64,000 nucleotides of DNA, taken from assembly GCA_963735035.1 (NCBI GenBank), contig CAVTJJ010000004.1, positions 416,001 to 480,000 on the forward strand, in the 5' to 3' direction. The notes under the pieces were generated by a model. The model searched no databases. It had not been told where the DNA came from and saw only the letters and a program-made list of their open reading frames with translations. Each line of letters opens with the position of its first letter. Positions within the stretch are counted from its first letter, which is position 1. Positions 1 through 64,000 of this stretch are shown piece after piece. Origin of the DNA: an uncultured candidate division Zixibacteria bacterium (lineage in GTDB: Bacteria; Zixibacteria; MSB-5A5; GN15; FEB-12). A program made the position numbers and the translations under genes.

Positions 1-757
1 TGTCGTGGTCATGGAGTCGGTAGTGCTGGCCGAACTCGGGACCGTTATCGAAGGTGATGGTCTGTCGCCAGGCGGGCGGCAAGGGTGCCAGGAGAGTGCA
101 CATGGCCTTAGCAACCGAGGCGGCATCTTTGGCGGGTAGCTTAACCCCCATCATCAGGCGTGAGTGTCGCTCATGAAGGACGAGGACGCTCTGATCGGGT
201 TTTCGGAAGTTCATGAGATCACCTTCCCAGTGTCCTGGTGTTTTCCGGCTCTTGGCGCTCTTCGGCCGCGCGGAGATAGGGCACCGCAGGGCTATAGACG
301 ACGTCGACCGACCTCTCTTGCACCCTCGCCAGCTACGTCTGGCTCGGCCACGGATCAGTAAGTACCGCCAAGTGTAATCCTTAGTACGGGCGATCTGCGC
401 GTAGATAAACCGGTAGATCGTTTCGTAGGAAATCACCTTCCGGCCCATCTCCACGGCCAGCCTTCCCGCGACCAACTCCGGAGACAAACCATTAGCTAGT
501 CCCATCACTACCATGTCGCGCAGTTCTGGACGGCGATCCAATTTGGAGCCGGTCCAACGCCGGGCACGGCTCTGGTCGTTGGCATAGGCGGGCAGGTAAC
601 CGCTTTGTCGGCTGCGATTTCGCCTTATCTCCCGAGCAATGGTCGATGGCGCGCGATCCAGAGCTGCCGCGATTTGCCGGAGCGACCGCCCGTTGGTGTG
701 TAAGCGGGCAATCTCACACCGCTCTTCAAGATTGATCTGTGCATATCTTCGTTCCAT
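1..757 (-). mobile_element. IS30-family transposase, 3' end runs off the window
   Basis: Not in the ORF track. Manual translation from ATG 757 gives MERRYAQINLEERCEIARL...RQIAAALDRAPSTIAREIRRN (HTH)...SYETIYRFIY...PGHWEGDL...TITFDNGPEF, which are IS30 DDE motifs. Open frame to position 2. Confidence 0.93.
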
Positions 758-772
758 GACAACACCTTTAAC

Positions 773-801
773 AGGTGTTGCACTTCGTTTGTGAACTTAG
801 G
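773..801. repeat. Probable left terminal inverted repeat of the IS30 element
   Basis: GGTGTTGCACTTCGTTTGTGAACTTAG just upstream of the transposase resembles IS30-family ends. The partner IR is outside the window. Confidence 0.5.
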
Positions 802-863
802 GGGGCATCCAAGGGGGTTTTGTACTCCACCCAACGGGCGGGAAATGGAACGGGGCGCTTAGC

Positions 864-1435
864 CCCGTCATGCCCGACCTGGTCGGGCACCCATGGCTAC
901 TCGCACTTGCAAGAGTGGAAAAGTTCACTATGGGGTTTGTGGGTCGACGGGTTCCCCTCCTGTCGATGACGTTTCACTTTCCACTCCGGCAGCCCATAGA
1001 CCCCCGACGCCTCGGGGGTGACGGCCTAAAGGCCGCCGCGCTTTCTAAGAACGGGCCGCAAGACCCGTCATGCCCGACTTGGTCGGGCACCCATGGCTAC
1101 TCGCACTTGCAAGAGTGGAAAAGTTCACTATGGGGTTTGTGGGTCGACGGGTTCCCCTCCTGTCGATGACGTTTCACTTTCCACTCCGGCAGCCCATAGA
1201 CCCCCGACGCCTCGGGGGTGACGGCCTGGCGGCCGTCGCGCCTTCTAAGAACGGGCCGTAAGGCCCGTCATGCCCGGCTAGGTCGGGCACCCATGGCCAC
1301 TCGCACTTGCAAGAGTGGAAAAGTTCACTATGGGGTTTGTGGGTCGACGGGTTCCCCTCCTGTCGATGACGTTTCACTTTCCACTCCGGCAGCCCATAGA
1401 CCCCCGACGCCTCGGGGGTGACGGCCTAAAGGCCG
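864..1435 (+). repeat. Tandem array of a 200-bp composite REP (BIME-like) unit, about 2.9 copies
   Basis: CCCGTCATGCCCG recurs at 864, 1064 and 1264. Units are near-identical and each has two oppositely oriented CCGTCA-hairpin palindromes. Confidence 0.92.
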
Positions 1436-1565
1436 ATGTCGAAACCGCAGGGGTTTCGACCTACAAGGCCTCGTACAGGCATTGACACCACTGAACGCTC
1501 CGATTACATTAGGGGGGAGCATTGGGAACAGCGATTGGTAGAACGTCTGTGATCTGGTAGGGGAT

Positions 1566-2096
1566 ATGGCTATCCAATACAATCAAGCAAATTCAGATGG
1601 GCGAGATGGGGATGATTCAGAATTTCTTCGCGATCTTTCTATCTTCGTTGGCAAGAACGCAGATTACTACGAACGCAAGTGGCGCCCAATAGCCGACATG
1701 TCCAAGGCGACAAGCTGGAACTGGGCGGCCTTTCTATTCCCTTGGTTGTGGCTGACCTACCGGAAGATGTACGTAGTTGCGATCCCCTTTCTTGCTGTCG
1801 CGGTGGTTGTGGGCTGGCTCTTACCATCGTCTTCGTTTCAAATCGGGGTCGTCGGGAGTGTAGTCTGCGGTCTTCTTGGCAATTACATCTACTACCACAC
1901 ATCAATCAGGACAGTAACGAGAATTCGGCTGGCTACCGCAGATCCCGCTACGAGGAAAGCAGAGTTGACCCGTCGCGGTGGCACCAGTTGGCGGGGAGCG
2001 ATTATCATGTTGGTTATCGTACTACTGGTTTTCTGGTTTCTACCTCTGCTTCCTGACACTGCTCCTTCAGTCTCACTCCCAAATGGCGAGGCATGA
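1566..2096 (+). CDS. DUF2628-like membrane protein
   Basis: FVGKNADYYERKW...SWNWAAFLFPWLWLTYRKMY...GLLGNYIYY...RGGTS pattern, several TM segments. Confidence 0.75.
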   Translation: MAIQYNQANSDGRDGDDSEFLRDLSIFVGKNADYYERKWRPIADMSKATSWNWAAFLFPWLWLTYRKMYVVAIPFLAVAVVVGWLLPSSSFQIGVVGSVVCGLLGNYIYYHTSIRTVTRIRLATADPATRKAELTRRGGTSWRGAIIMLVIVLLVFWFLPLLPDTAPSVSLPNGEA

Positions 2097-2258
2097 GAAA
2101 CGCGGGCGTCTCTGTTAGCGGCCACCATTTTCTTCAGTCCTGACCCCTCCGCAATCCCTTGGCCGTATCCGTTTTCCTCCGTCGCCCCCCCACTTGCCCT
2201 TCGGGCCGTTATACACTACCTTCCCGCCGGCCACTTGTAACCGTAGCACTTGTACTCT

Positions 2259-4766
2259 ATGAGAAAAAGACTCGAAGAACGCTTCTTTCCGTTTGTCATC
2301 CGCCCCGGTCGGTACGCCGGCGGCGAACCGGGCCAAATCGTCAAAGACCCCACAGGGCGGTTCAAATACCTCCACGCCTACCCGGACAAATACGAGGTCG
2401 GCCAGTCGTATGTCGGCCTGCAAAGCCTCTATCATATTATCAATCAGGACGACCGCTTCCTCTGCGAACGCGTTTTCGCGGTCGATAACGACGCCGAAAC
2501 GCTCATGCGGCGCGAGTCGATCCCCCTCTTTTCGCTCGAAAGCTCCCGCGCTGCCCGCGAGTTCGACGCTATCGGCTTCACCCTGGTCGACGAAATGGTC
2601 AATACCAATTTCCTGACCATGCTCGATCTGGCCGGGATGGCGCTTCGCGCCGCCGACCGCGCCGATACCGATCCGATCATCATGGCCGGCGGGCCGGCGG
2701 TGTACAACCCGGAACCGCTCGCGCCGTTTGTCGATCTGTTTTTCATCGGTGACGCCGAAGAAGGCCTCCCGCAGATGCTCGGCATCCTGCATGATCTTCG
2801 CGGTCACACCAAAGAAGAACGACTACGTGCAATAGTCGAGCAGGTTGAATCGGTCTACGTACCCCGGTTCTATGATTCGGAGTTGCGCCCGACCGTCCCG
2901 TTCGCTCCCGAGAAAATCAAAGCGCGCACCATACCGGAACTGAAGCCGGAATATTATCCGTCGAACCCGCTCGTGCCGATGGTCGAGACGGTGCACGATC
3001 ACCTCGGAGTCGAGATCATGCGCGGCTGTCCGCAGGGGTGCAAGTTCTGTTTCGCCGGACCGATCTATCGCCCGGTTCGCACCCGCTCTATAAATGACAT
3101 CTGCCGCCAGATCGAAACCCAGTTGAGCACGACCGGATACAGCGCGATATCGCTATTAGCGCTTTCGGCCACCGACTATCCCGATCTAGAAAAGTTGGTG
3201 GCTACTCTGACACCTCGTCTTGCCCCGCAGCGGGTGTCGATCTCGCTGCCGTCGCTTCGTCCCGGAAGTGTCACGCCCAACCTGCTCAAGATCGCCAGCA
3301 CGGTACGCAAGTTCGGATTGACCATCGCGCCCGAGGCCGGCACCGAGCGACTGCGGTTGATCATTCGCAAAGATTTCCCCGATCAGGCGATAATAGACAC
3401 GGCGCGCATCGCGTTTTCGTCCGGTTGGACCGGGCTGAAACTGTACTTCATGGTTGGGTTGCCGACCGAGACCGAAGATGACCTTCGCGGGATCGCCGAT
3501 ATCTGCGGTCGGGTGCTGCAGGTCGGCCGCGAGTTCACGAACAAGGCGAGTATTACTGTTACGTTGTCGCCGTTCATTCCGAAACCGCACACACCGTTCC
3601 AGTGGGACGAAGCTCTACCGGAGCAGGAGATTTTCAACCGGATCAATTTCGTCAAGCGCCAGACCCGCTCGGGGCAGATCACGTTCCGGTTTGCGTCGAG
3701 TCACATGGCCATGGTGGCCACGCTGGTGGGGCGCTGCGGACGCGAGATGGCCGATGTTATCGAAACCGTATTCCGCAATGGGGGACGATTCGACAGTTGG
3801 GGCGAGCAATTCGATTTCGCTAAGTGGACCAAGGCGTTTGCCGAGCACAATATCGACACTGCCGCGCGCATGAAGCCGATCCCGTTCTCGCAACGACTGC
3901 CGTGGTCGCACATCGCCAAGGGACAATCTGTCGAGCACTTGATTGAAGAGCGCCAGAAAGCCTCGCTGCAACTACGGCCGTATGTGTCATTCGTGGAAGC
4001 GCCTAAGCCGGAAGAATCGAATGGCAACGAGAAGCAGGCGGCTTTCGGGCGGAACAAGAAGAAGGTTGTCTCCAAAGATCAGACGGCGCCGACCAAGAAC
4101 CGGGTGCGCGTGCGCTGGAGCAAATCGTCCCGATTCAAATACATGTCGCATCTGGAGAATTTGCACCTCATGGAGCATGCGCTCCGCCGGGCGCGTTTTC
4201 CGGTGGCCTACAGTCAGGGACACAATCCGATCATGAAACTTTCGCTCGGGCCGCCGTTGCCGCTGGGGTTTACGTCGGAGGCCGAGTATCTCGACATCAC
4301 GCTCGAAACGAATCTGATGCCGTTTATGATCGACAACCTTCGCAAGCAACTGCCGCAGGGAATCGAGATTCTCGAAGCGCGCACGTCGCTGGAAAAGAAA
4401 GCCTCGCTCAACGCCGCGCTCAACCGGGCCGAGTACACGGTATCGGCAGATTACTGGAGTGATCGGGCGCAATTGTCGGCGCGGTTGATAGAAGTAATGG
4501 CGACCCCGCATCTCGAGTGTCAACGCGGCGCCGAGGACAAGCAGAAGACGGTCGATCTACGACCCGGCATTTATGACCTGCGACTGGTGGATCAGACATT
4601 GCTGTTGGTGCTCGGTCTGGGCGAGGGGTACTATGCCAAACCGACCGAAGTGGCGACATATATCAAAGACGGACTGACGGTGCCGATAGAGGGCCTGCCG
4701 TTTCATCGGAAGGCGCTGTACCGCCTGGATGATTTCGGCACGCGGATCGACCCGATGGATTTGTAG
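2259..4766 (+). CDS. TIGR03960-type B12-binding radical SAM protein fused to a TIGR03936-type radical SAM-linked domain
   Basis: YPDKYEVGQS, CERVF, EIMRGCPQGCKFC (CxxxCxxC), TIAPEAGTERLR, PKPHTPFQW. C-terminal KYMSHLE...YSQGHNP...PLPLG. ATG 2259 preferred to TTG 2250. Confidence 0.88.
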   Translation: MRKRLEERFFPFVIRPGRYAGGEPGQIVKDPTGRFKYLHAYPDKYEVGQSYVGLQSLYHIINQDDRFLCERVFAVDNDAETLMRRESIPLFSLESSRAAREFDAIGFTLVDEMVNTNFLTMLDLAGMALRAADRADTDPIIMAGGPAVYNPEPLAPFVDLFFIGDAEEGLPQMLGILHDLRGHTKEERLRAIVEQVESVYVPRFYDSELRPTVPFAPEKIKARTIPELKPEYYPSNPLVPMVETVHDHLGVEIMRGCPQGCKFCFAGPIYRPVRTRSINDICRQIETQLSTTGYSAISLLALSATDYPDLEKLVATLTPRLAPQRVSISLPSLRPGSVTPNLLKIASTVRKFGLTIAPEAGTERLRLIIRKDFPDQAIIDTARIAFSSGWTGLKLYFMVGLPTETEDDLRGIADICGRVLQVGREFTNKASITVTLSPFIPKPHTPFQWDEALPEQEIFNRINFVKRQTRSGQITFRFASSHMAMVATLVGRCGREMADVIETVFRNGGRFDSWGEQFDFAKWTKAFAEHNIDTAARMKPIPFSQRLPWSHIAKGQSVEHLIEERQKASLQLRPYVSFVEAPKPEESNGNEKQAAFGRNKKKVVSKDQTAPTKNRVRVRWSKSSRFKYMSHLENLHLMEHALRRARFPVAYSQGHNPIMKLSLGPPLPLGFTSEAEYLDITLETNLMPFMIDNLRKQLPQGIEILEARTSLEKKASLNAALNRAEYTVSADYWSDRAQLSARLIEVMATPHLECQRGAEDKQKTVDLRPGIYDLRLVDQTLLLVLGLGEGYYAKPTEVATYIKDGLTVPIEGLPFHRKALYRLDDFGTRIDPMDL

Positions 4767-4798
4767 AATGATTGCTCAGAGTAACCGACTCAGATGGT

Positions 4799-5018
4799 TG
4801 TGTCAGGTCCTGCCCGCCGAAGGCGGGTGTGACCTGACACGTTCTGGCGCTGAGAGAAGCGTCAGGTCACACCTCGCTCGACTTCGTCGAACTCGGCAGG
4901 ACCTGACGCAACCGTGCGAGCATGCGGGCTCTGATGCAACTGAGCATTTGTGGTTGGCGGACGTCCTCGTCCGCCAACGCTTGGCGAGTTGGCGCACCGG
5001 GAGGTACGCCAACCACGA
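4799..5018. repeat. Cluster of REP-like palindromes
   Basis: TGTCAGGTC...GACCTGACA pair plus GGTTGGCGGACGTCCTCGTCCGCCAAC and TTGGCG...CGCCAACCACG motifs also seen at about 18930-19035. Confidence 0.7.
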
Positions 5019-5033
5019 ATAGATTGATTTGAT

Positions 5034-6404
5034 ATGGTAGACACCGAGAGAAAAGCATTTGGCGGGCAACCGTACGATCCGGTTCGCGCGGCGGCGGTAG
5101 AAGCGATTGCGCTGGTCGAGAACGAACAATCCGGCGACGCCGCCCTGCACAAAGTGCAGGAGGGGCGATCGTTCAAATCGCTCGACATCCGTTTCATGAC
5201 GCAACTGGTCAACGGCACGGTCAAGATGAAACGGCGGCTGGATCACGAGATCAAGTTCTTCCTCTCGCGACCGTCGGTGCCTCTCAACCCGGTGCTTGCG
5301 AATATCCTTCGCATAGGATTCTATCAGCTTCTGTACATGGATCGAGTACCGGCGGCGGCCGCGGTTTCGGAGTCGGTCAATCTGGCGCGGAAATTCACCG
5401 ATGCCGCCCAGGCGAAACTGGTCAACGCGGTTATGCGTGCCCGCTTGCGCGATCCCGACAAAGTGCATTTCGCTGACAAAGAAGAGGATCCCGAAAAGTA
5501 CCTCGGTGACTACTACAGCTACCCTGATTATTTCGTTAAGTACTGTCTGGAAGAATTCGGCCTGCAGCGCGCCGAGCGCCTGCTGGCCGCGTACAATAAG
5601 CCTCCGACTGTCACCTATCGCGTCAATTATCTCAAAGCAAAACCGGACGCAGTCGCCGCGATCCTCAAAGAGCACGAGATATCGTTCAAAGTCGGAGCCT
5701 ATCTTCCGGAGTTCCTGCAGCTACAATCAGCGGGTTTGCCTTTGGAGAAAGAACTGATTCAGACGGGCATGGTGTTTGTGCAGGATGAATCGTCCGGCCT
5801 TCCGGTTCGGCTACTCAATCCGAAACCGGGTTCCACTGTGGCCGATCTCACTGCGGCGCCGGGCGGCAAGGCGACCTATGCAGCGGTAAGGATGCGCAAC
5901 AAGGGGATGGTGACTGCGATTGACAAATCCCGTCAACGTCTTGAGACGGTTGTCGAGAATGCCAAGCGACTGGGTGTGAAAATCATCTCACCGGTTCTTT
6001 GCGACATGACCGAATTTCATGGCGGTCCGTACGACCGGGTGCTGCTCGACCCGCCCTGCTCGGGCTGGGGGACGGCCCGCAAGCATGCCGATTTGCGTTG
6101 GTCCAAAGGTGTGAATGATATCGCCAGCCTGGCGAAGATTCAGGCGAAGATGATCGATCGGGCGTCACGGCTGGTCAAGCCGGGCGGGCTACTGGTCTAT
6201 TCCACCTGTACCATCATTCGGGCCGAGAATGATCAGATTGTCGAAGATTTTCTGTTACGCAACGACGCGTTTGAAATCGATTCGGCTACCCCGATGTTGC
6301 CTCAGGAACTGGTCAGCGAGCGCGGTTTTGTGAAGACTTATCCCGAATTCGACGATCTTGACGGTTCCTTCTGCGCCCGCCTGAAGCGCAAATTGAACAC
6401 GTGA
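5034..6404 (+). CDS. rsmB: 16S rRNA (cytosine967-C5)-methyltransferase RsmB/Sun
   Basis: N-terminal NusB-like domain, VQDESS, AAPGGKA, LLDPPCSGWG, LVYSTCT...EN. Confidence 0.92.
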   Translation: MVDTERKAFGGQPYDPVRAAAVEAIALVENEQSGDAALHKVQEGRSFKSLDIRFMTQLVNGTVKMKRRLDHEIKFFLSRPSVPLNPVLANILRIGFYQLLYMDRVPAAAAVSESVNLARKFTDAAQAKLVNAVMRARLRDPDKVHFADKEEDPEKYLGDYYSYPDYFVKYCLEEFGLQRAERLLAAYNKPPTVTYRVNYLKAKPDAVAAILKEHEISFKVGAYLPEFLQLQSAGLPLEKELIQTGMVFVQDESSGLPVRLLNPKPGSTVADLTAAPGGKATYAAVRMRNKGMVTAIDKSRQRLETVVENAKRLGVKIISPVLCDMTEFHGGPYDRVLLDPPCSGWGTARKHADLRWSKGVNDIASLAKIQAKMIDRASRLVKPGGLLVYSTCTIIRAENDQIVEDFLLRNDAFEIDSATPMLPQELVSERGFVKTYPEFDDLDGSFCARLKRKLNT

Positions 6405-6439
6405 TTTGAGATCTAACCCTCGTACTATCGGCGGAAGTT

Positions 6440-6775
6440 TCAAGTGCCCGGTGCGCCGTGGTAAGCCCACACAAGTGCCCGGCAGATGCCCACATCTGCC
6501 GGCTCGTCTTGCTACTGTTGGATGGAGATTGCCACGTCATAAATGTCATGGAGAATCTTCCTTTGCAGATCAATGGTGTCCCCTCCGGGTAGCGGCTCAA
6601 ATTCTGCCAACGCGAGTGGCCATGGGTGCCCGACCAAGTCGGGCATGACGGAGCTGGGCGCCCCATTCAAGAAATCCAATTCGACGTGGGCCCATATACC
6701 AGAATCCCCCCCGAAAAACCTACCCCAAATAAAAACCCAGGTGGGCGGTAAACCTACCTGGGTGGACGATATTAG
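6440..6775. repeat. Intergenic REP cluster including a solo copy of the 200-bp unit's palindrome
   Basis: GCGAGTGGCCATGGGTGCCCGACCAAGTCGGGCATGACGG at about 6612-6651, plus GTGCCCGGCAGATGCCCACATCTGCCGG and ACCCAGGTGGGCGGTAAACCTACCTGGGT. Confidence 0.75.
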
Positions 6776-6969
6776 GTAATCCACAGAAAGAGTAACACTT
6801 TCCGATTGCAATACGAAAATAGCCGGTCTGCTGGATTTTGTCAAGGGAAAAAATGCAAATTTTCGGGGGGCTACCGCCCCGCCGAATGAGCCAAATGCCG
6901 CTACCAGAGCGGTTTTTCGCCCCGGCAGCGGCTACACAGGAAAAGAAGTTCAGCTTAACTTGTTATGTT

Positions 6970-9900
6970 TTAGGAACATCCGGACGTGGCGCCACAGGTG
7001 ACGCATTTCAGGCAGGTCCCGTTCCGAACCATCGTAAACTGCCCGCATTCGCCGCACATATCTCCTTCATACCCGCTCATCCGCGCGGTTTGAATTCTCT
7101 CGCGGATACGGTTGACGGGCGCAGTCCCTCCGGCACTTTCTGCCGTGGCGACAAGCTCAAGCACCGCTTGCGGTTTTGGAGATGTTTTTGCAGCCGAAGC
7201 CTCCATCTGCTTACCATCGGTCAATCCTCCATGATTACCGTTACCCCCTCCGCCGTTCCCGCCGTTGCCGCCGTTGCCGGCCTGCGGGTCGAAGCGAAGA
7301 TGGGAGCTGTATAGGTCATCACTGACACGATTGCCACGCGTCAATTGCCCCGTTATCTGGGCCGTGGCTTCTTCTTCATCCTCAAATTCAATAGACTCAT
7401 CCCGCGGTGACCCCATCGTATCGCTGCGCAAATCCTCTTCGTGGATATGCGCCAGATCGTTACGACCAAGGTAGCTGATCGCCAGCTCGCGGAAGATGTA
7501 GTCAATGATCGAAGTCGACATCTTGATGGATTTGTTGCCGCTGACAATCCCGCTCGGCTCGAAACGGCTGAACAGGAAGGCTTCGACAAACTCTTCGAGC
7601 GGTACGCCGTGCTGCAGGCCCAGCGAAATCGCAATCGCGAAGCAGTTCATCAATGAACGGAACGCGGCACCCTCACGATGCATATCGAGGAAGATTTCGC
7701 CGAGGGTGCCGTCAGAATATTCGCCGGTGCGAAGGTATATCTTGTGTCCGGCCACGACCGCTTTTTGAGTATAGCCGGCACGGCGGTATGGCAGGCGACG
7801 GCGCTTGGCAAGGTAGCGATAGACCAGACGCTCGGTCATCTTCTCAGAGACCTGCTGAACCGATATCGTTTCGCCAGGAGCGGACTCGTCGAAGAAGGTC
7901 GTACTGAGCGGCTGGCTGAGCTTGGAGCCGTCGCGGTACAACGCGACCGCTTTGTTCATGCCTTCCCAGGCCATCAGGTAGGCGTTCTTGACATCCTCGA
8001 TGGTTGCCTCGGATGGCATGTTGATCGTTTTCGAAATGGCCCCAGAAATGAACGGCTGCGCGGCGGCCATCATCTGTATGTGCGCTTGATAACTGATGAA
8101 ACGCTGGCCGCGACGGCCACACCGGTTGGCGCAATCGAATATCGGCAGGTGCGTCTCTTTGAGTCCGGGAGCGCCTTCAAGCGTCATCGTGCCACAACAG
8201 TATTCATTGGCGGCCAGGATCTGATCGCAGGTAAACCCGAGTTCCTTCAGGAGGTTGAAGTCCCAGGCGTCCATGGACTCGTTCGAGAAGCCGAGCGTTT
8301 CGTGGAGGAAATCTTCGCCGAGCACATGCTTGTTGAACGCGAACGTAATGTCGAAACAGCTCTCAAGCCCGCGCTCAACCTTCTGCAGCTCCTCGTCGCC
8401 GAATCCCTTCGCCTTAAGCGACTCATGATTGACAAACGGTGCATCCTTGAGCGTCTTCTGCCCGGTGGCATAAGTGACGATCTTGCGGATATCGTCTTCG
8501 CCGTAGTCGAGATGTCGCAGGGCGGCCGGAATGGACTGGTTGATTATCTTGAAATAGCCGCCGCCGGCCAGCTTCTTGAACTTCACCAGTGCGAAATCGG
8601 GTTCGATTCCGGTCGTGTCGCAATCCATGAGCAGGCCAATCGTGCCGGTCGGGGCAATCACGCTCGTCTGAGCGTTGCGGTAACCGTGCACTTCGCCCAT
8701 CTCGAGCGCCTTATCCCACACTTGACGGGCGACCGCGGTGACGTCTTCAGGCAGATAGTTCGGGTTGATCCCGTGAGGCTTGATGGTCAGGCCTTCGTAT
8801 TCGGAACGGTCGGCGTTGAAGGCGGCGCGACGATGGTTGCGAATCACCCGCAGCATGTGGCCCCGGTTGTGGTAGAAGCCGGGGAATGGGCCCAGTTGGC
8901 GGGCCATCTCGGCAGAGGTCACATACGACTCACCAGTCAGGATCGATGAGAGAGCACCGCACCAGGCGTAACCACGCGCGGAATCATACGGGATACCGAG
9001 CTGCATCAGCACGGTGCCAAGGTTGGCGTAGCCCAATCCCAGAGTGCGGAATTCGTAACTCTTGCGAGCGATCTCGCGCGACGGGAACGAAGCCATCAAG
9101 ACCGAAATTTCGAGCACGATCGTCCAGAGACGAATGGCATGACGATATCCTTCGAGATTGAACTGGCCGTTTTCGTCGAGGAACTTGACGAGGTTAATTG
9201 ACGCCAGGTTGCACGCGGTGTCGTCGAGGAACATGTACTCGGAACAGGGATTCGAGGCGTTGATGCGGCCATCCTCGGGGCAGGTGTGCCATTCGTTGAT
9301 GGTCGTATCGAACTGGACACCGGGATCGGCGCACGACCAGGCGGCGAAACAGACCTTTTCCCACAGTTCTGAGGCCGGGATGGAGTCGATGATCTTGCTG
9401 GAGGTTCGGGACTTGAGCGGCCAGTCTTCACGGGCGCGCAAGCGCTCGAAGAACATATTAGGTATGCGGACCGAGTTGTTCGAGTTCTGTCCGGCGACCG
9501 TCAGATAAGCTTCGCTGTCCCAGTTGGTATCGAGATCCACGAAGTCGATTTCGGACACGCCTTGTTTGGCGAGCTCCAGAACCTTCTTTATATAAGCGGC
9601 CGGGACAGCGTACTGCCGGGCCTGTTTCATCGCGATACGAAGCGCGGCGTTCTTGGTCGGATCGGTTTCGATCTTCGGCTCACCGCTGTCGCCGCCTGTG
9701 ACGGTGGACGAGAAGATGTTCTTTAGCTGCTGCTGGATGATCTTCGATCCGGCCACCAGCGCCGCAACTTTCTGTTCCTCGACTACCTTCCAGTTGACGA
9801 ACGCCAGAATATCGGGATGATCCAGATCGAGACAAACCATCTTGGCGGCGCGACGAGTGGTGCCGCCCGACTTGATAGCGCCGGCGGCGCGGTCACCGAT

Positions 9901-10629
9901 GCGCAGGAAAGACATCAACCCGGATGATTTCCCGCCGCCTGACAGTGGTTCGTTGACGCCGCGCAGGTTCGAGAAGTTGCTGCCGGTGCCGGAACCGTAC
10001 TTGAACAGACGGGCCTCGCGCACCCAGAGATCCATTATGCCGCCCTCGTTGACGAGGTCGTCCTGGACCGACTGAATGAAACAGGCATGCGGCTGCGGAC
10101 GTTCGTAGGCGTTCTTGGTCTCGGAGATGATATGCGTTTCGGGATCGACATAGTAGTGACCCTGCGGCTTTCCGGTGATGCCGTAGGTTTCGTAAAGGCC
10201 CGTGTTGAACCATTGCGGCGAATTGGGAGCGGCCACCTGGTCGGCGAGCATGTAGGCCATCTCGTCGTAGAACGTACGGGCGTCGTCCGGCGTATCGAAA
10301 TAGCCATGACGCTCACCCCATTTGCGCCAGCAGTCAGCGAGACGGTGGAACACCTGGCGCGAATCACTCTCGCCGCCGAGTTGTTGCTTGCCGTCTTCAT
10401 CGTAGACCGGATTGCCGTGCTGATCGACCTGCGGTACCCCGGCCTTACGGAAATACTTCTGCGCTAGAATGTCCACGGCCACCGGCGACCAGGTATCAGG
10501 CACCTGAATGTCGTCCTGTTTGAATACGATTGTGCCGTCCGGATTCTTAATCTCCGAAGAGCGACTCACGAAATTGATCCGTGAATACGGAGACTCGCCT
10601 TCGCGCGTGAAATACCGCTGGACTTTCAA
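6970..10629 (-). CDS. nrdJ: Vitamin B12-dependent (class II) ribonucleotide reductase
   Basis: [54 protein letters not shown]-terminal TSCPD region and CxxC...CxxC zinc ribbon. TTG start with AGGAGG RBS. Confidence 0.96.
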
Positions 10630-10766
10630 GAAGTACCTCCTGTACTATGATATATCCGTTCCGACTTGGACGGCTGAAGCCCTGAAACTTCCGTTCGTCC
10701 TCTGTCCCAACCAAAAGGACCTTGGTGCCAAATTCAGGGCGACCTTCATCTCAACCGACCAAGAGG

Positions 10767-10813
10767 GCACAATATGTTGTGGTTGGAGTTGTCACTACCA
10801 CCAAAAATTGTGT
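10767..10813. promoter_or_regulatory. Tandem NrdR boxes
   Basis: GCACAATATGTTGTGG (10767-10782) and CCACCAAAAATTGTGT (10798-10813) fit the acaCwAtATaTwGtgt consensus, are 31 bp apart, and lie upstream of nrdJ. Confidence 0.8.
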
Positions 10814-11216
10814 TTTTTCGAAATATTTCTTTATTTCTTTGATTAGCAATACCATATGAAAAAAGGAAGGGTTTGCGGTGACATACACCACGGGGTAGAG
10901 TCTGCGGATTGAATTTCCTCGCATAGATAATCTATTGATACTAAGCGAGTTAGTCACGTCGGTTTCGTCAGCCAATATCTGGCAGAGAGGTGTTCGCAAA
11001 CTACAAATCGATAACCGCATGCAGGATAGCGTGTTATAGCAATGCCTACATTGGAGTCACAACTTGTCAACAGGTTGTGCACTCAAATTGGGGATTGCCG
11101 AGCGACCATTCGATGGATTAGTTTGGTCTGATAAGACTAGTTGGTATAGTTCAAAGCGTGTTTTTTGACATCCATTTGAGGAATCCGGACGTACTAAACG
11201 TGACCGAACTTGATGG

Positions 11217-11232
11217 TTTGGTCTAACCAATT
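11217..11232. promoter_or_regulatory. Possible GntR/FadR-family operator
   Basis: Palindrome TTGGT-CTA-ACCAA in an AT-rich region upstream of the 11272 gene. Confidence 0.3.
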
Positions 11233-11271
11233 GTAATAAGTCCACGTTCGTTTCCTCACTTTTTTGGAGAG

Positions 11272-13701
11272 GTGCAGTCATTGATTGAAATTATGAGAAG
11301 ACACATTCTTGCCTTTGTCTGTTTAATGAGCCTGATCCCGGTTCAACTTGTGGGACAGGTGGAACAACTATCGAGATCGACGAACAAAACACGGGAGATC
11401 GAGGGGACGGTCTTTGATGCTGATACGCAGAAGCCGATCGCGTTTGCTACGGTGCAGTCCGCCTCCGGAGAACGCTCGACCCTTACCAACGAGGAGGGGC
11501 GTTACCGGATACTGCTCCCGTTCGAACCGCAGAAACTCAAGTTCAGCCATATCGCCTACTATTCACAAACGTTTGACTTTGCCGGCGACAGCGTTGGAAC
11601 CGTTCTCGACGTGTTTCTCAAGACCAACATGGTCGATATCGGAACGTTCAAAGTATACAGTCGAGAATATGATCCGGCCCAGCAGATCATTGTTGAAGCC
11701 ATCCGGCGGAAGAAAGACATTCTCACCCGTATTCATGATTACACCTGCGACGCCTACACCAAGCTGGTGGTGGTCGATAAGGCCAAGAAGGACAGCTCCA
11801 AAATCTTCCTTCTGACCGAGAGTCAGGTGACAGCGTTCTGGGAACAACCGAATAAATACAAAGAGATCCTGGTGTCCCGGCGCCAGTCGGCCAACATGGA
11901 GGCGGAAAACAATCTGGTCACAATCGGCGAGATTCTGAATTTCAACCGGAATCGCATCGAATTGGGCGAGTACTCGATCGTTTCGCCGACCGCTGAGGAT
12001 GCCCTGGATCACTACAACTACTATTTGATAGACACGGTCTACATCGATTCCCTCGCCGTTTTCAAGCTTGAGATTGAGCCGAAGAACCCCGACGAGCCGT
12101 TGTTTCAGGGGTTCATTCAAATAGCCGATTCAACTTACGACGTGGTTGAGGTCGATGTGGGGTTCAGCCGCGGTGTTGACATACCGATGTTGAAATCGCC
12201 CCGCTACTCGCAGAAGCTTGCCTGTTTCCAGAACGAATACTGGATGCCCGTGGAGATTAGGTTCGGAGCTGATGTTGAGTTTGATGTCGCTATACCGGGC
12301 ATCCCGAAGAAACTCGACTTTTCGGTGGTGGCATCGCTGCACAGTTATCGTTTCGATCAGGGTCATCCGAAAGGAACGTTCGACGAGTTCGCGCTCGAGG
12401 TAGACCGCAACGCCGACAAGATTGACAGTGTCGCCTGGCACGCCCGCCAGACGATTCCGTTAACGGCCGAAGAGGTAGCGGGATACCGACGGATTGATTC
12501 GATCAAGCATCTGCCCGAATCGCCCGGCAAGATTGTCGCGAAAGGATTCGCGGCTGCGGCCTTCCTTCTATTGGTAGGGCAGCCGGATTTCTATCGGTTT
12601 AACCGGGTTGAAGGGCCTTATCTGGGTTTGGGATTCGAGACTGACAAATTGAGCGAGCGGCTGAAAGTTCGCGCCAAGACCGGCTATGCTTTCGACGCCA
12701 AAAGGTCCGAACATCAAATCGGCGCCACCTGGCGGTTGAATGAGCGCCGCCGGCTTGATTTCGGGTTCGATTACTACAATAAAGTGGTGCGTCGACCTAC
12801 TGTTGTGGCTGCGCCGAACTTCAACCCGACTTTCTTCGCCCTGGCAGACCGCTGGGATCCTCTGGATTATTACCGGGCCAAAGGGTTTGAGACGTTCGTA
12901 TCGACCAAGCTGGTTGGCCGTATAGGTCTGACTCTGACATACGGAGATTTCAAGCAGTACTCCATGCCGAAACGGTCAGACTTTGCATTAAGTAACTCGG
13001 ACGGTGAAGCTCGCACCAACCCGGCAATTGTTGACGGGACGATGCGCTCCGTGGGAGCCGCATTGATTTATGATTCACGGCGCATGTTCAAGAACAAAGG
13101 GCGTGAAGTGCGTATCGACGACGCTCAATTCCTGACCGTGACTACCGGGGTTGAGTATGCGTCACCAGATTTCATCAACAACGATTTCTACTTCAAGCGG
13201 TACTACGTCGATGTGCGCCGGCGTCAGAGAATATCTGGAATGGGTCTTACCTCGCTGATCCTGTTCGCGGGCGCATCCGACGGGAACCTTCCGCCTCAGA
13301 AATACTTCACAGTCGATTTCGGCAACGGGGTGCTGAACACGACCGACGGATTCGTTACGCTCAACGAGCATAATTTCAGCGGCAGTCGGGCGCTGGCTCT
13401 GCACGTCAGTCACAACTTCAAGCGCCGTCTATTTGTGGCGAGCGGACTGCCGTTGATCAAAGACATCCCTCTGTGGTTGAACGTACACGGGGGCGCTTTC
13501 TGGACCGATTTCCGCGATCATCCCGTTCGGTCGGGCGATGACCAAACGCTCACGGCCCTGTCGCCGTATCGAGAGATCGGGTTCGGTGTGGGTAATTTGA
13601 CGCCGTTTCTCATGCCATTCAATCTGGCGCTGTACTTTACCAGGCAGTTGTCCCATTACGACACGAGCGATTGGACGATTGGTGTGGGGATAGAGTTGTA
13701 G
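11272..13701 (+). CDS. Outer-membrane protein, carboxypeptidase-regulatory-like domain plus DUF5686-like barrel
   Basis: Signal peptide, IEGTVFDADTQKPIAFATV...TNEEGRY...FSHIAY, SPTAEDALDHYNYYL, RFNRVEG, amphipathic beta C-terminus. Confidence 0.75.
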   Translation: MQSLIEIMRRHILAFVCLMSLIPVQLVGQVEQLSRSTNKTREIEGTVFDADTQKPIAFATVQSASGERSTLTNEEGRYRILLPFEPQKLKFSHIAYYSQTFDFAGDSVGTVLDVFLKTNMVDIGTFKVYSREYDPAQQIIVEAIRRKKDILTRIHDYTCDAYTKLVVVDKAKKDSSKIFLLTESQVTAFWEQPNKYKEILVSRRQSANMEAENNLVTIGEILNFNRNRIELGEYSIVSPTAEDALDHYNYYLIDTVYIDSLAVFKLEIEPKNPDEPLFQGFIQIADSTYDVVEVDVGFSRGVDIPMLKSPRYSQKLACFQNEYWMPVEIRFGADVEFDVAIPGIPKKLDFSVVASLHSYRFDQGHPKGTFDEFALEVDRNADKIDSVAWHARQTIPLTAEEVAGYRRIDSIKHLPESPGKIVAKGFAAAAFLLLVGQPDFYRFNRVEGPYLGLGFETDKLSERLKVRAKTGYAFDAKRSEHQIGATWRLNERRRLDFGFDYYNKVVRRPTVVAAPNFNPTFFALADRWDPLDYYRAKGFETFVSTKLVGRIGLTLTYGDFKQYSMPKRSDFALSNSDGEARTNPAIVDGTMRSVGAALIYDSRRMFKNKGREVRIDDAQFLTVTTGVEYASPDFINNDFYFKRYYVDVRRRQRISGMGLTSLILFAGASDGNLPPQKYFTVDFGNGVLNTTDGFVTLNEHNFSGSRALALHVSHNFKRRLFVASGLPLIKDIPLWLNVHGGAFWTDFRDHPVRSGDDQTLTALSPYREIGFGVGNLTPFLMPFNLALYFTRQLSHYDTSDWTIGVGIEL

Positions 13702-13756
13702 ATATTGTCGGGCGGGTCCCTTGTGGTCCCGACCTACAAGACCGAGCGACTTGTTA

Positions 13757-14400
13757 AGAAATCGACGGCCGCCAGGCCGTCACCCCCGAGGCGTCGGGGG
13801 CCCATGGGCTGTCGGGGCGGGAAGTGAAACGGCAGAGACAAGAGCGGAACCGATCGACCGACAAACCCCACAGTGAACTCTTCCACTGTTGCAGGCGCGA
13901 GTGGTCATGGGTGCCCGACCAAGTCGGGCATGACGGGCCTTACGGCCCGTGTACTTAGAAATCGACGGCTGCCAGGCCGTCACCCCCGAGGCGTCGGGGG
14001 TCTATGGGCTGTCGGGGCGGGAAGTGAAACGGCGGTGACAAGAGGGGAACCGATCGAGCGACAAACCCCACATTGAACTCTTCCACTTTTTGCAAGCGCG
14101 AATGGTCATGGGTGCCCGACCAAGTCGGGCATGACGGGCCTAACGGCCCGTGTACTTAGAAATCGACGGCTGCCAGGCCGTCACCCCCGAGGCGTCGGGG
14201 GCCCATGGGCTGTCGCACTGGAAAGGGAAGAGACGTGATCAAGAGAACTGATTTCTGCCTGTCCTTGTAAGGCGGGTTCGTCTGCGAGCCCCCCATTCTC
14301 AGCATTCCGATCTGGCCACTGACTCTCAAGTGAACGATTCACATTCTGCGGTCGCGAGTGGCCATGGGTGCCCGACCAAGTCGGGCATGACGGGGCTGGG
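13757..14400 (-). repeat. Second array of the 200-bp composite REP unit, reverse orientation, diverged interior
   Basis: AGAAATCGACGG at 13757, 13957 and 14158. Same two palindromes as 864-1435. The third unit has an unrelated interior (about 14215-14350). Confidence 0.9.
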
Positions 14401-14484
14401 TGCCCCGCTTCAATTCCCACCAGTTGGGTGGGGTACCCGACGTCTATAAGAAGGGGGCAGACCGGAAGGTCTGCCCACCACGTG

Positions 14485-15774
14485 CTAGTTAAGTTTCTTT
14501 GCGCTGTATTTCCGGAATAGCTCCTTGTGGCGGTCATCGAGATCGACCACCCGGCCGTCGATGAACATGTGCGTCACCCGCATCGTCAGGAAATCCATGA
14601 TGTCGCCGTCGGAGACAATAATCGTTGCCTGCTTGCCGATCTGAAGCGAACCGATCTTGTCGGCCACTCCCATTACTTCAGCCGGAGTGAGCGTTATGCT
14701 GCGGAGCGCCATATCTGCCGGAAGACCAAACGCCACGGCCTGGCCCGCGCTCGACGCCAGGTTGCGCACACCCGACGCCCCGCCCGCAGCCAGAACGAAC
14801 GTTACGCCGGCATCGTGAAGCATTTTCGGGACGACATACGCCTGATCGTAGGCTTCATCATCGCGTGCCGGCATGCCCTGTTCGTCGAAGTAGATGACCG
14901 GAATGTTGTTGGTCTTCAACAGGTCGGTGACTTTCCAGGCGTCTTCGCCGCCCACCAGAATCATACGAAGGCCACGCTCACGGCTGAATGCCACTGCTTG
15001 TTCAATTTGGCGGACGTCCGACGCGCTTATATACACGGGAAGCTGTCCCGACAGATACGGCAGCATCGCTTCCCAGCGCGAATCGACTTTGGTCCTGGGA
15101 TCGGCCGCCTTGGCCAATCGATAGGCCTGGGCATCGTCGAAGGCTTGTCGCAATTCTTTCAGGTTCTTCTCCGCTGCGTCTTTGCCTCTATCGGGCCTTT
15201 CCCAGTCACGTCGCGAACCCGATGAGCCCACGCGCGGCCAGACTACATGCAGGCCAGTCTCCAATTTGACCGCGGCATCTTCTTTCGTCCAGGCGTCCAT
15301 GCTCAGAAGACAGGAGCGGCCGCATATCAGCGAACCGTCCGGAACGATCTGCGCGTAGGCGATCCCGTTGGAGCGGTCAGTAGGGATGATCTCCGAATCC
15401 GGATTATACGCCATGTGCGATTGAACGTCGGGGTTGATCCGGCCGACCTCGTTCTGATCGTTAGTCGCGCGGACGGCCCCGATCTCGGTCAGACCGATTG
15501 TGGTCCCCATAGCAATCAGGCCAGGATAGACCCGTTTGCCGGATACGTCGATCACCAACGCGTCGAGCGGAGACGTGATATTCGGGGCGATCTGTGTAAT
15601 GACGCCCTTATCAAACAGTACATCCGTACCGGGTTTGACTCCGTCCGAGATTGTGTAGACATCTCCACCCTTCAGAAGGATCGGCCGGGACTGTCTTGAG
15701 CCGGGGATGTAATCGTGCGCCAGGACCGATCCGACGGTCAGCGCTATCAACAGTGTCACAATGAGCGTTTTCAT
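14485..15774 (-). CDS. Secreted amidohydrolase-family protein
   Basis: Signal peptide, VIDVSGKRVYPGLI, ITLTPAEVMGVADKIGSLQIGKQATIIVSDGD. Confidence 0.85.
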   Translation of the reverse strand: MKTLIVTLLIALTVGSVLAHDYIPGSRQSRPILLKGGDVYTISDGVKPGTDVLFDKGVITQIAPNITSPLDALVIDVSGKRVYPGLIAMGTTIGLTEIGAVRATNDQNEVGRINPDVQSHMAYNPDSEIIPTDRSNGIAYAQIVPDGSLICGRSCLLSMDAWTKEDAAVKLETGLHVVWPRVGSSGSRRDWERPDRGKDAAEKNLKELRQAFDDAQAYRLAKAADPRTKVDSRWEAMLPYLSGQLPVYISASDVRQIEQAVAFSRERGLRMILVGGEDAWKVTDLLKTNNIPVIYFDEQGMPARDDEAYDQAYVVPKMLHDAGVTFVLAAGGASGVRNLASSAGQAVAFGLPADMALRSITLTPAEVMGVADKIGSLQIGKQATIIVSDGDIMDFLTMRVTHMFIDGRVVDLDDRHKELFRKYSAKKLN

Positions 15775-18700
15775 AGGCCGGCTCCTTTCCCCGATTCAGG
15801 CATGCCGCCGCTGTCCTCGCCGCCCCGTCCCCATCGTCTTTCCGGCTGAGCCATGACTTTCTGAATCAGCGTATTTCTCTCGGTCGCTAGTTCTGAGCGG
15901 AGACGAAGATCGTCGGTAATGTCGAAATACTTGCGACCGTCGATCCAGGTCTGCTCGGGATGCGAGTAGACCGACAACGGATTACCCGACCAGATGGCGA
16001 AATCGGCGTCTTTGCCGACCTTCAGGCTGCCGATGTATTTGTCAGCCTGAATCTGGATCGCCGGATTGATCGTCACCATCTTGAGTGCTTCTTCCTGGCT
16101 CATTCCCGTATACATGACTGACTTGGCAGCCGCCTGATTGAGTAGCCTTTGCAGTTGGGGACTGTCGGAGTTGATGGATGTCACTACCCCGCGCTGAGTC
16201 ATCAGACCCGGATTCTGCGGGATGGCGTCGTAGACTTCGAACTTGTACGCCCACCAGTCGGGCGCGGAACCGCCGCCGGCGCCGTGCCGCGCCATTTCAT
16301 CGGCGACTTTGTAACCTTCCAGAATGTGATCGAAAGTCTTCACGCGAATACCAAACTGTTCGGCCAATCTCATCATCATAAGAATTTCCGACTGAACATA
16401 AGCGTGGCAGGTGATGAACATCTTTGAGTTCAATACCTGGACCAGCGCTTCGAGCCTGAGGTTACGCCGAGGCGGGACGGTCTTTTCGCGCTGTTTGGCA
16501 CCAAGAGCGTTGTACGTCGCCAGATCGGCTTCGTATTCGCGGGCGGTCTGGAAGGCGTCTCTTATGATTGTCTCCACACCCATGCGGGTCTGTGGATAGC
16601 GAATCGAAAATTGTTCGCCCCAGCCGCTCTGTTTGACATTCTCGCCGAGCGCGAATTTGATCGATGGCACGGCGTTGGCGAACTTTGAGTTCTTCGGCCG
16701 ACGCACCCCAGCGGAGCTTGATGATCTCAGCCTGTCCGCCGATCGGATTGGCTGAGCCATGCACGAGCCGGGTGGCCGTCACACCGCCGGCCAGTGAACG
16801 ATAGATGTTAATGTCATCCGGGTCGATCACGTCACTGATGCGAACTTCGGATGAAATGGCATCAGTGCCTTCGTTGACATCGCCCGCTATGCACATGTGG
16901 GAGTGTTCATCTATGACACCTGGGGCGAGATGCTTGCCGGTGGCGTCGATTACTACACATCCCGCCGGGGCAGCGAGATTACGGCCGATCGCTTCAATGC
17001 GACCGCCCTTGATCACCATGTCGGCATTCTGGAGTATGCCGGCGCTGTCGCAGGTCCAGATCGTGGCATTCTTTATAATGACGGTCGATTGTACTGGGCG
17101 TTGCTTCAACTCCAAACGCCATGTCGGGGTAAGTTACTCGAGCCGTGGCTACATCCGGTTCACTGCCTATCTGCCACCGCGACGGTGGCCGTGGTCGGTC
17201 GCAGTCGTGTCTCCCGAAAGTTCAGGTGTGGCCGTCCAGGATTCAGCATGGCCGTCGGCAAACAGGATCTGTCCCACGAGCTTACCCGCATCTGTAGATA
17301 GAGCGAATCGGGCGACACCTTTGGCGCCGAGAGTGTCGAGCTCCGCCGTGAAGCTGAGTTGGTTACGATTGAATTCGACATGCGCGAGTTCGATTTCGAT
17401 GCTGTCGGCGGTTATGCTACCGCTCACGCGACGGCGTCCTTCGCGGCGACCATCGTCGAGTCGGAGTTGGACCTTGCGGCCCAGCAATTCGGCCGAGAAG
17501 CGGCCATCAAACTTCTTTTCATCAAGCGGGATGAACTCGTTCTTGTGTCCGTGCGTATAGACCGCGCAGACGTTGGTATTTTCCTCAAAGATGTTCCCAT
17601 CACAGACTACAAAATCAGCCAGCTTGCCCGGCTGGATAGTGCCGACCAGATCATCGACGCCGCTTATAGATGCAGGAACGGTAGTAAGAGCAGCCAGTGC
17701 CGTTTGCTCAGTTAGACCTCGCTTGACCGCTTTCCTTACATTCTCGAGAAACTTGTCGGTTCGTTTGAGACGGAAGGTTGTAAACGCGAACGTGACACCC
17801 TTCTGTTCCAGCAGGACAGGATTCGATGGGGCCAGGTCCCACCGCCTGAGATCGGTTATGGAAACATCAAGGTCCTGATTCGGGATCGTCACTTCGGGCG
17901 GTTCGGGAAAGGCCACCGGCACGATCAAAGTCCGACCGGTGGCTTTGACCAGGTCGAGTCGTTCAAATTCGTTTCCTGAAGCAACCACGACCGGGTTGAA
18001 ACCGAACTCACGCGCGAGGCGGTCAACACGAAAGATGGCATGGAGATCAGGCACGTCGAAAATGACGGTCTCGCGAACTACCCCCTGCAACCCTTCGAGT
18101 GCAAGGTTGACTTCCGGTTCCGGCTGATTCGAATCGAGACGAATCGCCTGATGGGCCTTCTGATACCAGTCCGTGTCAAACAGAGTCTGGCGGATCAGCG
18201 CGATGGCTCCCATCTGTGATTCCGGATATTGCTGGACGGAACTGCCCTTATCAAATGACAGGAAATGCCAGGAGCGAGACCGGATCACCAGGTCATTGGG
18301 GAGGCCGTCTCCGAGCGAAGTCACAAAGCCGCGTCCACGGAAAATCCCGTCGAGACGCGCCGATTGAGCGGTGGTAAAGCCCAACTGTCTGAGATCTTTT
18401 GCTTTGTCAGCATCGGGCTGGAATTGATCGACCCAGACTTCCTCGGCATGAATGGACCCGTTCCAGGCGTTGCAGCCGATACGAGTCGCCTCATAGATGG
18501 GCGCTTCGTTCCGCCTTCGTCGGGGCGAAGCCGAGTCGGACGGCAGGCCGTAGTCGCTGTACGGTTCGATGAAACCGGGGTAGATCGTTTTCCCCTCGAG
18601 ATTGATCACGGTGGCGCCGCTCGGAACCGCAACCTTGCGGCCGACCGCGATAATCTTACCCCGATCGATCACGAGCGTGGCGGAATCGACGGTTTCCGTC

Positions 18701-18837
18701 GGCGACGTGTGTATCCGGGCGTTGATAAACGCCTGAAGATCGGGAGTTTTGCTTGTTATGCCCAGAGGAGGGGTGGTCTGGGCCGTCAGGCCGCTGACAA
18801 GCAGCAGCCCGCACAGGGCGCACAGTAGTATCCTCAT
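15771..18837 (-). CDS. Large two-domain secreted amidohydrolase, split by apparent +1 frameshifts
   Basis: ORF pieces 17167-18837 (MRILLCAL, IYPGFIE), 16462-17115 (PGVIDEHSH, HGSANPIGG) and 15771-16760 (KFALGENVK, INSDS, GSLKVGKDADF) join into one gene. Shifts near 17110-17200 and 16690. Confidence 0.8.
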
Positions 18838-18926
18838 GAAACCATATATATAGCATTTCATACCGTGACGCAATGATTGACAAGCCGGGTCCTTGAAGGC
18901 CCCAAACGAGAAGATACCCCTTTTGT

Positions 18927-19035
18927 GGCTGGTGGACGTCCCCACATACGCGGGTCTCCTAGTAGTGGCTGGTGGACGTCCCCGTCCACCAGCATGGTAA
19001 GCCAGTTGGCGGACCGGGAGGTCCGCCAACCACGG
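18927..19035. repeat. REP-like palindromes
   Basis: GTGGCTGGTGGACGTCCCC twice and TTGGCGGACCGGGAGGTCCGCCAACCACG. Confidence 0.65.
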
Positions 19036-19154
19036 TAATTCCCGCTCATGAGGTCGCCTAAACTTGGCGGACAACCTTCCGATAATCCGAAGACAAGGGG
19101 AATAGTCTGACCGGTCGTTTAAGATCGGCCTAAACATAACGAGGACAAGGCACA

Positions 19155-20384
19155 ATGTATACTCAGCAGACGTCGCGGATGGCTTCCGGCATGATCTACG
19201 CAGGCACCTTTCTGGTCGCAGTGCTATCATTCTTTACGACCTATCAAGGCCTCACAATCTTTCTGGACAAATGGCTGGCTTTGATCGGCTCGCTGGGCCT
19301 CCAGACCGCCATGCTCGGAATCGCGTGGAGTTTGATGCGGGTGCGGAAGAATCGTCTGAGCTATGTATTCGTCTTCTGTGCCGTGGCGGCCTTCTCGATG
19401 TTCTTCTCGTACGCCAATTTCAACAACCGCCTGAAAGGTGAACTACGGGCTCAGGAAGCCCGCGCGTCGTATGCCGATTCGGCTCGTCCGGTCTTGCGCG
19501 ACTACGCCGCCTTGGCCAAGAAAGCGGTCAATCACGGTGAATACCAGGTCCAGCGCCTGAATGCGCTTCTGGCGATGGAAGAAAGCAAGGGATGGGCGAC
19601 AGTCATCGACGAAGGCTCCAACGATCCGCTGCTGCAATCGGTCATTGACGGTGCCCGGCGGACGGTCGAATCATGGAACAAGAATCAGGGAGAGACGTAC
19701 CAGCAGGGTTCCGGTCGCGGAATCATCCTGGATTATCTGCGCAACTGGGAAACCCAGGTCGGTAATCAAGTAAGTGCGATGAAAGAATATACCACCGTGA
19801 TAGACTCGATGTCGCTCCGTCTTGGTTCCGAAGTTCCCGTGGCGACTCAATACGAAATGGTTAACTGGGCGGCGGTGAATTTCCCCCAGAGCGAGTTTCG
19901 CATGATCCTGGCGGTCGAGCCGACTCTGTCCGAGCCGCCGTTTACGTCGGCGTATGTCGAGACCCCGGCCAACGGCCAGCAGGCGCTGAGCCTGGTGATC
20001 GGTGACATGGCGCATCCGGATAAGCTGACGTCATTCTCGATCATATTCGCGGTGGTCATAGATCTGATGGTATTGATCATGGCGTTGTGTGGATCACGCG
20101 CTGCGGGCGGAATCGATGAGATCTTCACGAAGTTTGAGCAGGATGCGAGTCAACGGTTGAAGAAGATGTCTACTGATGATCCCCGCGAGTTCACCGAATC
20201 GATGCGTCAGAACATCGAATGGTTGCGCCAGGCGGGCGAGTACAGCAAGAATCTTGAAGAAGCGCTGAAGGAGTTTCAGCACACGAAGGACCGGATCACG
20301 TTGATTCGCGGCGAAGAGAAACCGGAGACGCGCGCGGTGACCGCTCAGCCCGGCACTTCCGAAAGGAAACGGATCGTAATCTGA
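19155..20384 (+). CDS. Hypothetical membrane protein (3 N-terminal TMs, helical extracytoplasmic region, one further TM)
   Basis: 409-aa ORF with GAGG RBS and hydrophobic segments. Confidence 0.75.
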   Translation: MYTQQTSRMASGMIYAGTFLVAVLSFFTTYQGLTIFLDKWLALIGSLGLQTAMLGIAWSLMRVRKNRLSYVFVFCAVAAFSMFFSYANFNNRLKGELRAQEARASYADSARPVLRDYAALAKKAVNHGEYQVQRLNALLAMEESKGWATVIDEGSNDPLLQSVIDGARRTVESWNKNQGETYQQGSGRGIILDYLRNWETQVGNQVSAMKEYTTVIDSMSLRLGSEVPVATQYEMVNWAAVNFPQSEFRMILAVEPTLSEPPFTSAYVETPANGQQALSLVIGDMAHPDKLTSFSIIFAVVIDLMVLIMALCGSRAAGGIDEIFTKFEQDASQRLKKMSTDDPREFTESMRQNIEWLRQAGEYSKNLEEALKEFQHTKDRITLIRGEEKPETRAVTAQPGTSERKRIVI

Positions 20385-20530
20385 TTCATGGTACCCCACC
20401 CAGCCGGTGGGGTTTTCATATACAGCAATAAGATCTCGGCACCCCACCCAACAGGGGGGGGCTTCAGTCCTAATTCTTGCAACTCCGGCGCAACGTCGCC
20501 CGTATAGTCCAGATATCAGGAGGAAGCGCT

Positions 20531-21460
20531 ATGATCCGTTCAATGTCAATACTTACCGTTATAGTCGCATTTATGGGTACAGCGTCTGTTGCTGATGACG
20601 CCGCGACCCCGCCGGTTCTTATAGGCGAATATATGGGACAGAAGCCGCCTGGCACGACCCCGGAGTTCTTCGCCGAAGGGTTTGTCAACACGCCCATGGA
20701 TATGCACGGCCAGATCGTGTTCACACCTGATCTTAAGGAGGCCTTTTGGCACCCGGACCGGCCGAAAGGGCTGTACTTCTCAAAAATGGAAGACGAAGTA
20801 TGGACCGCGCCCGCCGAGATCTCCTTCGTGGAAGGATTGATGCATGATGCTCCGTGCTATTCAGTCGACGGCAACAAGCTATTCTTCGCGGCGGCGGTCA
20901 TTGGAGCGTCCGGTATGACCGAAAGCGACAGATTTTATCATGTCGAGAGGGCAGGCGGCGGTTGGTCCAAGGCACGACCTGTCGACTCCGTGTTCGACGC
21001 TTTTTCACTACACTGGCAGTTCTCGGTTGCCGCCGACGGCAGCATTTATTTTGGAGGCAATCCCAAGGGTACCGAGGGACGCTCGGACATCTGGATATCC
21101 CGATATGAGAATGACCATTATGCTGTGCCGGTCAAGCTGCCGAAGACGGTTGCCTCGGAAGAAGGCGAATTCTCGCCCTGCATTGCTCCGGACGGGAGCT
21201 ATCTGGTTTTCAATCGGATTGCCTTCAAGCCAGGAGGGCCGCCCAGCATGTCACTCTACGTCAGCTTCAAGACCTCCGGTGGCTCCTGGACCGAGTCTTA
21301 CTGTCTGGACACTCTTTTGCAGGGGAAAGGGAATGATCTGAACGCGAAGGTATCACCCGATGGTAAGTATCTGTTCTTCATTCGACGGGGAGGCGCCAAG
21401 AGTGGGACATATTGGGTGAGTACTTCGGTGCTTGATGCTCTGCGGCCGGGCGGGAAGTGA
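20531..21460 (+). CDS. Secreted PD40/TolB-like beta-propeller protein
   Basis: YMGQKPPGTTPEFFAEG, FTPDLKE, SPCIAPDGSYLVF, VSPDGKYLFF. ATG 20531 follows AGGAGG. Confidence 0.82.
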   Translation: MIRSMSILTVIVAFMGTASVADDAATPPVLIGEYMGQKPPGTTPEFFAEGFVNTPMDMHGQIVFTPDLKEAFWHPDRPKGLYFSKMEDEVWTAPAEISFVEGLMHDAPCYSVDGNKLFFAAAVIGASGMTESDRFYHVERAGGGWSKARPVDSVFDAFSLHWQFSVAADGSIYFGGNPKGTEGRSDIWISRYENDHYAVPVKLPKTVASEEGEFSPCIAPDGSYLVFNRIAFKPGGPPSMSLYVSFKTSGGSWTESYCLDTLLQGKGNDLNAKVSPDGKYLFFIRRGGAKSGTYWVSTSVLDALRPGGK

Positions 21461-21479
21461 GTCGGGCGTTCTGTCTGGG

Positions 21480-21660
21480 TCGGCAGGGTTGGAACCCTGC
21501 CGATCAAAGAAGCAGGCTGTCTTCGAATCCCTGAGCCTGTCGAAGGGTGTGGCATCCTTAAGTCAGGCTTCGACCCTTCGACTAGCTCAGGGCTCAGCAT
21601 GACTTGTTGGTGGGTAGTGGAGTGCTTATCACCATTCCGTGGTTGGTGGACGTCCAGCAC
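21480..21660. repeat. REP-like palindromes
   Basis: CGGCAGGGTTGGAACCCTGCCGATC (also at about 33365, 34142, 35312) and CCCTGAGCCTGTCGAAGGG...CCCTTCGACTAGCTCAGGG. Confidence 0.7.
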
Positions 21661-21847
21661 GTACAGATTAAATGTGTAGACACTCGCCCGATGTGACAAG
21701 ACAATCCCCTGGTGGATGTTCAATGTGTATCGTCACTGCAGAAAGTTCTTGACCAAGAAATCTACTGTTCATATATTATTGCCACTGGACAGTGGTTCAT
21801 CAATTACATACCTACAGGGTCCATCGGGGCCAGAGGCATACTATATA

Positions 21848-23410
21848 ATGAAGAGGCATTTCACTATTAGCACGATAGTGCTATTTGCGCTTGTCGTGGG
21901 AGTATCTGATGCTGGTGCGGGAGACAATGCTCTGCTTACGAAGAATACTCCGAAGGGCAGAGGTGTCAGCGAGTCTATTACCCCAGCGGGTCGCTTTGGC
22001 CTGGATGCCGCGCGACAATCGGGGTATCGAGGGTCATTGGATATGAAGAGTCTCGAGTCCGTACTCGACAGCGCCACAGGTCTGCCGGTTTTTCGCGCTG
22101 CTGCTCCCAACGATGATCCCAATGATGTCTATTGGGACAATAACCTGGCAGGGGGGACGTCACCATGGATGGGTCTCTCTGGCGTTGTCTATGTCCTTAC
22201 TGAGTACGAAGGCAAACTGATAGTAGGGGGGGCTTTCTCAATGGCTGGCGGTGCTGTGGCCAATTGTATTGCGTCCTGGGATGGAAGCACCTGGACGACA
22301 TTGGGTTCAGGGATGGGTGGATCCGTTCCCTATGTCCTTGCGCTGATCGTTTACGATGGGAAGCTGATAGCTGGAGGGCAATTCACAACAGCCGGTGGAG
22401 TGGCAGCGAACAACATGGCGTCGTGGGACGGGAGCAATTGGTCGCCGCTGGGATCTGGGTTGGGAGGGGCAACTTCCGCGGTCATTGACCTGACTGTTTA
22501 CGACGGAAGATTGATAGCTGGTGGCGAGTTCACAATGGCCGGAGACGAGGCGGTGAACAACATTGCCTTCTGGGATGGGAGCGGTTGGATGCCATTAGGG
22601 TCAGGGGTCGGAGGATCTACTTCCTCGATCTACGGCCTGACCGTTTTCAACGGGAGACTCATGGCAGGAGGCAACTTCACAATTGCCGGAGGTGTGGACG
22701 TGAACCACATAGCGTCCTGGGATGGGAACGGTTGGTCACCCATTGGGCTGGGTATGAATGATGAGGTCTATGTTCTGGCCGAGTACGATGGGAAGCTGTT
22801 CGCGGGTGGCGCTTTCACAATGGCCGGTGGAGTGATGGCAAGCAAAATGGCGTATTGGGATGGGAACAATTGGTCTTCGGTGGGCTCAGGGATAGATGGA
22901 TCTACTTCCACTGTCACTGACCTGACCGTTTACGACGGGAGGCTGATAACCGCAGGCATCTTCACAAAGGCTGGTGACGTGCCGGTGAACAACATAGCGT
23001 CATGGGATGGGAGCGGGTGGTATCCGTTGGGATCGGGAATGGATTATCGGGTCTCTGCGCTGACTCTGTACAACGGAAGCCTGACTGCGGGAGGCGCGTT
23101 CGAAATTGCGGGAAGCAAGATGTCGTTCTATCTGGCGCAATGGTCGAAGAGATGTTGTTCAGGTCGGGTAAGTGATGCAAATCAGAGCGGGGATGATGAG
23201 CCAACGATAGGCGATGTCTCGATCATGATTGATGCCAAGTTCATTACTGGTGCCTGCGGCGGCATTATGACATGTTTGTCCGAGGCCGATATCAATCAAT
23301 CGGGGGGTTCGGAACCGACCTGTGATGACATTACGATCGGCGACATCTCAGCCCTGATCGACTACCTGTTCATCACTGGTTCTTCAAAGGGGCTGCCGAA
23401 CTGTCTGTAG
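21848..23410 (+). CDS. Secreted repeat (beta-propeller-like) protein with C-terminal dockerin-like domain
   Basis: About six repeats of V.AL.VYDGKLIAGG.FT.AGGV.ANNIASWDGS.WSPLGSG. C-terminus CCSGRVSDANQSGDDEPTIGDVS...ADINQSGG...ITIGDISALIDYLF. Confidence 0.85.
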   Translation: MKRHFTISTIVLFALVVGVSDAGAGDNALLTKNTPKGRGVSESITPAGRFGLDAARQSGYRGSLDMKSLESVLDSATGLPVFRAAAPNDDPNDVYWDNNLAGGTSPWMGLSGVVYVLTEYEGKLIVGGAFSMAGGAVANCIASWDGSTWTTLGSGMGGSVPYVLALIVYDGKLIAGGQFTTAGGVAANNMASWDGSNWSPLGSGLGGATSAVIDLTVYDGRLIAGGEFTMAGDEAVNNIAFWDGSGWMPLGSGVGGSTSSIYGLTVFNGRLMAGGNFTIAGGVDVNHIASWDGNGWSPIGLGMNDEVYVLAEYDGKLFAGGAFTMAGGVMASKMAYWDGNNWSSVGSGIDGSTSTVTDLTVYDGRLITAGIFTKAGDVPVNNIASWDGSGWYPLGSGMDYRVSALTLYNGSLTAGGAFEIAGSKMSFYLAQWSKRCCSGRVSDANQSGDDEPTIGDVSIMIDAKFITGACGGIMTCLSEADINQSGGSEPTCDDITIGDISALIDYLFITGSSKGLPNCL

Positions 23411-23506
23411 ATTTAGGTAGGGCAGGATCGAATACGAACTGTCCGCCAAGTGTTGAGATTGCCACGGTCGCCAAGGGCGGCCCCGCAATGACAGATGCGA
23501 GGACTC

Positions 23507-25102
23507 TTATTTCACAGGCTTGCGGATAACATCCAACAGCGTCCCGTCACGCCATTCAATCAGGTGCACAACTTCGTCAGTGGTCTCTGATATAGGTGGT
23601 GTGATGCCGAATCCCGCCGCCTTCTCAAGCGACTTCAGATGCAGTTCCTCAATCGTCACCAGATTGACACCGAAATCCTTCGCCCAGTCCAGGATGGCGC
23701 TCTTATAGCTACTTCGGCTCTTCGGGTTGACCGCAACGTATTCTTCCGTGACAACCACATCGATCACTTCACCGGGTGTCGTTCGCGTGTAGACCTTCTC
23801 GACCACTTTGGGGAATCCCTTACCGTCTTTCCCGGTGGCAAGAGGTAGGAATATGATAGTCAGGTCGGCTCCCGCCGCGACATCCTGGCCGCCGCCGATT
23901 CCGCCGATGATTCGCCCGCCCGCGCAGACGGTGTTCAGATTAAATTCAAGATCGACCTCCAACGCCGACAACACCGCCAGATCGAGCATATTGACGGCGG
24001 ATTCTTTGTTGGCGACCGACGCATAGTAGCCGGTAGTAATCTCGTGATGATTCGGATTGGTGCGGAACGACTCAAACAGCTTGTCGCTGGGCTCGAACAA
24101 TTGACCGTGCATGAGATGGTGGATCGTGCCCTCATTGAGCATGTCGACATGCAATCCGGTGATACCGCCGATTGAGAAATTAGCGCGAATGTTCCCCTGT
24201 TTGAGCATCTCGCGGATGTTTTCGAGAACGATTAGCCCGGCGCCCGAGCCGACCTGGAAGGCGAAATTATCTTTCACCACCCCGGCCGCTTTCATGATTC
24301 GAGTCACATTCTCCGCGACTTGAGCGTTGAATTTGTTCGCACGCGCCTTGGCGACATCGAGAGTGCCTTCGCTGATGCCGGAATTCAGGCCGGGGGGATC
24401 CATCGGCACGACAAAATCCACCCACTCCATAGAGATAGGAGTCGGCATGACGAGGGAGTCGCTCACCGTCCCGGCCAGCAGACATACATATTCGGCGGCT
24501 TCAGCGTCGGCGGTGAATAGTCCCAGCGGGCCGCACAGATGTTCCTTCTTGCCGTAGAGGCCGTTGGCGTTGCCGTGGATATCGGCAATCGGCACCGGAC
24601 CGAAGGCGACTTTCACTTTCACTTCGCCGGTCTGAAGCTTGCGCACCCGGTTGCCGTGGGAGAAACCGACACTGACCCAGGGGAGCAGCCCGCCTTTTAC
24701 AATGTAGTCACCCATCTTGCGATATGGGTTGCCGTAAAGCCCGGTGATAATCCCATCATGGGCGGCGTCGATCAGCCAGGGATCGACATGATCGAACAAC
24801 GCGTTGGCGTAGAGCTTGATATTATGCTTATTGTGTTCGCGTAGCTTCCCGACAATTGCTTCGAGACCCTTGTCGCCCAGGCGATAATAGTGGGGATACG
24901 AGATCGTGTCGCCATCGTTGAGGATTTCAATGACCGCGTCGAGTGTAGTAACTTTGCTCCGGCGATATGGAATAGTTTTGGCGACCGGACGGCCGAGCAT
25001 TCGTTCGTTGTAGGAGTGGGGGGAGAAAGCTCCTTCGAACGGGCGATAGACGTGGCCATTAAAGGTCAGGTCGGAAGTGTGAGCGAGTTTAGTGGTCGAC
25101 AT
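23507..25102 (-). CDS. citF: Citrate lyase alpha subunit (CitF)-like CoA/ACP transferase
   Basis: DGDTISYPHYYRLGD, SHGNRV...GEVKVKVAF...ADIHGNANG...CGPLG, FQVGSG, LSALEVDLEFNLN, GGGQDVAAGA, TTPGEVIDVVVTE, IEWRDGTLLDVI. Confidence 0.8.
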   Translation of the reverse strand: MSTTKLAHTSDLTFNGHVYRPFEGAFSPHSYNERMLGRPVAKTIPYRRSKVTTLDAVIEILNDGDTISYPHYYRLGDKGLEAIVGKLREHNKHNIKLYANALFDHVDPWLIDAAHDGIITGLYGNPYRKMGDYIVKGGLLPWVSVGFSHGNRVRKLQTGEVKVKVAFGPVPIADIHGNANGLYGKKEHLCGPLGLFTADAEAAEYVCLLAGTVSDSLVMPTPISMEWVDFVVPMDPPGLNSGISEGTLDVAKARANKFNAQVAENVTRIMKAAGVVKDNFAFQVGSGAGLIVLENIREMLKQGNIRANFSIGGITGLHVDMLNEGTIHHLMHGQLFEPSDKLFESFRTNPNHHEITTGYYASVANKESAVNMLDLAVLSALEVDLEFNLNTVCAGGRIIGGIGGGQDVAAGADLTIIFLPLATGKDGKGFPKVVEKVYTRTTPGEVIDVVVTEEYVAVNPKSRSSYKSAILDWAKDFGVNLVTIEELHLKSLEKAAGFGITPPISETTDEVVHLIEWRDGTLLDVIRKPVK

Positions 25103-25198
25103 ATTTCAGCCTCACGGAGTTCAGATCTTCAAGGCTGAAATCTACGATACCCGACTTGACTTGGCAAGGGACGTGGACGATGGGTCGTCCAACTAATC

Positions 25199-25627
25199 CT
25201 AGCTTATCTCGACCAATTCGATCTCGAATATCAGCGTTTCGCCCGCCAGATGATGGTTGGCGTCGAGCGTGACATTGTCCCCGTCTATTTTCGTCACCCG
25301 AAGTTCGACCGGACGACCGTCTTCATCTTCGGTCTGAAGTTCCTGTCCGATCTCCGGAACGATTTCGGGCGGAAATTGGCTTCGATGTACTACTGTCACC
25401 AGACGCGGTTGATGCGGGCCGTAGGCTTCATCGGGGGGGATTTCGACCGTGCGGGTTTCGCCGAGGGTCATGCCGATGACCCCGTTCTCGAACCCAGGGA
25501 TCAACTGACCGCGGCCGAGCGTGAACGCGAGCGGCTCGCGTTCTATGGAGGAGTCAAACACCTCGCCCGATTTCAGCCGACCGGTATAATGTACTTTGAT
25601 GTTGTCGCCGTTTTTGACTTGTGACAT
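25199..25627 (-). CDS. FKBP-type peptidyl-prolyl isomerase (SlyD/FkpB-like, no His-rich tail)
   Basis: VHYTGRLKSGEVFDSS, LIPGFE, PPDEAYG, LDANHHLAGETLIFEIEL. Confidence 0.92.
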   Translation of the reverse strand: MSQVKNGDNIKVHYTGRLKSGEVFDSSIEREPLAFTLGRGQLIPGFENGVIGMTLGETRTVEIPPDEAYGPHQPRLVTVVHRSQFPPEIVPEIGQELQTEDEDGRPVELRVTKIDGDNVTLDANHHLAGETLIFEIELVEIS

Positions 25628-25871
25628 GAAATTCTCCGGTTTCGTTTCCGCCTATCGAAGTCGGATTCCGTATGGTCTCTCTACTCTTCTTACCCCACAT
25701 AACGGGTGGGATGCTTGAGAATGGGCGGTGCTTTCGTTTATGTCAAACCAACCCGTTGGGTGGAGTACTGTTCTGGAGGTCCGTTCTCAATCATGCTTAC
25801 CCACAGCAAGCTGTGGGGTACCGTGAATCATCACGATTTAGTGCACCGCTACAATTGTCGTTTCAATCGAC

Positions 25872-27131
25872 TTACGTCCCCATATCCCACGAATTGAGAT
25901 ACTTCTTCTGCTCGGGGGTCAGATGGTCAATCGTGATCCCCATCGACTTCAATTTCAGTCGCGCGATTTCGCGATCGATCTCTTCCGGGACGTTGTACAC
26001 CTGGTGTTTCAACTTGTCGTGAAAGCGGACCACATATTCGGCTGAGAGGGCCTGATTCGCGAAAGACATATCCATCACCATCGCGGGATGTCCCTCGGCA
26101 GCGGAAAGATTCACCAGGCGGCCTTCGGCCAGCAGGCAGACCCGTTTCTTGCCGACTTTGTACTCCACAACATTCGGGCGGAGAGGGGTCATGCTGGACG
26201 AAGCCTTCTCTAGCGCCGGGATATCGATCTCGGCGTTGAAATGCCCCGAGTTCGCCAGTACGACACCGTCTTTCATCTTCTTGATATGTTCTATGCGAAT
26301 GACGTTTAGATTGCCTGTCAGGGTAATGAACAAATCGCCCAGCGGGGCCGCTTTGGCCATCGACATGACATTGTACCCGTCCATGGCTGCCTCTATGGCT
26401 TTCACCGGGTCGATCTCGGTGACGATCACATTCGCACCCATGCCTTTGGCGCGGACGGCCAGACCACGGCCGCACCAACCATAACCCGCCACCACCACGG
26501 TAGAGCCGGCGATAAGCATGTTGGTAGCGCGCAGAACGCCGTCGATGGTAGACTGGCCGGTGCCGTAGCGATTATCGAAGAAATGCTTGGTCTTGGAATT
26601 GTTCACCGCAATCACGGGAAACTCCAGCGCGCTGTCGGCGGCCATTGCGTTGAGGCGAATCACCCCGGTTGTGGTTTCTTCAGTGCCGGCCAGGACGTTC
26701 TCGATCAGCTTCCGTCGGCTCTGATGCAAGGTCGATACGAGATCGCAGCCGTCGTCCATGGTCAGGTGAGGCTTCGTATCTAACGCTTGATTAATATGCT
26801 TGTAGTACGTCTTGTTGTTCTCGCCGTGAATGGCATAGACCGGGACACCAAAGTGTTTGACCAGCGCGGCCGCATTGTCATCCTGAGTAGAAAGCGGATT
26901 GGACGCACACAGAGTGACTTTGGCTCCGCCCGCCTGAAGGGTCCGCATCAGGTTTGACGTTTCAGTAGTCACGTGCAAACAGGCCGCGATATTCAACCCC
27001 TGAAGTGGCTTTTCTTTGGCGAACCTTTCACGGATCAAACGAAGCACCGGCATGGACCGCTCGGACCACTCGATCTTCTTCTTACCGGCGTCGGCCAGTT
27101 TGATGTCTTTGATATCGTATCCCAATGCCAT
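25872..27131 (-). CDS. ahcY: Adenosylhomocysteinase
   Basis: [61 protein letters not shown]. Start set at MALGYD directly after metK. Confidence 0.97.
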
Positions 27132-27133
27132 GC

Positions 27134-28303
27134 TTATGCGTCCTTTGCCAGTTTTGCTGCCACGTTGGTATCTTCCCAGGTGAAACTCTTTTCGGTGCGT
27201 CCGAAGTGCCCATAGGCGGCCGTCAGACGGAATTTCGGCTCGCGCAGTTTGAGCGTCTTGATAATCCCACGCGGGGTGAGATCGAAATGTTTGAGGATCA
27301 ATTGTGCGATTCGCTTCTCCGGAACCTGATGGGTGCCGTCGCAGAAAACCATCAGCGATACCGGTTTGGCGACCCCAATTGCATACGCCACCTGTATCGT
27401 GCACTTGGTGGCCAATCCTGATGCGACCACGTTCTTGGCGATGTACCGCGCCATGTACGACGCCGATCGGTCAACCTTGGTGGCGTCTTTCCCTGAGAAA
27501 GCGCCGCCGCCGTGTGATGCAAACCCGCCGTAAGTATCGACAATGATCTTACGTCCGGTCAGGCCGACATCGGAGATCGGGCCGCCGGTAACGAACTTGC
27601 CGGTCGGGTTGACGAAATACTTGGTCTTGCTGTCCAGCATCTTCTTCGGGATGACCGGGAGAACGACCTGTTCGATTATTTCTTCGCGGGCTTTGTTGGT
27701 GATCTTCTTGCCGGTCCGGTCGAGGATATCCTCGGAGTGCTGTGCGGACACGACTACCGCTTCGATCCGACTCGGTTTGCCGTCGACATACTCAATAGTA
27801 ACCTGGGACTTGCCGTCGGGGCCGAGGTAGGGGAGAATCTCCTGCTTGCGCACTTTGGCCAGACGGCGCGTGAGGCCGTGAGCCAACATGATCGGCATGG
27901 GCATTAGCTCTTTGGTTTCACGACAGGCAAAGCCGGTCATCAGACCCTGGTCGCCGGCGCCCCCTTTGTCGACTCCCTGCGCAATATCGCCAGACTGTCG
28001 GCCGATAGCGTTCAGGATAGCGCAGGTGTCGTGCGTGAAACCGTACTCACGACGGTCATAACCCACGTCCTTAATGACCCCACGGACGATATGATCCGTG
28101 TCGACGTAGCCGGTTGTCGTTATCTCGCCGCCTACTATGACCAGACGCCCCGTGACAAATGTCTCGCAGGCCACCCGACAATTGGGGTCCTGGGACAGGA
28201 GTTCGTCGAGGAAGGCGTCCGAAATCTGGTCCGCCAGCTTGTCCGGATGCCCTTCGGTGACCGATTCTGATGTAAAGAGGAAATTCCCTTTAGACATTCC
28301 CAT
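27134..28303 (-). CDS. metK: S-adenosylmethionine synthetase
   Basis: [54 protein letters not shown]. Confidence 0.98.
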
Positions 28304-28347
28304 GCTCCTTTACCGTAGAAACCCGACCCGACCCGGCGGGCCGCTTT

Positions 28348-29322
28348 TTATACCGATTCAACCTCCGATGAGTCCCCGAGATTGGCAACCAGGCAGCCCC
28401 CGCGAAGTTTGACATTGTCGCCGATCAACGAGTCCTTGAGGATCGCATTTTCGATCGTGCAGTTCTTACCGATTATCGAATTGGCAATATGTGAATTTCG
28501 AATGACAGCCCCGTCCGAAATCGACGCCGCCGGCCCGATTTCGGAATTTATGATCTGGGCGCCCGGGTGAATGAACACCGGGCTTTTGATGATGGAACCG
28601 GGGAAGCTCGAATTCTGCCCGAGTTCTTCCACGAGATAGCGATTGGTGGAAAGCAGCGTTTCTTTCTTGCCGCAGTCAAACCATTCGCGCACTTCGTACG
28701 GGACCATGTCAATCCCCTTGTCCAGCATCAACTGAAGCGCGTCGGTGAACTGAATCTCGCCCCGAGTGAGTCGGCCGGATTCGACATGACCGGAAAGCGC
28801 TTCTTTCAACGGGGCGACATCGCGGAAATAATACAGCCCGATTATGGCCAGATTACTCTGCGGATTCTCCGGCTTCTCGATCAGCCGTACGATCCGGCCG
28901 TCTTTCACCGTCACAATACCGAACCGGCAGGGATCGTTCACCGGGAGAACGCCGATGACATTGTTGCCGGCCTTGGAGAATTTGACCAGATCGCAGCGCA
29001 CGATGGTATCGCCGAGGACTACAAGAACGTCGCCGGAGTCGATATCGCTGACCGCCTGGTACAAGGCGTAGCCCAGACCGAGCAACTTTGCCTGCGGGAT
29101 GAAAGTGGTCTTGACCGAGTAATTCTGCCGGACATACTGCTGGATACGCTCGCCCATGTAGCCGATGACGAAGATGATTTCTTCCGGCTGTAGCTTGACG
29201 ATCGGATCGAGCAGATGGGCAATAATCGGCTTGCCGCCTACCTCCAGCAACGGTTTGGGCTGCGAGAAGGTATGCGGTCGGAGCCGGGTGCCGGCACCTG
29301 CCACCGGTATGACAACTTTCAT
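28348..29322 (-). CDS. Sugar-phosphate nucleotidyltransferase with hexapeptide tail
   Basis: IPVAGAGTRLRPHT..PKPL, LGD, EKP, GEIQFTDAL, WFDCG. Confidence 0.88.
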   Translation of the reverse strand: MKVVIPVAGAGTRLRPHTFSQPKPLLEVGGKPIIAHLLDPIVKLQPEEIIFVIGYMGERIQQYVRQNYSVKTTFIPQAKLLGLGYALYQAVSDIDSGDVLVVLGDTIVRCDLVKFSKAGNNVIGVLPVNDPCRFGIVTVKDGRIVRLIEKPENPQSNLAIIGLYYFRDVAPLKEALSGHVESGRLTRGEIQFTDALQLMLDKGIDMVPYEVREWFDCGKKETLLSTNRYLVEELGQNSSFPGSIIKSPVFIHPGAQIINSEIGPAASISDGAVIRNSHIANSIIGKNCTIENAILKDSLIGDNVKLRGGCLVANLGDSSEVESV

Positions 29323-29514
29323 ATGCGCTCCCAAGTCATAGACCGCCAAGGTAGGCAATGACTCAACGGCTGACAAGAGGCAATCTCATAGCCGGTACTA
29401 AGAGCAGTTCGAGATCGCTACGGTCCGCCGCGAGCCTCGCGATGATCGGTTTCGGGGCGATTTGTTAGGCTCTACTTCGGGGCGGATAAAAGCCCGAAGG
29501 GATGAAAACGAGGT

Positions 29515-30177
29515 CTACTTACCCAATCCCGTTGTGTCGGCCAATCCCGCGCGTGCCAGCAGGACCCGGTCGGCCTCGGACTGCCCGGCCAGAGATGTCG
29601 GGGTTAGCAGGCCGGTGGCAGCCTTCTGAATCTCAGGGGTGAGATAGGTCCTAAAGAATTGCTGGGAGAGAGTGTCGCCTAACATGAACCGACGGGCGGT
29701 ACCAAGAACAACGTCCAGACTTCGAAAATCACCCGCCAGAGCGGCCGGACTGAAAGTCGAGTCGGCTTTGGCGCTCAGCCAGCTCCCGAAAAGTCCGGAC
29801 ATACGGCGTGACACGGTGTCTTCGGGGCGGGCCAGCGCGTCGAGATGGTAATACTCGGCGGCCAATGTATATGACCCGATGCCCTGCTTTGAAAGACTGT
29901 CAGCCCTGGCTCGAAACAGATTCCCCATGTTGCCGATTGCCTGTTTCCACTCCGGACGGTCGAGCAGGTCGCCGTGGTCGGTTAGCAGGTTGCCGAATGC
30001 CTGGGTGATCGCCTCGGAGCCGTAGAGCGTCCCGTTTTCGATCTGACGGATCAATTCCACCGCTTCGGGCGGGAAATTGGCCGGATTGTTGTCGGTGTCA
30101 TAAACGGCGTGGGTCTTCTCCTGACTGCACGCCATCAGGAGGGGGAAGAGCGCCAGTATGAGCAGCTTAAGCTTCAT
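29515..30177 (-). CDS. Hypothetical lipoprotein
   Basis: Lipobox LMAC after a hydrophobic stretch. Confidence 0.7.
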   Translation of the reverse strand: MKLKLLILALFPLLMACSQEKTHAVYDTDNNPANFPPEAVELIRQIENGTLYGSEAITQAFGNLLTDHGDLLDRPEWKQAIGNMGNLFRARADSLSKQGIGSYTLAAEYYHLDALARPEDTVSRRMSGLFGSWLSAKADSTFSPAALAGDFRSLDVVLGTARRFMLGDTLSQQFFRTYLTPEIQKAATGLLTPTSLAGQSEADRVLLARAGLADTTGLGK

Positions 30178-30212
30178 CTAATTTGTCCCATGATACGACT
30201 TATACAAACCTG

Positions 30213-30839
30213 CTACAGAAACGAACCGATCCAGTCGGTTATCAGGAATTGAACCCGTCCGATCAAGAGCGAAACACGTCCCATGACCGTATATCCGAAA
30301 TGTGCGCCGAACGCGATCATAATAAACCAGATGCCGACCTTCGCCGTTACACCCAATGCGCCTTTGTGCTCTTTGGAAAAGTAGAAGTAAATCAGGGTGG
30401 AGAGCACGCCGACCACCACGATGATCGACAGCAGCGTGGCGCCGAACCCGTTGCCGCCGTTGAGTGGCAGCATGGTATCCTGCATCTGCGGCAGGACCCG
30501 GCCATGAAGCTCCGAGATCAGGAATATGCCGGCGGTCGTGCCCATGACAAACGCCAGCGGTGTGCGCGAGATCCAGGAGTATTTACCGGAAAGCCGGGCA
30601 AACATCATAATACCTAGAACGCCGGGAACGAATTTCCACCATTGCCCGCCGAGCATGGGGTCCCATAATTGCTGGATAACGATGGTATCCCAGATCAAGC
30701 CGACTTGATATCCGGCGGTCAGTCCGGCGAAAATATGTTCGGCCACCCGGTAAACCGGGTTGTCCTTATACATGAACGAGAATAAGGCCAGCGTCAGAAA
30801 CGCCCCCAGCCACAACTGGAAGATTTCGAAGCCGCTCAT
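30213..30839 (-). CDS. Conserved hypothetical membrane protein (DUF6754 cluster)
   Basis: LTLALFSFMYKDNPVYRVAEH...MIAFGAHFGYTVMGRVSLLIGR, multi-TM, overlaps the upstream gene by 4 bp. Confidence 0.8.
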   Translation of the reverse strand: MSGFEIFQLWLGAFLTLALFSFMYKDNPVYRVAEHIFAGLTAGYQVGLIWDTIVIQQLWDPMLGGQWWKFVPGVLGIMMFARLSGKYSWISRTPLAFVMGTTAGIFLISELHGRVLPQMQDTMLPLNGGNGFGATLLSIIVVVGVLSTLIYFYFSKEHKGALGVTAKVGIWFIMIAFGAHFGYTVMGRVSLLIGRVQFLITDWIGSFL

Positions 30840-31672
30840 AAGAGGCCTCGCTTCCGACGGCTGCGGGCGACAAACATCCCGACATTCCCAAGTACAACCA
30901 GGCCGATAATCAGCAGATGCACCATCGATTGGGACTGCATACCCTTCGTGGCGACAGCCTCTTTGCCGATCAGATGTTCGTATTCAGCCGCACCGCGCAT
31001 TCCGCCCAACAGACCGACAAACTGGCCCGACGACACATAGGCGTAGAACTTGGGCGCCTGAACCGCCGCCCCGCCACAACCAATGGGTGTGCCGTATTGG
31101 GCGTGTACGATTGAGACCCAGTAATCGGCGGTGGCGTTGTCGGCAATCTCGAAGATGAAGGAGATATTGCTGTAATTCTTTACCGAGTCCATGAGCGGAA
31201 GTTTCGAAAGCGGTGTGCCGCTGTTGTCGGTCGGGAAGATCGATTCGATTGACTGGCCCATGCCGGACAGTACCGCCACGTAACCATACTTGAAGCCCAG
31301 ATTCACATAGTCCACACCGTATGTTTTGCCGTACTGTGAGGCCATCATCCGCGTGACCCGCTCGGCCATCGACGGCCCCCCGGTGGGAATGTTGGACAGG
31401 GTAACGACCCTGCAATTCTTGCGGAAGAAGTGATGAAGAGCAGCTACCGCAATCGGCTCGCACTCGGCAATGGTCGACGGATAATAGTCGAATACGAGCA
31501 TGACATTGCTTCCGTTGGGGAGCTTCTCCACCGCGTCGTAAAGCGATTGCGCTTCAGGGGTGATGCTTATCGGCATTGGAGTAGGAAACAGAAACGGCAT
31601 GATCACTGCCACCGCCACGGCCAGATAAATCCAGCGACGGTCGATCTTCTCCATTTTCTGCCAGAACGACAT
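30836..31672 (-). CDS. Conserved hypothetical membrane-anchored protein (DUF6754 cluster)
   Basis: DRRWIY, YGVDYVNLGF, SGQFVGLLGGMRGAAEYE. Confidence 0.8.
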   Translation of the reverse strand: MSFWQKMEKIDRRWIYLAVAVAVIMPFLFPTPMPISITPEAQSLYDAVEKLPNGSNVMLVFDYYPSTIAECEPIAVAALHHFFRKNCRVVTLSNIPTGGPSMAERVTRMMASQYGKTYGVDYVNLGFKYGYVAVLSGMGQSIESIFPTDNSGTPLSKLPLMDSVKNYSNISFIFEIADNATADYWVSIVHAQYGTPIGCGGAAVQAPKFYAYVSSGQFVGLLGGMRGAAEYEHLIGKEAVATKGMQSQSMVHLLIIGLVVLGNVGMFVARSRRKRGLL

Positions 31673-31675
31673 CGC

Positions 31676-32335
31676 TCAACTCTTCCCCAGATACGTTCGT
31701 TCGATGCCGAGAATGATGCGGAGCGACATGGAGGCGGCTCCCAAGGCGGCACCGATGATAATTCCGCGCTGCACGGCCATGTTGACCCCGTTCATGACAT
31801 ATTTATTGAGAAGCTCGGGGAGGTGACCGGGGAATAGATTCAGGAAATATTCACCCAGCGGTACACGCCACAACATGATCAAGACGGCGGTGATGAGCAG
31901 CAGGGTGGCTTCTGCGTTACGGGCACGGAAGGCGCGGTAGGCGGCCGACGCTATATAGAAGGCCAGCGACGCAAACATGGTCGCCATCATCGGGGCCTGC
32001 ATCTGGTTGAACATCCAATCGTACATTGACCCTTCGCCCCGACCTAAGAGCGGCGACCACGTCGAGGGCAACACGCCGGGGATCGCCATGGCGAATACCG
32101 ACACCAATGTGAGGACCTTGTAACCCCAACCATCTTTCTTGCGAGCCACGGCCGTCGAGTTCACTCTCACGAGCGAAACTACGCCGAGGAGCAGGGTAAA
32201 CCCGCCCACGATGGTCAGCCAGACCAGGAACTCCTGCTGGATATCCCCTACAATAGTGCCCTCGTGAAAAAAGAATCCAACCACCGAGAGAAGTCCGGCG
32301 ATGAATGCAACTATGAAAGGGACCGTAGTGCGCAT
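31676..32335 (-). CDS. Conserved hypothetical membrane protein (DUF6754 cluster)
   Basis: ATMFASLAFYIASAAYRAFRARN.EATLLL, QRGIIIGAALG...LRIILGIER. Confidence 0.8.
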   Translation of the reverse strand: MRTTVPFIVAFIAGLLSVVGFFFHEGTIVGDIQQEFLVWLTIVGGFTLLLGVVSLVRVNSTAVARKKDGWGYKVLTLVSVFAMAIPGVLPSTWSPLLGRGEGSMYDWMFNQMQAPMMATMFASLAFYIASAAYRAFRARNAEATLLLITAVLIMLWRVPLGEYFLNLFPGHLPELLNKYVMNGVNMAVQRGIIIGAALGAASMSLRIILGIERTYLGKS

Positions 32336-32337
32336 GT

Positions 32338-33216
32338 CTAAACCGACCTAAACAACAGCTTGTACCAGTCGCCCATCCCGAACGTGACCAGCACCACGCC
32401 GATAATTACCAGGATCACGATGATCATCTTGACAAAATCCTGACCTTTCAGTCCACCGGTCATGACCGGTTCGCGCGAGAGATAGGCCGACGCCGCGTAT
32501 AATTCCTCGCCCATCAGGGTGTAATCGCAAGCGGCGATAAAGAACGGCAACTGCTCTGGTTGGGCGGTGCCGGCGATCTGAATCGACCCAGCGGCATTGC
32601 CGGTCTCGGCCAGCAGAAGCGACTCGGCGAAAAAGGCCCCCATGTATATGTTCGTAGCCGGGCGCTCCCGCATCATGTACCCGTTGACTGTGGCTGTGAA
32701 AGCGAACTGCTCTCCCGCGACATATCGCACCGTATCGCGGTCATAGGAATCGTGCTTGCCCATTTCGGTATATGCCTGCTCGACCACTTCCTGCCCGGCC
32801 GCCAGCACCAGCGGATAGCGAACCGGCACCATGAGGGGGGTTTCATACTGGGCGGTAATACGTGCGACCCGGCCGAGAATCGAAATCCCGGCGATAGTCT
32901 GGATCTCGTCGAGCTCCTGCAAACCGGGGATAAAGAGCACGGGGCGGCCCATTTCGGTGGCACGTCCGACCGCTTCTTCGACCGCGTCCAACCCGGCGAT
33001 TTTGCGCAAAAAGAGCGGTTTGCCCTGACGAGCCCAGCGGGTGTAGAGGAGAATGGCCGCCGAGAATACGACCAGGAACACGAGGGCGTTAATTCGATCA
33101 ATCCGGAACAGCGGCGTCTCGTCGCTCTGCGCCCAAATCAGTGAGGGGGTGAGAAGGAACGCGAGGGTGAGTGTGGCTGTCTTCCGGGTGACAAACGTTC
33201 GGAGGTTCACAATCAC
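32338..33216 (-). CDS. DUF6754-like membrane protein
   Basis: LRKIAGLDAVEEAVGRATEMGRP, AESLLLAETG, QIAGT, QLPFFIAACDYTLMGEELYAASAYLS. Confidence 0.75.
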   Translation of the reverse strand: MIVNLRTFVTRKTATLTLAFLLTPSLIWAQSDETPLFRIDRINALVFLVVFSAAILLYTRWARQGKPLFLRKIAGLDAVEEAVGRATEMGRPVLFIPGLQELDEIQTIAGISILGRVARITAQYETPLMVPVRYPLVLAAGQEVVEQAYTEMGKHDSYDRDTVRYVAGEQFAFTATVNGYMMRERPATNIYMGAFFAESLLLAETGNAAGSIQIAGTAQPEQLPFFIAACDYTLMGEELYAASAYLSREPVMTGGLKGQDFVKMIIVILVIIGVVLVTFGMGDWYKLLFRSV

Positions 33217-33284
33217 GGTCTAATATATGAGAGAAGGGGGGTGGTTGTCAACGGGGGAGGGTGAGAGGGAGAGGGAGAGTGGCT

Positions 33285-33515
33285 TCGGTGGCCCACCCTA
33301 CGGGTGGGACTGGTAGCCCCAATCGGTGGCCCACCCTTCGGGTGGGATTCATGAATTAACTGATCGGCAGGGTTCCAGCCCTGCCGAGGATGGGTAGCCG
33401 ATAGCTTGCTCTGAGGACGGTGGAAGAAAATGCAGTAGGTCAGGAGGCCTTCGGCTCCTGACTGGCGGATCCTGCAAGAAAGAATGTCAGGAGGCAAAGG
33501 CCTCCTGACCTACTA
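33285..33515. repeat. REP cluster including an inverted GTAG-type pair
   Basis: GTAGGTCAGGAGGCCTTCGGCTCCTGAC and GTCAGGAGGCAAAGGCCTCCTGACCTAC, plus GGCCCACCC..CGGGTGGG twice. Confidence 0.75.
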
Positions 33516-33518
33516 TGG

Positions 33519-33995
33519 CTACACAGCCAGAATTCTTTCCATCAGGATCACCTTCTTGTCACGGGGAAAAGGAGGTCGGCGCGTTTCTCGACCAGTAACC
33601 GACATTCCCATCGCTTGATAGAAGGGCACTGAAGATTCGCCTAGTGCAACCAGGGACAATTTCAGATGGCCGTCACTTCTGATGGTCTTCTCAGCCGCGT
33701 TGTACAATTGCGCGCCGACACCCTTGCGGTGCCAATTCGGGTCGACATATAGTCTCGTGATCGTCGCACCCCTTGTCGAAACCATTCCTACAATGGTCCC
33801 ATCGCTGCAAGCTACCAGGTAGAGCTCGGTCACACAGTCGCGTTCAACCGTTTCAACCGATCCTCGCTTAGCAACCAGGAACTCGACATACTCTTCGGGA
33901 AACCCCTCTGTCTTGCCAAGCCACCGATAGCAGGTGCACAGGAGGGTGCTGACGGCGGGGATGTCGATTTTCTGCATTGATCTTATGAATACCAT
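33519..33995 (-). CDS. GNAT-family acetyltransferase
   Basis: ITRLYVDPNWHRKGVGAQL, SVPFYQAMGM. Confidence 0.85.
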   Translation of the reverse strand: MVFIRSMQKIDIPAVSTLLCTCYRWLGKTEGFPEEYVEFLVAKRGSVETVERDCVTELYLVACSDGTIVGMVSTRGATITRLYVDPNWHRKGVGAQLYNAAEKTIRSDGHLKLSLVALGESSVPFYQAMGMSVTGRETRRPPFPRDKKVILMERILAV

Positions 33996-34220
33996 TCCGC
34001 ATTCCTGTTGGACTCAGATAGAATCGCGCGAAGGTTAGCTCGTACAGGCGATGGCGTCAGCTGAAAACTTACTGGATGTAGGTCGGGTTTGAGCATGATT
34101 CAATTGAGTGAAGAACCCTACACAACGCCACACAAGAAAACCGGCAGGGTTCTAGCCCTGCCGATCAGTTAAGTCGAGTAGTGAGCCGCTACGAGTTGAG
34201 CGCACAGCCCGACACAGGCT

Positions 34221-35021
34221 CTACTTGCGCTCATCTGTCGGCCGGGTCTTTTCGAGTGGTAGCAGGACTGGCGGGATCGAAGGGATCTTGCCGTGATATT
34301 GGTGCCGCAAAGCTTCTTTTGCCACAGGTTCCAATAGGTTGAAGATATAGGAGTACAGGATGTCGGTGTTTGATCCAAATGTGTTCACCGGCGCGTTGCT
34401 CAGTGCAACCACTTCTTTTCCATCAAAACCTACTCGCCTTACTGCTATGCCACGGCTGTGCGGGTTTATTGGGATCGTGTCAGGGCTGGAAAGGACTTCA
34501 GACATGAGCCCGAGTTGTGCTGTGATCCACTCCTCGGTCTTTGAATTGGCTTCGGCCGAAATGGGAACGTGGATCTCATCCATCCCCTCGTAAGTCAGAA
34601 AAGAACCGATCGCGAGTAGTCCGCTATCTGTGCATACCAGCGCATCGCACATGTAACTGGGTCCGTCTACAGCGCCAACTTCGCAAGAATAAAGGACGCG
34701 GCTAATGTGAAACAAAGAATCACAACGGGACCAGAATTGACCCGGTTCGTCTCGCTGGAACCAGCCATCAATGATCTCACGCGACCAAATTGTCATAATA
34801 CTATTGGGTGATTCTCGAAACTGATTGTCCATCAGGCTGTCGACAAGCTGCTCGTATGCGGCTTGGTTGTAGATGAAACTGGTATCTGTCGCATTAGCAC
34901 AGAAGCTGCACTCATTGCTGCCACTGGATTGGCATCCGAGCCAGACCAGGGAGATCCAGCATACCACGACGATTATGCCTACCCAATTGCGGTTGAATGA
35001 TAACTTGAGCCATCGTCCCAT
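34221..35021 (-). CDS. Hypothetical lipoprotein
   Basis: GGAG RBS, hydrophobic N-terminus ending WLGC. Confidence 0.6.
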   Translation of the reverse strand: MGRWLKLSFNRNWVGIIVVVCWISLVWLGCQSSGSNECSFCANATDTSFIYNQAAYEQLVDSLMDNQFRESPNSIMTIWSREIIDGWFQRDEPGQFWSRCDSLFHISRVLYSCEVGAVDGPSYMCDALVCTDSGLLAIGSFLTYEGMDEIHVPISAEANSKTEEWITAQLGLMSEVLSSPDTIPINPHSRGIAVRRVGFDGKEVVALSNAPVNTFGSNTDILYSYIFNLLEPVAKEALRHQYHGKIPSIPPVLLPLEKTRPTDERK

Positions 35022-35124
35022 TTCACACTCCTGCTTTGACGAGAAGATACCCGTGTTTTGGCAATGATGTCAGCAGAACATTCATCCAGAGCAGGAAAAC
35101 AAGACGAACACGGCCGCGAGGCCG

Positions 35125-35545
35125 TCACACCGGAGAAAGCCGGTGCCCAGTTATGACTGCAGAGGCAGCACAACAATGTTCAAGATTATGATCGAAAGGA
35201 GGGGCCGAACATAGGATCCAGTTCTCTTGCCACCACAACTGGGTCCCGACTTTCGTCGGGATGACGGGGCTTCGCCCCGTTTCTTTCCTGTCTTGCGCCC
35301 ACAAGAAGACCGGCAGGGTTGGAACCCTGCCGATCATGTTTGAGTGCAAATGTGGATCTGCCGCGTCGGACCGGGCACAAACAAAATGCCGTCAGGCAGA
35401 GACGCCTGACGGCACACAGTTGTGACTTGAAACAAAAGACCCGGCAGATGTGGACATCTGCCGGGCACGTTTTGTGGACTTTTATCTTCACCCACCCGAA
35501 GGGTGGGCCATCAAGGGGCAGACGAGACGTCTGCCCCCCACCTAT
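35125..35545. repeat. Mixed REP cluster
   Basis: CTGGGTCCCGACTTTCGTCGGGATGAC, GGCAGGGTTGGAACCCTGCC, CGGCAGATGTGGACATCTGCCGGGCAC, CCCACCCGAAGGGTGGG and others. Confidence 0.75.
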
Positions 35546-35550
35546 CAGCC

Positions 35551-36633
35551 CTACTCGGCCACGGTCGGGCTGCTCAGTTCCTTCTTCAGGTTCTCGATCA
35601 CATCAACCGGAGTAGCATCGATATCACTCATCACCGCCAGATAATATGACACGAAATCACCCATCTGGATCAGGTTGAACAGGCGCTGCATGGGCGTCTC
35701 ACCCGTAGCATACAGGTCTATTACCATGATATCCTGCTCTTCGATCAATCTCTTCACCACATCCATGCGGGCGGAGACTTTCTCGTGATCGTCCTCACTC
35801 CGGAGATTCAGCACGATCAACTGTTCCTTCTGTTCGAAAGAGAGAGCCGACCAACCGACCAGTTCGTTGTGATTGAATTCCGGATAGACATTGGAAAAAG
35901 CCAGAATCTTCGAGTTCTCACAGACCTGGGTCTTCCAGCGCATCGCCGCGACATCGGTCAGAGTCGGTCCGGCGTAGATAATCGGAATCTTGCCGTGAAT
36001 GAGTTGAGCCAGTTGCTTGGCCGGGTTAGCCTGGCTAAGTGAGCTTTCGGCCATTCGTTCGCGAGTGCTCTTGAGATGCTCAATCGTTCCGCGAATGAGT
36101 TCGGTGGCATTCTTGGCCAGCCCGACTTTCTCCAGGAAGACCATCAACGGCACGAACGAATAGCCCAGCGCGGCGCGCGGCTGTAGTCCGCCCGGCAGTT
36201 TGAGCATCGGAATTTCGTTTAACTGGGCGACTTCTTCAAGCAGTCCGCCGGTGGTCATGACAACAATCATGGCCCCACGTCCGAGGGCGTCATCGATAGC
36301 CGACAGGGTCTCCTCGGTATTGCCGCTGTATGACGAGACGATCACCAGCGATTCGTCGTCGACAAACTCCGGAAGAGCATAGTTGCGACAGACCTGGAAC
36401 GGGATGACCAGTTCCCGGGTGAGGAGGGAGCGGGCGATATCGCCGCCGATGGCCGAGCCGCCCATGCCGACCGCGACCACGTTGCGGATATCGGGGAACT
36501 CGTTGGCCGGAACGTTCCAGCCGCCGGCCATCTTGAGGGCTTTCGCCATCTGTTCCGGCAAATCGAAAATAGCGTTGTGCATGTTGCCGGGGTCAAGCGC
36601 CCGGATGGCGTCTAAATCGTCAAGCTGTGCCAA
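35551..36633 (-). CDS. Bifunctional phosphoglucose/phosphomannose isomerase
   Basis: GMGGSAIGGD, SSYSGNTEET, QPRAALG, RWKTQVCENSK, PEFNHNE. Confidence 0.93.
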   Translation of the reverse strand: MAQLDDLDAIRALDPGNMHNAIFDLPEQMAKALKMAGGWNVPANEFPDIRNVVAVGMGGSAIGGDIARSLLTRELVIPFQVCRNYALPEFVDDESLVIVSSYSGNTEETLSAIDDALGRGAMIVVMTTGGLLEEVAQLNEIPMLKLPGGLQPRAALGYSFVPLMVFLEKVGLAKNATELIRGTIEHLKSTRERMAESSLSQANPAKQLAQLIHGKIPIIYAGPTLTDVAAMRWKTQVCENSKILAFSNVYPEFNHNELVGWSALSFEQKEQLIVLNLRSEDDHEKVSARMDVVKRLIEEQDIMVIDLYATGETPMQRLFNLIQMGDFVSYYLAVMSDIDATPVDVIENLKKELSSPTVAE

Positions 36634-36659
36634 GATTCCGTCCTTGCTAACAAATAAAG

Positions 36660-38414
36660 TTACGCGTTTTCAATCGTGTTTCTATAACTCTGTATCCGTC
36701 GCATCGCGGCGACGGCGCTCTGGCTCGACAACACCGGGCCAACCAGACCCTTTACCGAGCCGGCGTCAATCTTTCGAATTAAGCGACAAGAGTCAAATAC
36801 CTTGTTTGGGTTCATCGATAATCCGGTGACCCCCATTCCGACAAATAAAATTATTCCCAGCGGGTCGCCGGCCACTTCGCCACAGACGCAGACCGGCTTC
36901 TTGAGGCGGCGACAGGCCCTTATAGTCATGTCCACCAGGGTCAAGACAGAGGGGTGGAAGGGGTTGTACAGGCTGGCCACCCGGTCGTTGGCCCGGTCGG
37001 CTGACATGGTGTACTGGGTCAGGTCGTTGGTGCCTATATGGACGAAATCGGCCAGCTCGGCCAGCGGTCCGGCCATGAGCGCTGCCGAGGGGACCTCGAC
37101 CATGACGCCCACCCGGATATTCTCGTCAAACCCCAGTCCGGCCCGGCGCAGCTCAAGCATCGCCTGTGAAATCAGTTTCTTGGCTTTGCGGAGTTCGCCG
37201 ATATCGGCAATCATCGGCAGCAGGATACTGGTATTCCGACGGGTCGATGACCGCAGAATGGCCCGAACCTGCGCTTTGAACACTTCGGGCATTTCGAGCA
37301 TCGAGCGGATTCCGCGCCAGCCGAGAGCCGGATTAGGCTCGATGAACTGCGGGTCGCCGGAGCGAACTTTGTCCGAGCCGAGATCAAAAGTGCGGAATAT
37401 GACGTGAGACGACTCAAACCGGGCCGCGATCCGGTCATAAAAGCGGAACTGAGCTTCCTCGTTGGGGGCCTCTTCGCCTTCAAGATAGAGAAACTCGGTG
37501 CGATAAAGGCCGACCGGAATCTGCTTGCTGGCCAAAATGTCATCAATCGGGCCGGGGAATTCGAGATTGGCAGCTATCTGGACCTGAACGCCATCGGCGG
37601 TGCGAGGCGGGATTTCGGTAATCTGTTTGATCCGGTTGATAATCGCCGGACCGAGCTTAACGCGCCTCTTCTCGTATTCACCCCACTCCCGGTCGGTCGG
37701 ATTGATTATAACCTGACCGAGGGAACCATCGACAATCATCCGGCACCCGGCCGTCGCCTTAGTCAGAATCTGAGGAGCTGCAACCATCGGTATCAAGAGC
37801 GAGCGGGCGATCAAAGCGGTGTGAGAATGGGCGCCACATTCTGCGACCACAAACCCGGCCGCTTTACGATCGCGGTAGTCTAATACGTTTCCGGGGCTGA
37901 GTGACGGGACTACCAGGATCGTATGGGCATCAAACGGTGTAGTCGATTTCTCGCCGACACCGGCCAGATGCGACAGCACCCGGTCCGCGACCGAGTCGAT
38001 CTCCTGTGCGGACTGACGCAGATACGGGTTCTCGGCCTGCCGCAATTGATGAGTATTCTGTCTCACCCAGAGGTTGTAGATGTAGGCGGCGTTGCGATGC
38101 TGGCGGGCAATCTCTTCTCTGACGTTATCGAGAAAGGCCTCGTCGGTCGCTATAAGTACCTGTGCTTCAAAGACATTGGATATGGAGCCGTCCATTTTAC
38201 GGCTCGCGGCATGCTGCAACTTGCGGAGTTCTTTCGCGGTTTCGGCGACAGCTTTATCAAGGGCGGCGATTTCAAGATCGACTTCGGAAGCCTTGACCGG
38301 CTTTTCGGCAACATCGAGAAAGCCCGGAATGATCACCTGGGCATGCCCCAAGGCGATTCCGGAAGATATTGGTATCCCTCTGATTACTTTACGCTTACCT
38401 GTTTCAGCACCCAT
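36660..38414 (-). CDS. ptsI: PTS enzyme I (PEP-protein phosphotransferase)
   Basis: GIPISSGIALG, SHTALIARSL (phospho-His), GLYRTEFL, RTFDLGSDK, NPALGWRGIR, IGTNDLTQY, CGEVAGDP. Confidence 0.92.
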   Translation of the reverse strand: MGAETGKRKVIRGIPISSGIALGHAQVIIPGFLDVAEKPVKASEVDLEIAALDKAVAETAKELRKLQHAASRKMDGSISNVFEAQVLIATDEAFLDNVREEIARQHRNAAYIYNLWVRQNTHQLRQAENPYLRQSAQEIDSVADRVLSHLAGVGEKSTTPFDAHTILVVPSLSPGNVLDYRDRKAAGFVVAECGAHSHTALIARSLLIPMVAAPQILTKATAGCRMIVDGSLGQVIINPTDREWGEYEKRRVKLGPAIINRIKQITEIPPRTADGVQVQIAANLEFPGPIDDILASKQIPVGLYRTEFLYLEGEEAPNEEAQFRFYDRIAARFESSHVIFRTFDLGSDKVRSGDPQFIEPNPALGWRGIRSMLEMPEVFKAQVRAILRSSTRRNTSILLPMIADIGELRKAKKLISQAMLELRRAGLGFDENIRVGVMVEVPSAALMAGPLAELADFVHIGTNDLTQYTMSADRANDRVASLYNPFHPSVLTLVDMTIRACRRLKKPVCVCGEVAGDPLGIILFVGMGVTGLSMNPNKVFDSCRLIRKIDAGSVKGLVGPVLSSQSAVAAMRRIQSYRNTIENA

Positions 38415-38478
38415 TGACAATCCAATCCGAATTGGACCACTATATAGTAAGAAAAACGGCGTAAACGCAAGCGGAATA

Positions 38479-38748
38479 TCAGATTTCCTCGCCGAAGCCG
38501 GTCTGGATCAGGGCGATTACGGCTTCGACGGCGGCCTCGGAGTCAGCTCCATCGGCCTCAATCATCAATTCAGCCCCTCGTTCGGCGGCGAGCATCATCA
38601 CGCCCATGATCGATTTGGCGTTGATGCGGAGATCATCGCGGGTGATAAACACCTCTGACTGAAACTTGGCGGCCACGGACACGAGCATGGCTGATGGGCG
38701 GGCGTGGAGACCCAGCTTATTTACGATTCTGGTACTGCGGCTGGTCAT
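38479..38748 (-). CDS. ptsH: Phosphocarrier protein HPr
   Basis: GLHARPS (His15), NAKSIMGVMML (Ser46). Confidence 0.96.
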   Translation of the reverse strand: MTSRSTRIVNKLGLHARPSAMLVSVAAKFQSEVFITRDDLRINAKSIMGVMMLAAERGAELMIEADGADSEAAVEAVIALIQTGFGEEI

Positions 38749-38751
38749 GGA

Positions 38752-39861
38752 CTACTGGTCGGTTAAAACGAAACGCTTGCCGGGAAGTTCTTGGACGACC
38801 CCTTTCAGCTCCAGGGCGAGGAGATATTCCATAATTTCAGACACAGTCAACCCGGCCATTCGGCAAAGCTGGTCAATCTGAAGTGGTCCGCTGGAAAGGT
38901 GGTCTACCATTTTGATTTCGATATCGGTCAGGTCCGGTTTTTGTCTTACCCGTTTGGCGGTAAGTTCGCCCGAGAGCCGGGGAATTTCATCAAAAACATC
39001 TTTGGTGCAGGTGAGCAACCTGGCGCCCTGCTTGATCAGGCTGTTGGCGCCGAACGAGCGTTCGGAATCCGGTCGGCCCGGAACGGCAAACAATTCCCGT
39101 CCCTGATCGAGCGCGAACTGGGCGGTGATGAGCGCCCCCGACTTCAGTCCGGCTTCCACTACAATCACACCCTCGGACATGCCCGAGATGATCCGATTGC
39201 GCTCGGGGAAATTCGACGGATTGGTGACGGTCCCTGGCCAATATTCGGAGTAGACCGCGCCTTGTTTCTGAATGCGTTCGGACAGTTCACGGTTGGAAGG
39301 TGGGTATACCAGGTCAATCGGTGTGCCCCATACGGCGAATGTCTGTCCACCTGCTTCCAGAGCCCCACGATGCGCGGCAGAATCGATTCCCTCGGCCATG
39401 CCTGAGACAACTGTTACTCCCGCTTGCGCCAGTTCGGTAGCCAGGCGGGCTGTGAATCTCCGACCCCATTCGGTGGCGTGACGGGTGCCGACAATGCCTA
39501 TCATCTTGTCGTGCTCCAGGATCGGTTCTCCGGAGCGGAACAAAAGTGGCGGGCGATCATCGATCTGAGCCAGGAGCGACGGATACTCGGGGGAATCGGG
39601 GAAGAGGACGGCCCAGCCTAGTTGTGCGATTCGGGCCGCCGTCAGGTGCGCAGTGTCGGAATCACATTTTTCTTTGATAGCCCCAGCCAGTACCTCTGAT
39701 AGTCCGGGCACCGCCGCTAGGGCGTCGAACGATGCCCCCAACGCCTGCGCCGGTGAGCCGAAATGACTGACCAGACGGGTGAATCTCCCCCGGCCTATGC
39801 CGGGTATGCTCAGGAGCGCGAGGGTATCAACCAGGCGCTCTTTAGTCTCGGAACTGATCAA
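38752..39861 (-). CDS. dprA: DNA-processing protein DprA
   Basis: IVGTR, VVSGMAEGIDSAAHRGAL, FPERNRIISG, SGALITA, C-terminal winged helix. Confidence 0.96.
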   Translation of the reverse strand: MISSETKERLVDTLALLSIPGIGRGRFTRLVSHFGSPAQALGASFDALAAVPGLSEVLAGAIKEKCDSDTAHLTAARIAQLGWAVLFPDSPEYPSLLAQIDDRPPLLFRSGEPILEHDKMIGIVGTRHATEWGRRFTARLATELAQAGVTVVSGMAEGIDSAAHRGALEAGGQTFAVWGTPIDLVYPPSNRELSERIQKQGAVYSEYWPGTVTNPSNFPERNRIISGMSEGVIVVEAGLKSGALITAQFALDQGRELFAVPGRPDSERSFGANSLIKQGARLLTCTKDVFDEIPRLSGELTAKRVRQKPDLTDIEIKMVDHLSSGPLQIDQLCRMAGLTVSEIMEYLLALELKGVVQELPGKRFVLTDQ

Positions 39862-40825
39862 GCTGCCTCTCTATCGCCTGAAGGAACAAATCCTCTCCAC
39901 GGTGTGCTACCGCTGAAAGGAAAAGATAATCGGGCGGTAGACCGGCGGAAACAACTTTAAGATCACTTTCGGATATGGTGTCGATCTTGGTAATGACGGT
40001 CAACGACGGACGCTTGACCAGGGCGGAATCGAACTCGGCCAGTTCCTTCTCCAGAACGCTGCGGGTCTGCGGAATATTCTCATCGTTCACGTCGATGACA
40101 TACACGATTACTCTGGTGCGCTGGATATGTTTGAGGAACTGGTGTCCCAGGCCTTTGCCCTGAGACGCGCCTTCGATCAATCCGGGGATGTCGGCCATGA
40201 CGCAGGATTTCGCTTCGCGAAACCGGACGATTCCCAGATTGGGGACCAGAGTCGTAAACGGGTAGTCGGCGATTTTTGGTCGGGCGGCAGAGAATGTGGC
40301 CAGGATCGTTGACTTGCCGGCGTTAGGCTGACCGACCAGGCCGACATCGGCCAGAAGTTTGAGCTCAAGAGCCAGGGCCAGTTGTCCACCGGGAAGGCCG
40401 GGTTGGGCTTGACGGGGCGTCTGATTGGTGGAAGACTTGAAATGGGTGTTGCCGAAGCCCCCTTTGCCGCCGGCGGCCAGAATCACGCGTCGTCCCGGCT
40501 CATCGAGATCGGCAATCAGCTCGCCAGTCTCGACATTCTTGATGAGGGTCCCTACCGGGACGCGCACTTCGATATCCGGAGCGGAGCGGCCGGTCTTGAG
40601 TGACCCCATGCCCGGCTGGCCGTTCTCGGCCTTGATCTTGGGCCGATAGCGAAAATCCAGAAGAGTCTTCAACTCGGGATCGGCTACCGCAATGACATCG
40701 CCCCCGCGGCCGCCATCGCCGCCGTTCGGCCCGCCTTTCGGGACATATTTTTCCTTACGGAATGCGACACAGCCTGGGCCGCCATGGCCGGCGGTAACCT
40801 CAATCTCAACATAATCGACGAACAT
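39842..40825 (-). CDS. obgE: GTPase ObgE
   Basis: Gly-rich Obg fold, GQPNAGKST, YPFTTLVPNLG, DIPGLIEGA, TKID. Confidence 0.97.
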   Translation of the reverse strand: MFVDYVEIEVTAGHGGPGCVAFRKEKYVPKGGPNGGDGGRGGDVIAVADPELKTLLDFRYRPKIKAENGQPGMGSLKTGRSAPDIEVRVPVGTLIKNVETGELIADLDEPGRRVILAAGGKGGFGNTHFKSSTNQTPRQAQPGLPGGQLALALELKLLADVGLVGQPNAGKSTILATFSAARPKIADYPFTTLVPNLGIVRFREAKSCVMADIPGLIEGASQGKGLGHQFLKHIQRTRVIVYVIDVNDENIPQTRSVLEKELAEFDSALVKRPSLTVITKIDTISESDLKVVSAGLPPDYLFLSAVAHRGEDLFLQAIERQLDQFRD

Positions 40826-40949
40826 TGGTGCAATATCCCGGTCCTGAGGCCAATTGTCAAACGCTCATAAGTTTTTGTTAGGCAGGAACCACCGGGAGAA
40901 AAATGTCCCGCAGAACCGGGCTTTCGTTATTTCCTCACACCTTTAGACA

Positions 40950-41130
40950 TAATTCTCCGGCTTGACCGGGGAATCTTGGGATTGTGGATGCCCCGCCTGA
41001 AGCGGGGCAAGACAGGAAGGGGCAGTCTTGTAGGGCGGGTCCGCTTCGAACCCGCCGGGAATCGGCAGATGTGGACATCTGCCGGGCACGTAGCACGGAT
41101 GCCCCGCCTAAAGCGGGGCAAGACATGAGG
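40950..41130. repeat. REP cluster
   Basis: GGATGCCCCGCCT(G/A)AAGCGGGGCAAGACA twice, GTAGGGCGGGTCCGCTTCGAACCCGC, CGGCAGATGTGGACATCTGCCGGGCAC. Confidence 0.75.
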
Positions 41131-41227
41131 GGGGGGAGTGATTCTGTCATAATGCCAAATTAGTGCAGCCCACCTGATTGACGCCGCCCGGACTCCTCGG
41201 TATATTGGCCGCCACTGAAAAGAGGAT

Positions 41228-41860
41228 ATGGACAATTTGCCTGGGTTAAATCAACGCAAACGGGAATGGTACGAACGGACGTCGCTCGTACTCGGCAAGG
41301 CCTGCCTCAAGCTCGGCCTGACCCCCAATATGCTGACAGCCATATCTCTAATCTGTGCTCTCGTAGCCGGTATTGAATTTTGGCGTGACCGGATGATTTC
41401 GGGGGTGATCTGGATGCTGGCCACCGCTATTACCGACATGCTCGACGGATCCACCGCCAGAGCCGGCAATATCGGAACGGTGTTTGGTGGGATTCTCGAC
41501 CATGTGTCCGATCGCTACGGCGAGTTTTTCATTCTCGCCGGGATAACACTCTCTGGGGCGGTCCACCCTGGCTGGGGGCTGTTTGCTCTTTTCGGAATGT
41601 TGATAGCCTCATACACGAGGGCCGCGGCCGAGTCGATGGGCAAAATCGAGAATTGTGCGGTCGGTATCATGGGTCGACTCGAAAAGTTTATTGCCATTAT
41701 GGCCGGATCGGTTCTCGAGAGCTTTGTCCCGAATTCGGCCTGGCCAAGAGGGCGCTGGCTGGAGCTGGCATTGATTGTAGTAGGGTTGACCTCAGTTATT
41801 ACGTCAATTCAACGCCTCGTATATACCCACAAAGTCCTCGGCGGCAGGAAATCCGGCTGA
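41228..41860 (+). CDS. CDP-alcohol phosphatidyltransferase (PIP/AIP synthase-like)
   Basis: TPNMLT, DMLDGSTAR...FGGILDHVSDRYGE signature, SYTRAAAES, GIMGRLE. Confidence 0.88.
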   Translation: MDNLPGLNQRKREWYERTSLVLGKACLKLGLTPNMLTAISLICALVAGIEFWRDRMISGVIWMLATAITDMLDGSTARAGNIGTVFGGILDHVSDRYGEFFILAGITLSGAVHPGWGLFALFGMLIASYTRAAAESMGKIENCAVGIMGRLEKFIAIMAGSVLESFVPNSAWPRGRWLELALIVVGLTSVITSIQRLVYTHKVLGGRKSG

Positions 41861-41937
41861 CCGCGGTCGCCCCAGCTTCTTCCTTGACTCCGGTCCTTCC
41901 AGTTACTACCTAAGCTGCTCTAACGATTGGATAAGGC

Positions 41938-42873
41938 ATGATTACAGCTATAGGCAATCCGGTTTACGATTACATCAAGACCCAAAAAGTCGACACCAAG
42001 GTTCGGGTTCTTTCCGGCTGTTCGACCAATGCCGCTCTGGCGCTGACTAAGCTCGGCAAATCTGTGCGACTGATCGGGGCAATCGGCGAGGATTATCGGG
42101 AAGATTTTGCGGCGTCGCTACGTCGGTACAAGATTGAATTCGAAATAGTCCCGTCACCCCAGACGGGTGGCTTCTCGCTGGTCTACTACGATAATTTCGG
42201 GAATCGTACACTCGATCTCCTCGGACGGGCCGACAACATCGAAAAGATCGACCCGCATTGGTATCAGGATTCCGAAGCTGTGCTGATCGGACCGATCCTC
42301 GGCGAGGTTTCGTTTGACAACATCCAGCAGATTAGAAACGGTTTCAAAGGGCTTTTCTTCTGCGACCCACAGGGACTTCTTCGCGGCGCAGACGAGTCTG
42401 GCCGCATCTATCACGAAAAGCCGGATGGGATCGAAGAAACGCTCGGGCTGTTCGACGTTGTCAAACCGAACGAACTTGAAGGCAAAGTGCTGACCGGAAT
42501 CGACTGCCGTCAGGACCCATACGAAGCCGCGCGCATCATCAAATCCTGGGGGCCGAAGATTGTCATAGTCACGCTGGCCGAACTGGGATCAATCATTTAC
42601 GATGGCCACCAGTTTGTCAATATTCCGCCGTATCAGATCAACCTGGTTGATTCGACCGGCGCCGGTGACACTTATATGGCCGGGTTCACGTTCGAGTATC
42701 TCCGCACGCACGACCTGAGACAGTCCGGCTGTTTCGCGTCGTGTGTGTCATCGATAATGATCGAACAGGTCGGGCCGGATTTTATGATGACCGAAGCGGA
42801 AGTCCGCCGTCGGCAGCAGAAATTGCTGGCGATGGAAAACTTCAAACCGGTGGTGGCGGTTAATAATCCGTAA
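41938..42873 (+). CDS. PfkB/ribokinase-family carbohydrate kinase
   Basis: DPQG, KPNELE, DSTGAGDTYMAGF. Confidence 0.9.
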   Translation: MITAIGNPVYDYIKTQKVDTKVRVLSGCSTNAALALTKLGKSVRLIGAIGEDYREDFAASLRRYKIEFEIVPSPQTGGFSLVYYDNFGNRTLDLLGRADNIEKIDPHWYQDSEAVLIGPILGEVSFDNIQQIRNGFKGLFFCDPQGLLRGADESGRIYHEKPDGIEETLGLFDVVKPNELEGKVLTGIDCRQDPYEAARIIKSWGPKIVIVTLAELGSIIYDGHQFVNIPPYQINLVDSTGAGDTYMAGFTFEYLRTHDLRQSGCFASCVSSIMIEQVGPDFMMTEAEVRRRQQKLLAMENFKPVVAVNNP

Positions 42874-42882
42874 ACGGTTGAA

Positions 42883-43018
42883 CCCACAGCAAGCTGTGGG
42901 GTACCCGTAGGTCAGGCCTACTCGGGGCCTGACAGCATACACTGACTGTGTCAGGCGTCAAGTCCGCCTGACCTACGAATGCAAACTGGCCGGGTCAGGC
43001 GTCAACTCCGCCTGACCG
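42883..43018. repeat. REP cluster including an inverted GTAG-type pair
   Basis: CCCACAGCAAGCTGTGGGGTACCC, GTAGGTCAGGCCTACTCGGGGCCTGAC, GTCAGGCGTCAAGTCCGCCTGACCTAC, GGTCAGGCGTCAACTCCGCCTGACC. Confidence 0.8.
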
Positions 43019-43083
43019 CGGTTAATGACCGAGCCACCGTCTGGCTGAGACGCCCGACGGCACCTTCAATGCGGAGGCAATCC

Positions 43084-43644
43084 ATGAACGATTCCATCTT
43101 CTTCCGACGTCAAAGCAAGCGGGCATATCTGGCGAAGGCCATCCCCGATGACGCCCTGGACCGCATCTATGAAAAAGTCCGCTGGTCGCCGTCGTGCAAC
43201 AACAACCAGCCCTGGCGGTTTGTGTTCGTGTTCGATCCGGAGCAACGCGCCCGATTCATGACCGCCCTGCCCAAGGGGAACCAGTGGGCAGGGGCCGCAC
43301 CGGCGCTGATAGCGGTATGCGGCCGTCAGGTCGATGACCACACCCGCGACGACGATCCAGTGATGTATTACCAGTTCGACTGTGGTCTCGCGGTGATGTC
43401 GTTACTGCTGGCGGCCACCGAAGAAGGTCTGATGGCGCACCCGATGGCGGGGTATGATGCCCTCGCGTTGCACGATGTGCTCGAGATTCCAGCGGAGTAT
43501 CATGTCATGTGCATTATTGCGATGGGGTATCCGGGGTCGATTAATACGCTTGATGAACGCACGCGCCTGAAAGACGAAGCACCGAGGACGCGCAAGGAAC
43601 TGACGGAGATTATCTTCACCGACCGATTCGTCCGCAATTCGTAA
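43084..43644 (+). CDS. Nitroreductase-family protein
   Basis: RQSKRAY, WSPSCNNNQPWRF, DCGLAVMSLLLAATEEGLMAHPMAG. ATG 43084 follows GGAGG. Confidence 0.9.
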   Translation: MNDSIFFRRQSKRAYLAKAIPDDALDRIYEKVRWSPSCNNNQPWRFVFVFDPEQRARFMTALPKGNQWAGAAPALIAVCGRQVDDHTRDDDPVMYYQFDCGLAVMSLLLAATEEGLMAHPMAGYDALALHDVLEIPAEYHVMCIIAMGYPGSINTLDERTRLKDEAPRTRKELTEIIFTDRFVRNS

Positions 43645-43837
43645 TTACGGTATATCTGCGGGCGGCACACTGCCTGCCCCAGACTTGATCGGGGGTCCTC
43701 GTGTGCCCCTTGACGTAAAACGTTTGTGTGAGCTGGAAACGGGGCAGACCAGGAGGTCTGCCGCCCACTATCGATTCTACCTGTTGACAGGACCACCCGC
43801 CGACATTTATATTCGCAAAAAAGAAACGGGGATCGGT

Positions 43838-45466
43838 TTGATTCGTCTCGGATTAGCAGCGATTATACTTTTGACAGTGGTTGGTCTCGTACCCGGCACA
43901 GTCTCTGCCGGCGAGACCGACAGCACTAAGTTTCGGATTCAGGACTATATACCGGACAGGATTTCCGATTTCGAATGGAAACTTGACGGATTGGCGAGTG
44001 CCCGTGACGGCTCCGGCGAGCAACCCACAATTCATCATAATTTTTCAAAGTACTATCGTGAGGCCGAATCCTGGGAATCGAACTCTCGCACTCTCGAAAT
44101 TGCCAACAACTGGCGCTATAGATACGAGTCGCGTCAGGGCTTCGTGGATCTTAATCTCGGCCTAAGCACAGACTTCTATCATGATGAGTATGACAACGTT
44201 GACTCCACAGTTGACACCATCGGTCTCTGGCAGATCGCAAGCCATGAACAGCCCTATACATCTGCTGCTTACCACGTTCCGCTGGCGGGTGAAATTCGCA
44301 GATACGTATTTTCCAATACTTTTGTGACAGCGGTCGGCGATTTGTATTACTCGTATTACCGGAATAAGTCCAAAGAGTTGACCAACACTCATCTGGAAAG
44401 GCCCGATAGCTTGTCGAGCCTGACTGAGATGACTGATGTAGAAGAAGAGGTAGCGACACGCCGGACTAGCCGAAACCTTGATTTCGTAGGTGAGATTCGT
44501 TTGGGTTGGGGACGTGTATACGAGGGCAAGTACGCCGCTACTGCATTGTATGTCACGAATGAACTAAAGAAAGCGCGGCTTCTCGCCAGGGACCCCGGCC
44601 GTTCCGAGATGCTCTCTTTGACCAAACAGATTCACGCCTATCGGGAGGGCCATTCCTGGGATCGCCGTGAGTATCGCGCCAGTTCTTTGCAGGCCATCCT
44701 CGCGAATCTCCATTCCGCGGGTCTGATTGCCGACGAAAGTGCATACGCTTTATTATGTGTGGAGGATGTACTTGATTACTTTCCCGCCGGCAGCAGACGC
44801 TTTGGGTGGGATATTCAGGCCGGATTTGGCGGCCATGACCGCTATTACAACTACGAGACTGACCAGGAAACAAGACGGTGGACCACCACATCACTCTGGA
44901 ATCAGGACAGCACCTGGATTGCAGACACGATCAGCGCCACCTACGTTGAGGAACAAAAGACTACGCATACCAGAGAATTCGCTCCTACGGATCATCTGGT
45001 CCTGCAGATGGGTTACTACCGGCCGCTTTCGCCAAGATGGCAATTCAATTTCTCGGCCCGCTCCTGGTGGTTCCTTAACCGGAACACCCAACCTGAGAAC
45101 ATTGATTACCTGCCTGGTTATAAGTACTGGCGGACTTTTGATCGCGTAGTGATGTCCGGTGAGACTGAAATTCAATATTTGTATGACGCCAGGACCGCCT
45201 TGCTCTTGAACGCTTCGTTGATAGACACCACGAGAACCGATAAATACCGGAGCTACCATACAGAAGAGATTATTGGTTGGAAGATTCACAGCCGGATCTT
45301 TCAGATGCGTCTGGGGGGGACATACCGAATGACTCCATCCACAACTCTATCCGTTAATTGGCAGTACTTGAAGTATCTCAGTACCGTAACGCAAGTCGAT
45401 TTGGAGACCAGGAGCAAATCGAAGCGAGCTTATCTCTCGTTCGGCATCACCCACTGGCTGTTCTGA
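43838..45466 (+). CDS. Hypothetical exported protein, probable outer-membrane beta-barrel
   Basis: Signal peptide from TTG 43838 (start uncertain), aromatic-rich strands, C-terminal YLSFGITHWLF. Confidence 0.7.
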   Translation: MIRLGLAAIILLTVVGLVPGTVSAGETDSTKFRIQDYIPDRISDFEWKLDGLASARDGSGEQPTIHHNFSKYYREAESWESNSRTLEIANNWRYRYESRQGFVDLNLGLSTDFYHDEYDNVDSTVDTIGLWQIASHEQPYTSAAYHVPLAGEIRRYVFSNTFVTAVGDLYYSYYRNKSKELTNTHLERPDSLSSLTEMTDVEEEVATRRTSRNLDFVGEIRLGWGRVYEGKYAATALYVTNELKKARLLARDPGRSEMLSLTKQIHAYREGHSWDRREYRASSLQAILANLHSAGLIADESAYALLCVEDVLDYFPAGSRRFGWDIQAGFGGHDRYYNYETDQETRRWTTTSLWNQDSTWIADTISATYVEEQKTTHTREFAPTDHLVLQMGYYRPLSPRWQFNFSARSWWFLNRNTQPENIDYLPGYKYWRTFDRVVMSGETEIQYLYDARTALLLNASLIDTTRTDKYRSYHTEEIIGWKIHSRIFQMRLGGTYRMTPSTTLSVNWQYLKYLSTVTQVDLETRSKSKRAYLSFGITHWLF

Positions 45467-45469
45467 GTG

Positions 45470-46117
45470 TCATGCCTTGATGCCGTCGAACAGGAACGAA
45501 ATCAAATATTCCCCCGTACGGTGAAGTGGGACACTTCGGCCCGAGAACTGACGCAGCAACAGCGCCTCAAGAATCATCGACACCAGATACTCGGTCAGGT
45601 CAACGTCGAAATCCCCTCGAATTTCCCCGGTCTGAACCGCTCGCGCGACGATTTCTTTGACATACAGCCGCAGATGGCGTTCGAGATCGATCCCCTCCAG
45701 CATCACGCCCGCATGATCCAGGCCGTGCGTCACAAACAGAAAGAACTTCTGTTCAGATTGATGCAGCTTGGCATTTACCACCAGCGAATCGTACAGGTAT
45801 CTCAGGCGGTCTTTGGCCATCGCCGATTTTTCGTTCTGACGTAATTCCGCCACCCACTTGGTGAGGTAATCATCGAATACCAGAATCGTGAATTCCAGCA
45901 GGTGGCTTTTCGACTCGAAATACTGAAAGAACGAGCCCTTGGAAATGCCGGCGTCGTGACAGATGCGGTCAACGGATAAACCGTCGTAGCCATACTCACC
46001 AAACAGACGTGTGGCGGCCCGGTAGACCTGGAGCTTCTTGTCCGGTGTGAGGCGGCGGAATGTGTCCGACACTACGCGGCGGCGGACCAGATCAGAAACT
46101 ACGTTTTCGTCAAGCAT
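45470..46117 (-). CDS. TetR/AcrR-family transcriptional regulator
   Basis: AATRLFGEYGYDGLSVDRICHDAGISKGSFFQYFESK HTH. Confidence 0.92.
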   Translation of the reverse strand: MLDENVVSDLVRRRVVSDTFRRLTPDKKLQVYRAATRLFGEYGYDGLSVDRICHDAGISKGSFFQYFESKSHLLEFTILVFDDYLTKWVAELRQNEKSAMAKDRLRYLYDSLVVNAKLHQSEQKFFLFVTHGLDHAGVMLEGIDLERHLRLYVKEIVARAVQTGEIRGDFDVDLTEYLVSMILEALLLRQFSGRSVPLHRTGEYLISFLFDGIKA

Positions 46118-46135
46118 GTGTGTTCTCCGTTGAGC

Positions 46136-46425
46136 CGTAGGTCGGTTTAGTAGGTCCGGAGCCCTTAGGCTCCTGACAGCGTATACGCTCTTTGTTGCGA
46201 AATGTCAGGAGGCTCGGGTCTCCTGAGCTACTAAGCAATCTTGTAGGTCGAAACCAGTCCGCTTCGGTCGGTTTCGACATCATCATAAGTCACTCTCCGG
46301 CCTACATGTCTGGGTCCCTGCCTCCGCAGGGATGACATCCACCCACCGCAAGCGGCGGGGCGCCAGGGACGCAGCCGCCCGAAGTTGCGAAGTGTCAGGA
46401 GCCTAAGGGCTCCTGACCTACTAAG
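46136..46425. repeat. GTAG-type REP cluster
   Basis: GTAGGTCCGGAGCCCTTAGGCTCCTGAC, GTCAGGAGGCTCGGGTCTCCTGAGCTAC, GTCAGGAGCCTAAGGGCTCCTGACCTAC. Confidence 0.75.
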
Positions 46426-46459
46426 CTGACCTGCTATCATTCATTCGCATCTTATCCGT

Positions 46460-46477
46460 TATGACCAAACGGTCATA
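46460..46477. promoter_or_regulatory. Candidate TetR operator
   Basis: Palindrome TATGACC-AAAC-GGTCATA between the divergent tetR and ino1 genes. Confidence 0.5.
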
Positions 46478-46609
46478 TGTCATGTACTATTATTATATAT
46501 TTTGTCTTCGCGCGCCAGTGATTATTGACGGATCGCTGTCAACCCCGATATATTCCGGCCGTTAAGAATGAACGCTAAGAAAGCTCATAATGATAGAAGG
46601 GATTCAGCC

Positions 46610-47801
46610 ATGAGCAACAAAGTCAGAGTAGCCATTATCGGCGTCGGCAACTGCGCCTCATCGCTGGTGCAGGGTGTCGAGTTTTATAAGAAGGCCAAGG
46701 ACGAAGATAAAGTCCCCGGTCTGATGCATGTCAATCTCGGCGGCTATCACATTCGCGACATCGAGTTCTCAGCCGCGATCGATATCGACAAGAACAAGGT
46801 CGGCAAGGATCTATCCGAGGCGATCTACACCTGGCCGAATTGCACCTACAAATTCTGCGATGTGCCGAAATCGGGCATCAAGGTCCAGCGCGGCATGACC
46901 CACGACGGTCTGGGTCACTACCTCAGCCAGATCATCGAGAAGGCCCCCGGCGACACGGTTGACATCGTGAAGCTGCTCAAGGACACCAGGACCGACGTCG
47001 TGGTCAACTACCTTCCGGTCGGTTCGGAAGAAGCCACCAAGTGGTACGTCGAGCAGATTCTGGACGCCGGTTGCGGTCTCGTGAACTGCATCCCGGTCTT
47101 TATCGCGCGAGAAGCTTACTGGCAGAAGCGGTTCAAGGAGCGCGGATTGCCGGTGATCGGTGACGACATCAAGTCGCAGGTGGGTGCGACCATCATGCAC
47201 CGGATACTGACCCGTCTGTTCCTGGAGCGCGGCGTGCATCTCGACCGGACCTCGCAGCTTAACGTCGGCGGCAACACCGACTTTTTGAACATGTTGGAGA
47301 GATCTCGTTTGGAGTCCAAGAAAATCTCCAAGACCAACGCCGTGACCAGTCAGCTCGACTATGAAATGAGCGCCGAGCAACATTCACATCGGACCGTCGG
47401 ACTACGTCGAATGGCTTCAGGACCGGAAGTGGGCCTACATTCGTATGGAAGGGACCACGTTCGGCAACGTGCCGCTCAACGTCGAGCTCAAGATGGAAGT
47501 CTGGGACAGCCCGAACTCGGCCGGTGTGGTTATCGACGCTGTTCGCTGCTGCAAGCTGGGTCTGGACAACGGCCTCTCGGGGGCCCTGATAGAGCCGTCG
47601 TCGTACTTCAAGAAGTCCCCGCCGGTTCAGTACACCGATGAACAGGCCCGTCAACTGACCGAGGAATTCATTGCCAAGTACGGTTGGAAACAGGCCGGGC
47701 AGAAGCAGCCGCTGAAAGTTGCGGCGCGCAAGCCGCAAAAGGCCAAGACGGCAACAGCCAAATCGACCGGTACCAAACGGGTGGTGAAGACAAAAAAGTA
47801 G
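46610..47801 (+). CDS. ino1: myo-inositol-1(3)-phosphate synthase, one apparent +1 frameshift near 47377
   Basis: [53 protein letters not shown], then next frame [15 protein letters not shown]...[18 protein letters not shown]...YFKKSPP. Confidence 0.93.
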
Positions 47802-47831
47802 TGTCGCCCGCGTGACACTTTCGATAGTTTG

Positions 47832-47859
47832 AACCGGCGACATGGGTCGCCGGTTTTTT
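47832..47859 (+). terminator. Rho-independent terminator after ino1
   Basis: AACCGGCGAC-ATGG-GTCGCCGGTT followed by a T-run. Confidence 0.8.
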
Positions 47860-47884
47860 CTTTATTGTATATGGGTGCATCCGA

Positions 47885-48520
47885 ATGAAAGTCAGGCGTC
47901 GAAAAAGCGGTCTCTTTGTAACCTTCGAAGGTATCGACGGGTGCGGCAAGTCAACACAATTGGAGTTCAGCCGTGCTTACCTTCGCTCCAAAGGTTACGA
48001 TGTAGTAACGCTCAGAGAGCCGGGTTCGACCCCGACCGCCGAGAAGATCCGTCGACTGCTTCTGGACAAGAAATCTGCTCTTACCGATCTCGCGGAATTG
48101 CTGTTATATGAGGCCGCTCGGGCCGAAATCACCCAGCGGGAAATTCTGCCGCATCTGAAAGCGGGTCGCATTGTCCTGTGTGATCGCTTCTATGACAGCA
48201 CTACCGCCTATCAGGGTTATGGTCGCGGGCTTGACCTTGAAATGGTCCGGTGTTTGCATAAAGTTGCAGTCGGCGAATGCGTGCCCGACCTGACTCTGGT
48301 GTTTGACGTCTCGCTGAAGACAGCAACCGAGCGGCTCGGCCCTAACCGCGACCGGCTCGAATCGCAGCCACCTGCGTTTCATAAGCGGGTGAGGCAGGGG
48401 TTTCTAGAAATCGCCGCTTCGGAATCCAAGCGCGTCAAAGTAGTCGATACAACCGGACCGAAGGATCAAGTATTCGCGGCGGTTCGTCGCTATCTGGACA
48501 GGAAACTGAAGCACCTATGA
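47885..48520 (+). CDS. tmk: Thymidylate kinase
   Basis: FEGIDGCGKSTQ, REPG, LCDRFYDSTTAYQG. Confidence 0.96.
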   Translation: MKVRRRKSGLFVTFEGIDGCGKSTQLEFSRAYLRSKGYDVVTLREPGSTPTAEKIRRLLLDKKSALTDLAELLLYEAARAEITQREILPHLKAGRIVLCDRFYDSTTAYQGYGRGLDLEMVRCLHKVAVGECVPDLTLVFDVSLKTATERLGPNRDRLESQPPAFHKRVRQGFLEIAASESKRVKVVDTTGPKDQVFAAVRRYLDRKLKHL

Positions 48521-50097
48521 CCTCTGTCCCGCTGGCACAACGCAAGCCGCTGATTCTATCGGCTCTGTTTCTGGTTTTGACCGTCTTGCTGGCGGGCGGG
48601 AGTGCTGTCTACGTTTTGTCCGATGTCGGTTTGAAGGACAGTCTGGATCTGCTCCGGGTGGCGGCTACGGTCAATCAACTCTACCAGCATGAAGTCAACT
48701 GGGACAAGCTTACTCAATCGGCGATGGAGGGAATGTTCTCCCGCCTGGATCGTTACTCCGGATATGTTCCGCCTCGAACATGGGATCGGATGCGCGAAGA
48801 ACTTGGTGGGAGTTACTCCGGCATAGGGATTTCGGTGACGGAGGACGAAAACGGACTGCTGGTTATGTCGGTCCGCGAAAGCGGCCCGGCGGCCACGGCC
48901 GGCATTCTCACCGGCGATGTAATTATTGCCGTCGATAGCACACGGCTACGGGGCCTTACCGCCGAAGAATCGACCGATATCCTGCGCGGGCCGGAAGGAA
49001 CGAACGCCGAGCTCATGGTGCTTCGGCCGGTCGATCACGACACGCTGAAAGTTACCGTGACCCGCAAGGAGATCGATTTCCAGCATATCCCATTTGCCGG
49101 GTACACGCCCGATTCAGTGCTCTATATCCGGCTGCTTGATTTTGACGCCGGTGCTTCGCGCGACGTAAAGTCTGCTCTTGATTCTCTTCTGACCAAGCCA
49201 GGAACCCGGGCCCAGGGGGTAATACTAGACCTTCGCGGCAATCCGGGGGGGTTGTTTGCCGAGGCTTTTCAGACCGCCAATCTGTTCCTTGAGAAGGGAC
49301 GGTTCATAGTCGGTACAGATGGCCGCTCACGCTGGGAAGAGGAGAGCTTCTACTCGCAGGGACCGGATATAACTCACGGCCTCCCGATGGCGATACTGGT
49401 GGATCGAGGTTCGGCGTCATCGTCCGAGATCGTGGCCGGGTCTCTCAGCCAGTTGGGGCGGGCAGTGTTGGTCGGCGACACTACTTACGGCAAGGGGCTG
49501 GTGCAGGGGTTCAGACGGCTGGACGACGGCAGTGGTGTTCGGCTGACCGTGTCACGCTACTATCTGGCCGGTCCACTCTATCTCAATCAGTTTGACACTA
49601 CACTCAACGAGACCGGGCGGGGCCTGCCTCCCCAGCACGTCGTCAAGTTTACTGATGAAGAGCCGTTTCCGTGGGCGCTGGAGCGCTCGCTGCTCTTGAA
49701 TCGCTTTGCTACCGGCCATCAGGACGAAATCATTGCCGCTACAGATCAGTTTGACCTTGATGACTCCTGGATCAATCGGTTCGAGCAATACGCCCTCAGC
49801 GAAGGGTTCAAATACAATTCGCTCACCACGGACCGAGCGGTGGGTCTTTCCGAAGAGGCGGTCAAAGAGGACGTAACGCGCCCGCTCCGACTTCAAGTAG
49901 AAAGTCTGTTGGAGCAGTCCCGAAAGATGGATCAGGGCGAATTCACTCGCCATGGACAGTACATCAAAATGAGACTCAAACAGATCGCGCTCGAACGCAA
50001 GTTCGGGAGCTACATCGCCTATCTGAAAGCCGTGGTGCCCTCGCGGTCTGATATTCAAATTGCCGCCCAACTCCTGAAATCACCCGATCATGACTGA
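48517..50097 (+). CDS. S41-family C-terminal processing peptidase
   Basis: PDZ GIGI, ILDLRGNPGG, SASSSEIVAG, TYGKGLVQ. Confidence 0.92.
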   Translation: MTSVPLAQRKPLILSALFLVLTVLLAGGSAVYVLSDVGLKDSLDLLRVAATVNQLYQHEVNWDKLTQSAMEGMFSRLDRYSGYVPPRTWDRMREELGGSYSGIGISVTEDENGLLVMSVRESGPAATAGILTGDVIIAVDSTRLRGLTAEESTDILRGPEGTNAELMVLRPVDHDTLKVTVTRKEIDFQHIPFAGYTPDSVLYIRLLDFDAGASRDVKSALDSLLTKPGTRAQGVILDLRGNPGGLFAEAFQTANLFLEKGRFIVGTDGRSRWEEESFYSQGPDITHGLPMAILVDRGSASSSEIVAGSLSQLGRAVLVGDTTYGKGLVQGFRRLDDGSGVRLTVSRYYLAGPLYLNQFDTTLNETGRGLPPQHVVKFTDEEPFPWALERSLLLNRFATGHQDEIIAATDQFDLDDSWINRFEQYALSEGFKYNSLTTDRAVGLSEEAVKEDVTRPLRLQVESLLEQSRKMDQGEFTRHGQYIKMRLKQIALERKFGSYIAYLKAVVPSRSDIQIAAQLLKSPDHD

Positions 50098-50773
50098 GCC
50101 TCGGACCGTCATATTCTGCGATTTCGACGGAACCGCGGCTACGCGCGATGTCGGATACAATCTCTACCATCATTTCTCAGGCGGGAAGAATGACGCCCTG
50201 TTGCCGGACTGGAAGTCCGGGCGGTTGACGACCCGGGACTGCATGCGACTCGAATGCGAGATGGTGCAGGCGACACCCCAGGAGATAGATGACTTTCTCG
50301 ACCCTTTTGGTCTTGATCCGACTTTCGCGCCATTTGTAGGCCTTTGCGGCACATCGGGTATTCAGGTCATAATCGTATCCGAGGGGCTGGAGTTCTATAT
50401 CAGGAAGCTGCTTACGCGGGAAGGCCTCGAAGATTTGGAGGTCAAAAGCAATATCGGTCATCGGGAGAACGGTGGCCTTCGGATCGAATTTCCTTACGAG
50501 TTTCGTGTCTGTGCGGGGTGTGGCAACTGCAAGGCCGCCCGAATTGAGGAGTATCGTCGGGCCCAATCTGAACCCTGCCGGGTGGTGTATGTGGGCGACG
50601 GCTACTCCGATGCCTGCGGGGCCGGGGCGGCGGATGTCGTCTTTGCGAAAAAAGACCTGATCGACTATTGCGAGACAAACGGCATTTCGTATTATAGATA
50701 TGCTAATTTCAAGGACGTTTCCGACCGATTGATACAACAAGGGCTCCTGAAGCCCGGACGTATGTCATTTTGA
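50090..50773 (+). CDS. HAD-IB phosphatase (MtnX-like)
   Basis: FCDFDGT, IVSEG, CGNCK, YVGDGYSD, VFAK. Confidence 0.88.
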   Translation: MTEPRTVIFCDFDGTAATRDVGYNLYHHFSGGKNDALLPDWKSGRLTTRDCMRLECEMVQATPQEIDDFLDPFGLDPTFAPFVGLCGTSGIQVIIVSEGLEFYIRKLLTREGLEDLEVKSNIGHRENGGLRIEFPYEFRVCAGCGNCKAARIEEYRRAQSEPCRVVYVGDGYSDACGAGAADVVFAKKDLIDYCETNGISYYRYANFKDVSDRLIQQGLLKPGRMSF

Positions 50774-50786
50774 TGAAAGCATAGGA

Positions 50787-53290
50787 ATGAAAGCAGTCGT
50801 CATGGCCGGCGGTTTCGGGACCCGACTCCGCCCGCTCACGATAAATACACCCAAACCGATGGTGCCGATCGGCAATGTCCCGATGATGGAACATGTGGTC
50901 GGGCTGCTGGCGCGCCACGGTCTCACCGATGTCACATCGCTGCTCTATTTTCATCCTGAGAGTATTCGCAACTATTTCGGTGACGGCTCCAGGGTCGGCG
51001 TCCAGATGGCTTACGAAAAGCCGAGCGATGATCTCGGTACCGCCGGGGCAGTTCGCTATGCGTTGGGCGAGCCCCGCGAACCGGTGCTGGTGATATCCGG
51101 CGACCTGGTGACCAATTTTGATCTGGCCGAAGCCATAAAATGGCACAAAGAAAAGAAGGCCGACGCCACTATCCTGCTCACTCGCGTAGAGAATCCGATC
51201 GCTTACGGCATTGTCATCACTGACGATGACGGCCGAATTGTCGAATTCCTCGAAAAGCCCACCTGGGGCGAGGCGTTCTCAGACACCATCAATACTGGCA
51301 TTTATATTCTCGAACCTCAGGCGGCGGCGCTGATCCCCAAGGACGAGAATTTTGATTTTTCCCAGAACCTGTTCCCGCTCATGCTCAAGAACGGCATGAA
51401 GCTTCACGGGAAGATTATGGACGGGTACTGGAAGGATGTGGGCAACACCGACGAATATTTCCGCGCCCACTTCGATCTCTTTGCCGGCGACCTGACTTTG
51501 CCGCTCAAGAACAGCAAGGAAGAAATTGACGGGGCCGTAGTCTACAAGGGTCGCAATGTTCGTCTCGGTCAGGATGTGAAATTCTCCGGCACGGTGCTTC
51601 TGGGTGATGACGTCAATGTGGGTGACGGCGCTCAACTCTACAACTGTGCCCTCGGCCAACGGGTAAGGGTGGGTTCGCGCAGTAGTATCAAAGACTCGGT
51701 AGTCTGGTCGGATACGGCCATAGGCAGCGAGTGCCGCTTCTCGCGCGCCCTGGTTTGTGCCGCAGTACAGGTCGGCGACAATGTTGAGCTGGCCGATCAC
51801 TCGATCGTTTCCGACGAATGCGTGGTCGGCGATTCCGCGACGGTTCGGGCTAACTGCAAGATCTGGCCGGGGAAGAAAGTCGACGAGGGCGCGATTGTGT
51901 CATCGTCGCTGGTCTGGGGCGACGCCTGGAACCGGGAGCTGTTCACCGATTCGAAAATAACCGGTCTGGCGCTGACCGAGATTACGCCGGAGATGGCGGT
52001 CAAGGTTGGGGCGGCGTTCGGCGCTACGCTCGGTCAGGGCAGCGCTGTCGTGACGAGCCGCGAAGTTTCCGACGTGGCCCAGTTGCTCCGTCGTTCCGTG
52101 ATGTCCGGCCTGATGGCGTCCGGGGTCAATGTTTATGACCTCGAGACTCTCCCCGTGCCGGTTGTGCGGTATGCACTGAAGAAAGGCGACTACGCTGCCG
52201 GCATGTATGTTCGCCACAACCCGGTCGACTATCGTTATCTCGATTTCATATTCTTCCACGGCTCGGCGCTCGACATGCCGACCTCTCAGCTCAAGAAAGT
52301 TGAGCGCAATTATTTCGGCGAAGACTTCAAGCGCGCTTCGATCAGCGAGATCGGTCACCTGGACTACCCGCAGCGGGTGTTGCGTGACTACCAGGCTGAT
52401 TTCATGGCCGAGGTTGATGTCGATATCATCCGCGAGGCCGGGTTCAAAATTGTGGTCGATTACGCCCACGGATCGTCGTCCGAGGTATTCCCCGATCTGT
52501 TCTCACGCCTGGGCATCTCCAGCACCGAGTTGAATTCCCACCCGAATCCGCTGAAATCGTCGGTGCCGCCCGAAGAGTCAGCCCGTGCTACCGTGCAGCT
52601 TGTCGGCCATCGTGCGCTCGCTCAACGCCGACGTGGGCTTCCGCGTCAATCCGGCCGCCGAGAAACTGACCGTGGTGGACGAAAACGGCCGCCCGTTGGA
52701 CGATCAGACGCTCTTGATGCTGGTAACTGAGCTTTATATTCGTACGCATCATCCCGAGAAGATCGCTGTTCCGGTGGCGGCGTCGATGGGGATCGAAGAG
52801 ATCGCCGACCGCTACGGAGTACAGGTCGTGCGGGTGACGAACGACCATCAGGCGATGATGAAAGTCCACATGTCGGGTGAGGTTGATTTTGTCGGCGGTA
52901 CGCGCGGCGGCTTTGTCATGTCGACGATTCCACAGCGGTGCCGACGCCATTTTCGCACTGGTGAAACTGCTTCAAATGATGGCGCAGACCCGGGGCCGCC
53001 TGGGACACCTTCGCACCAACTACGAACACCTGGTGCGGCAAACCGTCTCGGTACCCTGTCCCTGGTCGCGCAAGGGGACGGTCATGCGCCGACTGATCAC
53101 CGAGTCGGTGAACAAGCGACGGCAATTGATCGACGGCGTCCGCATTATCGAGGATGACGGCTGGGTGTTGATCGCGCCGGACCGGTTCAACGCGGCGTTT
53201 AATATCTTTGCCGAATCGAAGTCGCGTAAGGTGACCGAATCGCTTATCAGCAATTATAAGTCGGTGGTGGAGAACTGCCAGGAAGCGTAG
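50787..53290 (+). CDS. Mannose-1-phosphate guanylyltransferase fused to phosphomannomutase-like domains, two apparent +1 frameshifts
   Basis: MAGGFGTRLRPLT..PKPMVP, EKP, DTINTGIY, hexapeptide repeats, then PMM-like core. Shifts near 52600 and 52925. Confidence 0.85.
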
Positions 53291-53316
53291 GGCAGGTCGC
53301 CGGCAAAAAGGCATGG

Positions 53317-53347
53317 GCCGCCGACCTCCCACGGTCGGCGGTTTCTT
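53317..53347 (+). terminator. Terminator-like hairpin
   Basis: GCCGCCGACC-TCCCAC-GGTCGGCGGT followed by TTCTT. Confidence 0.65.
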
Positions 53348-53348
53348 G

Positions 53349-54426
53349 TTATTGTGTGCGAGGGGCTGGTGCAGGCGGTGCAAAGAACGATGTTCCCATG
53401 ACGCTGTCAAAACGCTGGCCGACGTCTCGATCCGTGAGATTTCGAGTGTTGCACCCACGCATCCGGATGGCGTTATCGGTGGTATTGAAGTAACATAGGC
53501 GAGTCCGCTCAGTATTGAAGCAGGTACCGAAGATCTGCAAGCCACTCGAGTCGTTTCGCGGCACCACCACGTCAAAGTCGTACTTGAGCGTATCGCCGGT
53601 AGCAAGATCGAACTGGAATGACGTGTCGCCGAGGCATCTGACATGATCGGTGAGTATTCTGATGCGAACATCCTTGCACATCGCATCCCCTCGAGCAAGG
53701 AGTCTCAGACGAACCACGCTGTCCGTGGCCACCATGTGAATCGGATTTATGTCCATGTCGAACATGTTCCTCGCCGTATCGATAACTCCCCCGTCCGCGG
53801 CATTGGGGATTGGCCCCGCCGAAATGTGGTTCCATACGGCCTCCTGATCTGCCCGGAACCTCGCATCTAGCTGCTTCATTGCCACAGCTCTCGGCCTCTG
53901 CTTCTGCCCGCGCTCGCGCCTGTGGGCTGAACCGAAAGTCGTACGGATAACATCTAACTGAGTCCTGGGTCTGCGACGAACGAGTAATGTGCCACCAGTG
54001 CGATCGCTTACGCCGGACCACCCTAACTAAGTTCAAACGCGCTTGTGTCAGACGCCGGAACGACGAGGTCGATGTAGTATGTGAGAGTATCTCCGACCTT
54101 ACCCGGAAAGGTCCAATTAGTGGCGAGGTGCATTGAAGCTTGTCCAGATTTGTCTAAGGTTACCGATGATGTCGCTGCATTCAACCTTGGGTACGACGGT
54201 GAGTTCAAGTCTCAATGGTCCCGGCCGAGTGGGCGAAGTGACAACCTGATCGCCGCTAGACTTCAAAGGGACCATTCTCAACCAACGGCGGAAATCCGCC
54301 GTCCGTTCCATATTGTGGAATGGTATCATCTGAGAATTCGACTACTGCCGAATCTGTAAGCACTTGCCCTACCAAGCCGCACACCGCCCATAGAGATGCT
54401 GACAAGAAGATCGCACGCCAGTTCAT
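53349..54426 (-). pseudogene. Fragmented secreted hypothetical protein with an internal duplication (pseudogene or error-rich sequence)
   Basis: AGGAGG plus ATG 54426 (MNWRAIFLSASLWAVCGL). Pieces in several frames, including GDTLTYYIDLVVPASDTS and GDTLKYDFDVVVPRNDSS. Confidence 0.5.
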
Positions 54427-54714
54427 GATTCCCTCCTATGTCGTTCCCGTTTTCGATACCCCTGCATTACTCTGATCACTATGCGACCACACATCTGAAA
54501 CCCCGGTCTCCGGGCTATCATCCTTGTTCCTCAGATTCTGCCGCTAATTGGAGACAACCTTCCTGCCTTACTATACACCCCTTTCTGCAGCCTGCCAAGC
54601 GAATAACCGCGTCGTGGGCCTACAATAGTCTGACAAATCTCCCTATTGCCTCGGAGTATCTCGAATTGTATCTTCATCGATCCGGTAACTCGCCTCTTTT
54701 GAAGGATTGACGCA

Positions 54715-56114
54715 ATGGACTACAAAATTCGAACCAAAGTTTCCCGCATACTGATCGATGACGCCGTCCCGGCGGATACGGCTATTACTGTTCTTGGCTG
54801 GGTCAAGACGGTCAGGGTATCCAAGGCCGTGGCTTTTGTCGAGATCAACGACGGCTCCTGCATGGGGAATCTTCAGGCGGTTGTGGCCGATCCAGACAAA
54901 TACCCGGTGCTGGAAAAGTTGCTCACCGGGGCGTCGGTGCGGGTCAAAGGGAAATTGGTGGCGTCGCAGGGCCAGGGCCAGAAATACGAACTGGCGGTCG
55001 AGACCCTCGATCTGATCGGCGAGGCCGACCCGACCTATCCGCTTCAGAAGAAACGCCACACGTTTGAATATCTTCGCGAGATCGCCCATCTCCGGCCGCG
55101 CACCAATACGTTCGGGGCGGTCGGCCGGATGCAGCTCCAAGATCGCCTACGCCATTCACAAGTACTATCAGGAACGCGGGTTCTTCTATGTCCATACGCC
55201 GATGATTACGGCGTCGGACTGCGAAGGAGCCGGCGATATGTTCCGCGTGACCACGCTCGATCTGGACAACATCCCGCGCAAGGAAGGCAAGATCGATTGG
55301 GACGCTGATTTCTTCGCCTCGGAAACGTACCTGACCGTGTCGGGGCAGCTCGAGGGCGAGCTGATGGCGACTGCGCTGGGGGATATCTACACGTTCGGGC
55401 CGACTTTCCGCGCCGAGAACTCCAACACCAGTCGCCATGCCTCGGAGTTCTGGATGATCGAGCCGGAGATGGCCTGGGCGGAGATCGATGACAACATGGA
55501 TCTGGCCGAGGATTTCCTGAAATACCTGTTCCGGTTTGCGCTCGAAGAATGCGCCGACGACATGGCGTTCTTCAACCAGTGGGTGGACAAAGATGTCATT
55601 CGGACGCTCGAGAGCGTGGTCAATTCGCAGTTCGAGCGGATCACTTATACGCAGGCGATTGACATTCTCAACAAGTCGGGCGAGAAGTTTGAGTACCCGA
55701 CCGAATGGGGCTCAGATCTTCAGAGCGAACACGAACGCTTCCTGACCGAGAAGAAAATCGGGCGACCGGTAATAGTGTCCGACTATCCCGGAGAAGATCA
55801 AGTCGTTCTATATGAGAATGAACGAGGACGGCAAGACGGTCGCCGCGATGGATGTGCTGGTGCCGAAAGTGGGCGAGATCATCGGCGGGTCACAGCGCGA
55901 GGAACGCTACGACGTGCTCATGGACCGGATCAAGGCGAAGGGGATGACCGGCATGGAGAACTACTACTGGTATACTGATATTCGTCGCTGGGGTTCGGTG
56001 CCGCACGCCGGGTTCGGACTGGGGTTCGAACGCGCGATGATGTACATCACGGGCATTTCGAATATCCGCGATATCCTGACTTTCCCGCGAGTTCCGCGGT
56101 GGGCGAAGTTCTAG
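54715..56114 (+). CDS. asnS: Asparagine--tRNA ligase, two apparent +1 frameshifts
   Basis: [75 protein letters not shown]. Shifts near 55132 and 55787. Confidence 0.96.
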
Positions 56115-56128
56115 GTTGGGTCTATGGT

Positions 56129-56188
56129 GGTTGGTGTACGTCCTCGTGCACCAACCTGTCTTGTAGGGCAGGTCCGCTTCGAACCTGC
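56129..56188. repeat. Two REPs at the left edge of the CRISPR cassette
   Basis: GGTTGGTGTACGTCCTCGTGCACCAACC, and GTCTTGTAGGGCAGGTCCGCTTCGAACCTGC which matches 41025-41055 with compensatory stem changes. Confidence 0.7.
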
Positions 56189-56198
56189 ACTTCCACAC

Positions 56199-56308
56199 AA
56201 GAAAAGACGCCCGTTCTGGACGGGCGTCAAGGGTGCTCCGTAGAGCAAAACCTTCGAGACGGTTGTCTCTTACTGAGACTTGACTAACAACCGCCGCTTG
56301 AGTACATT
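56199..56308 (-). ncRNA. tracrRNA
   Basis: Minus strand: 37-nt anti-repeat AATGTACTCAAGCGGCGGTTGTTAGTCAAGTCTCAGT, nexus-like GAGAC-AACC-GTCTC, hairpin AAGG..TGCTC-TACG-GAGCA.CCTT, terminator GACGCCCGT-CCAGA-ACGGGCGTC-TTTTCTT. Confidence 0.9.
56280..56308 (+). promoter_or_regulatory. Predicted cas9 promoter inside the anti-repeat
   Basis: TTGACT-17 nt-TACATT, ending 45 nt before the cas9 ATG. RBS AAGGGGA at 56342-56348. Confidence 0.6.
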
Positions 56309-56314
56309 ACTGGC

Positions 56315-56343
56315 TAAATACACTACGTTCGACCACCTGTCAA
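56315..56343 (-). promoter_or_regulatory. Predicted tracrRNA promoter
   Basis: TTGACA-17 nt-TATTTA (imperfect -10). Predicted +1 falls at the first base of the anti-repeat (about 56308). Confidence 0.5.
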
Positions 56344-56353
56344 GGGGAAATAC

Positions 56354-59300
56354 ATGAACCACGACAACGGTGAATCCAAACATCTGGGAATCGACCTTGG
56401 CCCAAATTCCATCGGGTGGGCGTTGGTTGAAGCGCCAGACAACAATACTCATCAGCTTGTCGTATCGGGTGTTCGCGTCTTTGAAGCGGGACTTGATAAA
56501 CTAGAATCCGACGGCAAAGGGGAATCCCGCAATGTCGCCCGACGTGCCGCGCGTCAGTCGAGGCGGGGAATTGAAAGAAGAGGCAGAAGGCTCACAAAAA
56601 TAGCCAACATTCTGCAGCGAGCGGGCCTTTTACCTGAAGGTGATCTGACCGACAGCGAGATCAGGCACAAGATATTGACGGAGCTTGATCTCAAGGTGGG
56701 CAATCCATACTCACTTCGTGCGCGTGCCCTTGATGAGAAATTGTCCAAACACGAACTCGGTCGCGCCTTGTTCCATTTGGCGCAAAGACGCGGCTTCCTC
56801 AGTAACCGCAAATCGGCGCCCAAGAAAGACGACGAGACTGGCAAAGTCAAAGCAGGTATAAGCCAGTTGAAGAAAGATATTGAAGCGTCTGGCTCGCGCA
56901 CACTCGGCGAGTATTTCAGTCGCATAGATCCGTTTCAACACCGGATACGGACGCACTACACGCATCGCTCGATGTATGAGCATGAGTTCAATCTCATCTG
57001 CGAGTCACAGAGTCGTTTTCATGCAGATGTATTGACAGATGATCTTAGAAAGATTCTTCACAAGGCGATCTTCTTTCAGCGGCCGCTCAAGAGCCAATCG
57101 CATCTGATTGGCAAATGCGAACTGGAACCGAAATACCGCCGCGCCCCTTGGGCGTTGCTCTGTGCCCAGCAATTCCGGTATCTGCAAACAATCAACAATC
57201 TGCGAGTGCTTGATGTCCCGAACCGCGAATTTCCGGAGTTGACCCCGGCCGAGCAATTCGCATTGGCAGAAAGGCTGGAATATCAGGAAGAGATGACTTT
57301 CGGTGCGGCGCGCAAGTTGTTGAACCTGCCCAAAACAAGCAAATTCAGCATTGAATTGGGCGGCGAGAAGAAGATCAAAGGCAACAGGACTGCGGCCTGC
57401 CTTGCCAAGATATTCGGCCTGGAGCGATGGCAAGCCATGACATCGGAAGAGCGCGACGCGGTGGTGGAAGACTGGCGAAGCATTGTCAAGGAAGAGACGC
57501 TCAAGAAACGCGGCATGAACAAATGGGGTCTTGACGAAGTCGCCGCAGAAGAACTGAGCCACCTGAATCTTGAAGAGGGCTATTGCTCAATGTCGCGTCA
57601 GGCTATCGCAAAACTACTGCCGCGACTTAGCTGTGGTGAAGCCCTGCAAACCGCTATCAAAACCGTGTACCCGGAACGCTTTGAACGCGTTGGTGCGGCT
57701 GTTGATACCCTGCCTCCAGTACGGGAATACTTCCCCTCGTTGCGGAACCCAATAGTGGAACGCGCTCTTACGGAATTGCGGCAAGTAGTGAACGCCATTG
57801 TTCGCGAGCATGGAAGACCCGCCGTGATTCGAGTTGAGCTGGCACGCGAACTGAAACAGCCGGCGAAGAGTCGCGAGGATACTATCAAGCGGATGCGCGC
57901 CAACGAAAAAGACCGGGCGAAGGCGGCGGAAAGAATACTTGAGGAAGCGAGAATCGCCAATCCGTCTCGGAGTGATATCCTCAGGGTTTTGTTGGCTGAG
58001 GAATGTGAGTGGACTTGCCCTTACACCGGCAGGCATTTCGGTATGACTGAAATCGTCGGAGATTCGCCGCAATTCGATATCGAGCATATCATCCCGCTCC
58101 ATAGGTGCCTTGACGACTCTTACATGAACAAGACCCTCTGCTATGCCGACGAAAACCGAAACCGCAAACGTGATCGAACTCCGTTTGAGGCCTACGCAGG
58201 CACCCCACAGTGGGATGAAGTTGTCGCACGGGTAGGAAAGTTCAAGGGCACGGCGGCAAGAGCCAAGCTGCAGCGCTTTCAGATGAAGCCTGAGGAGGTT
58301 GGGGCGTTGCTCGACAATTTTACTTCCCGGCAGTTAAACGATACCGCTTATGCCTCCCGAATGGCGAAGGAATATCTCGGACTTCTATTCGGCGGTCAGG
58401 ACAGCGACGGCATTGATGCCTCCAGTCATCGTCGCGTGCAGTGTACCAACGGCCAGGTCACAGCTTTTCTGCGCAATGTCTGGAGCCTCAACAGCATTCT
58501 TGGCGACGGACCCCGCAAGACCCGCGACGACCACCGCCATCACGCTGTTGACGCCGTCGTGGTCGCCCTGACCGATGCCGGCGCGGTCAAACGTCTGAGC
58601 GACGCGGCTTCTCGGGCCAAAATCGAGCGGCGGCGGCAGTTCGGCAAGGTGCCCCTACCGTGGGAGACATTCGATCAGGATGTTCGGCAGAGCATCGACA
58701 ACCTGGTCGTTTCGCACCGGCTCGATCACCGGGTAAGAGGTGCGTTTCACGAGCAGACTTTTTATGGTCGCCCAAGCCTCGGAGACGATGGCAAGCAGTA
58801 CGTACACACTAGGAAGCCGATTGAGAGAATCTCAGCCAAGGACATCAAAGACATTGCCGACAAGGCGGTGCGTGAATGTATCGAAAAGGCGCTCAGTGTC
58901 CTGGGGCAATCGAATCCTGCTGATGCTTTCAAAGACCCGGCCAGTCATCCGATCCTCAGCGGTGGAAACGACACCAGCAGGCCGATTCATCGGGTGCGAT
59001 TGAAGTCCTCTCTGAGGACTTTCGAGATCGGTTCCGGGCATCGTTTGAGGCATGTGGTACCAGACCGCAACCACCACATGGAGGTCGTGGAATTGCTCGA
59101 TGATAATGGGAACACCACCGGTTGGGAAGGGCATGTCGTTGATCTGTTTGAGGCGCGCCGTCGACTCGACCGGCGTGAACCGGTCATCAAGAAAGACCAC
59201 GGGTCGGGGAAATGCTTTCTATTTTCTCTGGCCAACGGCAACGTTATTGAATTGGACCAAGACGATGGTTCTCGTGGACTTTGCATCGTCCGAACCATCG

Positions 59301-59461
59301 AGACAAGTTCCAATATTAGGTGGGTTAGTATAAGAGATGCCCGGAAGTTGGCTGGTCGATCTAAAGCCGGTGAGACGGCTCGGCCGGATCCACTCCGAAA
59401 GAAGAACTGCTGCAAAGTAACAGTCGATCCGCTCGGCCGAGTCCGGCGAGCGCGTGATTAG
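56354..59461 (+). CDS. cas9: Type II-C CRISPR endonuclease Cas9 (1035 aa)
   Basis: RuvC-I LGIDLGPNSIGWA, Arg-rich bridge helix, HLAQRRGFLSNRK, RuvC-II IRVELARE, HNH FDIEHIIP..DDSYMNKTLC...N, QLNDTAY, RuvC-III DHRHHAVDA, C-terminal KVTVDPLG. Confidence 0.98.
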   Translation: MNHDNGESKHLGIDLGPNSIGWALVEAPDNNTHQLVVSGVRVFEAGLDKLESDGKGESRNVARRAARQSRRGIERRGRRLTKIANILQRAGLLPEGDLTDSEIRHKILTELDLKVGNPYSLRARALDEKLSKHELGRALFHLAQRRGFLSNRKSAPKKDDETGKVKAGISQLKKDIEASGSRTLGEYFSRIDPFQHRIRTHYTHRSMYEHEFNLICESQSRFHADVLTDDLRKILHKAIFFQRPLKSQSHLIGKCELEPKYRRAPWALLCAQQFRYLQTINNLRVLDVPNREFPELTPAEQFALAERLEYQEEMTFGAARKLLNLPKTSKFSIELGGEKKIKGNRTAACLAKIFGLERWQAMTSEERDAVVEDWRSIVKEETLKKRGMNKWGLDEVAAEELSHLNLEEGYCSMSRQAIAKLLPRLSCGEALQTAIKTVYPERFERVGAAVDTLPPVREYFPSLRNPIVERALTELRQVVNAIVREHGRPAVIRVELARELKQPAKSREDTIKRMRANEKDRAKAAERILEEARIANPSRSDILRVLLAEECEWTCPYTGRHFGMTEIVGDSPQFDIEHIIPLHRCLDDSYMNKTLCYADENRNRKRDRTPFEAYAGTPQWDEVVARVGKFKGTAARAKLQRFQMKPEEVGALLDNFTSRQLNDTAYASRMAKEYLGLLFGGQDSDGIDASSHRRVQCTNGQVTAFLRNVWSLNSILGDGPRKTRDDHRHHAVDAVVVALTDAGAVKRLSDAASRAKIERRRQFGKVPLPWETFDQDVRQSIDNLVVSHRLDHRVRGAFHEQTFYGRPSLGDDGKQYVHTRKPIERISAKDIKDIADKAVRECIEKALSVLGQSNPADAFKDPASHPILSGGNDTSRPIHRVRLKSSLRTFEIGSGHRLRHVVPDRNHHMEVVELLDDNGNTTGWEGHVVDLFEARRRLDRREPVIKKDHGSGKCFLFSLANGNVIELDQDDGSRGLCIVRTIETSSNIRWVSIRDARKLAGRSKAGETARPDPLRKKNCCKVTVDPLGRVRRARD

Positions 59462-59476
59462 CCTGCCCAAACCATA

Positions 59477-59967
59477 AATGTACTCAAGCGGCGGTTCGTG
59501 TCAAGCCCCAGCTGTCTCTACCTTCTCACGCCGTGGGGCGTAAATGTACTCAAGCGGCGGTTAGCTGTCAAGTCCCAGCTGGACTACGTATTGATTGCCC
59601 TGTTGCTGGAATGTACTCAAGCGGCGGTTAGTGTCAAGTCCCAGCGCCGTGGGGCGTACAGGCGCAATCGTCAAAATGTACTCAAGCGGCGGTTCGCGTC
59701 AAGTCCCAGCTCAGTACGTATTCCATGATTAAGTCCTTTCAATGTACTCAAGCGGCGGTTCGCATCAAGTCCCAGCGCAGTCGGTGGGCTGATTCGGTAT
59801 CTACCAATGTACTCAAGCGGCGGTTCACGTCAAGTCCCAGCTCACCGTTCACCTGTCCGCTACCTAGTCGAATGTACTCAAGCGGCGGTTTGCGTCAAGT
59901 CCAGCCGACTTGAAGGGATCAGTTATGACCAACGCAATGTACTCAAGCGGCGGTTCGCGTCAAGTCC
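59477..59967 (-). CRISPR. CRISPR array, 8 repeats (about 36 nt) and 7 spacers (29-30 nt)
   Basis: Plus-strand repeat AATGTACTCAAGCGGCGGTTnnnnTCAAGTCCCAGC at 59477, 59543, 59610, 59675, 59741, 59806, 59871 and 59936 (last truncated). Minus orientation inferred from tracrRNA complementarity and the 3' -10 box typical of II-C. Confidence 0.97.
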
Positions 59968-60068
59968 GCCTGACCTACGATTATCCCATTGAACCGCTTC
60001 GCTTCAGCCTCTTTTGGCCCCCTCAAACAATTCTAAATCCTACCCCTCGCTTTGCCGATATAAGAGAC

Positions 60069-60869
60069 ATGGGCTACAAGTCTGACTTACGCCAGGTCCT
60101 GATTGCTGTCTTCGGGCTCGCTCTGAGCGCGCTCGTGATCGGCTGCAATGGCGCGCCGACCAAGAGCAGCAACGAGGACAAATACCGCGTCGACGGTCTG
60201 GTTGTACAGAACCTGAACGTCGACACGGCGTTCATTGCCGCCCGATTCGCCCGCAACGACACCTCGATTACCAACGCCTCGATCAAACTCGCCGGTACGC
60301 CTCTGGGCTATTTCGCGTCGCTTCGAGGCATCCTCGCGGCCTATCAGTCCTGGCTGAAACCGGCAGATTCGCTGGCGGGATCAAGTGTCTATCTTCGTGT
60401 CGCCGACGCCAGTCGCTTCACTGATAGTCTGCCGCTGGGTATCGTAGGCACTTTCGGCCTGACCGACAACTTCCAGCCGCCCAACCATCATCTCCAGGGT
60501 ATGACTAATTATGTCTCTCTGGAATGGACCGCGGCCGCCAACGCGGATAGCTACGTGCTAGCCGCCGTCAAGACGTCACTGGTCGGCACCGGAGCAGGCT
60601 ACAGCGCCCAGGTGACAGCGACCGGCGTGGCCGGAACTATTCCCGCGGATGCCTTCATGAATCCAAGCACCAACCTTCCCGACACCGGGCTTTACAATAT
60701 CTATGTATATGCCTTCAACGACGCCCCCGACTCGGCTTTAGCGACCAAACTCCTGCCGGTGCCGTGGCCAATTCAGGTGACCGAGAATATCGCTCGAACG
60801 TCTCTGAAGGGTCGGTTCGGGTCTATCACCGTGGCGCTCAAGGACACGGTTCGGGTGCTCGCTCAGTAG
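60069..60869 (+). CDS. Hypothetical lipoprotein
   Basis: MGYKSDLRQVLIAVFGLALSALVIGC lipobox. The true start is downstream of the array. Confidence 0.75.
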   Translation: MGYKSDLRQVLIAVFGLALSALVIGCNGAPTKSSNEDKYRVDGLVVQNLNVDTAFIAARFARNDTSITNASIKLAGTPLGYFASLRGILAAYQSWLKPADSLAGSSVYLRVADASRFTDSLPLGIVGTFGLTDNFQPPNHHLQGMTNYVSLEWTAAANADSYVLAAVKTSLVGTGAGYSAQVTATGVAGTIPADAFMNPSTNLPDTGLYNIYVYAFNDAPDSALATKLLPVPWPIQVTENIARTSLKGRFGSITVALKDTVRVLAQ

Positions 60870-60934
60870 CTTCCAGGCTTCAGGGCTTATTGGAAGAAGT
60901 CTCCTCAAGTCACTTTCATGCATTTGCTATATCA

Positions 60935-61050
60935 GCCGGCAGATGTGGGCATCTGCCGGGCACCTGGTGAGAATCGCTGTCGGGCAGATGTGGGCCCGCC
61001 GCGGCGGGCCGGGCACTAGTCAGGCATCTGCAAGTCATCTGCCGGGCGCT
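60935..61050. repeat. REP cluster
   Basis: CCGGCAGATGTGGGCATCTGCCGGGCAC and degenerate copies. Confidence 0.65.
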
Positions 61051-61109
61051 AGTTCTTCCCAATCCGCATTTTAGTTGCCCGTACGGATCGTCACCGATAG
61101 GTTCGTTTC

Positions 61110-62045
61110 ATGGCGGACATGAACGAACTTATCAGCCGATTACGGCAGCTCGATACCGAAAAGGTCAATCCGAACACGGTCGATATCGATCGACTGTCAC
61201 CCGTCGAAATCGCGCGTAAGATAAATGCCGAGGACAAGACGGTTGCAACTGTAGTCGAAGCTGCTCTTGAGCCGTTAGCGAGTGCGGCGCAAGTCTTTGC
61301 CGAAACCCTCAAGAACGGCAAGCGAGTCTTCTATGTCGGCGCGGGGACTTCCGGGCGGTTGGGGGTGCTCGACGCCGCCGAATGTCCGCCGACTTTCGGT
61401 ACCGATCCCAAACAGATAATAGGCTTGATCTCGGGCGGGTACGAGACCTTGATCCTCTCCAAAGAAGGGGTTGAAGACGATGTTCGAGCGGCTGTTGTGG
61501 ACCTTCAGTCTCACCATCTGGCTACGGGCGATTTCGTGATCGGGCTGGCTGCCTCCACTCGAACCCCGTACACGCTTTCGGCTTTGCGATACGCCAAGAC
61601 CTGTGGCTGCCGGACCGCGTTCATCGTATGCAATCTCGCGGGTGGAATAGAAATCAGACCGGACATACTTATAGAATTGCCGGTGGGACCGGAAGCCATT
61701 ACCGGTTCGACTCGTATGAAATCGGGCACGGCCGAGAAGATGGCGCTGAACATCATTTCTACCACCGCCATGGTGCTCTTGGGGAAGACCTACGGAAATC
61801 TGATGGTTGATCTTCAGGCGCGCTCCGAAAAGCTGGCGGCAAGATCACGCAAGATTCTTATCGAGCTGCTGCAAGTCGATCTGCCCAAGGCCGAGGAACT
61901 GCTGCAGCTTTCCGGTGGATCGGTCAAACTGGCGATAGTTATGCACTGGCAGAAATGCGACCGGGCCGAAGCGGAGAAGCGCCTGGCGCAAGCGGGGGGG
62001 TTCATTTCGCGATTGACCAAAGTGCCGCCGGCACAATTGCCCTGA
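61110..62045 (+). CDS. murQ: N-acetylmuramic acid 6-phosphate etherase
   Basis: TEKVNP, GAGTSGRLGVLDAAECPPTFG, GPEAITGSTRMKSGTA, GNLMVD. Confidence 0.96.
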   Translation: MADMNELISRLRQLDTEKVNPNTVDIDRLSPVEIARKINAEDKTVATVVEAALEPLASAAQVFAETLKNGKRVFYVGAGTSGRLGVLDAAECPPTFGTDPKQIIGLISGGYETLILSKEGVEDDVRAAVVDLQSHHLATGDFVIGLAASTRTPYTLSALRYAKTCGCRTAFIVCNLAGGIEIRPDILIELPVGPEAITGSTRMKSGTAEKMALNIISTTAMVLLGKTYGNLMVDLQARSEKLAARSRKILIELLQVDLPKAEELLQLSGGSVKLAIVMHWQKCDRAEAEKRLAQAGGFISRLTKVPPAQLP

Positions 62046-62135
62046 CGAAAATTCAACTGTCATCCAGGTGCAGTCAGGCATCTCGCTACGAGATGCCCAA
62101 CCACACAGATCCGGTCTCAAAGATTCAAGCCGCTA

Positions 62136-62330
62136 CTAGCAGCACTTGGCGTTGTCAGAGCCACCGCAGCAGGACTGCATCTTCTCTTTGATCCGCTTGA
62201 CCTTCTCCGGGTCGTTGCTGGTCAGATTGATACAGATACCGCCGTCAGTCTCTTCAACCTTGCAGGACAGTCCTTCGCACATGTTCTCGGCGGACGTCCC
62301 ACAGCAGATGGTTACTTTCTTCTCAGTCAT
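62136..62330 (-). CDS. Small cysteine-rich protein (64 aa, 9 Cys)
   Basis: AAAGGAG RBS, three CC pairs, directly downstream of an ArsR gene. Confidence 0.7.
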   Translation of the reverse strand: MTEKKVTICCGTSAENMCEGLSCKVEETDGGICINLTSNDPEKVKRIKEKMQSCCGGSDNAKCC

Positions 62331-62390
62331 GATACTTCGCTCCTTTCATAGATGAATAGGTTAATGTCTATATGACCGGTCACAAAAAAA

Positions 62391-62675
62391 TCACTTTAGC
62401 TCCATCTTTATCGACAACACCTTCATCTGTTGCCCGCAACAATCGACAACCGCCTCGCGATTGAAGCGGTAGTACACCTCGCGTCCGCGTTTGTCGCTTG
62501 TCACAAGGCCGGCTCGCTTCAGAATGTCCAGATGATGCGACACCGACGGTTGGGTAATGCTGAACCGACTGCAGATATCCGACACGCACAACTCCTCATT
62601 CTTGAGCAACTCAAGAATTTTGAGCCGGGTGGGGTCACCCATCGCGAAGAAGGCCTGACAGCATTTGTTATCCAT
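62391..62675 (-). CDS. ArsR/SmtB-family regulator
   Basis: FFAMGDPTRLKILELL, ELCVSDI, TQPSVSHHLDILKRAGLV, KRGREVYY, with N- and C-terminal CC pairs. Confidence 0.93.
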   Translation of the reverse strand: MDNKCCQAFFAMGDPTRLKILELLKNEELCVSDICSRFSITQPSVSHHLDILKRAGLVTSDKRGREVYYRFNREAVVDCCGQQMKVLSIKMELK

Positions 62676-62690
62676 AGTCAATTCTCATCA

Positions 62691-62706
62691 ATAGACATCT
62701 GTCTAT
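62691..62706. promoter_or_regulatory. Candidate ArsR operator
   Basis: Perfect 7-2-7 inverted repeat ATAGACA-TC-TGTCTAT just upstream of the ArsR start. Confidence 0.65.
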
Positions 62707-62973
62707 ACGTCAATATATCGACTTCGGTTTCGAAAATCAAAGGGAAAACTGTAAACGGTCCCAAAAATATTTCGAGGTCGCGTCCCGGGGGGTTCAATTT
62801 CGGCCTGGCGTACCGACAGGTACGCCGAAACGACCCTCCGACGACGAGGTTTCTTTGCTTCAAGTGTTGTCCTTCCAGCAAGTTAGGACTGTATCAACGG
62901 GCCGGCACGAAGCTTGATCCCGGTATTAGCGAAAAGCAAAATTAATTCCTCGATGGAAAGGAGATAGTCCGCA

Positions 62974-64000
62974 ATGTTCAGAAGAATAGTAATACCGTTC
63001 GCGCTGACGGCGCTGTCGATTTGGGCCGCCGGCTGCTCGAAAAACCCGGCGAATCCGGCCGCTGACGCGACTCCGGCCGCGACCCAGGATTTCGGAGGCT
63101 ACACAGCCACTAATGAGGCTCCGGCTTTCGGAGATCAGGAACTACTGAATACTCAGGGCTCGGGAGAAGAAGTGTCCGACCCGATCTTAAGCAGTCCGAC
63201 CACCCTGGAAGTCGTCAATGACGTCAATGCCGGCATCTTCCATTTCCGGGCTGTCTGGGGACGGATACCGTACGATTCCACGATTACAACTGTCACCGAC
63301 TGGACCGGCTCACTGACAATTTCTCGCGGCGCCATCGTGTTGCGGAGAGTGATTCAATTTGAGCTGGGTCAGGATTACATCCTGCCGCGCACCGACCGTA
63401 CCCTGCTACAGTGGGTATCGTTCACCGGGCCGCATCATGACGGCGTAGCGGTCGATCTGTTTGTGCCGCCCGCGCCGCCGACTTTCGACAGCAGCTGGGT
63501 TCCTGCTGACGGTGACTCTGTGCTCGTGATCGACACAATACCGGCTACACCTGTAACGCTTACTTTCGCTACCGGTCCTTACACCAGGACCTTCACACTG
63601 GCTGAATTGGCCTCGCTGGATGAAGTGATTACGCTTGAAGACGGCAACAGTGTGGCGTTTCAGAGTATCCAGATATTCCGCAATGTCTGTCCGCGCGGAG
63701 TACTCGCAGGTAAGTGGGGATATGACGAAGAGGGCAAGGGCATATTCAAAGGATTCTGGATGTCTGGCGCCGGCCATCTGGTTGGCCATCTCGAAGGCAA
63801 CTTCGGTCAGGACAGTCTGGGCGTGAATGTGTTCTTCGGCAAGTGGATTGATGCCTCAGGTCAGTTCCAGGGATTCCTTCGTGGCACCTGGGGCCACAAG
63901 CCTCCGACTGCCAATGACGACTCCCGCGGGAAAGGGCCGGGTGGATGGTTTGCCGGCGGAATTTTCGACGGGAACGGCAATGAGATCGGAGTACTGGCCG
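62974..64000 (+). CDS. Hypothetical lipoprotein, runs off the window
   Basis: Not in the ORF track. AAGGAG RBS plus MFRRIVIPFALTALSIWAAGCSKNP, continuing QDFGGYTATNEAPAFGD. Frame appears open toward the window end. Confidence 0.75.
   Translation, partial: MFRRIVIPFALTALSIWAAGCSKNPANPAADATPAATQDFGGYTATNEAPAFGDQELLNTQGSGEEVSDPILSSPTTLEVVNDVNAGIFHFRAVWGRIPYDSTITTVTDWTGSLTISRGAIVLRRVIQFELGQDYILPRTDRTLLQWVSFTGPHHDGVAVDLFVPPAPPTFDSSWVPADGDSVLVIDTIPATPVTLTFATGPYTRTFTLAELASLDEVITLEDGNSVAFQSIQIFRNVCPRGVLAGKWGYDEEGKGIFKGFWMSGAGHLVGHLEGNFGQDSLGVNVFFGKWIDASGQFQGFLRGTWGHKPPTANDDSRGKGPGGWFAGGIFDGNGNEIGVLA

Follow-up and report, generated by a model that had tools for sequence, protein, structure and literature searches.

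A type II-C CRISPR-Cas9 locus without adaptation genes between asnS and a lipoprotein gene

Analysis of a 64,000-nt stretch of DNA (the window, in whose positions all coordinates are given) confirmed that it contains a real type II-C CRISPR-Cas9 locus without adaptation genes, located inside a 1.63-Mb contig. The cassette is flanked upstream by asnS (54715-56114), which is broken across three frames, and downstream by a lipoprotein gene, the product of which opens with a signal of the lipoprotein type whose last residue is Cys; murQ comes next. Its left boundary is a plus-strand terminator-like hairpin 3' of asnS (56129-56156, a stem of 12 pairs and then a T-rich tail), where homology of the asnS flank to two genomes of the same genus, G002 and G001, stops. 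Beyond it lie a tracrRNA of about 112 nt (56199-56310, minus strand), cas9 (56354-59461, plus strand), a 15-nt junction (59462-59476), and a CRISPR array of eight repeats and seven spacers of 29-30 nt (59477-59971, minus strand). The repeats start at 59477, 59543, 59610, 59675, 59741, 59806, 59871 and 59936. From the asnS terminator to the lipoprotein gene the locus holds tracrRNA, cas9 and array only, leaving no room there for csn2 or cas4. An earlier note on this DNA had described the same anatomy, with a tracrRNA, a 1035-aa Cas9, an array beginning 15 nt past the cas9 stop, and asnS and lipoprotein flanks, and all of these elements were found again.

The tracrRNA consists of an anti-repeat (56273-56310, minus strand), two internal hairpins and an intrinsic terminator (56206-56228, minus strand; a 9-pair GC-rich stem, then TTTTCTT), and its ends were placed from a candidate promoter and this terminator. 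The first 20 nt of the repeat, reverse-complemented, recur without a mismatch at plus-strand positions 56289-56308; past the anti-repeat, the minus strand runs through hairpins to the terminator-like hairpin and T-run at 56228-56206. The 112-nt RNA has a predicted fold of -42.3 kcal/mol (z = -4.28), and cofolding predicted that every repeat pairs with it through a perfect 20-bp helix and a 12-bp helix, with 4 nt on the anti-repeat side of the loop between them. Rfam families had no matches within 55500-60500, as expected for tracrRNAs of uncharacterised clades.

A consensus scan flagged sigma-70-like promoter sites, TTGAC(G/A)-16/17-TACATT, on the minus strand of seven of the eight repeats; promoter-like sites in the region number 12, against 2.1 +/- 1.5 in shuffles. 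Neisseria repeats carry a -10 element only, whereas here each repeat has a full pair of -35 and -10 elements, and the anti-repeat copy of the promoter (TTGACT-17-TACATT, 56280-56308, plus strand) faces cas9, making it a candidate cas9 promoter. The tracrRNA itself may be transcribed from a minus-strand site at 56317-56345 (TTGACA, 17 nt, TATTTA) that is conserved in G002, and which the consensus scan missed because its second hexamer ends in A. The strand of the tracrRNA fixes that of the crRNAs, which would run towards the cas genes, and the promoter-like sites in the repeats lie on the same minus strand. Together with precedent in Neisseria and Campylobacter (PMC3737331, PMC5965381), this strand suggests that the array is read towards cas9.

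The Cas9 protein matched the type II Cas9 profile TIGR01865 end to end (703 bits, residues 10-1029), with Pfam matches to RuvC_III, HNH_4 and Cas9_a. Residues D14, E495, H578, N601, H730 and D733 were invariant in an alignment of six orthologues, and the RuvC-I, HNH and RuvC-III motifs line up with those of the best solved Cas9, which bears out the earlier statement that the RuvC and HNH motifs are intact. The best solved chains (1082-1092 aa, E 1e-77) are presumably the Neisseria enzyme. The earlier description of a small, compact Cas9 did not hold up: 1035 aa is an ordinary II-C size, the best solved relatives having 1055-1095 aa. Membership in the II-C clade was indicated by 67 related loci with adaptation genes, which have only cas1, with or without cas2, after cas9, and repeats of 36-37 nt. 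The closest named Cas9 loci bear labels from many phyla, and Cas9 is not a taxonomic marker.

The cas9 frame is open over 3.1 kb, with no stop and no frameshift. Comparison with G002 gave a dN of 0.16 against a dS of about 2.3, a value that is saturated. Relative-rate tests with four outgroups gave p = 0.05-0.47 with inconsistent direction, so that Cas9 shows no rate acceleration.

Adaptation genes were sought throughout the genome (3.6 Mb in six contigs, 96.9% complete). The cas1 and cas2 models PF01867, TIGR03639 and PF09827 had no matches in the whole genome, and the one hit of TIGR01573 genome-wide, with an E of 0.87, fell within a frame of 747 aa. Across the whole genome the 20-nt core of the repeat occurs only in the array and the anti-repeat, and a k-mer scan of all contigs detected no further CRISPR-like array of more than five units. 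The claim that the module lacks adaptation genes thus survived a search of the whole genome with four family models, in which neither cas1 and cas2 nor a second array with this repeat was found. Adaptation in trans via another CRISPR system was ruled out, because the genome has no cas1 of any kind. Since cas1 and cas2 are absent from both locus and genome, the locus is a derived, adaptation-less form of II-C and not a complete II-C system.

The ancestral state is preserved in G002, a genome of the same genus with a Cas9 77% identical to this one, where the order is tracrRNA-cas9-cas1-cas2-leader-array with the same repeat. Downstream of cas9, G002 has 54 nt, cas1, cas2 and a 54-nt leader; here there are 15 nt only. 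The locus here and that of G002 (L012, L117) share the first 20 and last 12 nt of the repeat, the anti-repeat, the tracrRNA promoter and the asnS neighbour, and cas9 DNA identity (73%) is within the 69-82% of flanking housekeeping genes. They differ in that cas1, cas2 and the leader are still present in G002, whose repeats, at least 28 of them (19 on C84 and about 9 on C52), are identical, and in the orientation of the locus to asnS, which is inverted in G002, where a sigma-factor-like gene pair separates the two. In G001, also of this genus, the asnS-lipoprotein site is empty.

Among eight Cas9-bearing relatives, cas1 lies within about 110 nt of cas9 in five; a contig end truncates the locus in two others, and in G034 there is no such cas1. 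We also collected 87 related loci, 72 of which contain the Cas9 C-terminus and 71 of which were assessable (one piece of DNA enters twice, as L014 and L020); cas1 follows cas9 in 67 of the 71, 63 of them also with cas2. Relatives normally carry cas1-cas2 and a leader at the very point where cas9 and array meet here, in line with the earlier note, which placed cas1-cas2 and the acquisition end of the array of II-C loci at this position. Because G002 keeps the full locus and 67 of 71 loci have cas1 after cas9, the comparison indicates that cas1, cas2 and the leader (~1.3 kb) were lost by a deletion specific to this lineage, after its split from the same-genus relative. Precise excision through a repeat-like sequence behind cas9 was considered and set aside, as no such sequence was seen just 3' of cas9 in G002.

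The array differs from those of active systems in the variation of its repeats. Six of the seven internal repeats are off consensus, while none of 51 arrays beside cas1 and cas2 (981 repeats) shows any varying internal repeat. Other loci without cas1 also vary: all five repeats differ in L018 and three of six internal repeats differ in L027. Variation among repeats can therefore be used to recognise frozen arrays, and the guide set here, which was earlier proposed to be frozen, does look so, since no new spacers can be added.

The changes have a pattern. Variable columns are 21, 22, 23, 24 and 30 of 36; columns 21-23, on the crRNA side of the internal loop, all vary, against two of the 33 others (Fisher p = 0.0014). 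Both stem changes yield G-U wobbles, and cofolds of all repeats keep both helices at -51 to -58 kcal/mol, while the 20-nt helix and the -10 element are retained in all eight repeats. Related metagenome arrays differ at the same middle positions (AGCG, TACG, GTTG, CCTG), their last 12 nt being constant. Import of repeats from other lineages was rejected: every variant lies a single step away from CGCG or AGCG, and other lineages have TACG, GTTG or CCTG. Repeat divergence thus appears to have begun, limited to sites where the crRNA:tracrRNA duplex tolerates change. Independent substitutions are few, about 6-8, and the four variants that lie one step from the loop sequence CGCG each arise by a CpG transition, which means that a CpG mutational hot spot could account for part of the loop clustering without selection; the two upper-stem CpGs never vary. 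Repeats 2 and 7 contain 1-nt indels, which may be assembly errors, because the assembly carries frameshifts in at least three neighbouring genes, two of them within the sole asnS; the quality of the sequence qualifies the other findings too.

The far end of the array is a fusion. In terminal repeat R8 (59936-59980), nt 1-32 of the repeat run on into the right half of the REP element found in this genome. Its last 24 nt (59957-59980) match REP copies exactly, and the hairpin consensus is shared by 42 other copies. This terminal part belongs to the REP/RAYT family, and six Y1_Tnp genes were found in the genome. Repeat and host REP hairpin share an 11-nt identity, through which a REP element may have recombined with the array, trimming its far end.

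Searches for targets of the spacers turned up no protospacer and no self-target above chance. The best match in the host genome covers 20 of 22 nt at E 0.18, and all others are 12-17 nt long (no more than 14 nt exact) at E 0.19-3.0, as chance gives; self-targeting was rejected accordingly. Spacers 1 and 3 have 13 nt in common, which would be expected from two captures off one foreign target. A 22-nt pattern across this overlap had no match in viral contigs, and when the whole array was compared with phage records the only matches, at E 0.5, fell in lysin genes of mycobacteriophages and straddled a repeat-spacer border. Plasmids yielded no protospacer, and 160 genomes of the order gave only repeat-to-repeat and short border-straddling matches. 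These protospacer searches did not yield a PAM; the overlap of spacers 1 and 3 supplied a single inferred flank.

A Cas9 locus of this kind is not new. A 2015 report on Campylobacter coli clade 3 describes cas9 and repeats in genomes that have neither cas1/cas2 nor any further cas gene, with sister lineages that retain cas9-cas1-cas2, and its authors suggested that the locus may be unable to acquire spacers (PMC4607530). The earlier note was right that an adaptation-less module exists here, where close relatives keep cas1 and cas2 and the locus falls within the Cas9-only II-C variant, but the architecture has this precedent, and our comparison added L018 and L027 as further cases and L087 and L079 as partial losses. 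The C. coli locus differs in phylum and Cas9 clade; deletion end points, drift of the repeats in the duplex loop and the REP fusion are documented here, and we found no discussion of repeat heterogeneity in the portion of the C. coli account consulted (PMC4607530). The II-C systems of Neisseria meningitidis and Campylobacter jejuni resemble this locus in a Cas9 of about 1000-1080 aa, an anti-repeat outside the array (PMC3737331, PMC5965381) and a mutated extra repeat at the terminus (PMC12080349). Their array is read opposite to cas9 from a promoter in every repeat, the arrangement predicted here, but they carry cas1-cas2 and acquire spacers.

The likely explanation, in our judgement, is that the adaptation module of a type II-C locus was deleted in this lineage and a working, interference-only cassette was left. 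The tracrRNA would be transcribed from the minus strand and cas9 driven, probably, by the repeat-type promoter within the inverted anti-repeat. By analogy with the repeat-borne crRNA promoters of Neisseria and Campylobacter, seven short crRNAs would each begin at the promoter in the preceding repeat and be read towards cas9. Each crRNA would pair with the tracrRNA by the 12-bp and 20-bp helices round a small internal loop, and the duplex would guide Cas9 to cut matching DNA adjacent to a PAM. The far end of the array would have been cut back by recombination with the REP element. The effector module is probably kept by selection, because the repeat changes are compatible with the duplex, the catalytic residues of Cas9 are kept and no rate acceleration was found.

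Set against this is the less probable reading, to which we still give some weight, that the loss of cas1-cas2 left the locus useless and heading for deletion, cas9 being intact because the loss was recent. The array is indeed short, its seven spacers comparing with 28 or more in G002. Both of its ends have been eroded, one through the loss of cas1, cas2 and the leader and the far one at the REP junction, and its repeats vary, two of them by indels. The empty site in G001 and the changes in G034, which are scattered over the repeats, stems included, as decay would give, are in keeping with such a fate. Decay is harder to reconcile with the absence of any substitution that breaks a base pair with the tracrRNA, with the retention of the 20-nt helix and -10 element in every repeat, with the unaccelerated Cas9, or with a 3.1-kb cas9 free of stops and frameshifts, unlike neighbouring genes here. 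If the deletion was very recent, as the saturated dS would allow, the intact cas9 would say little.

We regard it as very improbable that cas1-cas2 are present but were dropped or collapsed when this metagenome-type sequence was assembled, or that they sit in the 3% of the genome not recovered. Arrays do assemble poorly, and indel-type frameshifts affect asnS and at least two other genes in the window, but the junction sits within the 1.63-Mb contig, repeat collapse does not remove a 1.3-kb unique segment, the same architecture recurs in independent genomes (L018, L027), and repeat heterogeneity confined to cas1-less loci (none of 51 arrays with cas1-cas2 against this one) fits a real, old loss. 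Equally doubtful is the proposal that fixed guides steer Cas9 to the host's own nucleic acids, in gene regulation, rather than to invaders. A guide set that is fixed and kept would suit that role, and the action of Cas9 on endogenous transcripts has a precedent in Francisella (PMC5965381). Host matches no better than the 20/22-nt hit at E 0.18, a spacer overlap that fits a foreign target, and intact nuclease residues all point the other way. The earlier suggestion that the cassette was possibly repurposed is without support, because no self-targets above chance and no protospacers were found.

The locus is a well-documented example of a known state and a natural experiment on the fate of a Cas9 system once spacer acquisition is gone, with a deletion that can be mapped to the base because a sister species retains the full locus. 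More tentatively, adaptation-less Cas9 cassettes might be a recurrent state maintained by selection, a fixed-guide, innate-like immunity and not a step to loss. On that reading, this Cas9 clade would have seen three or more independent origins of such cassettes (G000, G034/L018 and L027), besides the partial losses of L087 and L079; the argument for independence rests on nearest relatives with near-identical repeat consensus (L087/L075 identical; L027/L021 and L079/L071 a few positions apart). Were this so, repeats of frozen arrays would drift solely at sites where both the crRNA:tracrRNA duplex and the promoter within the repeat tolerate it. Such arrays would then amount to mutational scans of the guide scaffold done by nature, and would roughly clock the time elapsed after cas1-cas2 were lost. 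For genome editing the Cas9 is of ordinary size; the changes tolerated in the repeats, at loop positions and wobble pairs, mark scaffold positions that are free to vary and help sgRNA design for this Cas9 clade.

The genome that carries the window, a 3.61-Mb assembly in six contigs (96.9% complete, 0.93% contaminated), encodes a compact CRISPR cassette between asnS (54715-56114) and a lipoprotein-type gene. ORF, profile and repeat analysis confirmed what the earlier note had reported there: a tracrRNA, an intact cas9 and a CRISPR array that begins 15 nt after the cas9 stop codon. The cas9 ORF (56354-59461, + strand) predicts a protein of 1035 aa; the Cas9 equivalog model TIGR01865 covers residues 10-1029 (703 bits), and Pfam matches include RuvC_III, HNH_4 and Cas9_a. 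Five aligned orthologues (48-77% identical) all share residues D14, E495, H578, N601, H730 and D733 with this protein, and each of its three motif regions aligns with the counterpart in the best solved Cas9 chains (6jdq and others, 1082-1092 aa, E 1e-77). The array consists of eight repeats, numbered from cas9 outward (starts 59477, 59543, 59610, 59675, 59741, 59806, 59871 and 59936), and seven spacers of 29-30 nt each. Downstream are the lipoprotein-type ORF, recognized by a signal peptide with a terminal Cys read from the sequence, and murQ. Hairpin elements of ~30 nt flank the cassette and the lipoprotein gene (56159-56188 and about 60924-61016), and are found in tens of copies in the same-genus relatives G001 and G002, forming a second family resembling REPs (short hairpin repeat elements). 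To the earlier note the present analysis adds a probable deletion mapped against the sister species, a contrast between the repeats of active and frozen arrays, drift apparently limited to loop positions and wobble pairs, putative recurrent independent losses in the clade, and a REP junction.

The cassette has the same working parts as type II-C systems of the Neisseria and Campylobacter kind. Upstream of cas9, 56289-56308 are the exact reverse complement of repeat nt 1-20; on the minus strand, two hairpins and then a GC-rich terminator hairpin with a T-run (56228-56206) come after this anti-repeat, indicating that the predicted tracrRNA is a minus-strand RNA of about 112 nt that extends from 56310 to 56199. 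It folds much more stably than shuffled sequences do (z = -4.28; 0 of 200 as good). Because the tracrRNA is predicted on the minus strand, the crRNAs would also be on the minus strand and the array would be read towards cas9; transcription in this direction was shown experimentally in Neisseria meningitidis and Campylobacter jejuni (PMC3737331). Cofolding of each repeat, as minus-strand RNA, with the 5' part of the tracrRNA gave a single duplex architecture for all eight repeats (-51 to -58 kcal/mol), in which a 12-bp helix borders the guide and is separated from a perfect 20-bp helix by an internal loop with 3 nt on the crRNA side versus 4 nt on the tracrRNA side.

A consensus scan identified a sigma-70-like promoter, TTGAC(G/A)-16/17-TACATT, on the minus strand in seven of the eight repeats, with the final six repeat bases as its -10 element. 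Promoter-like sites in the cassette region numbered 12, versus 2.1 +/- 1.5 in shuffles. Promoters embedded in repeats, with the crRNA start inside the spacer, are part of the published type II-C pathway (PMC5965381). The anti-repeat is an inverted copy of the repeat, so the same promoter-like site is present on the + strand at 56280-56308, 46 nt before the cas9 start codon, and is a candidate cas9 promoter. Back to back with it is a candidate tracrRNA promoter, TTGACA-17-TATTTA (56345-56317, minus strand), which was missed by the consensus scan, is conserved in G002, and would start the tracrRNA at about 56310.

A complete II-C system is defined in part by cas1-cas2, but the window locus is without them. 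Profile searches of the genome, for which positive controls matched in known genomes, found no match to the Cas1 models PF01867 and TIGR03639 or to the Cas2 model PF09827, and TIGR01573 gave a single match at E 0.87, within a 747-aa frame, in agreement with the earlier description of the cassette as adaptation-less. The Cas1 and Cas2 proteins of close relatives likewise had no tblastn match in window positions 50001-64000. The repeat core did not occur in the genome outside the cassette, and in a k-mer scan for other CRISPR-like arrays the remaining matches were tandem repeats of 3-5 units; the genome-wide check for further arrays with this repeat, which the earlier note had proposed, thus returned none. 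The view of the earlier note that the cassette is a self-contained effector module is supported as well.

Cas9 homologues were found in 8 of 40 relatives, and in five of these cas1 follows cas9 at a distance of no more than about 110 nt; two of the other three loci are cut by contig ends and one, in G034, has no cas1. In G002, the Cas9 of which is 77% identical to that of the window, the locus lies on one 5.9-kb contig, the tracrRNA has the same anti-repeat and promoter, and cas9 is followed by a 54-nt gap, cas1 (295 aa), cas2 (114 aa), a 54-nt leader and an array of 19 identical repeats, which share their first 20 and last 12 nt with the window repeat. The DNA identity of cas9 between the two genomes (73%) falls inside the 69-82% observed for the housekeeping genes that flank it, indicating that the locus was probably inherited and that cas1, cas2 and the leader were deleted in the line of the window genome. 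In G001 (77% complete), asnS, the lipoprotein gene and murQ are consecutive without a CRISPR locus, an empty site (L118 1750-3050). The G002 locus adjoins asnS, but is inverted relative to it, with a sigma-factor-like gene pair between them (L117 1750-3777); a hairpin immediately precedes its terminal repeat.

A survey by Cas9 alignment against one genome per species yielded 80 loci from many phyla, or 87 with six relatives and the window (L014 and L020 are the same DNA, counted twice). The Cas9 C-terminus was present in 72 of the 87, and 71 were assessable. In 67 of these 71 cas1 is found right after cas9, which bears out the statement of the earlier note that cas1-cas2 normally occupy this position; cas2 is also present in 63 of the 67, and the four cas1-only loci have less than 1 kb of downstream DNA. 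The four assessable loci that lack cas1 are the window, L018 (the G034 locus), L027 and L061, the last of which is uncertain, with only 918 nt of downstream DNA and no array. Partial losses were seen in two loci below the C-terminus cut-off, L087, where a 79-aa cas1 stub is fused to the array (9068-9879), and L079, which has cas2 only (9083-9795). Whole-genome cas1 searches had no match in the genomes of L027, L079 and G034, and found only the stub in the L087 genome; the L061 genome has a short cas1-like fragment on another contig (30 of 283 profile positions, 27 bits). For every locus lacking cas1, the repeat recurs, identical or nearly so, in a close relative in which cas1 is present (L087/L075 identical; L027/L021 and L079/L071 a few positions apart), which argues that the losses of cas1 in this clade are independent and recurrent. 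L018 closely mirrors the window, with 14 nt between the cas9 stop and the array (5190-5500), and L027 has lost cas1 and cas2 and kept an 84-nt leader (9187-9703). A variant published as 'CRISPR-Cas9 only', from Campylobacter coli clade 3, corresponds to the window locus: it is described as having cas9 and repeats and no cas1, cas2 or other cas genes, with sister clades carrying the full operon (PMC4607530).

The earlier note had proposed that the guide set is frozen, and a comparison of repeats supports this: six of the seven internal repeats in the window array differ from the consensus, versus internal repeats in 0 of 51 arrays adjoining cas1 and cas2 (981 repeats), where only the cas-distal terminal repeat differs. 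This count covers arrays of at least four repeats, omitting shorter arrays, cas1-only loci and the unrelated 29-nt repeat of L034. Repeats also vary in L087, L027 and L018, and the four seen in L079 are identical. Substitutions in the window array are found in columns 21, 22, 23, 24 and 30 of 36. Columns 21-23 coincide exactly with the loop positions that the crRNA contributes, the column 24 change (repeat 5) converts a C-G pair to U-G, and the column 30 change (repeat 1) converts A-U to G-U, so that no pair is broken in the cofolds. All three loop columns vary versus 2 of the 33 others (Fisher p = 0.0014), and drift in the array appears confined to the duplex loop and wobble pairs. With two of the column 23 changes the -35 hexamer becomes the consensus TTGACA. 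Metagenome arrays sharing the 20-nt core, which was fixed by the search pattern, have AGCG, TACG, GTTG or CCTG at positions 21-24 and an unchanged 12-nt 3' part, which was not fixed, suggesting that the middle positions are free between lineages too; within each of these arrays the repeats are identical (9/9 and 57/57). A mutational hot spot may contribute to the loop variation, since all four single-step CGCG variants are CpG transitions; the two CpGs of the upper helix never vary, and the substitution events are few in number. Assembly error may account for a 1-nt insertion in repeat 2 and a deletion in repeat 7.

Between the window genome and G002, cas9 has a dN of 0.16 and a dS of about 2.3 (saturated). 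Tajima relative-rate tests with four outgroups (unique changes 69:48, 54:38, 39:50 and 44:51; p = 0.05-0.47) revealed no consistent excess of changes on the window genome branch. As a rough estimate, changes accumulated since the freeze amount to ~3% of repeat positions and about a quarter of those in the loop, and over such a span a neutral 3.1-kb frame would be expected to hold several stops; cas9 has none, an argument that presupposes that the repeat variants are real and that the loop is not a strong hot spot. Elsewhere in the window, asnS, the only asnS in the genome, carries one extra base at each of two sites (near 55131 and 55790) when compared with G001 and G002, and two further genes are each divided between two frames (50787-52727 with 52585-53154; 16465-17115 with 15774-16760); the split genes look like assembly indel errors or real pseudogenes.

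The terminal repeat (59936-59980) is a chimera, more than degenerate. Repeat sequence makes up its first 32 nt, and 59957-59980 exactly reproduce the right half of a REP that has 42 other copies in the genome (for example at window 42959), where six Y1-transposase (Y1_Tnp, RAYT-like) genes are also encoded. The junction is inside 11 nt common to the REP and repeat positions 22-32, and most likely the distal array was lost by recombination between repeat and REP. The REP half was found in none of the other 159 genomes of the order (array query, four candidates scored per genome). A mutated extra repeat is one way in which II-C arrays avoid a spacer-less crRNA (PMC12080349), and in the cofold the change in the terminal repeat costs the lower helix 3 bp.

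Spacers had no match to the host genome beyond chance (best 20/22 nt, E 0.18), leaving the earlier suggestion that the cassette was repurposed without support. Searches of viral contigs (one pattern), phage records, plasmids and 160 genomes of the order yielded no protospacer. Spacers 1 (59513-59542) and 3 (59646-59674) share 13 nt, which close one spacer and open the other. This overlap is consistent with one target captured twice, at sites 17 nt apart, and is a trace of past acquisition; it yields a single inferred PAM-side flank, for spacer 3, too little to name the PAM. One G002 spacer has 9 nt in common with the same stretch.

Unusual layouts were also observed in the same Cas9 clade, with the array between cas2 and cas1 in L025 (5593-7940) and cas1 on the opposite strand in L072 (9308-10192). 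The genome of L024 has one in-frame TAA inside a cas1 match (G168:C52:11750-12439). In L017 (G038:C120, 1103-4861, minus strand), cas9 and cas1 form one open frame of 1252 aa, which is either a Cas9-Cas1 fusion or the result of a lost stop codon.

Follow-up and report, generated by a model that had tools for sequence, protein, structure and literature searches.

The closest known counterparts of the locus described here are the type II-C CRISPR-Cas loci of Neisseria meningitidis and Campylobacter jejuni, which combine a compact Cas9 with a tracrRNA gene located upstream of cas9 on the opposite strand. Transcription of their arrays runs towards the cas genes and starts from promoters located within the repeats (PMC5965381; PMC12080349). 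Acquisition takes place at the cas-proximal repeat, and a degenerate repeat without a spacer is found as well (PMC12080349). In a survey of 364 non-redundant II-C arrays, 5% of the ordinary repeats were mutated; among the spacer-less 'extra' repeats the share was 60%, with the mutations mostly within the first 15 nt (PMC12080349). A II-C Cas9 without cas1 and cas2 is already known in Campylobacter, where the orphan cas9 of some C. coli and of CampyICE1 is accompanied by short arrays and a tracrRNA; the limited spacer diversity was read as a lack of acquisition (10.1101/2021.06.01.446523). A precedent for a domesticated role is the scaRNA of Francisella novicida, a diverged repeat which still pairs with the tracrRNA and can direct Cas9 to a fixed target (PMC8730458). 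The scaRNA acts by partial complementarity to a host gene.

The locus described here lies in a window of 64,000 nt, the whole stretch of DNA that was analysed, from an uncultured Zixibacteria bacterium. It is a type II-C effector module that lost cas1-cas2 and consists of cas9, a divergent tracrRNA and an array with seven spacers. The module shares with the N. meningitidis and C. jejuni loci the compact Cas9, the position and strand of the tracrRNA, the reading of the array towards the cas gene, the cas-proximal polarity, the degenerate spacer-less repeat and, as a prediction, promoters inside the repeats. It differs from them in that the genome contains neither cas1 nor cas2 and the array abuts cas9. 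The features of the module are the following.

56354..59461, plus strand: cas9, 1035 aa, type II-C-like, intact reading frame.
About 56198..56308, minus strand: predicted tracrRNA with anti-repeat, nexus-like hairpin, second hairpin and intrinsic terminator; the ends are predicted.
56273..56308, minus strand: anti-repeat of 36 nt, which contains the 20-nt repeat core as an exact reverse complement; pairs with every repeat.
56315..56343, minus strand: predicted sigma70-like promoter for the tracrRNA, with TTGACA and TATTTA spaced by 17 nt; 7 nt further on, the anti-repeat begins.
56280..56308, plus strand: candidate promoter-like site, TTGACT-17-TACATT, on the strand opposite to the anti-repeat and pointing at cas9.
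59477..59971, minus strand: CRISPR array of eight repeats and seven spacers, with minus-sense crRNAs as judged by the strand of the anti-repeat.

The cas9 product carries the Pfam domains RuvC_III, HNH_4 and Cas9_a and scored 703 bits against the NCBIfam model TIGR01865 (cut-off 100). Its best solved relative was 6jdq (E 1.3e-77), the type II-C enzyme Nme1Cas9; the RuvC and HNH motifs of both proteins could be aligned. An ortholog of equal length in a genome of the same genus (G067) exhibited 77% identity and a dN/dS of 0.07, and 58% of the four-fold sites differ between the two genes. The presence of a Cas9 with RuvC and HNH, a predicted tracrRNA with an anti-repeat and an adjoining repeat-spacer array places the locus in type II.

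The predicted tracrRNA contains a short hairpin (GAGAC-AACC-GTCTC) and an intrinsic terminator at 56228-56206 that is followed by a T-run. Upstream of cas9, 10 related loci show the same architecture, and compensatory pairs occur in both of the hairpins; the first 57 nt of the tracrRNA are identical to those in G067. An Rfam search of positions 52000-64000 matched no family. The minus-strand anti-repeat resembles the plus-strand repeat, which indicates that the crRNAs are minus-sense and read towards cas9. The promoter with the hexamer TATTTA was read directly from the sequence and is absent from the list of the promoter scan, because the scan required a T as the last base of the second hexamer.

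The loss of the adaptation genes was evident from the genome and from related loci. In the whole assembly (6 contigs, 3.61 Mb, 96.9% complete) neither cas1 nor cas2 gave a match. Among 108 genomes of the same family, seven encode a relative of this Cas9, the present genome included; in one of them (G076) it is broken, and the five others with a full-length ortholog all have the gene order cas9-cas1-cas2-array. Among four further related loci, located on genome and metagenome contigs, cas1 lies beside the array in every case and a match to cas2 was obtained in three; in locus L003 one frame was tested for Cas2 and gave no match. The distance between the cas9 stop codon and the first repeat is 1338 nt in G067, where it is filled by cas1 and cas2, and only 15 nt in the present locus. 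The gene order of the orthologous loci and the filled gap in G067 thus identify the present locus as a member of the II-C lineage without its former adaptation module. The operon by which subtype II-C is recognized, made up of cas9, cas1 and cas2 only and lacking csn2 and cas4, is itself not present, since the latter two of its three genes are missing.

The array extends to 59971, versus 59967 in the first-pass annotation of this DNA. Its repeats are 35-37 nt long (n=8) and follow each other at a spacing of 65-67 nt. The 20-nt core AATGTACTCAAGCGGCGGTT has exactly eight copies on the plus strand, one at the start of each repeat (59477, 59543, 59610, 59675, 59741, 59806, 59871 and 59936) and identical in all of them; its reverse complement has a single copy at 56289-56308, within the anti-repeat of the tracrRNA. 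The core is followed by 4-5 variable nt, which are given for each repeat below, and by the remainder of the repeat, which reads TCAAGTCCCAGC on the plus strand with the exceptions of R1, R7 and R8. This exact search confirmed the starting observation of the first-pass annotation, namely that the first 20 nt are identical in the eight repeats and that the variation begins directly behind them.

59477..59512, minus strand: R1, adjoins cas9, presumed newest; variable bases CGTG; T>C at position 30; duplex intact on co-folding.
59543..59579, minus strand: R2, 37 nt; AGCTG with one extra base; loop predicted to be nearly closed; indel doubtful.
59610..59645, minus strand: R3; AGTG.
59675..59710, minus strand: R4; CGCG, the consensus repeat.
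59741..59776, minus strand: R5; CGCA; closing pair changed to U-G; -35-like hexamer changed to TTGATG.
59806..59841, minus strand: R6; CACG.
59871..59905, minus strand: R7, 35 nt; TGCG; one C lost from a CCC run in the lower stem.
59936..59971, minus strand: R8, spacer-less 'extra' repeat; CGCG; first 4 nt (crRNA sense) degenerate, promoter-like part intact.
59513-59542, 59580-59609, 59646-59674, 59711-59740, 59777-59805, 59842-59870 and 59906-59935, minus strand: spacers 1 to 7, 29-30 nt each.

The degenerate end of R8 marks it as the spacer-less 'extra' repeat, a pattern described for type II-C arrays (PMC12080349). Part of the variation is shared between neighbours: R1, R2 and R3 have an A at crRNA position 14 in common, and at position 16 R2 and R3 both carry a T, as does G067.

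Such heterogeneity is exceptional among the relatives of this array. The repeats of the related arrays were compared in the same way, with the following numbers of variant repeats.

L012 (G067): 0 of 19.
L013: 1 of 21; spacer-less end repeat.
L014: 0 of 18.
L015 (G068): 3 of 11.
L016: 1 of 13; degenerate end repeat.
L001: 0 of 3.
L003: 0 of 8.
L019: 0 of 9.
L026: 0 of 57.
G067, second contig: 0 of 9.

Thus, five of 159 repeats were variant in the nine related arrays (5/168 with the second G067 contig), compared to seven of eight in the present array (7/8 vs 5/159: Fisher P = 1e-8). L021 was excluded from these counts, as it overlaps with L026 on one contig, and the small arrays L051 (0/4 variant) and L052 (0/3 variant) were left out; L053 was dropped due to false anchors in its listing, and L054 gave no repeats. 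The difference to the published survey is equally pronounced: six of the seven spacer-bearing repeats are mutated here, in contrast to about 5% of ordinary repeats in the survey (PMC12080349), which corresponds to P = 1e-7 at the published rate. The array hence combines two properties of a frozen locus, the lack of acquisition genes in a 96.9%-complete genome and repeats that are heterogeneous, unlike those of the nine related arrays. The view of the first-pass annotation that the array is old and non-expanding is supported by the absence of cas1 and cas2, by the relatives that have retained cas1 and by the uniformity of the related arrays.

An apparent heterogeneity could also arise from the assembly or from base-calling, for instance through consensus errors at a methylated motif in a long-read assembly, the repeats being identical in reality. 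Sequence errors do seem to occur in the vicinity. The only asparaginyl-tRNA synthetase-like gene, which lies nearby, is spread over three frames, with a CCCGG run at one of the breaks, and a gene for a fused nucleotidyl-transferase/phosphomutase is interrupted as well. Between copies of one IS, 0-6 gaps per kb were counted, and the difference in R7 is a homopolymer deletion. In view of these indel problems we do not trust the deletion in R7 and the insertion in R2. Should the two be real, not every unit of the array has been perfectly preserved. The substitutions differ from the indels in several respects. A miscall that depends on the sequence context should recur, but the eight sites have identical flanks (20 nt on one side, at least 9 nt on the other) and show six sequences. 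The 160 nt of core sequence and the 3.1-kb reading frame of cas9 showed no error. The motif CGCG is no rarer than in the short-contig genome G067, and this lack of depletion excludes a genome-wide miscall rate that would be able to strike six of eight sites. Moreover, the sharing of variants between neighbouring repeats tracks the order of acquisition, and one of the shared bases is the G067 state. The three repeats with a common variant are those nearest to cas9, which is hard to explain by sequencing error and fits the polarity of II-C acquisition, in which new spacers enter at the cas-proximal repeat (PMC12080349). An artefact is therefore considered very improbable, and these arguments suggest that the repeat substitutions are real. 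The substitution pattern as such was confirmed in the assembled sequence; the two indels, of R2 and R7, are doubtful.

The substitutions are not distributed at random over the repeat. Each repeat was co-folded in its minus sense with the anti-repeat, and all eight formed an upper stem of 20 bp, one internal loop with 3 nt on the crRNA side and 4 nt on the tracrRNA side, and a lower stem of 12 bp, with duplex energies from -51 to -58 kcal/mol. On the plus strand, positions 21-23 of the repeat form the loop and position 24 the closing pair. The co-folding agrees with the first-pass annotation in that three variable positions face the only internal loop of the duplex and that the two substitutions in paired positions lead to G-U pairs. 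In R1 the second change (A>G in crRNA sense) converts an A-U into a G-U pair, and in R5 the change C>U (crRNA sense) turns the closing pair into U-G. The missing base of R7 would result in a one-base bulge on the tracrRNA side of the lower stem. Six of the eight substitutions fall within 3 of 36 positions (P = 8e-6); when variants shared by neighbours are counted once, four of six events are located in the loop (P = 6e-4). Only 29 of the 108 single substitutions possible in the consensus repeat keep the pairing, and all eight observed substitutions are among them, with P = 2.7e-5 if all rates are equal and P = 4e-3 if transitions are favoured tenfold. Counting shared variants once, six out of six were tolerated (P = 4e-4 to 6e-3). 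Pairs that tolerate G-U were changed less often than the loop, suggesting either that G-U pairs are not neutral or that the loop mutates faster.

The same distribution was found between arrays. The position of the loop is constant across nine pairs of repeat and tracrRNA, and variation is highest in the columns of crRNA positions 14-16, where 3, 4 and 4 states occur. Differences in the stems of these nine pairs are matched in the cognate anti-repeat. Where arrays agree in the 20-nt core and in the last 12-13 nt, their only difference is the loop triplet, which reads on the plus strand CGC here, AGC in G067, TAC in L019 and GTT in L026. The comparison with orthologous arrays, a point already raised by the first-pass annotation, thus locates the differences in the loop triplet and favours a relaxed constraint at these bases. 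Within the array of G068, the three internal variants consist of one loop change and two pairing-compatible A-to-G changes, and no CGCG is involved.

Cell-free experiments with engineered variants have demonstrated that C. jejuni Cas9 tolerates deviations in the crRNA if pairing is kept. The variants in the present array obey the same rule; they form a natural set within one array. Among the papers that were searched, none was found to describe loop-confined repeat variation within an array of an adaptation-less II-C locus. Loop-confined repeat heterogeneity was likewise not found described for CampyICE1 (10.1101/2021.06.01.446523).

The clustering of changes might alternatively reflect a local mutational hotspot. 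The tetranucleotide CGCG would mutate much more rapidly than the adjoining sequence, as could result from deamination of methylated cytosines, and growth of the array would have stopped recently, with no need for selection on the crRNAs. Seven of the eight substitutions indeed lie in CGCG, and five of these seven are CpG transitions; the four possible transition products (TGCG, CACG, CGTG and CGCA) are all present; the genome encodes two C5-cytosine methyltransferases, and a 13-nt overlap between spacers 1 and 3 that is still identical would suit a young array. Several observations speak against a hotspot. The ratio of observed to expected CGCG came to 0.852 here, compared to 0.859 in 400 kb of G067, with no surplus of the deamination products. 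In diverged duplicates of the genome, 43 of 350 CGCG sites varied, compared to 403 of 2664 sites in other CpG and 673 of 4979 other G/C sites, and CGCG had the lowest share of transitions of these site classes. Copies of near-identical IS were less suitable for this purpose: 24 of 151 pairwise mismatches fell in CGCG, which makes up 1.5% of the columns, but these mismatches represent a handful of sites that were recounted, to which a single copy at the end of a contig contributed several, and the test with diverged duplicates was used instead. Neither miscalling of CGCG nor a CGCG hotspot thus found support genome-wide. Furthermore, two of the changes in the array are C>A transversions and one change lies outside of CGCG, the same three positions vary among arrays whose loops lack CGCG, and the three internal variants of G068 are compatible with pairing although CGCG plays no part in them. 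We regard a hotspot as an unlikely explanation and infer that selection rather than mutation bias shaped the variant pattern.

The repeats also contain promoter-like sites. On the minus strand they show TTGAC(G/A), 16 nt (17 in R2) and TACATT, which resembles a sigma70 promoter. The promoter scan listed seven of the eight repeats, while R5 with the hexamer TTGATG remained under the threshold; the shuffle count of the scan carries little weight, because the repeat copies are not independent of each other. Across nine loci, TTG is conserved in all nine, the A at position 12 and the C at position 13 in eight each, and TACATT also in eight. The variant shared by R1-R3 creates the consensus hexamer TTGACA. 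As one of the three loop bases closes the -35-like hexamer and the other two follow directly behind it, all three are free in the putative promoter as well. Neisseria repeats have an extended -10 only, and the repeats of the present array differ from them in having both a -35-like and a -10-like hexamer. Every repeat probably acts as a promoter, with the crRNAs being read from the minus strand towards cas9.

As long as an array grows, every acquisition duplicates the repeat adjoining the cas genes and old units are lost, which keeps the repeats alike. Once this turnover has stopped, each repeat would gather mutations of its own, and only changes that disrupt neither pairing nor promoter would persist, in this case at the three loop bases and as two transitions to G-U pairs. 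We therefore favour, with some reservation, the view that the locus is an adaptation-less II-C module with arrested array turnover, in which the persisting repeat changes spare both the pairing with the tracrRNA and the promoter. The absence of a target for any of the spacers was counted against it.

The heterogeneity may, on the other hand, date from the active phase of the array, brought about by variants of the template repeat or by recombined blocks, and the loss of cas1-cas2 would then be recent and unrelated. Several observations are in line with such an origin: R1-R3 share one variant and R2-R3 a second one that equals the G067 state, the related arrays with their differing loop triplets are possible donors, and spacers 1 and 3 derive from overlapping protospacers, suggesting a late burst of acquisition. 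The remaining repeats do not fit. R5, R6 and R7 each have a private single change from CGCG, so that a single line of templates would need back-mutations, and a mosaic would need six different donors; in active relatives, moreover, only 5 of 168 repeats were variant. An origin during active growth is accordingly judged improbable as an explanation for the array as a whole. The variant of R1-R3 probably did spread during growth of the array, and not every difference therefore postdates the stop of growth.

Under the favoured account of arrested turnover, the repeats have still been mutated almost only at unpaired bases, which suggests that the guides were kept usable, and crRNAs would have been made and loaded. 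The first-pass annotation had proposed purifying selection on each crRNA. This proposal is strengthened by the preserved pairing of all eight substitutions (P 3e-5 to 4e-3) and by the loop triplet being the fastest part of the repeat across nine loci, but selection on each individual crRNA remains an inference, given that a local hotspot retains some probability and that the variant of R1-R3 probably spread while the array was growing. The loop distance between the repeats amounts to 0.14-0.30 substitutions per site, a range that rests on the tiny numbers of 3 to 6 changes over 24 sites. For comparison, the four-fold sites of cas9 in the two congeners have diverged by about 0.55 per lineage, and the loop distance equals a quarter to half of this value. 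The spacers provide a further measure. A stretch of 13 nt from one protospacer is common to spacers 1 and 3, and the identity of this overlap has a probability of P = 0.001-0.03 if both spacers drifted freely at the rate of the loop. Hence, either the spacers are also constrained or the loop evolves faster than ordinary neutral sites. With unconstrained spacers, the identity would count against a prolonged period of neutral drift.

A target of the guides was sought in several collections. For the 30-mer of spacer 4, metagenome, genome and viral contigs contained no exact match, and viral contigs contained none for the 24-mers of spacers 1, 2, 3, 5, 6 and 7; these searches of contigs were restricted to exact matches, which diverged targets would escape. 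Among phage records the array matched only lysin genes of mycobacteriophages with E = 0.5, which we judged to be chance, and plasmid records gave no match. The 108 genomes of the family contained only the related arrays and 17-20-mers at chance level. Within the genome itself, the best self-matches comprised 15-22 nt with mismatches (E at least 0.18) and none was above chance, and exact self-matches of 10-12 nt anchored in the seed were as frequent as for shuffled spacers. With no target found, the locus differs from CampyICE1, which sits on a conjugative element and has spacers matching known plasmids (10.1101/2021.06.01.446523). It also differs from the scaRNA of F. novicida, as the spacers showed no self-match, anchored in the seed or overall, above that of shuffled spacers. 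The persistent target or domesticated role suggested by the first-pass annotation consequently found no backing in protospacers or in self-matches above chance. It is conceivable, if rather doubtful, that each of the seven guide units has been retained over a time comparable to a considerable fraction of the divergence of the congeners. The locus would then represent a hard-wired Cas9 with fixed guides and a lasting purpose, directed at a persistent mobile element or serving a host function not detectable by sequence matching, and not a fading immune memory.

If the variants are real, the array amounts to a natural mutational scan, on a small scale, of the scaffold of a Cas9 guide. Three bases of the crRNA emerge from it as free and the others as bases that must pair, in a Cas9 family without a characterised member. 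The bases that are free for both the duplex and the predicted promoter of the repeat would be useful for guide design in this family. The array also offers a rare internal clock for the retention of an adaptation-less Cas9 locus and thereby bears on the question why such loci persist.

On the plus strand, spacer 1 ends in the same 13 nt (59530-59542) with which spacer 3 begins (59646-59658). Both spacers thus derive from one target, from overlapping protospacers with an offset of 17 nt.

Variant repeats were also present in the array of the family genome G068 (L015:2487-3275), which is interrupted by a masked stretch (N) and still accompanied by cas1-cas2. Three of its 11 repeats are variants, and all of them are compatible with pairing to the tracrRNA: one differs in the loop, and the other two have an A>G substitution that results in a G-U pair.

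Two metagenome contigs, L023 and L025, each contained one orphan copy of the repeat found in the window's array, with the loop triplet CCT:

L023:1501-1580, minus strand of the locus, orphan repeat copy
L025:1501-1580, minus strand of the locus, orphan repeat copy

No array was seen adjoining either copy. An inverted copy of the repeat's middle part follows about 12 nt past the orphan repeat in both loci and thus forms a hairpin with it, which resembles the fusion of a repeat with a short anti-repeat.

The asparaginyl-tRNA synthetase-like gene at 54715-56114, the only one of its kind in the genome, is divided among three reading frames and hence contains two frameshifts, one of them located at a CCCGG run. 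These are most likely indel errors of the assembly and bear on the trust placed in its single-base indels. Another frame switch was observed near 52585-52730 in a fused nucleotidyl-transferase/phosphoglucomutase-like gene (50787-53157), whose third phosphomutase domain falls in a different frame.

The source genome carries at least five copies of a 1.4-kb insertion sequence, four of which share 100% identity:

C3:619375-620770, insertion sequence copy
C4:3736-5131, insertion sequence copy
C4:338843-340237, insertion sequence copy
C4:851846-853242, insertion sequence copy
C4:986985-988380, insertion sequence copy

Contig C3 ends in a partial, more divergent copy. Another family, of 1.07 kb, comprises about nine copies with 93-99.8% identity, including one that lies shortly upstream of where the window starts. 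The same genome encodes two C5-cytosine DNA methyltransferases:

C4:497602-498606, methyltransferase gene
C6:431766-432845, methyltransferase gene

On the strand opposite the tracrRNA anti-repeat, a promoter-like TTGACT-17-TACATT was found at 56280-56308 (+), as in the repeats. It is directed at cas9, which begins 45 nt downstream. Given this arrangement, the promoters of cas9 and the tracrRNA may overlap and drive divergent transcription, and the cas9 promoter may be a by-product of the likeness between repeat and anti-repeat.

Follow-up and report, generated by a model that had tools for sequence, protein, structure and literature searches.

Overlapping spacer pairs in a type II-C CRISPR array without adaptation genes point to probable repeated acquisition from the same short sites

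Spacers 2 and 4 of a seven-spacer CRISPR array, located in the 64,000-nucleotide stretch of DNA that was analysed here (the window), overlap end to end. To judge from the spacers themselves, they almost certainly share a source site, captured on opposite strands, in either one target or two variants of it. On balance it seems likely that they represent two acquisitions from one short site of a foreign element (phage or plasmid), captured from opposite strands and in two sequence variants. The array closely follows a cas9 gene in what can be described, from its gene content, as the derived remains of a type II-C locus that has lost its adaptation genes, and in this setting the spacer 2/4 pair is an ordinary consequence of CRISPR adaptation. 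The coordinates of the features discussed are presented in Table 1.

Table 1. Features of the type II-C CRISPR locus, in window coordinates.
Feature	Position	Strand	Description
tracrRNA	56195..56308	(-)	anti-repeat 56308-56273, conserved stem region, terminator hairpin 56228-56206 followed by a T run
cas9	56354..59461	(+)	1035 aa, uninterrupted; TIGR01865 703 bits, full length
CRISPR array	59477..59970	(-)	8 repeats of 35-37 nt, 7 spacers of 29-30 nt
Spacer 1	59513..59542	(-)	last 13 nt on the plus strand identical to the first 13 nt of spacer 3
Spacer 2	59580..59609	(-)	guide is the reverse complement and overlaps guide 4 by the 15 PAM-proximal nt of each; strand assigned from tracrRNA orientation
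Spacer 3	59646..59674	(-)	same-strand overlap with spacer 1
Spacer 4	59711..59740	(-)	guide is the reverse complement, with AAGGA, 7 nt, then ATG GAA TAC GTA CTG

Spacers 2 and 4 are each bordered by repeats of 36-37 nt, and spacer 2 is identical to the reverse complement of spacer 4 at 13 of the 15 overlapping positions. The significance of this match was evaluated by comparing the seven spacers pairwise, in either orientation and at every offset of at least 10 nt, which amounts to 1686 comparisons, against mononucleotide shuffles (n = 1000). The spacer 2/4 match ranks second-best in this series (binomial score of 6.0, as -log10, over the 1686 comparisons), and its score was reached by none of the 1000 shuffled spacer sets. 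The best-scoring pair consists of spacers 1 and 3, which are identical at 13/13 positions on the same strand, a score also reached by 0/1000 shuffles. Four of the seven spacers fall in these two overlapping pairs, 1/3 and 2/4, which are interleaved. That the 13/15 match reflects a coincidence between unrelated spacers is hardly credible: the overlap is short and its central TACGTA palindrome slightly eases opposite-strand matches, but the shuffles and the binomial score both speak against chance, as does the presence of a second, independent overlapping pair in the same seven-spacer array. Segmental duplication within the array was also considered and was rejected, since the spacer 1/3 overlap is 17 nt out of register and spacers 2 and 4 lie on opposite strands.

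The original prediction for this DNA had given the sequences and positions of spacers 2 and 4, their 13/15 alignment and their translations, and all of these were reproduced. Spacer 2 reads DYVLIALLL in plus frame 3 and spacer 4 reads KDLIMEYVL in minus frame 3, while the two differences between the spacers, GAA/GAC (E/D) and CTG/TTG (L/L), correspond, as proposed, to one conservative and one synonymous change. The interpretation placed on these data, namely two alleles of one gene start, stood in part. The overlap supports a single site captured on opposite strands, but the suggestion that the site belongs to a repressed host gene family was not supported, no match above chance level being found in the host contigs.

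The strand of the guides was deduced from the tracrRNA. The anti-repeat located upstream of cas9 is an inverted copy of the repeat, matching over 36 nt at 86%, and is preceded on the minus strand by a promoter-like -35/-10 sequence. The complete upstream arrangement of promoter, anti-repeat, stem region and terminator is kept in seven loci (the present one and those of six other genomes of the order), and the stem of the terminator displays compensatory changes across loci. Cofolding of the anti-repeat with all eight repeats yielded energies of -51 to -58 kcal/mol, and in each of the eight duplexes a small internal loop separates a 12-nt stem from a 20-bp stem. Because the tracrRNA lies on the minus strand, this would also be the strand from which the crRNAs are read. 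In both guides, the shared 15 nt thus constitute the 3', PAM-proximal (seed) end, and the PAM of each would fall within the protospacer of the other. Guide 4 reads the strand that carries AAGGA and ATG, and guide 2 reads the opposite strand, such that, counted from its PAM end, guide 4 has the two mismatches at 4 and 11 nt and guide 2 has them at 5 and 12 nt. Given the seed requirements of Cas9, neither guide should work well on the variant matched by the other. The two mismatches of each guide to the other variant thus suggest that guides 2 and 4 are probably complementary, not redundant, each covering its own variant of the site. The PAM flanks deduced from the overlaps for guides 2, 3 and 4 display no clear motif and have in common just a G at position 8, which could be due to chance.

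The repeats carry promoter-like elements of their own. In seven of the eight repeats, the minus strand contains the sequence TTGAC[AG]-16/17 nt-TACATT, which ends at the edge of the repeat and matches 9-10 of the 12 consensus positions; promoter-like sites in the region number 12, against 2.2 expected. Each repeat probably supplies its own predicted promoter. Such promoters would lead to working guides of approximately the last 23-24 nt of each reverse-complemented spacer. The promoter-like sequence of the repeats recurs as TTGACT-17 nt-TACATT on the plus strand of the anti-repeat DNA (56280-56308), where it precedes the cas9 start by 45 nt, and cas9 may thus be driven by a repeat-derived predicted promoter placed back to back with the start of the tracrRNA.

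The match of Cas9 to TIGR01865 lies far above the cut-off of 100 bits, and Pfam matches were obtained for RuvC_III (81 bits), HNH_4 (57 bits) and Cas9_a, the RuvC and HNH regions both being retained in the sequence. The closest solved chains are Cas9s of 1082-1092 residues (E of 1e-77), which we take to be the Neisseria meningitidis enzymes. From these similarities the protein resembles Neisseria-type II-C Cas9s and the locus can be classified as a Neisseria-like type II-C system. Two of the features on which type II-C membership is based, a Cas9 with RuvC and HNH and a tracrRNA anti-repeat, are present here, and a further one, the operon of cas9, cas1 and cas2 only, is absent.

The parallels with the type II-C systems of N. 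meningitidis and Campylobacter jejuni include a Cas9 of ~1000-1100 residues and a tracrRNA that is divergent from cas9. Repeat-embedded promoters are described in passages of PMC5965381 for the arrays of these two species, and the present locus has, as predicted from sequence, comparable 36-nt repeats with promoter-like -35/-10 elements that oppose the direction of cas9. The cas9-cas1-cas2-array order of the Neisseria and Campylobacter systems is found in relatives only. In contrast to those systems, the locus described here has no cas1 or cas2, its array starts 15 nt past the cas9 stop codon (59462-59476), its repeats are not uniform and it belongs to a different phylum.

Searches for Cas1 (PF01867) and Cas2 (PF09827) returned no match in the whole genome, which comprises six contigs and is 96.9% complete, nor was a second CRISPR array or CRISPR-Cas system that could supply Cas1-Cas2 in trans found there. 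With both genes absent, the array can no longer acquire spacers. CRISPR loci without adaptation genes have been reported, and those of PMC8092290 similarly consist of an effector and an array without their own cas1 and cas2; the present locus differs from them in that no other system able to provide the missing proteins was found in the genome.

Of 40 related genomes, 8 contain a Cas9 relative; with the match of the present genome included, the count is 9 of 41. One of the eight is a genome of the same genus (G002, 77% identical). In G002 the interval between cas9 and the array measures 1.3 kb and holds cas1 and cas2 and nothing else (Cas1, 111.9 bits; Cas2, 48.9 bits), giving the order cas9-cas1-cas2-array, and the array contains 19 identical repeats. 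Four other genomes, G017, G018, G033 and G038, display the same cas9-array interval and essentially uniform repeats, the exceptions being one substituted repeat in G038 and a degenerate last repeat in G018. A hairpin element located just ahead of the first repeat is common to all five relatives and is missing before the first repeat of the present array. In a genome of another family (G034; L016 107-400), the array lies ~19 nt past cas9 and has five mutually differing repeats; no Cas1 was found in that genome, which is only 76% complete, and its adaptation-less, degenerate array looks independent of the one described here.

The divergence of the repeats follows a distinct pattern. Repeats 1-7 contain ten changes, eight of which are located at repeat positions 21-24, the positions that form the internal loop of the repeat:anti-repeat duplex. 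Changes thus affect 8 of the 28 loop sites in these repeats, against 2 of the 224 sites contributed by the remaining 32 positions. In the final repeat (59936-59970), the 3' end on the plus strand has degenerated. The array is thus no longer homogenised by new insertions, and the repeat segments involved in tracrRNA pairing or in the predicted promoter are kept, with changes limited to the unpaired loop. This confinement suggests that the interference half of the system is still under selection. Six of the seven substitutions at positions 21-24 are C-to-T or G-to-A changes within CGCG, and the genome encodes two C5-cytosine methyltransferases (G000:C4:497602-498606 and C6:431766-432845); hot spots of methyl-cytosine deamination could thus provide an alternative to neutral drift at these positions. 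Frameshifts were observed in genes close to the locus. The asnS gene is split over three successive frames (54715-55308, 55064-55978 and 55812-56114, within the region 54715-56114), and the phosphoglucomutase part of a 647-aa fusion ORF appears to run on in another frame (50787-53157). These interruptions are either indel errors of the assembly or pseudogenes, and by extension some of the indel-type differences in repeat 2 (37 nt) and repeat 7 (35 nt) may be assembly errors.

The age of the array bears on the origin of the two mismatches between spacers 2 and 4, which could have arisen by mutation after acquisition in a frozen array. If so, there would have been a single source sequence and never two alleles. 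An array that lacks cas1 and cas2 and has accumulated ten repeat changes is old enough to drift, but the low frequency of change outside the loop and the perfect identity of the spacer 1/3 overlap make this explanation unlikely. The nature of the differences, one conservative and one synonymous in the frame of the ATG, also argues against it, although two changes constitute weak evidence.

In the preferred reading, spacers 2 and 4 would record separate acquisitions from one site present in two variants. Their order is suggested by two observations, the degenerate repeat at the cas9-distal end, as also seen in G018, and the element at the cas-proximal end in the relatives, which together indicate that new spacers probably entered next to cas2. 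With entry at the cas-proximal end, acquisition would have followed the order 4, 3, 2, 1, and spacer 2 would be younger than spacer 4. The array may thus have grown in two rounds, with one site giving spacer 4 and then spacer 2, and a second site giving spacer 3 and then spacer 1. Spacer 2 could represent re-acquisition from a variant that had escaped guide 4 through two changes in its seed region, and the interleaved pairs would fit either acquisition hot spots or a priming-like clustering without strand bias. The lineage would later have lost cas1, cas2 and the element beside the first repeat, leaving a frozen array.

Clustering of this type has precedents. According to passages of PMC8265633, new spacers in type II systems cluster near an earlier protospacer without strand bias, and the same passages cite Nussenzweig et al. 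2019 and Nicholson et al. 2019 on priming-like, Cas9-dependent clustering. As in those reports, several spacers of one array seem to derive from one small region, on either strand. The present case differs in that the distance is zero (the protospacers overlap), the subtype is II-C where the reports concern II-A, and the locus has since lost its adaptation genes, such that the process is deduced from its record alone. A comparable opposite-strand pair occurs in the array of the relative G017 (L013), where spacers 4 and 8 match at 19/25 positions around an exact 14-nt core; this is the only other clearly significant within-array pair among the 67 spacers of the relatives. Spacer 15 of the same G017 array also resembles its spacer 4 (19/30, same register). 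Spacer 3 of the present array resembles spacer 2 of the G038 array (L015, from another family) at 19/27 positions on the same strand with an offset of 3 nt, a likeness that is borderline given the number of comparisons and that may reflect a homologous gene in related mobile elements.

The site shared by spacers 2 and 4 has the layout of a gene start, with AAGGA followed by 7 nt, an ATG and a hydrophobic run. By criteria that were chosen after the sequence had been seen, the combination of a Shine-Dalgarno-like word with an ATG and an open frame is met in ~1% of random genome 45-mers or shuffles, and the additional presence of at least 7 hydrophobic residues out of 9 reduces the frequency to 0.03% (genome) and 0.0085% (shuffles). 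An open frame is found on the opposite strand as well (PATGQSIRSP in spacer 2; SVRIP and then a stop in spacer 4), so that the site could alternatively represent the 3' end of a gene in that orientation. A translation start is plausible and, we infer, reasonably likely. The position within a gene is without functional meaning for DNA cleavage by an intact Cas9.

The target of the pair is present neither in the host nor in the collections that were searched. In the host genome (all six contigs), blastn-short revealed chance-level partial matches only, the best extending over 17 nt with one mismatch. Outside the array, the host lacks any match to the PAM-proximal seeds of guides 2 and 4, whether taken as 12 or as 14 nt, and a six-frame search of the host for M[DE]YVLIALLL with up to two substitutions recovered only the spacer itself. 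Two sets of relatives were searched with up to three mismatches allowed, one of 285 genomes from the phylum for spacer 2 and one of 108 from the family for spacer 4; the array was the sole match in each case. Exact searches of IMG/VR gave no match for full spacers 2 and 4, for the 22-nt PAM-proximal parts of spacers 3, 4, 5, 6 and 7 or for a codon-degenerate pattern of spacer 2. In blastn searches of INPHARED phages, spacers 2 and 4 and the segment 59513-59935, which includes the seven spacers and the repeats between them, produced only matches of E >= 0.4, and matches in PLSDB plasmids were at chance level (2 at E = 5).

The degenerate spacer 2 pattern recovered loci in two further collections, all of which were rejected as candidate targets. 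JGI metagenome contigs, which were searched with this pattern only and not with spacer 4 or the other spacers, contained one locus where it lies antisense inside a 473-aa phosphorylase-like ORF and another where it falls in the signal peptide of an unrelated gene (23/30). The GTDB genome contigs contained seven loci distributed over four unrelated gene contexts. Over both collections, the degenerate pattern thus falls antisense to a phosphorylase-like ORF, within an internal membrane helix or in small genes that are unrelated, and the loci match the 15 upstream nt of spacer 4 at only 2-8/15 positions. A search of the GTDB contigs with 24 nt of spacer 4 returned no match.

These results bear on the function proposed for the two guides. 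The original prediction had left the choice between a recurrent mobile-element gene and a host gene family repressed near its ribosome-binding site, and had pointed to seed-only matches at host gene starts as the sign of regulation, and to a protein search for the corresponding N-terminus. Neither a seed match nor a host frame with that N-terminus was detected in the six contigs. With no full, seed or peptide match in the host, host regulation is not supported. The viral and metagenome comparisons, covering IMG/VR, phages, plasmids and JGI contigs, yielded no match that would confirm a mobile element. Of the two options, the mobile element is the better candidate.

A related proposal is that the frozen mini-array has been kept to repress a resident element or a host gene, with Cas9 binding at the ribosome-binding site and start codon rather than acting in defence. 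The conservation of the interference half after loss of the adaptation genes would be in line with such a role, as would the devotion of four of the seven spacers to two sites, one of which resembles a translation start. The lack of any full, partial or seed match in the six contigs, of a host frame with the predicted N-terminus and of any match at up to three mismatches in the related genomes (285 for spacer 2, 108 for spacer 4) stands against it, as do the RuvC and HNH regions kept in Cas9, and this proposal appears highly improbable. Nearly as doubtful is the broader idea that a Cas9 without adaptation genes and a frozen array of seven guides might be kept as the dedicated controller of one persistent element, a domesticated device for surveillance or repression and not a decaying immune record. 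If that were true, four of the seven guides would be directed at two short stretches, one of which would span the ribosome-binding site and start codon of a gene for a small membrane protein, and the guides would have remained nearly unchanged while the unconstrained repeat positions changed at 8 of 28 sites.

Under the preferred reading of two acquisitions from a foreign element, the overlapping spacers are what CRISPR adaptation can be expected to leave behind, as clustered spacers are in general, and they matter little by themselves. The locus is of modest value in three other respects. It extends Neisseria-like II-C systems with apparently repeat-embedded promoters to a poorly studied phylum. 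It offers, together with G002, a natural before/after pair within one genus, in which cas9-cas1-cas2 with uniform repeats can be set against cas9 alone with diverging repeats. Finally, the divergence confined to the loop would provide a natural map of the repeat positions that Cas9 tolerates in the guide:tracrRNA duplex.

Two minor observations concern the ends of the arrays. Directly downstream of the present array, a 319-aa ORF (59910-60869) begins with a TTG codon that overlaps the last spacer. The ORF has no match in Pfam or NCBIfam, and its homologue in G002, inspected as a possible marker of the old end of the array, has no CRISPR array adjoining it; the true start of the ORF is probably further in, near 60070. 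In the arrays of G002 (L011) and G038 (L015) that reach the end of a contig, the partial last spacer repeats the spacer two units earlier, which is probably an assembly artefact at repeats.
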